This document shows, piece by piece, positions 1-64,000 of a stretch of DNA of 64,000 bases. The position numbers and the translations under genes were made by a program. A model generated the notes under the pieces. That model worked only from the letters and a program-made list of their open reading frames with translations, had not been told where the DNA came from and made no database searches. Each line of letters begins with the position of its first letter. Position 1 is the first letter of the stretch. The stretch spans positions 1,116,001 through 1,180,000 of the forward strand of contig NW_027138407.1 of NCBI RefSeq assembly GCF_035084215.1, in the 5' to 3' direction. Origin of the DNA: Heptranchias perlo. Its lineage: Eukaryota.

Positions 1-262
1 CAGGGCAAGTACAGGACTCGTTACGTACAAAGTAAAGCTCACTCTACACGTACCCATCAATCAATCCCAGCGCAGGTACAGATCGCGCGAGATTCAGAGA
101 ACAGCTCTTTCTACACACTCCGTCAAACATTCCCAGGGCATGTACAGCACGGTCCAGATACAGAGTTCAGCTCCCTCTACATTGTCCCATCAAACTCTCC
201 CAGGTCATTTAATGCACAGGTTGCATTTTAGAGCAAAGCTCCCCCTCTGAGCACTCCCATCA
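1..262. repeat. ~65-bp tandem minisatellite (cccagggcaggtacagcacgg...agagtaaagctccctctacactgtcccatcaaacact-type)
   Basis: About four degenerate copies of the cccagggca..gtacag...agctccctctacac..tcccatcaa unit. Confidence 0.75.
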
Positions 263-599
263 ATTTGGTTAGAGGCCTATGAATGCAGCTGAGAGAGAAC
301 TTTTGTAAGACATTGTCATCTTGTTGTGGAGGGTTGCGGGGAAGACAAACAACACCCATTCGTGAGATGCAGGACAGAAGGTCGAAATAGGAGAGAGAGG
401 CGGAGAGGGAAAGGATACAGGACATCTCCACAAATTTTAACTAATTGAGTAAAGGAATCAGAAGCGACGTGGGGAATAAAATTACACAGCGAGTTGTTAT
501 GGTCCGGAATGCATTGCCTGAAGGGGTGCTTCTCGTAGATTCAACAGCAACTTTCAAAAGGGAATTGGATAAATACTTGAATGGGGAAAACGTGCAAAA

Positions 600-1183
600 T
601 CCTTAACTTCGCCCATCTCTGCCCCGCCTCACTCATCTGCTGCTGAAGCCCTCTTCCATGCCATTGTTACTTCGACACGTGACTATTCCAATGCTCTCCG
701 GGCCGGCCTCCCGTCTTCCACCCTCCTTAAGCTTGATCTCATCCAAATCTCTGCTGCACGTATGCTCACTCGCACCTAATCCCGTCCACCCATCACCCCT
801 GTGCTTGCTGACCTACATTCGATCCCCGTCTGGCAACGCCACGATTTTAAAATTCTCATACTTCTTTTCAAGTTCCTCCATGACCTCGCCCCTCCCTGTC
901 TCTGAAACCTCCTCGAGCCCTATAACCCTCCAAGATCTCTGCGCTCCTCCAACTCTGCCCCCTTGCTCATCGCCGATTTCAGTCGCTCCATCATTGGCTG
1001 CCGTGCCTTCAGCTGCCTAGGCCCGAAGTTGCTTAATACCTACCTCTTTGACCAAGATTTTGGCCAGCTGTCCCAATACCTCCTTATGTGGTTCGGTGTC
1101 AAATGTTGTTTGATAACGCTCCTGTGAAGCGCCTTGGGACATTTTGCTACTTCAAGTAGCCATATAAATGCAAGTTGTTGTTG
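600..1183 (+). mobile_element. Decayed L2-type LINE 3' fragment nested in a CR1 3' fragment
   Basis: Ends with aagcgccttgggacatttt...ataaatgcaagttgttgttgtt; CR1 3'-end sequence flanks it at ~440-600 and ~1190-1290. Confidence 0.6.
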
Positions 1184-3369
1184 TTCAAAGAGGAGAGTGG
1201 GACTAATTTGATAACTCTTTCGAAGAGCTGGCAAAGGCACGATGGGCCAAATGGCCTCCTTCCGTGTTGTATCATTCTATGATTCTATGAAATATATTTG
1301 CGATGTCCTATATACAGTGACGAGGGGGAAACGTTACGCATTATGAATGTGGGTATCATCTTTACTTTATTCCCCCATAACTTATAAAAATTTAGCAAAA
1401 AACAATTGTTACTTCAATCCGTTGTAACATTTGCATTTCTCGCTCTCTTTATTTCAGTGGTGTGTTGGTGGGGGAACATTTGTGATGTTTCAGTCACTCA
1501 ATACTCTAATCTCGGCCTTCCGTTTCTGTGTTTATTTCCATAAACGTCTCATTAGTTTCGATGAAATGTACACGGCAGCAAACCCAGATCAACAAAGTCA
1601 CTTAATGGTTTATTTGAACTCACAAAACGGTTCATTTTAAGAATATTGACATTAGGTACAAAATAAATAAATAAAGAGCACTCTAAGTCCTCGGTCACCT
1701 GGTTGACTCCAGCCCAGAAACTCTGATGCAGAGGTCAGGATGTCAACTTCTTATTGTTGCACAAAGAGACAAATTGAGGTCATTTTATTTGTTGTCGTGA
1801 GCAATGAAATAAGGGAACTAGCAATGTGCATCGTAGAATCCTTCAATGCATAGCATGGAGGGAGGCAATCCTTCCAGTCCTGCCTGTGCTGGTGCCGGCT
1901 GTTCAAATCGAGTTGTTTACTGTTATCCCATTTCCCTGCCCCTCCCCTCTATCATGTACATAGACTCCATTTTCAAAAGCCTCTCCCTCTCTGTAGGCCT
2001 ATTCCTCTTCTCCTAACTGTTTCACCCTTTTGTAATATATCTCCCTGTCCCATCACCATTTCTGTGTCTATTTCTATCTATCTATCTTTCTTTCTTTCCT
2101 TCTTTCTTGGTTGTCTGCCTCAGCATCCATATCTGGCAATGCATTTTACTTTCTAATCACTCTTTATGAAGGACAGTTATTTTGTAACTTCCCCTCATTT
2201 CTCCTAGTGATCACCCTCAGTCTCTCCCCCTTTTTAGTGAATGTGTTATATCCAAATAAGTTCATGTGTTTTATTCTTTAAAATTAAAATGGAGGTGAAT
2301 GCAATGCTGAAACAAGAAGCAAGCTATACTCTGGTTAACGTTGCTGTCAGGGTAAGCCCGCCCACACAGACAGGAAGACTGTTCATGCTGAAAACATTAA
2401 GCTGCTGCCTGGTATCTCATTCTGAGTGAACACACTTCCTGTTTTTTTGCTAGCAGCTCGAAACCGCACATCTCACTTCTGAGCAGAAAATAAAAAAAGT
2501 GGCTTCAATCTGATGGAAACATCTTACAAAGTGGCCTTTATCTGGCCGCAGAGTGGGTGCAGAACGACACAGATAGCATCGTGGTGACATTTGTAAATGA
2601 GTCCATTGTTTATGTTAGAACCTCCATTCCCGGACATGACTGGCCGTACCTTTTTTACAGCCTCTGAGCTCTCTCTGTTGTCTGATGCCGTGAGCTAATA
2701 GTTTGCTCCCTTTCATTTTATATCTTTCCCTGTGTTAATTGTTCCTCTATTTCTCAGCTATTTTCTCTTACCTCTTCGTGTCTCTTTCTATGCTTAAGTC
2801 TCCTTCCTCCTTTATTTCTCTCTCTTCAATTTTTCTGTCTGTCTTGGCTTTTTAAATAAAGGCATAGAGTCCAAAATTGGACGCCGCACTCCAGCGGAGG
2901 CCTAACCTGTGATTCGTAAAGTTTTAGCATAATTTCCTTGTTTTCGTATGAAAATAGTGGGCAAAATAAACAATTACTTGCTCCGAGCAGAGCTTTTTTC
3001 CCTGCTGGAGAAGGTAATGAACCGACTATTCTGGCACCAGAACTTCACTTCGTTGTGGTTACATTGAAATCCATTGTAGTAATTTTCATCTTCTTCGCCA
3101 TCGGGGCAGTAATCCTTTCCCAGGATCACATACCTGTAATCTGGTAAAGGATACGGATCATTTCTTGAGGCACGAACGGGGCTAACCTCAACTATTAGTT
3201 TTCAGCCCTCTCCCACCCGTTTATTTGTTTCACTAGACCGCACTTCTGTTGGTATCATTTCGCTATGTTCTTAAACTAGATTCCATTTCCACTCTTGTAA
3301 CATTACACCACCTCTGGTTAGATTTCTACCATCCACACACCTATTGTTATTGGACAAACAGAAATAAAG

Positions 3370-3755
3370 CCTTACAGTTCTAAAGCACATTTCACATCCT
3401 TAGGACGTTTACAGCCAGTGAAGTACTTTTGAAGGGTAGACACTGTTGTACTGTAGGAAACTTAGCATCCAATTTGCACACGGCAAGGCTCCACAAACAG
3501 CAACATGACTGATAAATATTGGCCAGGACACAAGGGAGAACTGCCTGTCTCTTTACAAAGTGGTTGTGGGATCTTTAATATCAACCTGAGAGGGCAGAGG
3601 CCACCTCGCTTTAATTTCTCATCTGACAATGCATCGCTCCCCCAGTACTGGACCATGCCTGACGGCCTAGATTATGGGCTCAAGTCTCTGGAGTGGGACT
3701 TGAACGCACGATCTTGTGAGAGGGGCGAGAGTGCTACCTTTGAGCCACGATTGAC
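3370..3755 (-). mobile_element. tRNA-derived SINE, decayed
   Basis: Reverse-complement similarity to the SINE copies at 43636-44103 and 62977-63420. Confidence 0.6.
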
Positions 3756-3759
3756 ACAA

Positions 3760-6700
3760 TCCGTTTACTATTCTCATTACACGAGACCTTGTATGTGTTA
3801 TTGCACTAACTCCACCCTATCCAGATTGGAGTTTTCCCTTGACTCTGATATTAGACATTAGGCAACACCATCGTTATTATAACACTCGGCCCTGACTCGC
3901 ACACAGTGCCTCTATCGTTATTATATGAGACCCAATCTTTGTTTCGGTTGCACTAGACATTGCCTGTGTTATCATCATACTAGCTCCAGCGTTGTCTTTA
4001 GTATTACAGTAGAGTCTACCTGTTATTATTAGATCAATCACGCGACTCTGCTCATATTACACTAGGCCTTGTCTCAGTTATTACTGCAGTAGACGATGTC
4101 GCTGTTTATATTGCCCGAGAACATGTCTCCATTATTACTGTACTAGGCAAGGCCTCTGTTTAGATTACGCTGCGCCGTGTCCTAGTTATTACTGCACTAG
4201 ACCATATATCTGTTTATATTGCACTAGGCGCTCGTTCCGTTATCACTGCACTTGATGTGTTTCTGTTTATATTACACTGGACCATGGCTCTGTTATTACT
4301 GCACTGGACCCTATCTCTGTTTATATTACACTGTGCCCTGTGGCAGTTATTATTGGAGCAGAACATGTCTGTGTCTATATTGCATGAGGTCCTGCTGAAG
4401 TTATTATTGCACTGACCAGGCCTCTGTTTATATTACACCCGACCAGGTCCTTGTTTAAATTGCACCAGACCCTGTCCCTGTTTATATTACAGTATACCCT
4501 ATCCCAGTTGTTTGCACTAGCACCTGTCTCTCTATATATTACACTAGGCCCTATCTCATTTATTACTATACTAGGCCATGACTTTGTTTATTTTACGCAT
4601 GGCCGTATCTCAGTTATTAGCATACTAGGCCATGTCTTTGTTTATATTACACTAGGTCCTATCTCAGTTATTAGCATACTCGGCCATGTCTTTGTTTATA
4701 TTACACATGGCCCTGTCTCAGTTATGACTGCACTAGTACAGGTCTCTGTATGTATTACATGAGATCTTGTCTCTCTCTATAGTACACTAGGCTGAGCCTC
4801 AGTTATTATTACACTAGATCCTATCTCAGTTACCACTACACTCGACCCTGTCACTGTTATTATTATACTGGGCTATTATACTGTTTAGATTACTTTACAC
4901 CCTGTCTCAGTTAATATTAAACTAGATCCTGCCTCTGTTTATACTACTATAGACCCTGTCTCAGTTAATAATGTACGCGGTCATATCTCTGTTTGTATTA
5001 TACTAGGCACTGTCACAGTTATTAATGCACGGCACCCAGTCTTTGTTTATAATACATTAGACCATGTCTCTGTTTATACTACACTAGGCCCTGTCTCAGT
5101 TATCATTATACTTGACTCTGTCTCAGTTATTACTGTACTAGTCCATGCCTCTGTTCATCTTACATGATGTCCTGCCGAAGTTATTACTGCACTGACCAGG
5201 CCTCTGTTTATACTACACCTGACCTTATCTCAGTTACTACTGTGCCAGGCCATGTCTCTGTTTATATTGCAATGAGCCCTGTCTCATTTATTACTGTACT
5301 AGGCCATGCCTCTCTTTATATTACACAAGGTACTGCCAAAGTTATTACTGCTCTGAACAGCCCTCTGTTTATATTACACTAGACCCTGTCTCTGTTTATA
5401 TTACACCAAACCCTGTCTCTGTTTATATTACACCAAACCCTGTCTCTATTCATATTACACTAGACGCTGTCTCAGTTGTTATTACACTAGAACCTGTCTC
5501 TGTTTATATTACACTCGGCCCTGTCTCAGTTATTAGTACACTAGGTCATATCTTTGTTTATATTACACATGGCCCTATTTCAGTTATTAGTATACTAGGC
5601 CCTGTCTTTGTTTATATTACACAGAGCCCTGTCTCAGTTATGACTGCAGTACAACAAGTCTCTGTATTTGTTACACAACACTGTGTCTCTCTTTATAGTA
5701 CACTAGTCCCAGAATCAGTTATTACTACACTAGATCCTGTATCAGTTACTGCTACACTCGACCCTGTCACTGTTGCTATTATACAGGGCTATGATACTGT
5801 TTAGATTACATTACTCCCTGTCTCAATTAATATTAAACTAGACCTTATCCCTGTTTATACCACTCTAGATCCTGTCTCAGTTAATAATACACTAGATCAT
5901 ATCTTTGTTTATATTACACTAGGCACTGTCACAGTTATAAGTGCAAGACACCCTATCTCTCTTTATGCTAAACCAGACCATGTCTCTATTTATACTACAC
6001 TAAGCCCTGTCTCAGTTATTATTACATTAGACCCTGTCTTAGTTATCATTACACTAGACCATGTATCAGTTATTACAATACTAGGCCATGCCTCTGTTTA
6101 CCTAACATGAGGCCTTGCGAAAATTAATACTGCACTGACCAGGCCTCTGTTTATATTCCACCTGACCTTATCTCAGTTAATATTGTGCCAGGCCATGTCT
6201 CTGTTTATATTACACTGAGCCCTGTCTCATTTATTACTGTACTAGGCCATGCCTCTCTTTATATTGCACGAGGTACTGCCAAAGTTATTACAGCACTGAC
6301 CAGCCCTCTGTTTATATTACACTAGGCCCTGTTTATGTTTATATTACACTAGACCCTGTCTCAGTTATTACTGCTCTCAGCCATGCCCCTGTTAATATCA
6401 TACAAGACCCTGTCTCAGTGATTACTGCACTACACAAGATCTCTGTTTATATTACACGAGACGCTGTCTCTGTTCATGTTATACTAGGCCCTGTATCATG
6501 TATTATTCTACGAGGCCATGTGTTTGCTTACATTATATAAGGCCCTGTCTCAGTTATTACTGCCTATAAAAGTTCTCCACAAATATTATACTAAACTATG
6601 TCTCTCTTTATATTACACTAGACCCTGTCTCAGTTATTAAAACACTAGATCCTCTCTCATTTATTACTATACTGGACCCTGTCCCAGTTATTGATGTATA

Positions 6701-9700
6701 GTGCCTTGATACTGTTTAGATTACATTAGGCCCTGTCTCAGTTAATGCAAAACTAGACCAGGTCTCTGTTATTTATTACACGAGAACTTTTCTCTGTTTA
6801 TATTAGGTTAGACATTGTCTCAGTTACTTAGGCTATGCCTCTGTTTATATGACACAAGGCCCTGTCTCAGTTATTACTGCACTAGATGAAGTCTCTCTTT
6901 ATATTACACTAGGCCCTGTCTCAATTATTACTATACTGGACCATGTCTCAGTTATTATGACAGTAGACCTTGGATCAGTTGTTACTCTACTGGGATACTG
7001 TTTAGATTAAATTCGACCTGTCTCAGTTAACGCTAAACAACACCAAGTCTCTATTTAAATGGCACTAGGCCCTGTCTCAGTTATTACTGCAATACATCCT
7101 GCCTTTTTATATATTACAGTAGACCCTGTCACCGTTGCTACAGTGCTAGGCCTGCCTCTGTTTATACTACACTCGGCCCTGTCGCAGTTATTAGTGTACG
7201 AGGCCTTGCCTCTGTTTATATCAAACAAGGCTTTATCTCAGTTATTACTTCACTACTCAAGGTCTCTGTTTATATTACACCAGACCAGGTCCCTGTTTAC
7301 ATTTCACTAAACCCTATCTCAGTTGTTACTGCACTAGAACCTGTCTCTATTTATATTACACTCGGCCCTATCTCAGTTATTCGCATACTAGGCCATGTCT
7401 TTGTTTATATTACACATGGCCCTGTTTGAGTCTTGACTGCACTAGAACAGGTCTCTCTATATATTACACTAGACCTGTGTCTCTCTTTTGTACACTAAGC
7501 CTGGTGGCAGTTATTACTGCACACGATCCTGTCTCATTTACTACTACACTAGACCCTGTCGGTGTTATTATTATACTGGGCTATGATACTGTTTAAATTA
7601 CATTACATCCTGTCTCAGTTAATATTAAACTCGACCCTGTCTCTGTTATACTACTTTCGACCCTGTTTCAATTAATAATATATGAGGTCATGTCTCTGTT
7701 TATATTACACTAGGCACTGTCACAGTTATTACTGCACTAGACCCTGTCTCTTTTTATTTTACACTAGGCCCTGTCTCAGTTATTACTGCACTAGACCATG
7801 CCTCGGTTGATATTATACAAGGCCCTGTCTCATTAATACTGCACTAGGCCAGGTCTCCGTTTATAGAACACTAGACCATGTCTCTGTTGATATTACATTA
7901 GGCTCTGTCTCAGTTATTGCTACACTAGACCCTGTCTCAGTTATTAGTGTACTAGGCCATGTCACTGTATAAATTACACTGGGCCATGCCTCTGTTTACA
8001 TTGACAAGGTCCTGTCTCAGTTATTACTGCACCACACAAAGCCTCTGTTTATAGTACACCAGACCGTGTCTCTCTTTATATTACACTAAGCCCTGTCTCA
8101 TTTGTTACTGCACAAGACCCTGTCGCTCTTTACATTAGGCCCTTTCTTAATTATCACTATACTTAGCCAGGTCTCTGTTTATATTTTATAAAGCCCTGTA
8201 TCAGTTATTACTGCACTAAAACAGGTCTCTGTATATAATAAAAAAAAACATGTCTCTCTGTATATTACATTCAGCCCTGTCTCAGTTATTACTATGCTAT
8301 TCCCTTTCCCAGTTATTACTGTACTGGCTGAAGTATTGATTGGATTACATTGGACCCTGTCTCAGTTGTTACTGCACTAAACCGTGTCTCCATTTACATT
8401 ACCATTAAGCTCTTTATCAGTTGTTACTGTACTAGTTCATACCTCTGTTTATATTATACAAGGCATTACATCAGTTATTGCTGCACTTGACCAGGTCTCT
8501 GTTTAAATTACACTAAACCATAGCTCTCTTTAAATCACACTGGGCCCCGTGTCAGTTGACTGCACTCGACCCTGGCTCAGTTATTACTACACAAGACCAT
8601 GTCTCAATTATTACTGAACTGGGCAATGATACTGTTTAGATTACATTAGACTTGTCTCACTTAATGCTGAACTTGGCCCTGTCTGTGCGTATATTATGCT
8701 AGGGCTTGTCAGAGTTATTACTTCACTACACATTGTCTCTCGTTACATTACACAAGACCCTGTCTCAATTATTACTGTACTAGGTCATATAACTGTTTAT
8801 ATAACACTAGGCCCTGTCTCAGTTATTACTGCACTTGACCGTGCCTCACTTTATATTACATGAGGCCCTGTCTCAGTTATTACTGCACTGGACCATGTCT
8901 CTGTTTATATTACACTAAACCATGTCAATGGGAATCAGAGGGAAAGGTCTCCAGCGGCTGCAGTCATACCGAAAACAAAGGAACACGGTAGTGGTTGTTG
9001 GAGGCCAATCATCTCAGCCACAGGACATCGCTTCACTTGTTTCTCAGGGCAGTGTACTTTGTCCAACCATCTTCAGCTGCTTCATCAATGATCTTCCCTC
9101 CATTATAAGGTCAGAAGTGGGGGTGTTTGCTGATGATTGCATAGTGTTTGCAACCCCTCAGACAATGAAGCACGATCTGGACAACATCCAAGCTTGGGCT
9201 GATAAATGGCAAGTAACATTCGTGCCACAGAAGTGCCAGGCAATGACCATCTCCAACAAGAGAGAGTCTAACCATCTCTCCGTGACTTTCACATTGAATT
9301 ACCATCGCCGAATCCCCTACCATCAACATCCTGGGGGTTAACATTGACCAGAAACCTAACTGGACCAGCCATATAAATACTGTGCTACAAGAGCAGGTCA
9401 GAGGCTGGGTATTCTGTGGCAAGTGACTCACCTCCTGACTCCCCAAATTATTTCTACAATCTGCAAGGCACAAGTCAGGAGTGTGATGGAATACTCTGCA
9501 CTTACTGGATAAGTGCAGCTCCACCAACTCTCAAGAAGCTAGACACCATCCAGGACAAAGCAGCCCGCTTGATTGGCATTCCATCCACCACATTAAACAT
9601 TCATTCCCTCCACCTCCGGCGCACTGTGGCTGCAGTGTTTGCCTTCTACAAGGTATAGTGCAGCAACTCGCCAAGGATTCTTCGACAGCACCTCCCAAAC

Positions 9701-11900
9701 TTGCGGCCTCTACTACCTAAAAGTACAAGGGCAGCAGACGCATAGGAACAACGCCACCTGCACATTCCCCTCCAGGTCACACACCATCCCGACTTGGAAA
9801 TATATCGCAGATCCTTCATCGTCGCTAGGTCAAAATCCTGGAACTCCCTACCCAACAGCACTGTGGGAGAACCTTCACCACACGGACTTCAGCGATTCAA
9901 GAAGGCGGCTCACCACCACTTTCTTAAGGGCAATTAAGAATGGGCAATAAATGCTGGCCTCGCCAGCGACGCCCACATCCCATGAATAAAAAAAAATCAC
10001 AGAGACTGCTGTTCTCGATAATGTACACAGGCGATGTTATTTCCTACAATATATACAGAGGGATGTTATTCCCCATAATATACACAGCGACGCCCACATC
10101 CCACGAGTGAATAAAAAATGCCTCTGTTTATGTTACATTCGGCCCTTTCTCAGTTATTACTGCACTGAGCCATGTCTCTGTTTGCACTATATTAGGCCCC
10201 GCCTCCCTTATTACTGCACTAGATCAGGTCTCAGTTTGTATTACACTGCACCATATCTCTCTTTATGTTACACTAGGTCCTTTCTCAGTTAATGCTGCAC
10301 GAAGCCAAGTCTCTGTTTGTATTATACTAGGCCCTGTCTCCGTTATTCCTGCAAAAGACCATGCCTCAGTTAGTATCACACCAGACCCTGTCTCAGTTAT
10401 TACAGAACTAGATGCTGTCTCTGTTTATGTTGTACTTGACCATACCTCTGTTTGTATTACACTAGACCCTGTCTCAGTTATTTGTGTATTAGGCTGTGCC
10501 ACCTTTTATATTATTATATTATATTACACCAGTCCCTATCACATTTACTACAGCACAAGACCCTGTCTCTGATAATATCGCACTAGACCGGGTATCTGTT
10601 TATAGTACACTAGACCCTGACTCGATTATTACTGCACTGGGCCATAATCTCTGATTATTTTACACTAGAGTCATTCTCAGCTATTACTGTACTAGACCAT
10701 ACCACTGCTTATATGTCACCAGACACTGTCTCATTTATTACTGCGCTGGATACTGTTTTTGCTTCGTTTACACAAGACCGTATCTCCATTATTACGGCAC
10801 TAAACCATGCCTTTGTTGATATTACACGAGATCGTTTCTCTCCTGATATTACCCGAGATCATGCCTCAGATTTTACTGCATTGGACCATGTCTCTATTCA
10901 TATTACTCTAGAATCTGTCTCAGTTATTACTTTACTTGGTCGTGTCTCTTTTGATAGTGCACGAGGCCCTGTCACAGTTATTACTGCACTAGACTCTCTC
11001 CCTGTTTATATTACAATATACCCTTTCTCGATTATTACTATACTAGGCCGTGCCTCTGTTCATATTATACTAGGCCCATTCTCTGTTTATATTGCACTAG
11101 TCCCTTTCTCTGTTTATATTGCACTTGACCATGTCTCTGTTGATATTACATTAGACCAGGTATCTGTTAATATTTTTAGGCCCAGTCTCTGTTATTACAG
11201 CACAAGACCATGCCACTATTTATATTACACCAGACCCTGTCTCAGTTATTACAGCACTAGACCCTGTCTCTGTTTTTATTGCAGTAGATCGTGTAGCTAT
11301 TTATATTAAACTAGACACTGTCTCATTTATTACTGCACTAGACCATATCTCTGATTATATTGCACCAGAGTCATTCTCAGCTATTACTGTACTAGACCAC
11401 GCCGCTGTTCGTACTTCATTAGATACTGCCTTATTTATTACTGCACTGGAACCTGTCTTTGTTTCTTTTACACTAGACCGTATCTCCATTATTACTGCAC
11501 TAGACCATGTCTCCGTTTAGATTGCACTGGAATCGTTCTCAGTTATAACTGCACTAGACCATGCCTCTGTTTAAATTACTGTACAACCTGTCATCTCTCC
11601 TTGTTTTCTACAAGGCCCTATGTGGTTTTCAATATATTAGAGCCTGCCTCTATTATTGTTGCACTAGACCCTGGGCTTTTTATTGATACCCTAGACTCTA
11701 CCTTTGTAGGTAATGCATTGCCCTTTGTCTCCATTATCGTTACATTTGCCACTTCCTCTTTCACTTTTAACCGCACACTTCACCTCTGTTAGTGTTGCCC
11801 TATTCCCAGACTCTTGGTGATTACCCTAGGCTCTGCCACTGTTAGCGTTTCACCAGGGCCTGTTGCTCTTATTATTGCACTGCAGCCTGTAAAATATCAT
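3760..11900. repeat. Large degenerate AT-rich satellite, ~27-bp monomer / ~54-bp dimer
   Basis: Continuous variants of ctcagttattactgcactagaccatgtctctgtttatattacactaggccctgt; interrupted by a LINE at 8923-9996. The ORFs here are artefacts of the repeat. Confidence 0.9.
8923..9996 (+). mobile_element. 5'-truncated non-LTR retrotransposon (CR1/L2 group), RT C-terminus and 3' tail, frameshifted
   Basis: SQGSVLCP and FADD motifs; same family as 37361-40043; ends gccagcgacgcccacatcccatgaat-poly(A). Confidence 0.9.
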
Positions 11901-12319
11901 TATTCTAATATCCTTAATCTAATAAGGCAATGCCATGATGTCACGTCATTAACAGTCCAAATAAATTCACAGCAATTCTAATAATTGGATCTATCTAGTA
12001 TGAGTTAAATGTGACCGAATTGAATTGATCATTTTCAACAGCAACATCTCGCATTTATAGCGCACCTTTAACGTAATAAAAATGTCCCAAGCTGCTTCAC
12101 AGGAGTGTAATCAGACAACATTAGACACCGACTCACAAAAAGAGATATTAGGACAGGTGACCAAAAGCTTGGTACGGAGGCTTCAAGGCACACCTTAAAG
12201 GAGGAGAGAGAAGTAGAGAAGTGGGGAGGTTTACGGTGGGAATTCCAGAGCTTAGGGCCTAGATGGCTATTAGGATATCACTGAACAGGTGCAGGGCATT
12301 CTGTCAGGGGAAGGGGAAC

Positions 12320-14735
12320 AGGCGGAAATCGTGGTCCACGTTCGAACCAATGACATAAGTATGAAAAGTGTTGAGGTCCTACAGGCAGAGTTTCAGGCAC
12401 AGGAAAAAGATTAAAGAACAAGACCTCAAAGGTGATAATCTCTCCATTACTCCCAGTGCCACGTGCGTGTAAGATAGCGCAGTTGAATGCGTGGCTGGAG
12501 TAGCGGTACAGGACGAAAGGCTTCAGATTCCTGTGAAATTGGGACCAGTTCTGGGGTATGGGAGTCGTGTACAAACCGGACGGATTACATCTGAACCTGG
12601 CGGATAATATAGAAGCAAATGGGAGGCAAAGTGCAGTGACTAACGGATGCTTTTTCTGACTGGACAGAAGTATGCAGTGGGATCCCCCAGGGTTCAGCAT
12701 TAGGACCATTGCTTTTCGCATTATATATGAATGACCTGGACTTTGGTAAGGGAGTAAAATTTCGAAGTGTGCGGATGGTACAAAACTTAGCAAAGTAGTA
12801 AATAGTGAGGAGGATCGCAGCAGACTTCAGGAGAACATAGGCAGACTGCTGAAATGGGGAGACCCGTAGCAGATGCAATTTAATGCAGATGCGCTTTGGG
12901 GGAATAGCATGGAGAGGCAGTATAATCTAAATGGTACAATTTGGAGGGGGTGGAAGAGCAGAGGGACCTGGGGTGCAGATTCCGAAATCTTTGAAGGTGG
13001 CAGCGGAATTTGATAAGGCAGTTAAGAAAGCCGATGGGATACATGGCTCGGTGAATAGCTGCATTGAATACAAAAACAAGAGAGTCATGCTAAACCTTTA
13101 CAAATCACTGGTTAGGGCTCAGCTGGAGTATTGTGTACAATTCTGAGCACCACACTTTAGGAAGGATGTCAAGGTCTTGGTACAGGTACAGAGGAGGATC
13201 AACCAGGAATGATACCAGGAATGGTGGAGTCATACCTAGCGCAAAGGAAGATGGTAGTGGTTGTTGGAGGCCAAGCATCTCAGCCCCAGGGCATTGCTGC
13301 AGGAGTTCCTCAGGGCAGTGTCCTAGGCCCAACCATCTTCAGCTGCTTCATCAATGACCTTCCCTCCATCATAAGGTCAGAAATGGGGATGTTCGCTGAT
13401 GACTGCACAGTGTTCAGTTCCATTCGCAACCCCTCAGATAATGAAGCAGTCCGAGCCCGCATGCAGCAAGACCTGGACAACATCCAGGCTTGGGCTGATA
13501 AGTGGCAAGTAACATTCGCGCCAGATAAGTGCCAGGCAATGACCATCTCCAACAAGAGAGAGTCTAACCACCTCCCCTTGACATTCAACGGCAATACCAT
13601 CGCCGAATCCCCCACCATCAACATCCTGGGGGTCACTATTGACCAGAAACTTAACTGGACCAGCCATATAAATACTGTGGCTACGAGAGCAGGTCAGAGG
13701 CTGGGTATTCTGCGGCGAGTGACTCACCTCCTGACTCCCCAAAGCCTTTCCACCATCTACAAGGCACAAGTCAGGAGTGTGATGGAATACTCTCCACTTG
13801 CCTGGATGAGTGCAGCTCCAACAACACTCAAGAAGCTCGACACCATCCAAGATAAAGCAGCCCGCTTGATTGGCACCCCATCCACCACCCTAAACATTCA
13901 CTCCCTTCACCACCGGCGCACTGTGGCTGCAGTGTGCACCATCCACAGGATGCACTGCAGCAACTCGCCAAGGCTTCTTCGACAGCACCTCCCAAACCCG
14001 CGACCTCTACCACCTAGAAGGACAAGGGCAGCAGGCGCATGGGAACAACACCACCCGCACGTTCCCCTCCAAGTCACACACCATCCCGACTTGGAAATAT
14101 ATCGCCGTTCCTTCATTGTCGCTGGGTCAAAATCCTGGAACTCCCTTCCTAACAGCACTGTGGGAGAACCGTCACCACACGGACTGCAGCGGTTCAAGAA
14201 GGCGGCTCACCACCACCTTCTCAAGGGCAATTAGGGATGGGCAATAAATACCGGCCTTGCCAGCGACGCCCACATCCCGTGAACGAATAAAAAAAAAATG
14301 AGAGACTTCAATTATGTGGAGAGATTGGAGAATCTGGGATTGTTCTTGGAGCAGAGAAGATTAAGGGGAGACCTAACAAATGTATTCAAAATGATATGGG
14401 GTTTTGATAGAGCAAATCGGGAGAAATTGTTTTCTTTGGCAAGTAGTTCGGCAACCAGCAGTCGTAGATTTAAAATAATTTGCAGTAGAACAAGAGGGGA
14501 AATGAGGAGTCATTTTTTCACACAGAAAGTTGTTGATATCCAGAACGCACTACCTAAAAGCGTCTTGGGAGCAGATTCTATAAGAACTGTCAAAAGACAA
14601 TTGGACACTTACTTGAACAGGACTAATTTGAAGCATTATGGGGAAAAAGCTTGGGATTGGCACTAAATTGGGAAGCTCTTTCAAAGAGCCGGCACAGGCA
14701 CAAAGGGTTGTAAGATGTATGATTCTATGATTGTA
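12320..14735 (+). mobile_element. Decayed CR1-clade LINE, split by a nested younger LINE
   Basis: LYKSLVRAQLEYCVQF and LEQRRLRGDL...FFTQKVV motifs either side of 13223-14297. Confidence 0.8.
13223..14297 (+). mobile_element. Young 5'-truncated LINE nested in CR1; open RT C-terminal frame
   Basis: 341-aa ORF with GVPQGSVLGP and MFADD; poly(A) tail; host CR1 resumes at tgagagacttc. Confidence 0.92.
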
Positions 14736-15311
14736 TGACTGAAGGCACGGCCGCCAATCGTGGGGTGATCGAAATCAGGGAAGCGCAAGAGGAAAAAGTA
14801 GGAGGAGAGCAGATATATCGGATGCTTGTAGGGCTGGAGGAGGTTACACAGATAGAACTCTGCTCTGAGACCAACCACCGGTGTTGAAGGACCTATTAAG
14901 CTTCGAGTCAGATCTCCACATTGCATTTGATTACAGTTTTGGAATTGATGTCTCATTTCTTAATCGATGTGCTATGTCCAGTCCATGTCATGAAGTAACA
15001 TTTCTTTCACCATATTAATCCACACATGGCTCTCTTGAGTGTGGGAGAGGAATTCTCGGTATGCAATAAGAAAACTGGACCGCTCTTCGTGCTTTGATCA
15101 TTTGCTGCCCCCTGGTGGGCACAATTTACAATTACACTGTTTGACAATAGGAGCATGAAAATGTCCTCGTTTACCATTAGTGTTTCAAGAAGGAATAAGC
15201 ATTCAGACGCCATCTAGTCACGTCGTCTGAATGTCACAAAGCGATTCAAGTACATAGGAACGTACGAACAAGAGAAGGCCATGCAAATATTTCCACCGTT
15301 CAATTCGTGTA

Positions 15312-18300
15312 CGGTAACATAGTGGTTATGTTACTGGACTAATAATCCAAAGGCCTACACTAATAATCCGTGAATCGTGTAGTTCAAATCCCCGCCACGG
15401 CAGCTGGGAAATTTAAATTCAGTTAATTAAATAAAATCTGGAATTAAATGCTAGGATTAGTGATGGTGGCCGTGAAACGACCGGATTGTCGTAAAAACCC
15501 ATGTGGTTCACAAATTTCCTTCAGGAAAGCAAACCTGCCGTCGTTTCCTGGTCTGGCCGAAATGAGACTCCAGACCCACAACAATGTGGTTGATTCAAAC
15601 TTACCCTCTAAAATGTCCTAGCAAGCCACTTCAATTGTAAAATCTCGCTTAAAAAAAAGTCATCAGAAGAATAAAACAGGACGGTCCACTAGCCACCGAA
15701 CACGACAAAGGCAAACCCAAGTCCAGCTGACCCTGCAAAGGAGGTTTCCTTGCCCATCTTTGACCTGATGCCATGAGATCCGGAGTCAATGTTGCAAAGT
15801 CCTCCTCACTAACATCTGGGGACTTGTGCCAAAATTAGGAGAGCTGTCCCACAGACCAGTCAAGTAACAGACTGACAGAGCCATACTCACAGAATCATAC
15901 CTTTTAGCCAACGTCCCAGAATCTTCCATCACCATTTCTGGGTATGTTCTGTCCCACCGGCAGGACAGAACGACCAGAGGTGGCGGTACAGTGATATACA
16001 GTCAGGAGGGAGTGGCCCTGGGAGTCCTCAACATTGACTCTGGATCTCATGGCATCAGGTCAAAGATGGGCAAGGAGGACTGCCCTCCCTCAGCTGATGA
16101 ATCAGTCCTCCTCCATGTTGAACACAACTTGGAGGAAGCACTGAGGGCAGCAAGGGCACAGAATGTACTCTTGGTGGGGGACTTAAATGTCCATCACCAA
16201 GAAGTGGCTCGGTAGCACCACTGCTGGCCGAGTCCTGAAGGACATGGCTGCCAGACTGGGCCTGCGGCAGGTGGTGAGCGAACCAACACTAGGGAAAAAT
16301 TTACTTGACATCATCCTCACCAATCTAGCTGTTGCAAATGCATCTGTCCATGACAGCATTGGTTGGAGTGACCACTACACAGTCCTCTTGGAGATGAAGT
16401 CCCATCTTCGAACCGAGGACACCATCCAACGTGTTGTGTGGCACTAACACCGTGCTAAATGGGATAGATCAAGCAGCTCAAAGCTGGGCATTCATGAGGC
16501 GCTGTGGGCCATCAGCAGCAGCAGAATTGTATTCCACCACAATCTGTAAACTCATGGCCCGGCATATTCCTCACTCTACCATTACGAACAAGCCAGGGGA
16601 TCAACCCTGGTTCAATGAAGAGTGTAGAAGAACTTGCCAGGAGCAGCACCAAGCGTACCGAAAAATGACGTGCCAACCTGGTGAAGCAACAACTCAGGAC
16701 TACATGCATGCTAAACAGCGGAAGCAAGATGCTATAGTCAGAGCGAAGCAATTCCACAACCAACGGATCAGATCAGAGCTCTGCAGTCCTGCCACATCCA
16801 GTCATGAATGGTGGTGGACAATTAATCAACTAACGAGAGGAGGAGGATCTGCAAAAATCCCCATTCCTCAATGATGGCCGAGTCCAGCACGTGGGTGCAA
16901 AAGATCAAGGCTGAAGCGTTTGCAACCATCTTCAGCCAGAAGTGCCGAGTGGACGATTCATCTTGGCCTCCTCACGGTATCCCCACCATCACAGAAGCCA
17001 GTCTTCAGCCAATTCGATTCACTCCACGTGATATCAGAAACTGCTGAGTACACTGGATACAGCAAAGGCTATGGGCCCCGACAACACCCCGGCTGTAGGG
17101 CTGTTGACTTGTGCTCCAGAACGAGCTGCGCCTCTAGCCAAGCTGTTCCAGTACAGCTACAACACTGGCCTCTATCCGACAATGTCGAAAATTGACCAGC
17201 TATGTCCTGTCCACAAAAAGCAGGATAAGTCCAACCAGCCAATTACCGCCCCATCAGTCTGCTCTCAATCATCAGAAAAGTGATGGAAGGTGTCGTCGAC
17301 AGTGCTAAGAAGGAACACTTACTCACCAATAACCTGCTCACCGATGCTCAGTTTGGGTTCCGCCAGGACCACTCGGCTCCAGACCTCATTACAACCTTGG
17401 TCCAAACATGGACAAAAGAGCTGAATTCCAGAGGTGAGGTGAGAATGACTGCCCTTGACATCAAGGCAGCATTTGACCGAGTGTGGCACCAAGGTGCCCA
17501 AGTACAATTGAACTCAATGGGAATCAGGGGTAAACTCTCCAGTGCCTGGAGTCATACCTAGCACTAAGGAAGATGGTCGTGGTTGTTGGAGACCAATCAT
17601 CTCAGTCCCAGGGCATTGCTGCAGGAGTTCCTCACGGCAGTGTCCTCGGCCCAACCATCTTCAGCTGCTTCATCAATGACCTTCCTTCCATCATAATGTC
17701 AGAAATGGGGATGTTCGCTGATGATTGCACTGTTCAGTTCCATTCGCAACCCCTCAAATAATGAAGCAGTCCGAGCCCGCATGCTGCAAAACCTGTACAA
17801 CATCCAGGCTTGGGCTCATAAGTGGCAAGTAACATTCGGGCCAGACAAATGCCAGTCAATGACCATCTCCAACAAGAGAGAGTCTAACCACCTCCCCTTG
17901 ACATTCAACGGCATTACCATCGCCGAATCCCCCACCATCAACATCCTGGGGGTCACTATTGACCAGAAACTTAACTGGACCAGCCATATAAATACTGTGG
18001 TTACAAGAGCAGGTCAGAGGCTGCGTATTCTGTGGCGAGGGACTCACCGCCTGACTCCCCAAAGCCTTTCCACCATCTTCAAGGCACAAACCAGGAGTGT
18101 GATGGAATACTCTCCACTTGCCTGGATGAATGCAGCTTCAGCTACACTCAAGAAACTCGACACCATCCAGGACAAAGCAGCCCGCTTGATTGGCACCCCA
18201 TCCACCACCCTAAACATTCACTCCCTTCACCACCGGCGCACTGTGGCTGCAGTGTGTACCATCCACAGGATGCACTGCAGCAACTCGCCAAGGCTTCTTC

Positions 18301-18618
18301 GACAGCACCTCCCAAACCCACGACCTCTCCCACCTGGAAGGACAAGAGCAGCAGGTACATAGGAACAACACCACCTGCACGTTCCCTTCCAAGTCACATA
18401 CCACCCCGACTTGGAAGTATATCGCCGTTCCTACATTGTCGCTGGGTCAAAATCCTGGAACTCCCTTCCTAACAGCGCTGTGGGAGAACCTTCACCACAC
18501 GGACTGCATTGGTTCAAGAAGGCGGTTCACCACCACCTTCTCAAGGGGCGACTAGGGATGGGCAATAAATGCCGGCCTCGCCAGCAACGCCAACATCTCA
18601 TGAACCAATAAAAAAAAA
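15312..18618 (+). mobile_element. Near-full-length (~3.3 kb) frameshifted EN-RT LINE with tRNA-like 5' end
   Basis: Endonuclease fragments (VGDLNVHH, SDH) and RT fragments (DIKAAFDRVWH, FADD) in order; 3' poly(A); 5' A-box/B-box-like motifs tagtggtta and agttcaaatcc. Confidence 0.9.
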
Positions 18619-18844
18619 TAGATCATGGCTGATCTGCATCTTGACTCCACCTGTCCGCCTTGGTTGCGTATCCCTCAATACCCTTGCCCAACAAAAGTCT
18701 ATCGATCTTAGTTTTGACATTTTCTATTGATCTAGCCTCAACATATGTTCATGCGTGCCATTACTGAATATGAACATTTTGTTTGAAAACGACATGATTG
18801 GTCTCGATCCTTACCGAAATTAAACACCCCAAACACAAATAAAA

Positions 18845-20340
18845 GATGTCGCTATTGCAACCAATATGGGTCCCAGCTATGCATGCCTTTTTGTGGGATA
18901 CGTGTAGCATTCCTTGTTCCAGTCCTACTCAGGTTCCCTCCCTCGCCTATTTTTCCGGTATATTAATGACTGTCTCGGTGCCGCTTCCTGCTCTCGCCCT
19001 GAACTGGAAAATGTCATCAACTTTGCTTCCAATTTCCACCTTTCCCTGCTCATCACATGGACCATCTACGACTCTTCCCTTCCCTTCCTCGACTTTTCGA
19101 TTTCCATTTCTGGGGATAGGCTGTCAACCAATATTTAATATAAGCTCACGGACTCCCACAGCTACATTGATTGCACTGCTTCTCAGCCTGCTTCATCTAA
19201 GGACTCTATTCCCTTCTCCCAGTTTCTCCATCTCCGTCACATCTGTTCTGACGAAGCCACCTTCCACACCAGTGCTTCCGATATATCTTCCTTTTTCTTC
19301 AGCCAAGGATTCCCCTCCACTGTAATTGACATGTCCCCCCTTGTCCTCAACTTCCATCCCATCAGCCTCCATATTCAACGGATCATCCTCTGCCATTTCC
19401 ACCACTTCCATTGCGATGCCACTATCAAACACATATTCCCTCCGCTCCCCTTCCGAAGGGACAGTTCCTTCCATGGCACGATTGTCCACTCTTCCATCAC
19501 CCCCAACAGCCACTTTCCTACCCACGGCACCTTCCTGTGCGAGCGCAGTTGATGGAACACCTGCCCTTTCACCCCCTCCCTTCCAACCGTCCTGGGCACT
19601 AAACACTCCATTCAGGTGAAACAGCGGTTTACTGGTGCTTCTTTCAATTTAGTATACTGTATTAGCTGCTCACGATGCGGTCTCCTCTACACTGGGGAGA
19701 CTAAACGCAGATTGGGTGATCGCTTTGCTGAAAACCTCCTCTCAGTCCGCGAGCGCGAGCCTGACCCTTGCCATTTTAATTCTCTGTCCCACTCCCATTC
19801 TGACCTCTCTGTCCTCGGCCTGCTAGACTGTTCCAATGAAGCTCAACGGAAGCTTGAGGAACAGCACCTCATCTTTGAATTAGGCACATTGCAGCCTTTT
19901 GGATTCAAAATTGATTTCAATAACTTCAGATGATAACCACCGCTCCATTTTCTTCAGACAGCAGGTGCTGATAATGGTTCTGCTGTTGCCATTCACAGCT
20001 CATCTAGACTCATCTTTTGTTTCTTTACATGCCCCAATACCACCGTGTATTCCATGTACCATCACCCCTTTTGTCATTGAATTACTCCTTCCCTCCACCA
20101 TATCAAAGACCTTCCCTTTTGTTCATTCCTCCCCTCCCCTTCCTCCCTGCCTTTGCCTGACTCTGTACTTGCTTAAAAACTGTTAAATCGTTAACTTCTT
20201 CCAGTTCTGACGAAAGGTCACCGACCTGAAACGTAAACTCTGTTTCTTTCTCCAAAGATGTGCCTAATTTGCTGAGTAATTCCAGCATTTTCTGTTGTTA
20301 TATCAGATTTCCAACATCTGCGGTATTTCGCTTTGTGACT
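18845..20340 (+). mobile_element. Penelope-like element (RT + GIY-YIG endonuclease), degenerate
   Basis: MGPSYAC-like and FRYIND RT remnants; NLVYCISCSRCGLLYTGETKRRLGDRF GIY-YIG motif; terminal ctgacgaaaggtca..cctgaaacgt region. Confidence 0.85.
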
Positions 20341-20354
20341 GTGTCCAGTGAAAC

Positions 20355-20620
20355 AGGCAGACACCAAAAGGAGGGGATTGATAAAGGTGAGACTGAGCAG
20401 AGTGATAGAGATAGACACCAACCGAGGGCGATTGATAAAGCTGAGACTGAGTACATTGTTACAGAGAGACACCAACAGAGGGAGATTGATAAAGGTGAGC
20501 CTGAGTACAGTGATACAGAATGACACCAACAGACGGAAATATATAAAGATGGGACTGAGAACAGTGAGTGATATAAAGAGAAACCAATAGACGGAGATAG
20601 ATAAAACAGTGATAAACACT
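20355..20620 (+). repeat. ~54-bp minisatellite (acaccaa..gagggagattgataaaggtgagactgagtacagtgatacagag)
   Basis: About five tandem copies; inverted homologue at 54790-55145. Confidence 0.8.
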
Positions 20621-20945
20621 GAGTTGGAGCGGTCCGCTGTGAGCTCAGAGAGAGTGTGTGCTGGTGTCAGTGATAAATAAAGTGTGGGAGCTACCCGGTA
20701 TCAGCTCAGAGAAAGTGTGAGCTGGTTTCAGTGAAACTGTGAGATCCACTGAGTGGGAGCGGCCGGAGTAGGTATACTCCGAGACAGAGCTTGTTTCGTT
20801 AGTTCGACAGGAAGAAGCCTTCTGAGTTGCACATCAACCGAAAGTTTGACTCCTTGTTAATTTCCCCGAATGTAATATTCGTGTCCTGGGATTAACTCGA
20901 CCTCTATGTACATTTCTTTCAGCCGCCTTTTCATCTGTTCCGATA

Positions 20946-21279
20946 ATGTTCTGGATTTACAGAGTTTCCCTCCTGATTTATACTCTGATCTGCACGGATG
21001 TCAATGGTGAAGAAGAGGTGATACAGCTCCCTCGGGCGACGGTTGTTAGTGAAGAGGGAATCGTATCCGTGAACTGCTCCGCTACCGTTGCATTTGACTT
21101 ATTGCACTGGTACAGACAGCACCCCAATCAAACACTCCAACATCTGGTAATGGCAACAAGAGGGGCGGATAAAAACGGGAGGATCTCTGCTTCAATCGGG
21201 GTTGGTAATAAACTCAGTACCCTGACTGTGAGAGACGCCAGCGTGACAGATACCGCTACCTATTTCTGCGCCGTGAGGC
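20946..21279 (+). CDS. TRAV: TCR alpha/delta V segment, leader and V in a single exon, open frame
   Basis: Signal peptide MFWIYRVSLLIYTLICTDVNG, Cys (VNC), WYRQ, DTATYFCAV, followed directly by an RSS. Confidence 0.93.
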
Positions 21280-21318
21280 CACAGTGTAACAAACTTACAG
21301 ACAGTCCGTACAGAAACC
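21280..21318 (+). other. 23-RSS
   Basis: cacagtg + 23 nt + acagaaacc. Confidence 0.95.
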
Positions 21319-23277
21319 TGCAGTGAGGGGGAGCGCCGCTCTGCTGTGTTTTGAGTAACGGGATTGGGAGGGGTCCGTGTTTCATAATCGGAGACAACAA
21401 GAACAGAACATTAGGAAATAGAGAAGAGAGAGATTTAAATAAAGTCAGAAATAAAGAGAGTTGGAAACACAGTCAGAGGAAAACAAAGAAAAATCACTGA
21501 GGAAAGGATGAGAGGGAGAAAGAGAAAGAAAGCATTGGAATAATAATCGGACTGCAGATGACAGCAAATTAAGAAAGGAGTGAAAGAGCAATAAAATAAT
21601 GCCAGAAATAAAGAGAATTGGAAACCGGTAGAGGTAAAGAATGAGAAAGCATTATGGAAAGAATGTGTGTGAGAAAGAGATAGAGAAATAAAGCATTGTA
21701 ATAATGAGAGGGATTGAGACCAGCAATCCAGGAAAGAAGGGAAAGATAAAAGAAAGCGAAGGAAGTCAGGAACACAAAGAGAAAGGCGAAGAGAAAGCCA
21801 TGAAGAAAGAAATCCATAAGAAAACTAAGACACGCTTCCCTTCAAAATCACTCTATTTGCACAGTTTAATTGTCTCCAACACTTCTTCCAATAACCTGCA
21901 GCTGGAAACAACCCGAGAGATAAACACCTTCATTCTCCCCATTATCCTGACAGCATAAAGTTCTCAGAGTCACCGCCAGAGGGCAACGTGGTCACATGTT
22001 TCACACCGCCCCCTGGAAACTCGGTCCGAGTTTGTTGCTCCGACAAAACCACTTCCGGTTTGTGTCAATATCTGAAAACCACCTGCCTTTGTGTTTGGAG
22101 ATTTCAGCGAAGTTTTTATTCATTTTCCCGCTTTTGTTGGCTACGGTTCATCGCCAAGCTGTGTCTCCCCAAGGATATCTATTATTTCCTTTCAAATGGA
22201 CCAAATAAGTGTGAAACTTCTGATGGTTTTGTCAGCGACGTTTGGAAAATGTATCTTAAATATTAACTGTATAGAGTGAAGAACAGGCTAATGGAATGAT
22301 ATGATGTGACTGTAACCCGGATGAGGATTTTATCCCGTGTCAATAGCCATTTTCCTGACCCATGTGATAATTTCAATGCAGTTTAATGACGCCCATTGTT
22401 AGCTTCGTTAAGGCTGAATCTAACGGTTTCAAGTCACATTTGGATCCAGTGATCTCGTCGCCGCTCTCTCCAGAAATAGTGAGAAGAATTTTTCTCAAAG
22501 TGACAAAAATAGAGTGTGAATGTAGATGAAGATGTTCAGTTTATTTCACTCACTGTCACGAATCAGACTGAGGTTCTTTGTGTGGGTGGGATGGGTTCAT
22601 TCATTTTCTGCTGGGGACACACAAGGGGTAGATTTGCTCTGGTCTGTGGGATAGCGACATCTCGAACGGAGAGGAAAATCTCTTTTAAAATTGTTTCAAC
22701 CAAACAGTAAACTCATTATTATAGAATGAATTGATAATTTCACTAGTAATAGCGACCAGAGGAAATCTACCACATCGATTGGAACCAAAGATTCATCAAA
22801 GTGACAGATTAAGGCCTGTTAAATATGATCCGAATCAAACTAATTTTAAAATTTTCCTTCAAAGAAAATATTTGCAGGGCTATGGGGAAAGAGCAAGGGG
22901 AGTGGTAGTAACGGGATAGCACTTTCAAAGAGCCGCCACAGGCACGATGGGCTGAATGTCCTCCTTCTGTGCTCTACGATTCTATGAACCGGACAATACG
23001 CTCATTCGGAGACTGACTGCATCTTGAACATCAGCCTCTCCGACGAAACCGGTTATCAATTGCAAATTATTGAGACAAACCTTGTGGTAACACTGCCTGC
23101 GGCAGCCGTGCACACGGCTTCTGTTCGCAACTCTCGCCTTGCCTGCCCTGTGTCATTGGAAAGATTGCTGCAGCTGTTGCCTGATTGGTTGGATTAACAG
23201 TGCAGTTGTGCGGGGATCTGTATTCCTGCTCCGAAAGAGGACTTCCTGACTACAAAGCTACAAACTCGAGGAGCATC

Positions 23278-23800
23278 ATGCAGAACGGTATTGCACGGCA
23301 CCTGAACATTATATCACTTCTCAGTAAGTATTTCCTTCCCAGTTAAAATCCATTCTCCCCCTGACTATTGTAACCCCGATGCTATTTTGGTGAAATGANN
23401 NNNNNNNNNNNNNNNNNNNNNNNNNNNNNNNNNNNNNNNNNNNNNNNNNNNNNNNNNNNNNNNNNNNNNNNNNNNNNNNNNNNNNNNNNNNNNNNNNNNN
23501 NNNNNNNNNNNNNNNNNNNNNNNNNNNNNNNNNNNNNNNNNNNNNNNNNNNATATTAATATTATTTTTTATTAGAATGGCGCCACCAAGACGCAGTTTAA
23601 CCGTCGGTTCCTGATATGATGATTGAAGAGGAAAGTAATGTCACACTAACCTGCACCTTGAGAACAGGCCATCCTAACTCTTATGTGTACTGGTACAGTC
23701 AGCACCCCAGGAAACCTCCACAGTACGTGCTTTATATTTATGCAGGGACGCATATCCGGAACCACGATTTCACTCATCGATTCGCTCCCACGTTTAATAC
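23278..23800 (+). pseudogene. TCR V pseudogene, 3'-truncated
   Basis: Phase-1 leader 23278-23323 (gtaagt donor); V exon from 23575 has an in-frame TAA in FR1; VTLTC and YWYSQHP motifs; no YYC or RSS. The intron contains the N gap. Confidence 0.85.
23399..23551. other. Assembly gap
   Basis: Run of N. Confidence 1.
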
Positions 23801-23989
23801 TGTCTATATCCTCCTTTATATCGGCTGTGGGTGTTTCTAATAGTCAGTGAGCCGCTCTTTTAATGGGAGCCTCCGGCACTGAAAACAGAACAACATTAAA
23901 TATTTCCCACGTTTCCCTCACCTTACAGATTGACCCTGTTAAAGGGTGAACATTGGGCTTAATCCCCGTCGAGTGCTCTGCTCCCCCTC

Positions 23990-24070
23990 TGACGTCATGA
24001 AATGGAGAACAAAGGAGCTGTGAGCTGATTGGTTCTCACCTGCTGACTCGTTCAGGGTTGAACCAATCGG
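23990..24070 (+). promoter_or_regulatory. V-type promoter: CRE (TGACGTCA) and two CCAAT boxes
   Basis: tgacgtca at 23990-23997; ctgattgg ~24025; aaccaatc ~24061; 100-180 bp upstream of the leader ATG at 24170. Confidence 0.6.
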
Positions 24071-24169
24071 CAGGGTGCCCGGATATTACTCACCATCTTT
24101 CCGACTCTTGACGAAAATAATTCCAGGTTCAACCCTTCTGTTCAAATCCGCCATCAACTCTCCGCAAAC

Positions 24170-24412
24170 ATGTTGGGCGTGACTTTTTATGTATTCGTCG
24201 CTGCTGCAACTCTGTTAACTGGTAAGTTCGCAAGTTACCGTGTTTCACATCTGTATCATACATTATGTTTAACCGGTCGGTTCCTGTAACACACAAATAT
24301 CAATAGATCGATCCGAAATGAAAAAACAACCCGGATCCACCTTGACTCAACACTGAAGACTCTTTCGTGATCTCCACAGACTTCCACGGTGAACGACAGC
24401 GCACGAGTTGAG
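24170..24412 (+). pseudogene. Orphan intact leader exon plus V-exon stub
   Basis: MLGVTFYVFVAAATLLT-G|gtaagt (24170-24221); acceptor at 24379 gives DFHGERQRTS* only. Confidence 0.7.
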
Positions 24413-24623
24413 GTGAGAATACAGGCGAATGGCAGACTTCCCCGCCTCGCCGGGGTCAATGACTGAGTTTGACATACACACGAGTCTTAAACACACAGAT
24501 CATTTGGAGTTCTCCCTTCACATCACAAGAGGTGAAGACGAGGAACTGATCCCGTTTGGAGATGCAGAAGGTTCATTAAAGGACGTTTTGTTCAGTCGAT
24601 CCAAGTACCTTCCCGTTGCAGCC

Positions 24624-25069
24624 ATGAGTTGTGGGGGAATATATTTCTGTTTAGCTGCCCTGATTTACTTCTGAGGTAAGTGTTGAGTGTGACGGGCTGA
24701 TTCCGTGGACAGACAGAGTGAAATGATTTTTTTAAATTTAATATCACTCTGGGCTCTTGCAGGACATTGTCGAGGAGACTCCGTTTTCCAGTCACCAGCT
24801 GCAACCACAGTTATTGAAGGAGACGATGTTCAGTTGTTCTGTAATTACACAGCTACAAGCACCAGCAACCCTTACCTACTCTGGTACCGCCAGTATCCCA
24901 GCGGATCCATAGAGTACCTTCTGCAGAGAAACAAATACAGCCAGAACCAAGAGAAAATTCCAGGGGATCGTTTTTCTGCCAAGCTCGATGATTCGACTCA
25001 AAGCGTTCCGCTGAATGTGTTTGAAACAGAGCTGACAGACTCCGCGGTGTATTACTGCGCACTGAGCCC
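24624..25069 (+). pseudogene. TCR alpha/delta V with intact V exon (24763-25069) but a TGA stop in its proximal leader (24624-24675)
   Basis: Leader MSCGGIYFCLAALIYF*G|gtaagt; V exon DSVFQSP..LFC..WYRQYP..DSAVYYCALSP is open. Confidence 0.88.
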
Positions 25070-25108
25070 CACAGAGACACGGAGCTGGGCTGAGCCTGTA
25101 CAAAAACT
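25070..25108 (+). other. 23-RSS
   Basis: cacagag + 23 nt + acaaaaact. Confidence 0.92.
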
Positions 25109-25204
25109 ATCAGAACTTCGCTCAACATATCGGCGCTTGGGGGGAGCTTTGTGATCAGGGGCGAGCCTGAGCTGGTCCTTGTATTTCTAATCATTATTTT
25201 AATC

Positions 25205-25620
25205 CATTCTCGGGATATGGGCGTCGCTGACAAGGCCGACATTTATTGCCCATACCAATTGCCCTTTGAGAAGGTGGTGATGAACCTTCGTCTTGAACCA
25301 CTGCAGTCCGTGTGGAGAAGATGCTCCCACAGTGCTGTTAGGTAGTTAGTTCCAGGATTGTGACCCTGCGACGATGAAGGAACGGCCGATTTATGAGCAA
25401 GTCAGGATGTTTTGCTACTTGGAGTGGAAATTTGAGGTGACGGTGTTCCCGTGCAACTGCTGCCCTTGTCCTTCCAGGTGGTGGAGTTCGCGGGTTTGCT
25501 GGGTGCTGCCGAATAAACGTTGGTGAGTGGCTGCAGTGCATCCTGAAGACAGCTCACTTTGCAGCCAAGGTGCGCCGATAATGGAGGGATTGGATATTTA
25601 ATGTGGTGGAGGGTTGCACT
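25205..25620 (-). mobile_element. LINE 3' fragment (37-40 kb family)
   Basis: gggcgtcgctg...atttattgccc tail on the - strand; TLNIQSLH remnant. Confidence 0.75.
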
Positions 25621-25931
25621 TTGTACTTTAATTCTAATACATATTTACCTTTACCAATAATAAGTATATAATATATATAAATGCAGGTAGATAATTGAAA
25701 GCCTTTTATAGTGGTAACCAGGCTGATGGCTGACCGACAGATGGACAGTGGCCTGTCTGGACATCGGTCACTTGTTCTCCCTGAGCTGGTGCACCAGATT
25801 GTATCAAAGTTATCCCAGTTCAGCCAAATACGGAAAGGAATAATCGAAAACCGGGAAATGCAGGAGGGAAAAACAAACTGATGACCAGAATCCTGTCCAC
25901 AAAGGTGACGGAAATCCGGCACCAGTCTTGC

Positions 25932-26109
25932 AGTACACAGGAACAGAAAGGAGAAGGTTTCGAAATCCGTTTCTCTGCTGAGATCCAGTCCTCCGACACC
26001 TTCAGCAGTTTAACCATTTCTGTTATGCAGTTGACTGAAGCTGCCGTGTAATACGGTGCTCTCGGTGAGTCTCAGTGATGATAAGCATTTTCACCCCCTC
26101 CCATAAACT
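25932..26109 (+). pseudogene. 3' half of a TCR V with decayed 23-RSS
   Basis: QEQKGEGFEIRFSAEIQSSDTFSSLTISVMQLTEAAV*YGALGE, then ctcagtg + 23 nt + ccataaact (26071-26109). Confidence 0.85.
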
Positions 26110-28505
26110 GCCACTGGAGTGTAGGTGAGAGGTCCTGTCTGTTGGGGGCGGTGTAGAATCGCGGGTCGATGCAGCCACAATGTGCAGCGCGCTGCCAGGT
26201 GCTCAAACGCACACCGAGAGGAAGCCGAATTTAACTGGGATCAAACTGTCACCCAACTGTTTTCAGGAGTGGCCGAGAAAATAAACTGCAGGATATAATC
26301 GATCCGAAAGATTGATCACAGAATGAATGGAACGGTTAAGCTGTCCATTCTGCTTCTGATCATTCGTTTTTCATTTAAATACATTCAGTTGCAAAACAGA
26401 AATACCGATCGTAGTATCAGACGCACTCACTATAGAAAAGTTATTTTATTCCAGCCTGTAACAGTGTGTAAATGCAGCAGGTAGAAGGGAGAAATAAATA
26501 CTGATCATTGATACCCCTCTGTCGATCAACGAACAACATTTATATTCGTGCTTTAAATAACAAAGTAATGATAATAAAAGATGGAACTTCGGTGAGAATG
26601 GAGCCGTTACTTCAAATTGGCTTCTTGTGGAGTGAAAAGAATATATTGTTTGTAAATGCTTCATTGTTTCCGATTTCCCTCCCCGTTGCTCAGTGAACAT
26701 CCACCCATCCTTCCCCGCTGTTGCAACTGGTTACCAAAACTAGGGGCCATAAATATAAAGTAGTCACTATTAGGGATTTCAGGAGAAACTTCTTCACCCA
26801 GAGATCGGTGAGAATGTGGAACTCATTACCACAGGGAGAAGTTGAGTCGAATAGCATTGCTGCATTTAAGGGGAAGCTAGATACGTACATAAGGGAGAAA
26901 GGAACAGAACGTTATGCTGATAGGGTTAGATTAAGAGGGTTGGGAGGAGGCTGGTGTGGAGCATAAACACAGGCATGGACCAGCTGGGCCAAAAGGCCCA
27001 TTTCTTTGCTGTATCTTCTATCAAAATCCATGTCGCGCAATGCGCTGAGCATCCAAAAGGCGGTGCAAGTGTTTCATGCAAGACCGGAAAGAGAATTTCA
27101 AATTGGAAAGTACAAACAGCAAAGGCTGGGCATGCGCAACTTGTCGATCGATCTCCGTGACCAAAAGGAAAAAGTTCACGCTTCAGATAAAGATTCGGCA
27201 TTGGAATTTAATTTCCAAATAAAGAGCGGACTCAACACAATTACTTATCGAGACAATGACCACCGGGGTCTGTCGATACCTATCTTGGAATACTTATTTT
27301 GCGAAAAAAATAATAAAGTTTAATTTGCCTTCAAGTGCAGGAATATGTTATTGTCCCTTTGAAGTAAAGCGTCAATATATAATCTATAAATTAATCTGAT
27401 TTTAGAGTGTAACTGGAAGAAATGAAGATGGAAGAAAGAAGAAAAGAAAGAAGAAATCATATCTTTACAGCGATTATATGAAACTGTTTTAAACTCCAAC
27501 GCATTACAGCAAAAATAGAAAGAAAAGGCTTTAAATTTTGTCATCGATTCTCACAGAAACCATTCAGCGTTCTTCAGAGACAATGGTTTACTTCGGAGTG
27601 CGGTATCAGTGGAAAGAGGAGATTTACTAGAATCGTACCAGGGAAGGGGGAATTCAGGTATGTGGAGATGCTGGAGAAGCTGGCGTTGTTCTCCATAGAG
27701 CAGAGAAGGTTAAGGGAAGAGTTGATAGATATGTTCAAAGTCATGTAGGGTTTTAATAGAGCAAATAAGGAAAAATTGTTTCCGCTGACCGGAAGGTCAC
27801 AGCATTTAATGCAATTGGCAAAAGAGCCCGGGTTGAGATGAGGAGCATTTTTTTACCCACCGAATTATTATGATCTGGACATGCACTGCCTGAAATGGTG
27901 GTGGAAGCAGATTGAATGGTAACTTTCAAAAGGGAAGTGGATAAATACTCGAAGGGGAGATAATTACAGTGCTATGGAGAAAAGCAGGGAGATGTGGGGC
28001 TAAATGGATCGCTCTTGAAAAGACCCGGCACAGCTACGATGGACTGAATGGCCTCTTTCTGTGCTGTAAGATTCAATGATTCTATGATATTCGGGATAAA
28101 GTATAAACATTAATTGTATTTCTATGTAACATTTGCTGTATACATCTATCAAGTTCACTGTCCCTAAATTGGCAACACAGCAATTGTTTCCTACAGCACT
28201 CAAAGATATGAAGGGGCTTGATCGAGTGGATGGGCAGAAACTGTTTCAACTGGTAGGAGGGTCGGTAGCCAGAGGACACCGATTAAAGAAAAGCGCCCAG
28301 TCTGTTCAGTCTTTGCTGATAGGTATAATCTGATCGGTTACCATCGAAATGTACAACTTGTGAAGATTCAAGTGCCCACCTCCAGAGTGAAAAATATCAC
28401 TTCAGGAGAAGTTAACAAAATGCATTACATATGTACGATCTTACTTTCAAGATGCATATTGTCCATAACAATAGGCGGCCAGTAGAGGGAGCCCAACATG
28501 CATAC

Positions 28506-28995
28506 TTTTTTTTATTCGTTCATGGGATGTGGGCGTCGCTGGCGAGGCCGGCATTTATTGCCCATCCCTAATTGCCTTTGAGAAGGTGGTGGTGAGCCGC
28601 CTTCTTTAACCGCTGCAGTCCGTGTGGTGACGGTTCTCCCACTGTGCTGTTAGGAAGGGAGTTCCAGGATTTTGACCCAGCGACGATGAAGGAACGGCGA
28701 TATCTTTCCAAGTCGGGATGGTGTGTGACTTGGAGGGGAACGTGCAGGTGGTGTTGTTCCCATGTACCTGCTGCTCTTGTCCTTCTAGGTGGTAGTGTTC
28801 GCGGGTTTGGGAGGTGCTGTCGAAGAAGCCTTGGTGAGTTGCTGCAGTGCATCCTGTGGATGGTACACACTGCAGCCACTGTCCGCCGGTGGTGAAAGGA
28901 TTGAATGTTTAGGGTGGTCGATGGGGTGCCAATCAAGCGGGCTGCTTTATCTTGGATGGTGTCGAGCTTCTTGAGTGTTGTTGGAGCTTCACTCC
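28506..28995 (-). mobile_element. LINE 3' fragment (37-40 kb family)
   Basis: 122-aa C-terminal ORF ending KAAHHHLLKGN; poly(T) at 28506. Confidence 0.88.
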
Positions 28996-29279
28996 TCCTA
29001 ACAAATGTGGAGAGAAATCGTACAAGAAGAGTAGAGCAATCCAGAACTGATCATATATAAAAAAAAATCTTGTTACCCATAGTTACTGATCAGTTAGTTC
29101 CCACAATTCGAGAATAAAGCTCTGACTGCTGTTCTCTACCTCCTACCCCACCCCACCCCACCACCACCCCATATACTGGATACGAAAAACAAACTGTCAA
29201 TAAAAGTAACAAAATTTGGGTTATTTCTTTTATTGTTAGAAAGGAACTTTGTGTCAATAAAGGCAGATTGAGAGTTTCA

Positions 29280-29935
29280 GATTCTTAATATATCTGCTTG
29301 CTTCATATAAGAGTTAGGATTCAAATGCATTTGGGCTTGAACGGGGCCAAGCTTATTAAACGGATGCTCAACTTTTATAAATCACTGTTTAGGCCTCAGC
29401 TTTAGTATTGCGCCCAATACTGGGCACGACACTTTAGGAAGGATGTCAAGGCCTTGGAGATGGTGCAGAGAAGATTTCTCAAAATGGTACCAGGGATGAG
29501 GGACGTCAGTTATGTGGGCAGGCTGGAGAAGCTGGGGTTGTTCTTTGATCAAAGAACGTAAAGGGGAGAATAGACAGAGGTGTTGAAAATTACGAGAGGT
29601 AATGATGGAGTAAATACGGAGAAACTCTTCCTAGTGGCAGGAGGGTCGGTAACCAAAGGATACAGATTTAAGTAATTGACAAAAAAGTCCATGGGGGAGA
29701 GAAGCAGAATTTTTTTTTAATACAGAGAGTTATTATGACCTGGAATACATTGCCTGAAAGGGTGGTGGAAGCAGATTCAATTTTAGCTTTCAAAGGGGAA
29801 TTGGATGTATACTTGTAAAGGAGAAAATTGCAGGGAGATGGGGATAGAGCAGGGTAGTGGGATTAATGGGATAGCTCATTCAAAAGCCGGCACAGTACGA
29901 TAGGCTGAATGGCCTCCTTCTGTGCTTTATGATTC
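29280..29935 (+). mobile_element. Decayed CR1 3' fragment
   Basis: aggcctcagc..agtattg...tttaggaaggatgtcaaggccttggag...gaatggcctccttctgtgc. Confidence 0.7.
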
Positions 29936-30529
29936 GAAGAAGTGAGGTGTTGATATTTTATGCTTGGCACGTCATTCTACGCTATGACTGCCAATCAATG
30001 ATATTGAAGATGGGGCACCGTTGCACTAAGCTATTTGCAGCAGCTGAGCTCACTGCACACTCTGTTTTAGATTAACTCTCTATGCACTGGACCATCACAT
30101 CCGATTTCAAGTCAGACTCTCCTGCTGATAAATGAACAAACAGGAGCATGAAGTTGGATTGTTTCAATTGTTCTGGAAGAAATAGCACAATACTAAATTT
30201 TGCATTTTTTCTTCCTTCTTTCTTTCATTCATTCTTTCTCTCTATCTTTTTCTTACATTATTTCTTGCTTGCTTTCTTTTTGTCTTTTTTTCTTTCCTAC
30301 TTTCATAATGTTTTAGTTTCTATTTTTATTTTTTCTTTCTTTTTATTTTAAATTTAACGTTTCAATCTTGCTGTTTTCTGGATGTCTTGGTGTCCAGAAG
30401 TAAAACCAAGTCACCGTGAAATTAAAGTAGTACTTGCAGATTAGAAAAGAAAGATTGAAGCAGGAGCTATTTTTATTGGAATAAAGAAGATCAAGTGCTG
30501 AAATGATAGAGCTTTTCAAATTAATTAGA

Positions 30530-32670
30530 GGCTTCAATAGGCAATGGCTAATATTTAAAGAACGTGTGCAGGAATTACAACAATTATTCATTCCAGTCTG
30601 GCGCAAAAATAAAACAGGAAAGGTGGCTCAACAGTGGCTTACAAAAGAAATTGGGGACAGTATTAAATCCAAAGAGGGGACATATAAAATTGTAAGAAAA
30701 AGTGGCAAGCCTGAGGATTGGGAGCAGTTCAGAATTCAGCAAAGGAGGACAAAGAGATTGATTAAGAGGGGGAAAATAGAGTATGTGAGTAAACTAGCAG
30801 GGAACATAAAAACTGACTGTAAAAGCTTCTATAAAAATGTCAAGAGAAAAAGATTAGTGAAGACAAATGTCGGTCCCTTACAGTCAGAAATGGGGGAATT
30901 TATAATGGGGAACAAAGAAATGGCAGAAGAATTAAACACATACTTTGGTTCTGTCTTCAATAAGGAGGACACAAATAACCTGCCAGAAATGTTAGGGGAC
31001 CGAGGGTCTAGTGCGAGGGAGGAACTGAAGAATACCAGTATTAGTGAGAAAATAGTGCTTGTTAAATTAATGGAGCTAAAAGCTAACAAATCCCCAAGGG
31101 CCTGATAATCGACATCCCAGAGTACTAAAAGAAGTGGCCCTGGAAATAGTGGATGCATTGGTCATCATCTTCCAAAATTCTATCGACTCTGGAACAGTTC
31201 CTACAAATTGGAAGGTGGCAAATGTAACCCCACTATTTAACAAAGGAGGGAGAGAAAGAAAAGGGAATTACATACCAGTTAGGCTAACATCAGTCGTGTG
31301 GAAATGCTAGAGTCTGTTATAAAAGATGTGATAACATAACACTTGAAGGGCATTAACGGGATTGGACAAAGTCAGCATGGGTTTATGAAAGGGAAATCAT
31401 GCTTAACAAATCTACTGGAGTTTTTTGAGGATGTAACTAGTAGAATAGATAGGGGAGAACTAGTGGATGTGGTGAATTTGGATTTTCAGAAGGCTTTTGA
31501 TAAGGTCCCACACAATAGGTTAGTGTGCAAAATTAAAGCACATGGGATTGGTGGATTATACTGGCATGGATTGAGAATCGGTTGACAGACAGGAAACAGA
31601 GAGTAGGAATAAACTGGCCATTTTCCGGGTGGTAGGCAGTGACTAGTGGGGTGCCGCAGGGATCAGTGCTTTGGCCCGAGCTGGTCACAATATGCATCAA
31701 TGATTTGGATGAGGGAACGAAATGCAACATTTCCTAGTTTGCAGATGACACAAGGTGGAATGTGAGCTGTGAGGAGGGTGCAAAGAGACTCCAATGTGAT
31801 TTCGACAAGTTGGGTGAGTGGGCAAGAACATGGCAGATGCAGTATAACGTGGGTAAATGTGAGGTTATCCACTTTGGTTGTAAAAACAGAAAGGCAGATT
31901 ATTTTCTGAATGGTAGTAGATTGGGAAAAGGGGAGGTGCAAGGAGACCTGGGTGTCCTTGTACATCAATCACTGAAAGCAAGCAATCAGGTGCAGCAAGC
32001 AATTCGGAAGGCGAATGGTATGTTGGCGTTCATTGCAAGAGGATTTGAGTACAGGAGCAGGGATGTCTTACTGCAGTTATACAGGGCCTTGGTGAGACCA
32101 CATCTGGAGTATTGTGTGCAGTTTTGATATCCTAATCTGAGGAAGGATGGCCTTGCCATGGAGGGGGTGCAACGATTGTTTACCAGACTGATTCCTGGGA
32201 TGGCAGGACTGACGTATGAGGAGAGATTGGGTCCACTGGGCCTATATTCACTAGAGTTTAGAAGAATGAGAGGTGATTTCATTGAAACATATAAAATTCC
32301 AACAGGACTAGACAGATTAGATACAGGGAGGATATTCCCAATGGCTGGGGAGTCCAGAACCAGGGATCACAGTCTCAGGATACGGGGTATGCCCTTTAGA
32401 ACCGAGATGAGGAGAAATTTCTTCACTCAGAGGGTGGTGAACCTGTGGAATTTTCTCCTACACAAGGCAGTGGAGGCCAATTCATTAGATTTATTCAATA
32501 AGGAGACAGATATATTTATGAATGTTAACGGGATCAATGGATATGGGGAAAAAGCGGGAACATGGTACTGTGTTAGGCCATCAGCCATGATCATTTTGAA
32601 AGGCGGAACAGGCCCAAAGGGCCGAATGGCCTACTCTTGGTCCTATTTACTATGTATCTATGTTTCTACG
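30530..32670 (+). mobile_element. CR1-clade LINE, 5'-truncated ORF2, frameshifted
   Basis: SQHGFMKGKSCLTNLLEFFE, DFQKAFDKVPH, LYRALVRPHLEYCVQF, RRNFFTQRVVNLW; short tandem tail. Confidence 0.92.
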
Positions 32671-33544
32671 TTAATAAATTAAATAGGGGCAAAATATATT
32701 ACCAATAGCCAGTCTAAAACTAAATTTAACATCGCCACAAAAAATTAAGGAGAAACCTCTTGTCCCAGATAGTGGTAAGAATACGGACCTCACTCCCACG
32801 TGGACTGTTTGAGGCGTAGATCATTGGTGCCTTTAAGGGAAGCTCGACAAGTACATGAAGGAGATAAAGCAGGGTGAGAGGATGCTCGTGTGGAGCATAA
32901 ACAACGGCATGGACCTGTTAGGCTGAATAGCCTGTTTCCGTGTTGTAAATTCTTGGAACAAAAAGAATGAAGGAATTCATTAAGGCAAGATATTCTGGCA
33001 GAAACAATGATGGACGTAGAATTCATAGTTGTTTTCAAAGGAAAACAGGAATAAATGTTCAAGCTAAAAAAAAGTGGCCTGAGGAAAATACAGGATAAAT
33101 GGGACTTGGAGGATAACGCTTTTAAAATTCATAGATTCATTTCAAGGGAAGCTAGAGAAGTACATGAGGGAGAAAGGAATAGGAAGTTATATGGATAGGG
33201 TGAGATTAATAGGCTCGAGTGGAGCATAAACACCGGCATAGACCAATTGGACCGAATGGTACGTTGCTGCGCTGTATATTTTAGGGGAAAAAAACAACAG
33301 AGCGGACCGAATGACCATGTTATGTGTTGTAAAATGCAATGAATTTATGAAAAACTAAGGGATTGTAACTCAGAGACGTATTATTTCTGAAAAGCCCATA
33401 ACCTGAACCAAATTATGATAGCAGAAATGCAATAGGAGGCATTAAATGTCATCGTGTGTCTGTTTCAAATCTTGATATTATTGTCATGTAGGTTAGCTTT
33501 CACTTACAATTAGCCAAAATGTTTCGATACATTCGCCCTTTGAT

Positions 33545-33945
33545 CAGAAGGCCACTCTGGAGACTTGAACACCAAATCTAAATCGACAATCGCGGTGCAA
33601 TCCAAGGCGAAGTGCTCCACTGTCGGAGGCGCCGTCTTTCGGATGAGACGTTAAACGGAGGCCCCGTCTGTCCTCTCGGGTAGACGTAAAATGTACCATG
33701 GCAGTATTTGGAATAAGTGATCTCCCCGGTGTCTTGGCCAATATTTATCCCTCAAACAATACCATCAAAACAGATTCTCTGGTCATTATCACGCTTTTAA
33801 TGGGATCTTGCTGTGTGCGAATTGGATGCCGGTTTCTGACATTACAACAATGACTACACTTCACAAAGTACTCCCTTGGTTGTAAAGCGCTTTGGGACGT
33901 CCTGGAATAGTGAAAGTCGAAATGTAAATGCAAGTTCTTTCTTAC
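33545..33945 (-). mobile_element. tRNA-derived SINE body and tail (orientation as read is most likely +; head decayed)
   Basis: Similar to 62977-63420 (gccgtctttcggatgagacgttaaac...gtaaagcgctttgggacgtcctg); strand uncertain. Confidence 0.5.
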
Positions 33946-34889
33946 TTTCTATCTTTCTTTTAACTGCTACGTCGTACACGTCTGGTCTCGGGGCAAATGA
34001 CTGAAACCTACTTTCGGAGTACATAATAAACCTGTCTGTTGTTCGGATGCTCACTCAGGATGTACTTTAATCGGAGGGTTATGATAGGAGTAATCAACGC
34101 AAGTGGAATAATAGTCAACATAGTCTTGGAGTCAGCGCATTTCCCATTCGCGTCCATTCACCCACTGGTGTTTAAATTGAGGTCGAAGGCCCAAAGCGCT
34201 CTCTAAGTTCCATTCCCTTTTTGAAAGGAGGTGAAGAGAAGACCCGCTTGGTGAACAATTGGTGATAAAGTGAGAACAGGTTTGGGCCTGAAAAGCTCGT
34301 AGGCTGTCAGAGGAAGGGAAGAGTGTGGAGTGGACTTGCACATCTGAAAGCTCTGGGAAAGAATGAGACAGTATACCGTGATCCTATGAACCGTGGGCGA
34401 TAGAAGTATAGAACATTCCAGTACAAGAGCAGAACATTGGGTACATGAACTCTGTCCCGGTGTTGTTTTCACACGACTCGGGGTCCAGCCGATTCTTGAG
34501 GGCGAATGTAACAGGTGCAAATCTACCCTGCTAAATTTCTGCCTAAAAGCGGTTTGCTCACTGCATTCTGGGCTAGTTTTTAGCCTTTAAGCATCGCCCG
34601 GACGGGGCACAACAAAAGACATCTGCAGGATTGATTGGAACGCCTCCTCCAGAACCTACCGGATTTTGTTCCGCTAATTTCAATGGAGGGATAATCAGGC
34701 GGGCTCTCTTCCTGATGTGGCTATAATTACTGCCCATCCAGAGTTCCCCGAGGACATTCAGAGCAAACCACGTACTGTGAGATTGAAGTCACATGTATGT
34801 CATACCGAATGGGATGGGCAACCCCTATCGACCGGCGGGGCGGTCCACACCCCTGGGATCCAACTGCCTTTCTTCCTCCACAATCTAGG

Positions 34890-35310
34890 GCCACGGAAGC
34901 CTTCTCCCCCTTGCCAGCTTTCCATGCTTCCCTCCACCTCTGCTATTCTACTCTAACCACTGACATCTCAGGATCTACCTTTTGTTTCTTTACTTGTCCC
35001 ATTGCCTTTTCCCTTGCACCATAATCCCCTTTGTCAGTAAAAGATCTAAACATCTTCTGCCGCTCCATCCAGCACAGAGATTCCCTTTTGTTCTTTCCCT
35101 GCACGCACCCCCCCCCCCCCCGCCCCGCTTTTAACCCCTGGCTTTGTACTTTCTTAAAAGCTGTTGGTCTGTAACATGCTCCAGTTCTCGTGAAAGGTCA
35201 TCGACCTGAAACGTTAACTCTGTTTCTCTCTGGACAGATCATGCCTGATCTGCTGAGTGTTTCCAGCATTTTCTGTTTTTATTTCAGATTTTCAGCATCC
35301 GCAATAATCT
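34890..35310 (+). mobile_element. Penelope-like terminal fragment
   Basis: Similar to 19960-20340 (gaaaggtcatcgacctgaaacgttaactctgtttctctc). Confidence 0.65.
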
Positions 35311-37360
35311 GTTCATGCATTGGGGCAGGTGGATGCCCTGAAAGGCATTAGTGGCCCATTTCTGCTATTACCACAATCCCGTTGTTTTCATTGTAATGTT
35401 ATCTGGTACTAGCTTGGAAATTAATAGATGTTTTAAAAATTCAATTTCACAATTTCCAATGGTGGGATTTGTACTCATCACGTCTATATGGATTTTTGAA
35501 GGAAGGGAAGACTAAGGGGGCTGAGAAGGAATTGCTCCTAAATATCCTTCGTGGAAGCAGACGAACATGTAACAATTAAAACGTTAAATTCGGTGATAGC
35601 TTGTGTAAAGTATACAAACATATTGATCAAACCGGTACTGTATGGTTGCATTCACAATTTACATTTTAATGTTGATCCAGCCGACAAAGTCATAGATTGT
35701 GAAGAGACTAGAGAAACTGGGATTCTTCTCCTTAGAGCAAAAAAGGTTAAGGGGAGATTTGATAGAGGTGTTCAAAATGATATGGGGTTTTCATGAAGTC
35801 AATAGGGAGAAACTGTTTCCAGTGGCAGAAGGGTAGGTAACTAGAGGACACAGATTTAAAATAATTAGCAAATACATGCAGGGAGGAAATGAGGATGATT
35901 TGTTTACGCAGCAAGTTGTTAAGAGCTGGAATGCGCTCCCTAAAATGATGGTGGATGCAGTTTCAACAGTAACTTTCAAAAGTAACTTGGAAAAATACTT
36001 GAAAAGTAAAAATTGGCAGGGCTATGGGGAAAGAGCAGTGGGGAGTGGGACTAATTGGATAAATCTTTCAAAGACCCGGCACAGACCCGATGAGCCGAAT
36101 GGCCTCCTTCTGTGCTGTATGATTCTACGATTTCCGGTAACAAACAAGTGCAGTCACAGGACTGCAACCGAGCCATTTTTTTGATGGACTTTTGTTGCAT
36201 CCTAAAAACAGATAAAATTTATGCTGTAAAAAACTGCCCCAATCAGTGTTGCCCAGAAAGTCACTTGCTATTATTTTATATTCTTGCTTATTGCAACATC
36301 CGCCCTCCCCTCCCCCGCCTAACTGCCACCTCGCTGCTTTAGATTCCAGCCCCAGGCGATTAAACGGCAGTTGGCCTGTATGTTTAAACTGACAGATTAC
36401 ACGACCGTGTTCGCTGAAACCGCACCATCAACCCATTTCCTGCTGCCCTTGGTTGCCTTGTCAACGAGGCTCCGGCTCCTCCAGTGAAGAGGCAAATCGT
36501 GAATCGTTATTTCTTAACAGGTGCGGTCGAAACACATAGCTTAAAGTCAATTATCCCTCCTGCTGCCGCTTGATTTTTAAAAAAATTTGAAAAATTAAGT
36601 CTGGTGACTGATCCAGCGGCGGAGACTTTTGTATTGTACAATAACTTCAGATCAGAGACCCAAAAAGTTGCCCTGAAATTTAAAGAGAAAGGCAACTCAT
36701 TCTATATGTCGACCAAAATTAAATCCTTTATTCACATTGCGTTACAAGTGGGAAAATAGATTTGAAACCGCGCATCATTACATTTACCAAATATATTGAT
36801 GATTAATGGCAGTACATCCAAATATTCACGGAGAAAACGATTACAGTAGAGAAAAACAGTATCCACTCGCTGCCAATCGAGAAGAAAGAGCATCATTAAA
36901 GCCAGAACGAGAGAACAGCTACGGGATATTTTAAATCTCGCCTTCCTGGTAACAATTCAGACACGACTCTTGAGTTGAATGCTTTGCTCCCAAAGCAGAC
37001 AGATGTCTGTCAAAGAAATCCATCTGGCGCTTTTAAATGATATGAAATAAAAAAAACTAAAATAACTTTCAAAGTAAAGCAAACATTTGCAGGAGTTTGG
37101 GGAAAGAGCAGGGTGAGTGGGACTAATTGGAAAGCTCTTTTAAAGAGCCGGCACAGGCACGATGGGCCCAATGTCCTCAGTCTGTGCTGTAAGATGCCAT
37201 GATTCGAAGAAAAGCATGTCAAATTGTGTATTTATTTGAATCTAAAATGCTATTTTGAAAATGTTCTTTTGACTGATTCAAGCTTAAAACATAATTGTGT
37301 GCTCTACATATTTAAATCTATGATTTTCACGCATGTAATAAATTTGTTTACCTAGTATAT

Positions 37361-40043
37361 TTTTTTATTCGTTCACGGGATGTGGGCGTCGCTGGCAAGG
37401 CCGGCATTTATTGCCCATCCCTAATTGCCCTCGAGAAGGTGGTGGTGAGCCGCCTTCTTGAACCGCTGCAGTCCGTGTGGTGACGGTTCTCCCACAGTGC
37501 TGTTAGGAAGGGAGTTCCAGGATTTTGACCCAGCGACAATGAAGGAACGGCGATATATTTCCAAGTCGGGATGGTGTGTGACTTGGAGGGGAACGTGCAG
37601 GTGGTGTTGTTCCCATGCGCCTGCTGCCCTTGTCCTTCGAGGTGGTAGAGGTCGCGGGTTTGGGAGGTGCTGTCGAAGAAGCCTTGGCGAGTTGCTGCAG
37701 TGCATCCTGTGGATGGTGCACACTGCAGCCACAGTGCGCCGGTGGTGAAGGGAGTGAATGTTTAGGGTGGTGGATGGGGTGCCAATCAAGCGGGCTGCTT
37801 TATCTTGGATGGTGTCGAGCTTCTTGTGTGTTGTTGGAGCAACACTCATCCAGGCAAGTGGAGAGGATTCCATCACACTCCTGACTTGTGCCTTGTAGAT
37901 GGTGGAAAGCCTTTGGGGAGTCAGGAGGTGAGTCACTCGCCGCAGAATACCCAGCCTCTGACCTGCTCTCGTAGCCACAGTATTTATATGGCTGGTCCAG
38001 TTAAGTTTCTGGTCAATGGTGACCCCCAGGATGTTGATGGTGGGGGATTCGGCGATGGTAATGCCGTTGAATGTCAAGGGGAGGTGGTTAGACTCTCTCG
38101 TGTTGGAGATGGTCATTGCCTGGCACTTATCTGGCGCGAATGTTACTTGCCACTTATGAGCCCAAGCCTGGATGTTGTCCAGGTCTTGCTGCATGCAGGC
38201 TCGGACTGCTTCATTATCTGAGGGGTTGCGAATGGAACTGAACACTGTGCAGTCATCAGCGAACATCCCCATTTCTGACCTTATGATGGAGGGAAGGTCA
38301 TTGATGAAGCAGCTGAAGATGGTTGGGCCTAGGACACTGCCCTGAGGAACTCCTGCAGCAATGCCCTGGGGCTGAGATGATTGGCCTCCAACAACCATTA
38401 CCATCTTCCTTTGTGCTAGGTATGACTCCAGCCACTGGAGAGTTTTCCCCCTGATTCCCATTGACTTCAATTTTACGAGGGCTCCTTGGTGCCACACTCG
38501 GTCAAATGCTGCCTTGATGTCAAGGGCAGTCACTCTCACCTCACGTCTGGAATTCAGCTCTTTTGTCCATGTTTGGACCAAGGCTGTAATGAGGTCTGGA
38601 GCCGAGTGGTCCTGGCGGAACCCAAACTGAGCATCGGTGAGCAGGTTATTGGTGAGTAAGTGCCGCTTGATAGCACTGTCGACGACACCTTCCATCACTT
38701 TGCTGATGATTAAGAGTAGACTGATGGGGCGGTAATTGGCCGGATTGGATTTGTCCTGCTTTTTGTGGACAGGACATACCTGGGCAATTTTCCACATTGT
38801 CGGGTGCATGCCAGTGTTGTAGCTGTACTGGAACAGCTTGGCTAGAGGCGCAGCTAGTTCTGGAGCACAAGTCTTCAGCACTACAGCTGGGATGTTGTCG
38901 GGGCCCATAGCCTTTGCTGTATCCAGTGCACTCAGCCGTTTCTTGATATCACGTGGAGTTAATCGAATTGGCCGAAGAATGGCTTCCGTGATGGTGGGGA
39001 TATCGGGAGGAGGCTGAGATGGATTATCCACTCGGCACTTCTGGCTGAAGATGGTTGCTAACGCTTCAGCCTTGTCTTTTGCACTCAAGTGCTGGACTCC
39101 GCCATCATTGAGAATGTGGATGTTTGCAGAGCCTCCTCCTCCTGTTAGTTGTTTAATTGTCCACCACCATTCACGACTGGATGTGGCAGGACTGCAGAGC
39201 TTTGATCTGATCCGTTGGTTGTGGAATCGCTTAGCTCTGTCTATAGCATGTTGCTTCCGCTGTTTAGCATGCATGTAGTCCTGAGTTGTAGCTTCACCAG
39301 GTTGGCACCTCATTTTTAGGTACGCCTGGTGCTGCTCCTGGCATGCTCTTCTACACTCCTCATTGAACCAGAGTTGATCCCCTGGCTTGTTGGTAATGGT
39401 AGAGTGAGGAATATGCCGGGCCATGAGTTTACAGATTGTGGTGGAATACAATTCTGCTGCTGCTGATGGCCCACAGCGCTTCATGGATGCCCAGTTTTGA
39501 GCTGCTAGATCTGTTCTGAATCTATCCCATTTAGCACGGTGGTAGTGCCACACAACACGTTGGATGGTGTCCTCAGTGCGAAGACGGGATTTCATCTCCA
39601 CGAGGACTGTGCGGTGGTCACTCCTACCAATACTGTCATGGACAGATGCATTTGCGACAGGTAGATTGGTGAGGACGAGGTCAAGTAAGTTTTTCCCTCG
39701 TGTTGGTTCGCTCACCACCTGCCGCAGGCCCAGTCTAGCAGCTATGTCCTTCAGGACTTGGCCAGCTCGGTCAGTAGTGGTGCTACCGAGCCACTCTTGG
39801 TGATGGATATTGAAGTCCCCCACCCAGAGTACATTTTGTGCCCTTGCTACCCTCAGTGCTTCCTCCAAGTGGTGTTCAACATGGAGGAGGACTGATTCAT
39901 CAGCTGAGGGAGGACGGTAGGTGGTAATCAGCAGGAGGTTTCCTTGCCCATGTATGACCTGATGCCATGAGATTTCATGGGGTCCAGAGTCAATGTTGAG
40001 GACTCCCAGGGCCACTCCCTCCTGACTGTATATCACTGTACCG
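37361..40043 (-). mobile_element. Young LINE (CR1/L2 group), slightly 5'-truncated, uninterrupted 879-aa endonuclease-RT ORF (37421-40060)
   Basis: YRPP, GDFN and SDH endonuclease motifs; NYRPISLL, DIKAAFDRV, PQGSVLGP and FADD RT motifs; no stops; poly(T) on + at 37361. Confidence 0.95.
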
Positions 40044-43000
40044 CAATGAGACCTCCACAAAACTATGAGTATAAAATCAATATGTCACAGCAATTGGACA
40101 AAAGTTTCCTAAAGGAGAAAGTTTAACAGTGGCAGCAGCAGAGAATTAGTCATTTAACACATGCTATATTGAATTAAAGTAAGGTGAGTCAGCTGAACTC
40201 GATGTCTCGGGCTCTGAATTCCCAGTGGGTTGTGGTCACGCTGGAATCCATTTCTTCTGAGACAATTCCTGTTTGATTGAAAACACCAGTTGCAATGAGT
40301 GGAGTACAAGAAGTGACATCGAACAGTGTGCGAGCAAAGCGCAAGATTAATCTTCATTCAACTTTAAGATGATGAATGCATTTCTGCTTCTAACTCTCCA
40401 CCTTGAAAAATTGTGCTGTGCAAATTCTGAATCACTGAACGCATCCATACGGCTTGCCTATGTTCTTCTATCTATATTACTTGGCATTACATAGAATGTA
40501 CAGCAAAGATACAGGCCATTTGGCCCAACTAGTCGGTGCCGGTGTTTATGCTCCACATTAACATCTTCCCACACCTCTTCATCTCATCCGATCAACATAT
40601 CCTTCTATTCCTTACTCCCTTATGTACTTATCTAGTTTCCCCTTAAATACATCTATGCTATTTGCCTAAACTATTTCATGTGATAGCGAGATCCACATCT
40701 AACCACTCTTTGGTGACAATCTTTAATTGATGGCCCCTAGATTTGTTTTAAATCAAGACTGGAAACATCGTCTCTACATCGAGCCTATCAACCACTTTCA
40801 TAATCCTAAAGACCTCGATCAAGTCACTCCTCAGACCTCTGTTTCCTCGAGAAAAGAGCCCCAGCCTGTTTCGCCTTTCCTGATGGATTTCCAGTTACCA
40901 TTGTAAGTTGCAATGTGAACATTTCCTGTTCATTTTTTTTCGTTCAATTGTAACAATGCAGTTATTTTTTAAAAAACAATTTCGGGATATGGGCGTCGCT
41001 GGCAAGGACGGCATTTATTGTCCTCCTTAGTTGCCCTTGAGAAGGTGGTAATGGGCCTTCTTATTGAACCGCTGCAGTCCACGCGGTGAAGGGGCCCCCA
41101 TAATGGTCTCGCTGCCTAACAGCGACAATGAAGTTATCGAGTTTCAGTCTCTTTCAATTCATTTCATGTTAAAGCCTTTAAATATAGATGGCACCGGAAT
41201 TCCGTACCAGGGCCTTGTGGGCCAGTACCGAACATAGGAAAAATAGAAACAGGAGGAGGCCATTCAGCCCCTCGAGCCTGCACCGCCATTCAATGAGATG
41301 GCTGATCTGTGCCTCAACGTCATTTTCCCATGTCAGCTCCATATCCCCTTAATACCCTTATCTAACAAAATCTATCTGTCTCAGGCTTGAAAGCTCAATT
41401 GTTCCCCAGCATTCACAGCCTTTTGGGAGAGACAATTTCAGATTTCTACCACCCTTCTTGTGAAAAGAAATGCTTCCTGATTTACCTTTTAAATGGCCCA
41501 GCTCTAATTGACATATTATGCCGCCTCGTTGTTGATTCCCCCACAAGAGGAAATAGTTTCTCTGTATCTACACTATCGCTTGCTTTTAACATTTTAAACA
41601 GCTCCATCAGATCACCACTCAATCTTCTATACTCAAGGGAATACAAGCCGTGTTTATGCAACCCAACCTCAGAAATGTGCAAAGATTAGAAATTAACAGA
41701 GTGAAAGTAGCTAATGGTTTTTTTCAGTTTAGCAAAATGTGGCTAGTGGGCTGTGAGTACATTCTGTGTTTGTACCTGTTTTGTTATTCATAGATATGCG
41801 TGATTTGGACCAAGGCGTGGAGGAGATATCAGTTTTGCTGACACTATAATTTTGGTAGTGGGGACATGGCTGAAAGAATGGAGCAGATTGCAGGAGGACA
41901 TGCGCCGTTTCGAAGAGTGGGAGATATATGGCAAAGGAGACTTATCGTGGACCTGTGTGAGTTCGAAAATTTTTTGGGGAAAAGAATCGAGAATGGAAAT
42001 ATAAGCCGAATTGGAATCAAGCAGACAAACCGTGAGATCCAGGGGCTAGAGATAGACAGATATTTTAAAGTAGAGTCAAAGACATTAATTTTGCTGCAAC
42101 AGCAACAATAGCAACTTGCATTCATGCAGCGCCTTTAACAAAGTAAAACGTCCAAAGGCCCTTCACAGCAGAGTTTACGAACAAAATTTGACACATATGG
42201 AGATATAAGGTCAGGTGATCACAAGCTTGGTCAAAGTGGCAGGTTTTGAGGACTATCTTCATGGAGTGGAGATGTGGAGAGGCGGTGAGCTTTATGGAGG
42301 TTTTAGGCAGCTGAAGGCACGGCCGCCAGTGGTGAGGCGAAAGATATGTTGGATGCACAAGAGGCCGGAATTGGAGGAATACAGAGTTCCCGGAGGCTTG
42401 TAGGGCTGGAGGAGGTTATAGAGATAAGGAGGGGCGAGGTGATGGAGAGATTTGAGCACAAGGTTATGCTAAACAAGAGGGCTCATCATACCAAGTGGCT
42501 GATGATGCACTTGTACAAATCGTTAGCTGGGTCACAATTCTAGTACTGTGTGCACCTGTGGGTATCTTATTTTAAAAATAAATGTTCAAGCAATGAAGAG
42601 GTGCAACAGAAAATAAATAGATTGACAAATGCATGAGCAGATTTATTGATGAGGGGTTTGGCATAACTAAGGCTTTATTCAAGGGGCACAGAAATGCATT
42701 TGACATGTTCCAAATCTGGACAAGTTTCAGAAGACAAAGGGGTTAAAATTCAACTTCGATGGGTTGTAAAATGGGCATTAGATAGATCGAGTGATAATTA
42801 TAATATAAGGCAAAGGAAAATCGGACAGGGTGTATCAGAGGAGGCCGATACTTGACAGGTTGTTTTGCGCCCCCGCCGAAGTTGGATTTTACTCCCAAAT
42901 AGTGCAAGACTATTTTCAGTGTCTTGTGTAAGAGTGGCGTTGCGAATCGGCCAACGGTTATAAGAATGGGAATACAGAGATTTATTTTATTGATTGGCAA

Positions 43001-43068
43001 GTTCATTGCTAACAATATTGTTGAAAACAAATTATATTCAGCATGTCCATTGGGGTAATCAGTCTCAC

Positions 43069-43179
43069 CTTAAAATAGCCACACTCTGGCCGTCAGCAGG
43101 ACATTGAAAGCAACGCACTTCAAAAAGAGAACTCTCAATCCCAACACGGTCAAAGACAGAAAATTCAGCCTCGGTAGAT
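43069..43179 (-). CDS. TRDC: TCR delta constant region, TM/cytoplasmic exon
   Basis: (D)LPRLNFLSLTVLGLRVLFLKCVAFNVLLTARVWLF*; TM Arg and Lys typical of TCR alpha/delta; no FETD alpha-CPM; gtgag donor 1 nt after the stop, implying an untranslated last exon. Confidence 0.92.
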
Positions 43180-43390
43180 CTGTGTTAATTATTAAATTAA
43201 AGAGTTGATTTAGTGAAACAAACCTACGGAATTTCACTAAAATAAATATACCTGTACCACAAAATTGGAATGTATTGCTCGATCTAGCTGGCTGGTTATT
43301 ATACATCTATCTATGTATCTATCCATCTCTCTTTTTTTTCTGTCTGTCTGTTTGTCTTTTCTCGAAACATATTTAACATGAGGCACTGAC

Positions 43391-43462
43391 CTGTTTGGGT
43401 GTCCTTTATTCCTGCTCTGGAATTATTTGAACGTTTTCCACAATCAGGCTTTCTGCCGGGGC
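43391..43462 (-). CDS. TRDC: TCR delta constant region, connecting-peptide exon
   Basis: tttgcag|..PGRKPDCGKRSNNSRAGIKDTQT|gtcagt; 72 nt, phase 1-1; carries the interchain Cys. Confidence 0.88.
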
Positions 43463-43635
43463 CTGCAAACAAACATGTAAAGGATTTATTGAGTAAATTG
43501 CTTTGTTGTTGCTTTGTGGTTATTATTATCACTGTTACTATTATTGTTACTGGTAGTAATAATGGAGAAAGTAATAATAAAGTAGTAATATTGATTATTC
43601 ATCCTATTATTGATCACAGTCGGACTTCGATGATT

Positions 43636-44103
43636 GTGTCAGCCGTGGCTCAATGGTACCAATATGGCTTTTGTATCAGAAGCTTGTGAGTTCTGATCCC
43701 ACTCCAGAGACTTGAGACCATAATACTAGGCCGACACTACGAGTGGCAGTATTGTGGGAGCGCTGCAATGTAGGAGGTACCGTCTTTCGTTTGATACGTT
43801 TAACAGAGGCCTCGTCTGTCCTCTCCAGTGGATGCAGAAGATCCCACGGGACCATTTCGAAGAAGAGCAGGGAAGATCTCCTCGGTGTCCTGGTCAATAT
43901 TTATCCATCAACCAACATCACTCAAACAGATTAGCTGGTCATTTATCACATTGCTTTGTTTGTGGGATCTCCCTGTGCACATATTGGCTGCTGCGTTTCC
44001 CTACATTACAACAAAGTTTACACGTCAAACAGTACTTCATTGAATGTAAAGCGCTTTGGGAATTCCTGAGACTGTCGAAGGCACATTATAAATGTAAGTT
44101 CTT
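43636..44103 (+). mobile_element. tRNA-derived SINE in the C-delta intron
   Basis: gtcagccgtggctcaatggta..gagttctgatccc head; gtaaagcgctttggg...tataaatgtaag tail. Confidence 0.75.
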
Positions 44104-44129
44104 TATTTATGAAACATTTTATTACTCAC

Positions 44130-44450
44130 GGGCTGCATAATCCTGGCTGTCGCTTTTTGCATAGAAAGATCGAGCCCTGTGTTTTGCCTCACACGTGACA
44201 TTTACTGAATGTTTGGATGAATTGAAAGAGAGGAACCCTGAGCTCCTGTAATACCCGTTGTTTAATAAGTGATTGGATCTCGTGACATTGGTCTTTGGGA
44301 CAGTGATTGTATCCATGAAGAGCCCAATCTCTTTGGGGGAGAATTCCGACACCAGACATACCGCCGCCGTATCGGCACTGTCCCCGTCCCCATCTTTTAT
44401 CACGGGCGGGTAAAAGACCGACACGGTAGGCTCTTTGGGAGTTTTGTCCT
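44130..44450 (-). CDS. TRDC: TCR delta constant Ig (C1) exon
   Basis: ttttcag|(K)DKTPKEPTVSVFYP..TAAVCLVSEFSPKEI..NVTCEAKH..DYAA|gtgagt; 321 nt, phase 1-1, open. Confidence 0.9.
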
Positions 44451-46029
44451 CTGAAAATTAAAGAATAGAACGGAGAAATTATTCAGAATCCACCAATGTG
44501 AGCACAGTGGTAGATTAATAAATGACTAATAATGAAATTCGATTATGAAATAATAGTCCACACATTTTTTTCAAAAAGCAGCCGCTCGAATCTGTTCTGC
44601 TGTTCAATTAGATCATGACTTATCTGTATCTGAACTCCATTTAGCCGCCTTGGTACTGTACCCCTTAATATCCTTGCCTAACAAAATCTATCAATCTCAG
44701 TTTTGAGATTTTCAATTGACCCCCAGCCTCAACATAGTTCCAGATTTCCACTTCCCTTTGTGTGAAGAATTGCTTCCTGATATCACCCCTGAAAGACCTA
44801 GCTCGAACTTTAAGGTTATGACCCATTACTCTGGACTCCCCCACCAGAGGAATAAATATTTCTCTGTCTACCCTGTCAAATCCTTTAATCATTGAAAAAC
44901 CCTCAACCATCCCTGTTCAGAAACATCCCATTTTCCAATAACTCTGTTCACAGAAATTTCTCTCATCTCCCTCCCCTCAATGGATATTTTAAATTAATGA
45001 TGCCTCGCAAAAATGTTAGTTGCTCAAATCCTTAGATAATGAGGCAAAAGTATCTGAACCCATTGACTCCAGTTCCCTCCATAAAAATGCGATTTATTTT
45101 TTTCCCAGCAAATATAGATTACTGGTTCAATTCCATGAAACAACACAATTCACGGGATCAGACAATTGGGGTTTTATGGATTAGTTGTGCTTGTGTAAGA
45201 TTGGCTTTTGCGAGAGAAATCCAACCCATACTATCGAAACGTACATTGATCGCAAAATAGCGGCACACAATGATTTGTGAATCTAGATTACTGTTATTTG
45301 CAATTCATGAGTATGCGACAGGGGCTATTTGAACCAAGTCAAGTCTACACTGAAATAGGTTCAATTTCCAAACGTAAGAACATCTGTATATCCACCACCG
45401 AACACGATGTTAAATTTCAAAAAATGGTCTATCTGTGCACATCTTCAAATTTCTTCATGTCCTGCACCAAATAAATAGGAACACAACACAACGTCTCAAA
45501 TATGCAATGTGTATGCAATGATTTAAGGCCCCCTATATTAATCCTGGAGCAATGATTCAACAAGCAACATCAGGAATGATTCGGCAGACACTGAAGCCAC
45601 CGCTGGTTTCCTTTCCCTCGCGGATATGCGGATAGTGAAAACCTCTCAATTGTATCCAATTTATTATCTTTATTGAAGTCATGTATCCTCGCGCATAATC
45701 GCTGGAAAATTGCGTCTGATATTGAAGGGGAAAGCATCAGATTATCTGATCATTATCACTTCGCTGTTTGTGAAGCCTTGCTGTGAGCAAATTGCCTGCC
45801 GCGTTTCTTACATTACAAAAGTGAGCACACTTTTAAAGTACTTCATTGGTTATAAAGCGCCTTCGGACGTCCTGAGGGAGCGAAAGGCGCTATATCAATG
45901 GAAATCTTTCATTCTTTGTTCATTTCTTTCTAAAAATCGTTACACGTCCGCCCATATTTAGCCGATACCACATGCCATGCGTCTTCTATTGTCACAAAAG
46001 GACTAGTAATGTGTTTAAATGTTACATAC

Positions 46030-46119
46030 TTGGCTCTACAATCACTTCAGTTCCGTCTCCAAATGTGAGTTCAGCAGCATCCCCTAATCCACACAGTGAT
46101 AAGTACCCAGCGAAAAACC
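46030..46119 (-). CDS. TRDJ: Intact J-delta (46030-46091) with 12-RSS
   Basis: ggtttttcg + 12 nt + cactgtg; GLGDAAELTFGDGTEVIVEP; gtatgt donor in phase 1. Confidence 0.93.
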
Positions 46120-46336
46120 CACACAGCGCCACCAGGTCTAATTCCACCTCATCGCAGCAAAAAGTGGACACGTTGTTGGAAAAGCGAACTGGGTACCGCA
46201 AACCCCTGTTAATGGGGCAAATTATTTTAACCGCGATTTAATAATAGATACCTGGTCCCTCTACCAATATTCACCAGAATGCAAATACCAGTCTACAAGG
46301 GGGAGAACGAGAAAATATCCTAACATTTTACTTAAC

Positions 46337-46429
46337 CGTTTCTAAAATAATTCTGGTCCCACTTCCGGATATTAGTTTAGTGGTAGTTTGCCAACTTCCT
46401 GCGCATCAACAGCTGAACAGACAAAAACC
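46337..46429 (-). pseudogene. Pseudo-J
   Basis: Perfect nonamer ggtttttgt + 12 nt, decayed heptamer tgatgcg; TTKLISGSGTRIILET (F replaced by S); donor doubtful. Confidence 0.75.
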
Positions 46430-46709
46430 TGTTCCAGGAGAGCTGTAAACTGTCTGGACTGTAGCTTAATAGAAGCACCAGGGGCTTAGACCGTGGCCTC
46501 ATCTTGCTGAATTACCTCCTGGATATATTTAGAAGTGTTGCTTAATTGTCTTTCGCCGTTACACACGCAGGTCAGTGAAAGGTCTCCCTCTAGTGCATAC
46601 TTGTGTGTTCGTGCTTAGGACTGGATATTAGTTTAAGGGAAAGACCCTAACTTTACATCATACACTAAACCGCCCTGAATTGAGATAAAGAAGACCCAAA
46701 TCTACTTAC

Positions 46710-46765
46710 CCCGTTGCACAATCAATCAGGTCGCCAGTTCCCAATGTCAGCTTATCACCCAACCA
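46710..46765 (-). pseudogene. Pseudo-J (frameshift/stop)
   Basis: GDKLTLGTG, then a shifted T*LIVQR and a gtaagt donor; no recognisable RSS. Confidence 0.7.
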
Positions 46766-46873
46766 ATACTGTTATGTAAAATATAACGGTTATGTATAAA
46801 TATAACTAAAATAAGGCGCCAAATAGTAAAAGGAGAAGTTCTTGAGAGAGAGACCAAATTGAGGAGTAGATAC

Positions 46874-46930
46874 TGGGATCCAAAATCAGCCTGTTTCCAT
46901 TCCAAAACGTGAGCTTTTATTGTCGCGGTA
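46874..46930 (-). pseudogene. Pseudo-J
   Basis: KLTFWNGNRLILDP|gtatct (FGxG became FWxG); heptamer decayed to taccgcg. Confidence 0.7.
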
Positions 46931-47229
46931 TGTTACATTTCGTTGAATCTTGTAATAAGATCACTTGGACTCTCCCCCACATCTCCCAGTGACTGATTCG
47001 CTTGTTCCTGAAGCATAGGATCGATAAGATTACGAGTCATATCTTTATGCACTGGCGGTCTTGGAGCGTTCCCGCAATGTGATCACAGCAATAAATATCC
47101 AGGGGAAATAAAATTGCAAAATGAACAACATGTAAAACCTTAACGGTCAGGGGATAACCGTTGCTAGATTGTAACCAAGCCTTCCTGGGGGTGTTGAGAA
47201 TGTTGTTGTACCGTTCTGTGTAGGTGGAA

Positions 47230-47269
47230 GGTTATTGTACGACCACTTAAGCAGACTCAAACTACTGTG
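47230..47269 (-). other. RSS of the supporting V (24-nt spacer, 23-type)
   Basis: cacagta + 24 nt + acaataacc. Confidence 0.8.
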
Positions 47270-47580
47270 TGTATCGGTGCGCGGACTCAGTGCACAATGA
47301 TACACAGCGGAGTCACTCGGTTGTAGTTTGGAGATGCTTAACCGGCTGGTTTTCTCGGCAGGATCGATAGAAGCAGAAATTCGGCCCGCGGCAGCGTTTT
47401 CATTATTCCCTTCTCCTGAAGTGTGTCTCTGTAGGAGGTATTTCGGAGCCTGCCCTGGGCACTGACTGTACAAGTATAGTGTGTACGGACAGAAGCTTGA
47501 AAATTCGCAGCTTAAAGCAACGGTGTCACCGGCAGCAGAGGTTTGTAGAGGCGGACTCTGGGACACCGATAATCTGGAAT
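47270..47580 (-). CDS. TRDV: Leaderless NAR-TCR-supporting V-delta exon
   Basis: cctgcag|(D)SRLSVSQSP..ALSCEFSSFCPYTLYLYSQC..DSAVYHCALSPRTDT; extra CDR1 Cys; no leader exon found upstream; in phase with the NAR J donor. Confidence 0.9.
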
Positions 47581-49641
47581 CTGCAGGATAAAAATTGGGA
47601 GATTAGTCTGTCTTTAAAGGCTGTTTAGACACTTGTCAATCGTATGAACAGTTCTGCCTCTAGCGGTAATGTTGTTCTTCATTTGAAGCCGATTCGGACT
47701 TTATTCACTTTCATTGGAAAAAAGTACCCGAGGGGAGAAGAGGAGAATGTTGTTTTACGCAGCGAGTTGTTATGATCTGGAATGCGGTGCCTGAAAGGGC
47801 GGTGGGAGCAGATTCTATCGTAACTTTCATTTTATTTCTACACCGTGGTCGCTCACTCTCTGCTGTTTGAGGTTTCCCGCCATACTGAGAACTTGCCCCA
47901 GAGTCTCTCATTTATCCGTGGGATCAGTCTGTGCAGTTTCCGCAGTTGTTTTACTGTTACTCACTGGGAACTGTTTCTTCCTAGTTTCTAATAATGTCAA
48001 TTCCTTCAGACCATTGGTTGAATCTCTCCGGGCGGCGTTTTCTCTGAGTTTTAAAATATATAGAATCTGCAGAACGCCATTCGGCCCTGCTGGTCTGTGC
48101 CGGTGTTTAGATTCCAAACGAGCCTCCACCAACTCTAATTACCACTTTCCACCCTGACCCCCCAACCCGTATTTCTCTATTCCTTTCGCCCTCATGTATG
48201 TCTCAATACTCCCCTTAAATATATCAATGTTATCAGCTTCAACCACTCCGTGTGGCAACACGTTCCACATTCTCACCACTCTCTGCGTAAGTAAATTCCT
48301 CCTAAATTCTTTACTTTTACTGTTAGTGACTATCTTTTATTTATGACCCCTTGTTCTGGATTCACCCACAAGTGGAAATCGTTTCCCCACATCCACCCTA
48401 TTGAACACCTTCATAATTTTAAAGACCTCTTATCAGGTCTCCTCGTACTCTTCTCATTTCCAGAGAACGAAGCCCCGGCCTGTTCAACTTTTCCAGAAAG
48501 GTGTGGATTGCTGCTGATGTCTTTTCTCAGGAGTATAAGAAATGCAAAGCCGAGAAAAGTCTTTGAGTCCGATCGAAACCCATCCCTCCGGTAAATGTAT
48601 TTCCACCGGTGCCGGATTGCACTTTGAACGGCCCAGGGGTCGGTGTCTCCACATTCCCGCTTGGCCGGCAATGGGCGATATTTCACTCCCTTTCAGTGAA
48701 TTATTTCTTGATGATTCTAAATGGACTTTTCTCCAGCCTGTGCTTATTCCCTCGGGTGTTCCTGTTCTCCTTTATGAGAACATTTGCGCCTCGCACTCAC
48801 TCTCTCACTGCCCAATGTTGTTTCAATTAACATTAACCAAGGCTCCAGGTAAATTAATGCAAACCGATCTCTCAAATACTGAAATTAAATATGGAAAACT
48901 GTCTGTAGTTCGATGCTTTCACATTTCGACTTAAACGCGGAGCATGGAGATAAATGACTGTTCATTTGAAGGCAATTGAAATAAATATTAGATAAAATGC
49001 AATTAATCTCAGTCACCGGATGTCCGATCGTGATGTGCCATCGGTCTATTGTATCTGAAGCCCCGCCGTGTTTTGCTGCAGTTTTTCTGCCACTGGAGTT
49101 ATCGGAGGGTCCGATGTAGTATTGGGTTTACTCGACCGGTACCTCATTCACACTGCCCGGCACGGACTGCCAGCTCCTGACCAGGAGAGAGCTCTGAAAC
49201 TCCCGCCTTGCTCAGAGGGACAGGCAGAGCTCCCTCAGTCACAGTTAACACCGAAAGTGGAGGCCGGAGTGTCGACAATCTGCGGTCATTTACACCAACA
49301 AGGGATCAAAATGAGAGATTCCTGGATTTTTATGGGATCTCCTGGATCCCCGTTAAACCAAAGATGGTCCTGATGGGGTCAAACCCTCGACTGCCTGTTC
49401 CGTGGAGGTGTGTGTGTGTGTGTGTCGGGGGAGGGGGGGTGTTTCACTCATCTTCTCTACGGAATCACACCCAATCCCGACTCACGGATCATATTCTGGT
49501 CCTGAATTTAAAAATGAAATGGAAATAACCCCTTAGAAAGTCGCTATATTTTACTTTGAGGAGATAACAATCACAATAATAAGCTGACAGTGAATATTAA
49601 CCGGGACAGTCTGTAACACGGCGGGGTTTGGAGTCACTTAC

Positions 49642-49743
49642 CGGCTGTGACGGTCACCACGGTCCCGGGTCCATCCACATCATAATATTTCCAACCATCT
49701 TCACCACAGTCACACCGCTCTCAGTCACCCTGGTACAAGAACC
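49642..49743 (-). CDS. NAR-type J (49642-49704) with 23-RSS
   Basis: ggttcttgt + 23 nt + gactgtg; EDGWKYYDVDGPGTVVTVTA|gtaagt; IgNAR-like xGxGTVVTV. Confidence 0.92.
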
Positions 49744-50042
49744 ACCGACATCTCAATCTGCCGCACACCTCACCAGACAGTCCCCGCTCCCCAATTATTC
49801 CAGGGATTTTACATCAATGAACAACATTCCATGTTTCATAGTCCCAGTCGGTTCAAACTGTTCTTTCTGTGACTCTCAGCTCTTTGTAAAATGGACCAGG
49901 TACATAAACGGACAAAAAAATGTCAAAGAAAGATCACTGAAAGCAAGAAATTACAATAAAAATAATCCAGAATACAGCGATAATGACATCAAACCTACAA
50001 TTCAGGATCCCGCCGTGAGAATTGATATTTTCATTGTATAGA

Positions 50043-50070
50043 GGTATTTGCTGAGGTCTTTTCCACTGTG
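50043..50070 (-). other. 12-RSS 3' of the NAR V
   Basis: cacagtg + gaaaagacctca (12 nt) + gcaaatacc. Confidence 0.9.
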
Positions 50071-50555
50071 ATTGCCCGGGAATAGTACTTGTAGTTTGCT
50101 TTACAGTAATAGGTGGCGCTATCTTCAACTCTCGCATCTCTAATTTCCAGCGAAAACGTCTTTTCTGCATTATTCGTTGACGCAACAAATCGTTCTCCGC
50201 CGTAGATCAGCTCCCACTCTGCCCCAGTCCGGCTTTGTCGGAAGAAATCGCCACTCTCGAAACGATAGTCATAGTAAAAATGCCGTTTGAAAACGCAGGT
50301 GATCGTGAGAGACTGACACTCCTTCCTGGTCACCACACGCGGGGTCTGTGTCACTGACTGGCCGAAAGAGCCTGGAAATTAAATAAAGAGTTTAATGAGC
50401 CATTAAAGCCGAACCACACAACAGGGCTAAAACCGAATCAGTGCAATTCGAATGGACTCGGGCTGCTTTGTATTAAATTCGCACAACGTCCGTTTGGTTG
50501 AACGGCACTCACGGGGTAAACAGACACACAGGATGAAAACAAGGAGGATTCCCAT
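50071..50555 (-). CDS. NAR-TCR V segment: leader 50513-50555, V exon 50071-50371
   Basis: MGILLVFILCVCLPR/SFGQSVTQTPRVVTRKECQSLTITC...GGERFVASTNNAEKTFSLEIRDARVEDSATYYCKA; IgNAR-like short FR2/CDR2; extra FR1 Cys; TATA-like tataaa ~50580. Confidence 0.92.
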
Positions 50556-51349
50556 CGTTCTGCTGCCTGGATCTGACGGTTTATATGACGGAGAGCAGGA
50601 GACTGCAAAACTGGACTGCCCTGGGAGACAGTACCTGAGAGCTATACTTAAATACTTTAGGGGATCAAGTTCATTTGCAGAGGGCATTGTCCCGTTGATC
50701 ATTGGTGGTCCTCGCGGCTCCCGGATCTCTGGCTGTGCGTTGTGTGAATAAGCGACAGGTTCAAAGACGGACCTGCAATTTTATGACGCATCATCTGGAC
50801 TCTGAGCCGATCTGAAAGCCCCTCCCACATTAGTCTGACGTACAAGGGGGAGTTCTGTCAGCAGTGGCGACCGCCTCCTTTGCCTCACAGGAGTGAGCTG
50901 GGTGGTCTGTCCATATATTTTTATTGGGTGGTGTTTGTTGAGGGTGGAATGTTGGCCCAGAACACCGGGAGAATCCCCCGCTCTTATTCCAATAGTGCTG
51001 GGTGATTCTTTAACATCTCCCTGAACAGGCTGACGGGAACTCGGTTAAACCTTTCATCCATAGGACCATGTAGAACTCCCTCAGTCCAGCAACTGTGCGT
51101 CAGGTTACAATATGAGACAGTCCAGTGCCACTTTCAATATACAGGCAGATATACACAATATACTTGGAGAATAGACTGTCACTGTAATTGAACCAAACGC
51201 TTCGTGCATCGTCCACTTCTGTGGTTTGAACACCTTCTCTCGCTGCCCTCTGGTGGCGACGATATGTAACTACAAGTTTAACAGCTGTTCGAATCTGCCC
51301 CCGGGGCTGCTCTGCTGGGACAACCAACGTTAAAGTCAGCTATGTGCTG

Positions 51350-51720
51350 CACTTGTGCAGGAGCTGACACTGGGACACACACATGCCGTTCAGTGCCAGA
51401 CGGGAGTGAATCGTTCCCTTTTACTCACTGTGTACTGCACATGTTAAGGAGCTGAAACTGAGACACACACGGGCCGTACAGTACCAGACGTGAGTGAATC
51501 GTTCCCCTTTACCTGCAATTTGCTGTACATGTACAAGTGCTGAACCAGAAAAACACATACGGGCCGCATAGTACCAGACGGAAGCGTATCGTTCCCTTTT
51601 ACCCACTGTGTACTGTACATGTTAAGGAGCTGAAACTGAGTCGCACACGGGCCGTACAGTACCAGACTATAGTGAAATGTTACATCTTGCCCGCTGTCTG
51701 CTGTACATGTACAGGAGCTC
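51350..51720. repeat. ~90-bp tandem repeat, about four copies
   Basis: acacgggccgtacagtaccagacg..aatcgttcccttttac..tgtacatg recurs. Confidence 0.8.
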
Positions 51721-51734
51721 ACACAAATTCATTG

Positions 51735-52360
51735 TTTCTCTCTCTCCATCTCTGTCTCTCTCTCTCTCCCCCTTTCCCTTTCTCTCCTTCTCACGCTATC
51801 ACCTCTTTCTTCCTCTCTCTTTCTCTTTTCTGCTCAACCATTGCTGCTTCTGTCTCTCACGACCTCCCTGTCCCTATCTCTGTCTCTCTTTTTCCCCCTC
51901 CATCTCTCTATGCCCCATCTCGCTCGTCTTTCGCCATCTCTCTCTCTCTCTCTCTCCCTCGCTCTCTCTTTGCTTCTGTCTCTCCCTCTCCATCTCTGCG
52001 TCTCCCTTTCCCTCTTTCTCTCTCTTTCTCTTTTCTGATGATCAAGTACTGCTTCTGTCTCTCTCTTCCCCTGTCCCTATTTCTGTCCCCTCTCTCTTTC
52101 TTTCTCGTTCCCTCATTGCTCTTATCTTCCCCGGCTTTCACCATCTTTCTCTCGCTTTCTCTCTCCCTGCTTTTATCTCTCAACCGCTCTCCCGTCTCTC
52201 TCTCTCTCTCTCTTTCTTTGTCTCCTTCTCTCACTACTCCTATCTCTCACCCTGTCTCTCCCTCTCTCTATCGATCTTTCTATCTCCCACTCTACTCCTA
52301 TCTCTTCACCGGCATCTCCCTTTCTCTATCTTCCTTTCGCTTTCCCTCTCTCTCTGCTGT
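51735..52360. repeat. Polypyrimidine (CT)-rich low-complexity tract
   Basis: Composition; explains the 280-aa and 256-aa Ser/Leu ORFs. Confidence 0.9.
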
Positions 52361-52714
52361 TTCGCTGAATGTTTCTTGATTGAAAAACGTCGTGAAATAT
52401 TTCAGTTTCATCGCATAAAACACACAAAAAAAATCACATTTCTGTAGCATTTTAGATATATGAAAGATTCAATTAGGGGATAGAAATCTGTCAGGTAGAT
52501 CTCAACCTAAAAGATGTGAGTGACCTCTCAACCTCAAAGATTTTCTGATGCGATCAGAGACTTTACCCAATAAACCATCAGAGAATCAGCAAAGACCAGG
52601 GAATCGGGGCCTTTTAAATATCCCATAAAATTAATTTGCATAGTCACAAACGTTAAATCTTGAATGGTCCAGCAGAATTCGAGAGCATTATAGAACGCAA
52701 TCGCGGGTGGCTGC

Positions 52715-53245
52715 TGAGTTTCACTGGGGGAGGTGGAGGGATGTTTCAGTTGGGATGTTTCATTGTGGGAAGGGGTGGTTTCACTGGGGGGGGGGGAGGA
52801 TTACACGGGGGGAATACATGGGGGAATACACGGTGGGGGAATTACAAGTGGGCAATTACACTGCAGGGGATTACATAGATGGGGATTACACAGGAGTTAA
52901 TACACAACAGAGATTACATAAGGGGGGATTGCAGAGGGGGGTTACACGGGGGGTTTGAAGAGGGGTATTACACGGGGATTACACGGGAGAGATAACACAG
53001 GGGGTATTACACAGGTGGAGATTACACAGGGGGATTAAACAGGTTGGAATTAGACAGGGGGATTACACGTGGCGGATTACTTGGGGGGTATTACACGGGG
53101 GTGATAACACAGAGGGATTACCCGGGGTGAATACACAGGGAGGATTAACGAGGGGGATAACACAGTGGGGATTATACGGTGGAGGGTGGACAAGAGGATT
53201 ACTCAGGAAATTACACAGAGGGGATAATACAGGGGGGAAACAGGG
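52715..53245. repeat. G-rich minisatellite (gggggattacac)n, degenerate
   Basis: Dozens of ~13-15-bp G-run/attacac units. Confidence 0.85.
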
Positions 53246-54789
53246 GACAAAGGAAAGAAAAGAAAACAGCGTGAATGGAAGGAGAGGGAAAGAATGGAAT
53301 GAGAGAGAAAGAAAGGAGGAGAGAGAAAGAAAATAACGATGCGATACTCACGTCTGCTCCCACTCGACAAAATATCGCCTCACAGATCACAGATCGTCGT
53401 CCAACGAGCTCTGCAAATTCTCCTTTGACCCACGGCTTTGTCTGGAGGGGAAAGATCTTGAGCAGGGTCGGCAAACTGGTGCAAGGAAGGGAGGAAGGAA
53501 AGGCCGGAGCTGGATCGAGTCTCACACACACACTCACAGGATGAAGCACGTTCATTGTAGGGAGTCTCACACACACCGTACGACAATCATACTCAGAACA
53601 TTTTTAATACATGCACTGAGACAGAGACAGAGCTTTTAAAGATATACAGACACCCACACTGTCCTACAAGATATTTTAATTACCTGTGCAGTGAGAAAGG
53701 CGTTTAAGGATACACAGATACCCACACCGCCTTACAATACACTTTAGATACCTGTGCAGTGAGGCAGAATATTTAGAGATGGAGGAACATTGACCAACCT
53801 GACTGCAGCAGCACATCCCAGGAGCAGGAGCGAGACGTCGGTGGGTCTGACCTCCCAAAATATAGCAGAGACTTGTCACTCAAAATCCACCCTCCACCCA
53901 GTCCAAAGCCCCTCACCTATCAGGTAACTGCACCCCACGCCTGAGACCCCGCCCTCCCAGGTGTGGGAAAGCCCAACGTGAGACTGTTTGTATCCGGGGG
54001 TGGGGGAGAGGATTGAGTCTTCTGCCATGTGCCAATGTCCCAAATGGTTCCTGTGTGAGGCCTCTCCCGCCTGGGATCTGGGTCTCAGGGCTGCTACCTG
54101 GGAATAACATTTTAACCATTGACCACAGGCAGACACTAGGCTGGTGGACTAAGCGGAACGTCACTCATCTACGCAGGTACATTGCTCAGATCTTTAACCA
54201 TAGGCAGGCATTGAACTAATCCACCGTGGAGGCGGATGGTGGGGGGTGGTATGCGGGTAAGGTGGGCTCACTGTCCTGCTCAGGAACATTGCTGGCATCT
54301 TCCTTTCATTCACTCACTTCCATTGCCATATTTCATAAGTTTCTTTGCTTTATTTTAATCTTCTGTTAATTTTCCTGTTACCTATCTGTTTTTTAACCTC
54401 TCTTTCCGATGATTTTTCCCTAACTGTTCTGCTTTCCCTCTGCTCTTTTATCCCTATCTCCCCATTCCCTATAAAAGCCCAATTTCCCCACCCATTCCCC
54501 TGCCACCTTGTGACAAAGTGCAGTCTGCAGTCTGTGTTTACATGTCCCTGAACTGCAGACAGCGTTAACCTCTCTCTCTCTCTCTCAGTGCCCGTGTGAG
54601 TCACTGTACCTCAGATTGTTTTTAATCCGCCCTCTCGCTGTCCATTTATATTACACAGAACATTGCGGATCCCTTTAACTCACTGCACGGCATGAGAGGG
54701 TCATTCCACAGTGTGGAATAGTCAGCACAACAGTGATCAAACTGCCCCCTTTCTGTGTCCAATATGTTTACAAATACTCACCTAAATCT

Positions 54790-55145
54790 ATGCCCCACTT
54801 TGCTGGCGTCTCTCTGTATCACACACTGTGCTCAGTCTCACCTTTCTCTGTGTCCCTCATTTGGTTTCTGTCTTTATCACTCACTGTACTCAGAATCACC
54901 TTTATCAACCTCCCTCTGTCGGTGTTTCTCTGTATCACTCATTGTACTCAGTCTCACCTTTATCAATCTCCCTCTTTTGGTGTCTCTCTATCACTGTATT
55001 CAGTCTCACCTTTATCAATCTCCATCTGTTGGTGTGTCTCTCTCTCTCTCTGTATCACTGTATTCAGTCTCACCTTTATCTATCTCCCTCTTTTGGTGTC
55101 TCTCTGCATCGCTGTACTCAGTCTCATCGTTATTAATCTCCGTCT
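54790..55145 (-). repeat. ~54-bp minisatellite, inverted homologue of 20355-20620
   Basis: ctctgtatcactgtactcagtctcacctttatcaatctccctcttttggtgt units. Confidence 0.8.
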
Positions 55146-55726
55146 CTTAGGTCGCTCGCTCAAAGAGTAAGACAGACACTGGCCTGATCCTCCGATGGGA
55201 GCCTCACTCATCTGCACAGGTATATTGCTCAGATGTTTAACCATTGAGTACAGACAGGGAATGGGGTAATTCACCGTGGGGAGCCTCACTCACCTGCATC
55301 GTTCTCCTTTAAAAATTCTGATCCGACTGTACAATGTTACTTGTAGGAAATTATCTTTACTTATTAGCCGACATAAACAGTTGCTGTTGATCAACCTTTC
55401 TGAATAAATATGAAAATACTTAAATTTCCTTTTCTTCCCATCCTTATTCAAAAAGCCACCGACCTCTGTTTTCCCCTACACCCCTCCGCACGCCCCCACC
55501 GAAGTACTAAAAATATGAAAAACCGGTTAGGTCTCTTTAAGAGGCTCCATGCTGATCCCCTGGGTCACGGGTCAAAGACTGCACAAACTCGGGCTTTTTG
55601 TCTCTGAGCTGTTGCTGAAGACGGCCGGTGAGCCCTGACCCTGAATCAATTGGAAAAACAGCCAATCACGGGGCTGTGACGTCACAGAAAAGAATAAAGA
55701 CGTCATCCACTGCAGGGCAAACGCTA

Positions 55727-55920
55727 TCGGCCATATTTGTGTGACGTACAGTCGGCCATGTTTGCGTGACGTACAGTCGGTATATTTGCGTGACGTTTAG
55801 TCGGCCATGTTCGCGTGATGTATAGTTGGCCATGTTTGCGTGACGTACTGTTGGCCATCATTGCGTGACGTACATTCAGCCATGTTTGCGTGACGTTCAG
55901 TCGGCCATGTATATGTGACT
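55727..55920. repeat. 25-bp tandem repeat, about 8 copies (tcggccatgtttgcgtgacgtacag)
   Basis: Units start at 55727, 55752, 55777, 55801, 55826, 55851, 55876 and 55901. Confidence 0.92.
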
Positions 55921-56711
55921 TTTCTGTATCATTTTATTCCAGGGTCAAATTGAAACATTTCCAGTCCCCTATTAGCACAGACCTGCAGATCTCTGGGGTT
56001 AATAACAGGATCAATCTGTACAAGGAAAAGTCCGGGATCTGGTTCAGATCTGACAGGTCACAATTTTCAAAAGTTCCCTCACCCGGTGCAGAGCAGTGTC
56101 CAATTATCTTGTCCCTCGTGGGCTTAAGGCCGTGACTATTGATGGAGCTCATTGAGTGTAGAGAGAACTCAGTGATACTGGGGATTGAGACTAAGTTAGA
56201 ATTTGTTCACTTTTCACCTCAATAACGGAGAGAGAGCGAGTGAGAGAGAGAGAGGGAGAAAGTCACTGAGATAAACAGAGAGAGAGACTGAGTTGGAGAG
56301 TGAAAGAGAGAGAAGCAGAAACACAGATAGATTTTGAAAGAGACCGAGTTGGAGAGAGACAGAGACACACACAGACAGAAAGAAAGTGAGGGAGTGAAGG
56401 AGAATCCAAGTCAAACAGAGACAGAGAAAAGCAGAGAAAGAGAGACTTACATAGATGGATCAGCAAAGGGTTTGGATTGAACCAGAAACTCTCGCGACCA
56501 AACGCAACAATTGTTCCCCGACTAACCGTGATTGGTGTACCGCCGGTGTCCTTGCTGATAGACCAGCCAATCCTATCCCTGCGAAACGCCCCTCAGTTTC
56601 CCAATAAGTGAATCTTGCCCCTGATCCGAGTGTACACTTTAATATCAGACTGGAAGGGCCAACATATTGAACACATTCTGCTATTTTCTATCGAACCCTA
56701 TACAGGACACC

Positions 56712-57149
56712 ATGTGCTCCCTGTGTTCCTTACTGATAATAATTGTTTTGCTGCCTGGTGAGTCGATGGTAAAATGGTCAGTGAGTGTTTCTTGGCTTAT
56801 ATTTACTCACAGAGTTTTGACACATTCTATATTTTGTTGCAGGAACCAGTGGCGAAAAATCACTGTCCCAGGATCCGCCTGAATTAACGGTTCAAGAAGG
56901 ACAGATCATAATACTGAACTGCAGTTACTCCACAAGCAATACATTTCCCTACCACTTCTGGTACATCCAGTATCCCGGGGAAGCTCCGAGATATTTACTG
57001 AGGAGATATGGTTCGGGAAAGGGAGAGATGTCTCCAGATTTCTCAGACCGGTTCTCTGCTGATTTGGACGAACGCGAGAAAACGGTTCCTTTAAATGTCA
57101 CCGGGGCTCTTGTCTCAGACTCTGCCGTGTATCACTGTGCACTGAGCCA
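56712..57149 (+). CDS. TCR alpha/delta V segment, intact (leader 56712-56757, V exon 56843-57149); missed by the ORF track
   Basis: MCSLCSLLIIIVLLPG/TSGEKSLSQDPPELTVQEGQIIILNCSYS..FWYIQYPGEAPRYLL..DSAVYHCALS; RSS cacactg + 23 + acaaaaacc at 57150-57188. Confidence 0.93.
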
Positions 57150-58535
57150 CACACTGTTATATGGGCGCATTTAGATCGTACAAAAACCAGCAAACGCCTC
57201 TCACTGAATAAGGCCTGTGACCTGGATTGTAATCCGATAACACAACAGAAACCAAATTAGAAAAATGAACAGATGGATCAGTAAATGCAGTCCGGAAAAT
57301 TTAATTCTCGGTTGGAGCAGAAATGCAGATCAACTGCACTGCTGATCCAACCAATGCCAAACAGGGAGCAGCTGCAGCAATCTCTCCATTAACACAGGGA
57401 AGGAAAGGCGGCTCAGAGAGAGAGCAGCAAACTAAAGGTGTGGGCGGGGCTGCCGCAGCCTCAGAACTGAGGGAATTCAAGATTCTGTTTAAACAGAAAG
57501 TGCGCGGCACCGTTCAGCTGCAATCGGAGCTGATGGAGCGGAAGGGCGTTGGTTGGGTTTGGAGAGGTTAGTTGACAAACTGCTCCTGCCCACTGAGCAA
57601 ATGATGGGGACAAATAGAGTGGGAGAGAAAAGAAGGGATTACACAGCAGCAGAAATAATAAGTGGGTTTAATCATCTTTAATCCAGATCGTTGAGAGACA
57701 ATTGAGTACACGTGATTTTTATATATGATCCATAAACCCTAAATCCATTCAATAACCTCGTTCTAAATCGGATTGAACCGAATCCGCCAGCAGGGGGAGC
57801 CAAACTCATGCATGGTAATTAGACCGTCACGTGATGTAAATACCAAAACCAATTGTGATGGGAGCACGGGATAACGTCACAATCGGGCCGGGCCCCTGCA
57901 GTTTGTGGATGGAACAATAAGCTGAACAGGTCCCGGGTTAACCCTCCCCTTCTCACTCTCCGGCTCGTTCAATTCCCAGTCCCTGTGAGGGATTCAGTCA
58001 GACACGTTTCTAAAAATACTGGCGCCAGTGCTGGACCGTAACTACTGGATTATATTAAACTACACAGGTTAGCAGATTGATGCAAAGGACTTGCGCAGGG
58101 ACTTCATAGAATTACCGATCAGACATATCTATCGTAGACAGTTGGGGAGATGGATGGTTACACACACAGACAGACACAAATTAAGATTGATCCCGTTAAA
58201 CCTTCTATTCTTTTATTTCCCTCTCTTCACGGGCAGACTATGTGCAAATCCATTGGGGTTAATCCCCGTCCAGTTCTCTGTTCTTTTCTTTCACGCAGTC
58301 GTTGCCTTCTGTTATCCCTGATGATGACGATTGCCCAGCCGATCCGTGGGAGGAGCTTTTTTTATGTCACGTGGTCTCTTGTCCACGCCTTCTCTTGAAC
58401 GTGAAGATGACGTTTCCCCAGTTTTTAATTCCAGCTGCACCTTGTGTTTTGCAGTGGGTTATAGACCGACACTTTCTCTCTCATATCAAAGGACGGCTTT
58501 TGACAAGAAAGCGGCGACACAGCTCAGCTCAGGCA

Positions 58536-58994
58536 ATGGCTTTCATGTTAGTGGGTATATATTCGCTGTGCACGCGTTTCCTTTTGTTGCCGGGTGAGTA
58601 TTTTACTTTCGTGGTATGAAAAAATGCACCTTAATCTTTTATTTTCCTACGATTTTATTATTCCATTGATTTGGCTATTGCAGTGGTCCTTGTTAATGGA
58701 AACAGCGTGACACAGACGGTGCCGATATTAAAGCACAAGGAAGGAGAGACAGTGACATTAAACTGCACTTATTCCACAAGCTACGGAAGCTATTACTTGG
58801 ATTGGTACCGACAACATCCACAGAAAGGGCCGGAGTATCTCCTGCAGAGACACAGTAACGGTCAACAATATAAAGCAGATAATCTCGGAGAACGGTTCTC
58901 TTCAGAGCTGAAAGCAACGGACGGATTCACCAGTCTGACCATCTCTGCCTTGGAGCTGACTGATAATGCTGTGTATTACTGTGCCCTGGAACCT
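58536..58994 (+). CDS. TCR alpha/delta V segment, intact (leader 58536-58593, V exon 58684-58994)
   Basis: NSVTQ..VTLNC..WYRQHP..DNAVYYCALEP; consensus RSS cacagtg + 23 + acaaaaacc at 58995-59033. Confidence 0.95.
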
Positions 58995-59499
58995 CACAGT
59001 GACTCAAACTGCAGGCAGCCTCGAACAAAAACCAGCTTCCTGTTTCTACTCAAATGGCACAGCTTCCTCGGGCTGATCCTGACCTCAACGAATTCAAAAC
59101 AATTTGTTGCTGAAGCCTTGGTCATAATCATCTTAGAGAGAGAACCAAAAAACATTATTTACACCAGAACTGAGCAGATCTATTGATTGGAAAAGTGAGA
59201 GAGCGCAGGATGAGTTAGAGAGACTGGTGTCCAGATTAATTCCAATGCATTTTGTCACATCATCCAAGGCAGACGCGAATATAATGTTGAGGAATGGAGT
59301 GTTTCTGGTGAAACATTTAAAAGCTTGTTGTTGTGATCTAGAATGCACTGCCTGACAGGGTGGTGGAACATGATTCAATTGTAGCTTTCGAAAGGAAGTT
59401 GGAAATATACTTGAAAGGGAAAAACATTGCAGGGCCATTGGCAGAGTGGGGTAATTGGATAGTTCTTTCAAAAAGCTGGAACTGGCATGATGGGCCAAA

Positions 59500-60100
59500 G
59501 TCACAAAAACAGCCATAACCCTTTGCTTCCTTCCACTGAGCCAATTATGGATCCAACTCTCCCTTGGATCCCATAAGCTTTTACGTTCGTGATGAGTTTG
59601 CCATGTCAAAAGCCTTGCACCAATCCATGTAGACTACATCAAAAGCACAACCCTCATCGACTCTCCTTGCTATCTCCTTAAAAAATTCAATCAAGTTAGT
59701 CAGACACGACCTTCCATTCACAAATCCATGCTGACTGTCCTTGATTAATCTATACCTTTCTAAATCACGATTTATGCTGTCCCTCAGGTTTTCTTTTCCA
59801 ATAATTTGCCCACCACCGAGGTTAGTCTGACAGGCCTGCAATTATTCGACCTCTCCCTTTCTCCATTTTTCAACAACGGCAGCTGTCCTCCAGCACCACG
59901 CCTGTCGTCAGAGAGGATTAGAAAATGATGGTCAGAGCCTCCGCTATTTCCTCCCTTGCTTCTTTGAACAGCCTGGGATACGTTTCATCCGGGCATGGAG
60001 ATTTATCTACTTTCAAAAATGCTAAACCACTTAATACTCCCTCTCTCACTATATTTATTCCATCTAATATTTCACACTCCTCGTTAACTACAATGTTATT
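59500..60100 (-). mobile_element. CR1 ORF2 fragment
   Basis: DSQHGFVNGRSCLTNLIEFF; VDKSPCPDETYPRLFKEAREEIAEAL. Confidence 0.8.
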
Positions 60101-62429
60101 TCCCGGGAGATAAACACTAAATTGTAGCTCAGTTTCATGTCGGATCCTATCGACTTGTGCACAGTAACTGCTGGCAGTTGCAGGCCGAAAGAGGCTCCTG
60201 GAGAAGGCAGCGCTGTTGTGTATCAATCTGAGCCGAACACCACGACAGTGTGCCCGTCACACACAGATCTCTGTGAATTGTGATCATAAAGTGAACCTGT
60301 GAAGGGATGTCCGGGCTCAGCATTCATGGGGGATAGGGGGAGGGGGAGGGGCGAGACAGCTTATGCGCCAGGGGATCTGCGCGTCATCCTGAATCAGCCC
60401 CTGAAATAGGAACAGAGAATACAAAAAGAGAACAATGTTCTGTGAGATTGGCTCAAATAAGATACTTTAAACCCAGCCAACAGGTGGCGCTGACAGACCG
60501 CTGTTTCCCACCGCCAGTCGTGTTGCGCGAACCATTCGTGTCTGGCATTTTTTTAACATGATGTTTTAAAAAAAATATTTTCGACTTCTCATATTTAAGT
60601 TCATTAATATTATATGGTTAACTTACAGTGTAATAATTTTACACATTAGTTGATTGTAAATGAGCTGGGCACTTCCAGTTGACACTGTTTAGAATTCGTG
60701 AAGTAACTCATCGTTATGACAATTAACTTGGAATGGGTTGGGATTTTCTTATGCTTTCCAGCATCCGCTTTTACCTCCGTATTTGTATCGCAGCTCAGTG
60801 ATGAAGATTTTTGCAGCTGATCTAACAAATCTGCCCTCCCTTTCGTGAGCCTGGGAGTAACAAGGTTTTTCTCTTGATGCAGAGTTATACACATTCCATG
60901 GGGTACATTACTATTGTAGCAATTTCCTTACACATATATTGTATGTGTGTGGTACAGGTGCTAAAGTTAAATAAATGGCATCAACAGGCATTCAATCCGT
61001 TTGACACTGTCAATGTGAGCATCCATTGTAAATGGACTCCACACCCTGGCGGGCATCCCACGTGTTCTCCACTGCATTCCCGGTACATGTTGGGCGTTTA
61101 CACTCACAACTCTCGTTCAAATTCACCTGCAGCTATTTCAACACCACTCATGAAGTATGTATGTTGCCATTTTCCGACCTTATGCACAATACTTTACACT
61201 TTTCAAGATTAACTTTCATCTGCAACAATCGTCTGTTTTATTTTCTCTCTCTCGGGCGGGTGAGTCTACTCAACGGGACCGCGAATGTTTATTTCTCCCA
61301 TGTATTAGTTAGGCCCGGGTGCCTTATACTGTAATATATCTCGCACACTGCACGCCCCAGTCCCCCATCAGAAAGGGAGAGCTCCATCCCCTTTATCTGG
61401 GGCTCGATTTGAACACAGAGTCCCAGGGGCTGAAAGGATTATTTCGGACCTATTGCAAGGACTCGATTCCCCACCGGAGTGAACAGATACCAAGCGCTTT
61501 TCACCGTTTATAAAGTCAAACCAGGCCGAATATCCGGCATATCGGTGAGAAACACATCAGTCGCCTGATTATTGGATGCTGAAGAACAAAGATGACAGAC
61601 GGCCGCCTTTGCCAGGAGCTGGAAAATTAAAACACCGATTACCGAAGCGATCGATGATACAGAACTCACTACCTAGCAGCATTGTGGGAGCACCTTCAGC
61701 ACTCGGACTGCAGCGATTCAAGGCGAAGGCTCACCACCACCTTCTCAAGAGTAACTAGTGATGGGTAATAAATGGCGACCTTGCTATCGACGCCCATATC
61801 GCGAGAATGGGTACAAAAAGCTAAGAGAAACAGCTGGTACAGTATGACAATCAGCACGTGAAATCTTTCTTTGTTTCTGTTATTCGTTCTTTCTTTCACT
61901 CTTTCTTTCATTTTTACTCCATCGATTCTCGTTCTTTCTGTATTTCATTATTTCTCTCCTCTCTCCCACTTTTTCTTTCTCGTTTTCTCGTCTTCATCAC
62001 TTCCGTTCTTCTTTTTGCAATATGAAAAGAAAAATCAATATTTATATTGCACCGCCCGAATATTTCATTTTAACAAGCGGGGTGGAGAAGTGGGGAGGGA
62101 GGGGTGCATAACCAAATAGAAATCCCGCCCAGTGCAATGTCCCTCCTTAATTTGTACCTCTCCTCCTTTAATCTACTGAGCGACATTCTGAATGATGCGG
62201 AGAGGAAGTAGACGAAATACATCTGACGAATCAGCGCTCCTGTTAAAATGTTCTTACCCAATTAATACATTCGGTACATTTTACCAGGAACAGAATTGCA
62301 AGCGATACTTTGTCACCTTCTGTTATATCTTCCTGGCGAACACTTTCTTACTTTACTCAGTGTAACCTGTTGCAACAGGAAATAGAACTGATATTCCAAA
62401 GGGTTGCTGGTGAACATATAATAGAACCC

Positions 62430-62872
62430 ATGTCGTACTGTCATCTCGTTATATTGTGGTTTATGCTCGGTAGGTATGAACATGCCTTATATCTTCTTGT
62501 ATAAATGTGGCGTACATAGATTTTCTAACTCAGTATTGTATTCAACCCAAAGTTAACTTATATTTCAGGGGAGATTCAGGCAAATTCGGTTTCGCAACCT
62601 CAGACCGCGCTCTATGTCACTGAAGGAGATGATGTGAAAATAGACTGCAGCTATACTACAGGCGCCAGTAACCCCGATCTGTACTGGTACCGGTCGCACG
62701 CGAACCAGGCTCCACGTTTTATTTTATACCGAGATAACAGCAGAAAAGAAGAGGCTGATTTTGCCAAGGGAAGATTCGAGGCCGGCCAAACCAATGCAGG
62801 AAAGATGTTTCCTTTAAGGATCACTCGAACGGAAATCCAGGACACCGCCGTATATTTCTGCGGGCTGAGCAG
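62430..62872 (+). CDS. TCR alpha/delta V segment, intact (leader 62430-62469, V exon 62569-62872)
   Basis: MSYCHLVILWFMLG/EIQANSVSQPQ..VKIDC..WYRSH..DTAVYFCGLS; RSS cacagtg + 23 + acaaaaacc at 62873-62911. Confidence 0.94.
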
Positions 62873-62976
62873 CACAGTGTTTTAAAACTCATCTGCCGCT
62901 GTACAAAAACCCCAGTGTTATAAAACTGCTGCAGACGGCGCCTCCAGTTCTTGGGAGCGCACACTTCTCAATTGGT

Positions 62977-63420
62977 GTCAGCCGTTGTTCAGTGGTAGCA
63001 TTTCCGCCTCTGAGTCAGAAGGATGTGGATTCAACTCCCTCCCCAGAGACTTGAGACCTATAATCGAGGCTGACGCACCCAGTGCAGTACTGAGGGAGCG
63101 CTTCACTGTCAGAGGTGCCGTCTTCCGGATGAGACGTGAAACCGAGACCCCTTCTTCCCTCTCAGCTGGATGTAAATGATACCACGGTCACTATTTCAAA
63201 GATTAGCAGGGGAGTTCTGCCCGTTGTCGTGGGCCAATATTTATTCTTCAACCACCACCTCGAAAATGGATTATCACAATGCCGTTTGTGGGAGATTGCA
63301 GTGCACATATTGGCGACCGCGTTTCCTACATTACAACAGTGTCTACAATTCAAAAGTACTTCATTTGGGCGTTTGGGACGTACTGGGATCGTAATAGGCG
63401 CAATATAAATGCAAGCCTGT
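62977..63420 (+). mobile_element. tRNA-derived SINE
   Basis: gtcagccgttgttcagtggtagc..ggattcaactccc head; ggcgcaatataaatgcaag tail. Confidence 0.75.
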
Positions 63421-64000
63421 CTTTCTAATTCTCAGTCAATGTGATGATCAAATTCAAGTTTATTTAATGCCCAGACCCTTAAAGGCTATCTGCTTCTGAG
63501 TATACATTACCCATTCGGTAGAACTGATCCCAGAACAGTTCGCCCTCCCCTTTTAGTTTATTTAGCTTCATTAAAATGCTTCATCTCTCTGCTCCATCTT
63601 CTCTTTAACCACATCCGTCAAAACAAGCCTTTCGATGACCTCGATTCTTCTTTTTTGAAACAAAGGAAAACCGCAGGTTGTCACTGTATTAATTTCCATG
63701 ATTAAATATGTGAATACAACGGAGTTCCTTTTGTTGCTCGTTCATTCAAGGGAAATACGGCAGCATTAGCCTCTTAGGTACCAGTTATTATTATAAGACG
63801 ACAAAAGATGCAGGAAAATATCATTCACACAGAAGGAGGTGCGAATGTGGAATTATCTGCCAGAGATTGTTGTTTACTCAGACTCAATAAGCAGTGTAGA
63901 TGAAAACATAAAATTACAAAGGGATATTGATAGATTAGGTGAATGGGCAAAACTGTTGCAAATGGAATTCAATGTAGATAAATGTGAGGTCATCCACTTT

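What the first reader, a model, noticed from the sequence alone, without database searches (positions are those of the whole stretch)
43069..50600. Self-contained, inverted NAR-TCR mini-cluster with its own J-delta and C-delta, nested in the TCR V array
Seen: within 7.5 kb on the - strand, L-V(NAR)-J(NAR)-leaderless V-delta-J-delta-C/CP/TM. Every junction is phase 1 and open, predicting a three-domain chain VNAR-Vdelta-Cdelta. All conventional Vs on both sides face the other way. Known: shark NAR-TCR is a doubly rearranging delta chain, which I recall described as NAR-VDJ plus supporting-V cassettes that use the locus's shared D/J/C-delta; marsupial and monotreme TCR-mu are clustered genes with two V domains and a private C. 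Inference: this is a TCR-mu-like, cluster-type NAR-TCR gene with a dedicated C-delta paralogue. I do not know of that arrangement being reported in sharks, but I cannot search.
Basis: partly seen in the sequence, partly recalled or inferred. Interest (0 to 1): 0.93.

Follow-up and report, generated by a model that had tools for sequence, protein, structure and literature searches.

The report
Shark NAR-TCR cluster with own C-delta
In the sharpnose sevengill shark, a T-cell-receptor delta gene with an extra antibody-like domain is packed into 7.5 kb together with its own joining segment and its own constant gene, one of several such units, whereas shark T-cell-receptor genes are described as one long shared array.

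Summary
On the minus strand, 50555-43070, lie a leader, a NAR-type V with a 12-RSS, a NAR J with a 23-RSS, a leaderless supporting V-delta with a 24-spacer RSS, one good J with a 12-RSS plus two decayed Js, and C, connecting-peptide and transmembrane exons. All splice junctions are phase 1. All 6 conventional V hits in the window are on the plus strand.

The species is Heptranchias perlo, and NCBI model XP_067833084.1 uses exactly this J3-C-CP-TM. A second model on the same 1.7-Mb contig carries NAR J, supporting V, J and a C that is 81% identical. So this is not the only C-delta.

Contigs of public runs that behave like RNA show a direct supporting-V-to-J3 joint with 4 added letters and no D. 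That one joint is out of frame.

This copy may be impaired. Its supporting V has Leu where 88 of 89 relatives have Trp.

I found no paper describing this arrangement, and two papers call shark TCR loci translocon. The scan had already noted sister clusters elsewhere on this scaffold.

The parts
50513..50555 (-). Leader exon (MGILLVFILCVCLP, phase-1 donor)
   Evidence: Same leader type as the Mustelus NAR-TCR models.
50071..50371 (-). NAR-type V exon with a long tail after the second Cys (CKANYKYYSRAI), probably a germline V-D join
   Evidence: Pfam V-set. Best PDB hits are IgNAR V. Cys in the a-b loop and no canonical Trp.
50043..50070 (-). 12-spacer RSS of the NAR V (CACAGTG-12-GCAAATACC)
49705..49743 (-). 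23-spacer RSS of the NAR J (GGTTCTTGT-23-GACTGTG)
49642..49704 (-). NAR J (EDGWKYYDVDGPGTVVTVTA, phase-1 donor)
   Evidence: 85% identical to the N-terminus of P0021. A germline-configuration contig covers 49664-49835.
47270..47580 (-). Leaderless supporting V-delta exon. It starts right after the acceptor AG, has a Cys in CDR1, and has Leu in place of the conserved Trp.
47230..47269 (-). 24-spacer RSS of the supporting V (CACAGTA-24-ACAATAACC)
   Evidence: The joint lies 1 nt inside the coding end.
46936..47040 (-). First exon of NCBI model XP_067833084.1: start of a germline (sterile) transcript between the supporting V and the Js
   Evidence: Low depth in run X1 over 46920-47119.
46709..46775 (-). 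J1, a decayed J-like element (KLTLGTGDLIDCAT) with no usable RSS
46337..46400 (-). J2, a decayed J. The nonamer GGTTTTTGT is perfect, the heptamer TGATGCG is poor, and it has SGSG in place of FGXG.
46092..46119 (-). 12-spacer RSS of J3 (GGTTTTTCG-12-CACTGTG)
46030..46091 (-). J3, the one canonical J-delta (GLGDAAELTFGDGTEVIVEP, phase-1 donor)
   Evidence: Used in NCBI's model. Joined to the supporting V in a contig.
45245..45312 (-). Cryptic exon in the J-C intron, spliced to the C acceptor
   Evidence: joint 44450->45245 in run X2, contig with 0 differences
44130..44450 (-). C-delta Ig-domain exon (CLVSEFSP)
   Evidence: C1-set. Matches the trd signature CLXXXFXP taken from PMC10322711. Homologues. 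Tree.
43391..43462 (-). Connecting-peptide exon containing a Cys (PGRKPDCGK...)
43070..43179 (-). Transmembrane exon (LGLRVLFLKCVAFNVLLTARVWLF, then stop) with the Arg and Lys of TCR alpha/delta membrane spans
   Evidence: That the motif defines alpha/delta is established knowledge, recalled.
21000..25069 (+). Context: conventional Vs at 21.0 kb and 24.8 kb (23-RSS) and a V fragment at 23.6 kb. They lie downstream of the C and face the other way.
56845..62872 (+). Context: three conventional Vs (56.8, 58.7 and 62.6 kb), each with a 23-RSS. They lie upstream of the NAR V and face the other way.

Best explanation
This is one unit of a family of NAR-TCR 'miniclusters' in the TCR alpha/delta region of Heptranchias perlo. 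Each unit has a leader and NAR V (here with D-like letters already attached and a 12-RSS), a NAR J (23-RSS), a leaderless supporting V-delta (23/24-RSS), one working J-delta (12-RSS) and its own C-delta gene.

How it most likely works: two short deletional RAG joins are made inside the unit, neither needing a D. One joins NAR V to NAR J and removes about 366 bp. The other joins the supporting V to J3 and removes 1,179 bp. Phase-1 splicing then links leader, NAR VJ, supporting VJ, C, connecting peptide and membrane span into a three-domain delta chain that would pair with TCR gamma.

Shown: the segments, their RSSs and splice sites; the supporting-V-to-J3 join; use of the C acceptor; and a second unit on the same contig.

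Inferred: the NAR V-J join; the protein and its pairing with gamma; and that the C serves only its own Vs. This particular copy may be a weak or failing member of the family.
For: - Anatomy, RSS pairing by the 12/23 rule and phase-1 junctions.
- NAR identity of the first V. NAR-TcR hallmarks as listed in PMC1845163 (passages).
- Delta identity of the C: the CLXXXFXP signature from PMC10322711 (passages); a named TRDC relative in Hypanus sabinus; the tree, where the TCR-alpha outgroup is remote.
- NCBI model P0001 maps at 96-100% to J3, C, CP and TM of this window.
- Second cluster, P0021, on the same contig: supporting V 78-79%, C Ig domain 81%.
- Run contigs: joint 46091->47271 with 4 added letters; joints with splice-site ends into the C acceptor at 44450; depth confined to exons and repeats.
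- C-exon variants in those contigs match P0021's residues at 5 of 6 non-synonymous sites (compared by eye). So further C copies are transcribed.
- No D-like element was found between either V and its J.
- No J-alpha array anywhere in the window.
Against: - The only V-J3 junction assembled is out of frame.
- The supporting V has Leu where 88 of 89 related V domains have Trp.
- Two of the three Js are decayed.
- C-exon contigs identical to the window are shallow (depth 3-27 in X2), while variant contigs reach 153-405 in X1.
- No NAR V-J joint was listed. The NAR J region was seen in germline configuration.
- The runs are labelled RNA only as a guess, and all three come from one sample.
- The contig with the J3->C splice has 7 differences in 150 letters, so it probably comes from a paralogue.
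The canonical D-J-C-delta and the other clusters are known only from unchecked scan notes.
Confidence: 0.8

Rival explanations
1. Classical translocon reading: this is the locus's single shared D-J-C-delta, and the NAR V / supporting V cassette merely happens to be the one closest to it.
For: - Papers describe shark TCR loci as translocon (PMC6795676, passages; PMC12227049, section 6).
- Of 69 fetched models with a NAR V plus a supporting V, 63 have no C match.
Against: - A second C, 81% identical, sits on the same contig behind its own NAR J and supporting V.
- Further C variants are present in the run contigs.
- No D segment was found.
- No J-alpha array in the 43 kb downstream.
- Unchecked scan notes place the canonical D-J-C-delta and the J-alpha array more than 300 kb away.
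Confidence: 0.04
2. This copy is a decaying member of the cluster family. It still recombines and is transcribed, but it no longer makes a working chain.
For: - Conserved Trp replaced by Leu in the supporting V (88 of 89 relatives keep Trp).
- The only junction seen is out of frame.
- Two decayed Js.
- Its own C contigs are shallow next to the paralogue variants.
- The transcripts seen from this copy are sterile ones.
Against: - All eight coding exons or segments are open with intact splice sites, and the four working RSSs are good.
- One non-productive junction says little, because contigs drop rare variants.
- Contig depth is a poor measure of expression, as the tool itself says.
Confidence: 0.35
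3. The J3 and C are not private to the NAR cassette. The flanking plus-strand conventional Vs also join J3 by inversion, giving ordinary two-domain, D-less delta chains.
For: - All five intact flanking Vs carry 23-RSSs compatible with J3's 12-RSS.
- In Mustelus asterias and Pristiophorus japonicus, related Cs appear in models without a NAR V (P0023, P0025, P0002).
- An unchecked scan note proposes the same for a sister cluster (s1-883399).
Against: - No such joint or loose end at J3 was among the rows shown (25 loose ends were not shown).
- The only join seen at J3 is with the cluster's own supporting V.
Confidence: 0.3
4. The opposite orientation of the cluster relative to its neighbours is an assembly error.
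For: One N gap lies in the window at 23399-23551.
Against: - The gap is about 19.5 kb from the cluster.
- No N lies between the cluster and the nearest plus-strand Vs at 24.8 and 56.8 kb.
- Internal order V-J3-C is confirmed by joints in the contigs.
- Scan notes report the same layout at several sister clusters (unchecked).
Confidence: 0.03

Closest known systems
Nurse shark NAR-TcR (Criscitiello, Saltis and Flajnik 2006; paper not held, recalled; features as restated in PMC1845163, and PMC12227049)
   Same: - Three-domain delta chain with an N-terminal NAR-type V that has a leader, a Cys in the a-b loop and no canonical Trp.
- A leaderless supporting V-delta with a Cys in CDR1.
- Two separate rearrangements, and a delta-type C.
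   Different: - Here the cassette has its own J and its own C-delta within 7.5 kb, and no D on either side.
- The unit is repeated on the scaffold.
- The classical account (recalled) has the cassettes use the locus's shared D, J and C.
- Three unnamed cDNA-like entries (P0045, P0053, P0095) with different Vs and Js share one C start, as a shared C predicts.
TCR-mu of monotremes and marsupials (PMC7615758; PMC3457774; passages)
   Same: - Tandem clusters that encode two V domains and a private C derived from TCR-delta.
- The supporting V has little diversity. In platypus it rearranges without D segments.
- Repeats lie between clusters, as with the LINE 3 kb downstream here.
   Different: - The N-terminal V is NAR-type, not VH-type.
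- The C groups with shark C-delta.
- The papers treat TCR-mu and NAR-TCR as convergent, so this is analogy, not membership.
Second TCR-delta loci with antibody-like Vs in birds and frogs (duck 'unconventional TCR-delta-2', abstract of PMC5278385 in the listing; Xenopus, recalled)
   Same: An extra C-delta copy serving a special set of V genes.
   Different: - Those chains have a single V domain of VH type.
- They are not repeated compact clusters.
Shark immunoglobulin miniclusters (PMC12227049)
   Same: A compact V-(D)-J-C cassette repeated many times, with rearrangement inside the cassette and partial germline joining.
   Different: - The C here is a TCR-delta membrane-anchored C.
- The cassette holds two rearranging V-J pairs.

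Membership tests
NAR-TcR (doubly rearranging TCR-delta of cartilaginous fish) | N-terminal V related to IgNAR V | tested here: met
   Best PDB sequence matches are IgNAR V domains (1ver_A 3.8e-14). The first rows printed are 62-68% identical to NAR-TCR gene models.
NAR-TcR (doubly rearranging TCR-delta of cartilaginous fish) | NAR V has a leader, a Cys in the a-b loop and lacks the canonical Trp of WYRK (features as listed in PMC1845163) | tested here: met
   Leader exon 50555-50513; 'TRKECQSLTITC'; 'DFFRQS'.
NAR-TcR (doubly rearranging TCR-delta of cartilaginous fish) | Associated V-delta lacks a leader and has a conserved Cys in CDR1 (PMC1845163) | tested here: met
   The acceptor AG lies directly before framework 1 in phase 1, and no leader exon is present; 'EFSSFCPYT'.
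NAR-TcR (doubly rearranging TCR-delta of cartilaginous fish) | Two separate V(D)J rearrangements | tested here: inconclusive
   Both V-J pairs have 12/23-compatible RSSs. The supporting-V-to-J3 join was seen. No NAR V-J join was listed.
NAR-TcR (doubly rearranging TCR-delta of cartilaginous fish) | Constant region is TCR-delta | tested here: met
   CLVSEFSP fits the trd signature CLXXXFXP and not the tra signature CLXTD (PMC10322711). Relative named TRDC in Hypanus. Groups with shark delta Cs; a TCR-alpha C gave no blastp match.
NAR-TcR (doubly rearranging TCR-delta of cartilaginous fish) | Cassettes use the shared D, J and C of a translocon locus (classical description, recalled; translocon stated) | tested here: not met
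   Own J3 and own C within the unit, and no D found. A second C on the same contig.
TCR-mu | N-terminal V of antibody VH type, and a C-mu found only in mammals | tested here: not met
   The V is NAR-type. The C groups with shark C-delta. No C-mu sequence was in the compared set, so it was not compared directly.
TCR-mu | Repeated clusters of V-(D)-J, V-J and C, with a supporting V that lacks D | tested here: met
   This window plus P0021 on the same contig. Direct V-J3 joint with only 4 added letters. This is analogy of layout only.
Functional V gene by the usual criteria (two Cys and the conserved Trp; IMGT usage, recalled) | Conserved Trp after CDR1 in the supporting V | tested here: not met
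   Leu (TTG) in the window. 88 of 89 related V domains have Trp and 1 has Ser.

The most novel reading that the evidence does not exclude
In the sevengill shark, an early-branching living shark lineage, the NAR-TCR has left the shared translocon and become a family of self-sufficient, D-less miniclusters, each with a private C-delta. This is the same solution that monotremes and marsupials reached with TCR-mu. It may also be the kind of NAR V-J-C cassette from which the NAR V moved between TCR-delta and the IgNAR clusters. The five Mustelus asterias gene models that carry a NAR V, a supporting V and a C (on five different contigs) suggest that the layout is not confined to one species.
Probability: 0.35. 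Interest if true: 0.85.

Novelty: new variant of a known kind. Interest (0 to 1): 0.72.

Why it matters
Shark T-cell-receptor loci are described as translocons, in contrast to the shark antibody miniclusters (PMC6795676; PMC12227049). A repeated NAR-TCR cassette with its own J and C-delta and no D would be the first cluster-type TCR outside mammals.

It would also be a second, independent case of the TCR-mu design: a free single-domain binder on top of a low-diversity supporting V and a private C.

It gives a concrete system for three questions:
- why three-domain delta chains evolve towards clusters;
- how the 12/23 rule is rewired by germline V-D joining;
- how the NAR V moved between TCR and Ig loci.

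It also matters for annotation. NCBI names these genes 'T cell receptor alpha chain MC.7.G5-like'.

Tried and rejected
**Searches that gave nothing**
- The search for homologous proteins with the C exon alone found nothing, because of its length window.
- The PDB sequence search with the C exon gave only antibody light and heavy chains, so it cannot tell delta from other C1 domains.
- The PDB search with the supporting V was dominated by multi-V constructs and was not informative.

**Scans of the window**
- The D-segment scan found nothing convincing. One weak heptamer at 47081 has no 5' RSS.
- A self-comparison looking for inverted duplications flanking the cluster found only transposon and satellite repeats, plus one short inverted minisatellite pair.
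- My first hand reading of the V-J3 joint as in frame was wrong. One search shows it is out of frame, and note 4 corrects note 3.
- My first exon coordinates were off by 1-9 nt at five borders. They were corrected.

**Literature**
- Searches for cluster-type NAR-TCR or multiple shark C-delta genes found no such report.
- The three primary papers (Criscitiello 2006, Deiss 2019, Ott 2021) are not held.
- Table S1 of PMC12227049 lists TCR genes in four species and may bear on the claim, but it is a closed supplement. 'Not in print' is therefore limited to the searchable library.

**Scan notes**
- The search by sequence was blank.
- The orientation of the canonical D-J-C could not be checked.

Full report
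**What is there.** On the minus strand between 50555 and 43070 the sequence holds a complete set of parts, listed here with borders read.
- Leader exon, 50555-50513.
- V exon, 50371-50071. Its best solved relatives are IgNAR V domains (Pfam V-set).
- 12-spacer RSS directly after that V.
- 23-spacer RSS followed by a long J, 49704-49642, with a phase-1 donor.
- Second V exon, 47580-47270. It begins right after an acceptor AG, has no leader, and is followed by a 24-spacer RSS.
- Three J-like elements. Only J3 (46091-46030) has a good 12-RSS and an FGXG motif.
- C1-set exon, 44450-44130.
- Connecting-peptide exon with a Cys, 43462-43391.
- Membrane exon with the Arg and Lys typical of TCR alpha/delta, 43179-43070, ending in a stop.

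All splice junctions are AG/GT and phase 1. Outside the cluster, all 6 V-like places in the window are on the plus strand. Five have a leader candidate and a 23-RSS, and one is a fragment beside the N gap.

**Whose genome, and is the gene model real?** An exhaustive profile search with the C exon alone found 19 proteins. The best is 100% identical over all 107 residues. It is XP_067833084.1 of Heptranchias perlo, on a contig of 1,715,135 bp. It maps back to the window at 96-100% as five exons: a sterile first exon (47040-46936), J3 with its unrearranged upstream flank, C, CP and TM. I searched the exons one at a time and did not search any joined model of my own. NCBI's own models were used by id.

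**Is it delta?**
- The C exon has CLVSEFSP. This fits the trd signature CLXXXFXP and not the tra signature CLXTD, both given in Giorgetti et al. 2023 (PMC10322711, passages).
- Among the relatives is 'T cell receptor delta constant' of Hypanus sabinus.
- In a maximum-likelihood tree of 20 C regions, the window's C sits with other elasmobranch delta-type Cs. A Hemiscyllium TCR-alpha C lies on a branch of length 3.2, and it gave no blastp match to the window's C.

**Is it the only C-delta?** No.
- A second H. perlo model on the same contig (P0021, partial) reads NAR J, supporting V, a J2-like element, a J3-like element, C and TM.
- Its segments match the window at 78-87%. Its C Ig domain is 81% identical.
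- The two Cs are sisters in the tree (support 100/97). Next to them is the C of a conventional-V chain of the sawshark Pristiophorus japonicus (80/65). The Mustelus Cs fall close together, but the fork uniting them is unresolved. The duplications therefore look lineage-specific, or homogenised, and not like an ancient NAR-only C lineage.
- Unchecked notes of this scan report more such clusters at about +22, +107, +201 and +249-254 kb beyond the window. They also report a canonical D-J-C-delta and a J-alpha/C-alpha array 311 and 370 kb before it.
- The order of the canonical parts in those notes suggests they lie on the minus strand, like this cluster. In that case the local plus-strand Vs, not the cluster, would be the inverted elements. 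I could not check this.

**Evidence from public runs.** Three runs of one sample hold parts of the stretch. They are labelled RNA only as a guess. I laid them on 44120-50119. Depth falls on exons and on repeats, and is zero in most of the introns. Joints with splice-site ends are present, so the runs behave as RNA.

The main results:
- One contig in X1 (depth 33) joins 46091 to 47271 with four extra letters. That is full-length J3 joined directly to the supporting V, trimmed by one base, with no D. No differences from the window were listed in that part.
- A contig in X2 with no differences splices a cryptic exon (45245-45312) to the C acceptor at 44450.
- A contig in X3 splices 46030 to 44450, which is J3 to C. 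It has 7 differences in 150 letters, so it probably comes from a paralogue.
- Most C-exon contigs differ from the window at 4 places in about 120 letters and are deeper than the identical ones.
- The NAR J was seen only in germline configuration, and no NAR V-J joint was listed.

Of the nine variant places in the C exon, six change the amino acid. Five of those six give the residue that P0021 has. So further C copies are transcribed.

**What speaks against a working copy.**
- The V-J3 joint is out of frame. It has 2 + 4 + 1 letters at the junction, and the V frame runs into a stop.
- J1 and J2 are decayed.

So recombination within the unit and transcription are shown, but a productive chain from this copy is not. 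The joint could also be a germline-joined allele rather than a somatic event. Contigs alone cannot tell these apart.

**Mechanism.**
- The NAR V ends 11 residues after its second Cys and carries a 12-RSS, while its J carries a 23-RSS. This is what a germline V-D join would leave, and it allows a direct V-to-J join over about 366 bp.
- The supporting V (24-spacer RSS) and J3 (12-spacer RSS) can also join directly, and they do.
- Both joins are deletional and lie inside the unit.
- Splicing in phase 1 would then give NAR V, supporting V and C-delta on one chain.
- Pairing with TCR gamma, and antigen binding by the free NAR domain, are inferred from what is written about NAR-TCR and TCR-mu (PMC3457774; PMC6795676).

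**How it compares with what is known.** The unit meets the sequence hallmarks of NAR-TcR as listed for elephant shark and nurse shark (PMC1845163, passages). It does not fit the classical layout, in which the cassettes use the shared D, J and C.
- A 2019 review states that cartilaginous-fish TCR genes are in translocon arrangement (PMC6795676).
- A 2025 paper that mapped the region in four elasmobranchs says the TCR alpha/delta genes were, 'as expected', translocon (PMC12227049, section 6 read whole).
- Among the 109 proteins fetched here, 69 carry a NAR V and a supporting V. Of these, 63 have no C match. Five Mustelus asterias models (on five different contigs) and one long Cetorhinus maximus model do have one.
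- Three unnamed cDNA-like entries with different Vs and Js share one C start. That fits a shared C in their species, which I recall to be the nurse shark.
- In layout, the closest analogue is TCR-mu: repeated clusters, a private C derived from delta, and a supporting V without D in the platypus (PMC7615758; PMC3457774). This is convergence, not membership.

**Novelty.** Seven literature searches found no report of NAR-TCR clusters with their own C-delta, and no paper on H. perlo T-cell receptors. The three primary NAR-TcR and TCR-delta locus papers are not held, and the supplements are closed. The claim of novelty is limited accordingly.

**Verdict.** The scan itself had already noted and followed up a sister cluster on this scaffold (s1-882942). 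I rate this a new variant of a known kind. It is of real interest to comparative immunology, with the caveat that this particular copy may be a weak member of the family.

Noticed in passing
window 37421-40060 (-): An 879-aa open frame of a non-LTR retrotransposon (endonuclease plus reverse transcriptase, RVT_1 4.6e-38) lies 3 kb downstream of the membrane exon. Related copies sit at 13.2-14.3 kb and 16.0-18.6 kb, 91-98% identical. Such repeats between clusters could drive unit duplication, as proposed for TCR-mu.
   Followed up: partly
window 45245-45312 (-) and 46936-47040 (-): Two non-coding exons feed sterile transcripts into J3 or C. One is in the J-C intron (spliced contig). The other lies between the supporting V and J1 and is the first exon of NCBI's model. 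They may be germline promoters that open the unit for recombination.
   Followed up: partly
window 50043-50110 (-): The NAR V carries a 12-RSS and an 11-residue tail after its second Cys, as expected of a germline V-D join. The supporting V also has a long tail (CALSPRTDT) and a 24-nt spacer.
   Followed up: partly
window 4055-8926 and 10112-11673: A large satellite with a 27-bp unit (about 150 copies, with higher-order periods of 54 to 188 bp) fills about 6 kb upstream of the plus-strand V array.
   Followed up: no
window 20334-20605 and 54843-55126: A 54-58-bp minisatellite occurs twice in opposite orientation (77% over 286 bp). The two copies bracket the block that holds three plus-strand Vs and the minus-strand cluster. 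It could be chance, or a trace of an inversion.
   Followed up: no
window 23589-23798 (+), beside the N gap 23399-23551: A V-like fragment with stops lies next to the only assembly gap. It is either a pseudogene or a V cut by the gap. The gap was left as it is.
   Followed up: no
window 51537-52447 (+): Long open frames rich in Ser, Leu and Pro come from CT-rich simple sequence. They are not a gene.
   Followed up: no
database proteins P0003, P0022, P0026, P0028, P0029 (Mustelus asterias): Five NCBI models on five different contigs (1.1-20.4 Mb) read leader, NAR V, J, supporting V, J and C, with at least two C types. The cluster layout may therefore also exist in a carcharhiniform shark. The loci could not be fetched.
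   Followed up: partly
window 44233-44397 (-), run contigs: Transcribed C-exon variants mix the residues of the window copy and of P0021. This suggests several C paralogues, or exchange between them.
   Followed up: partly
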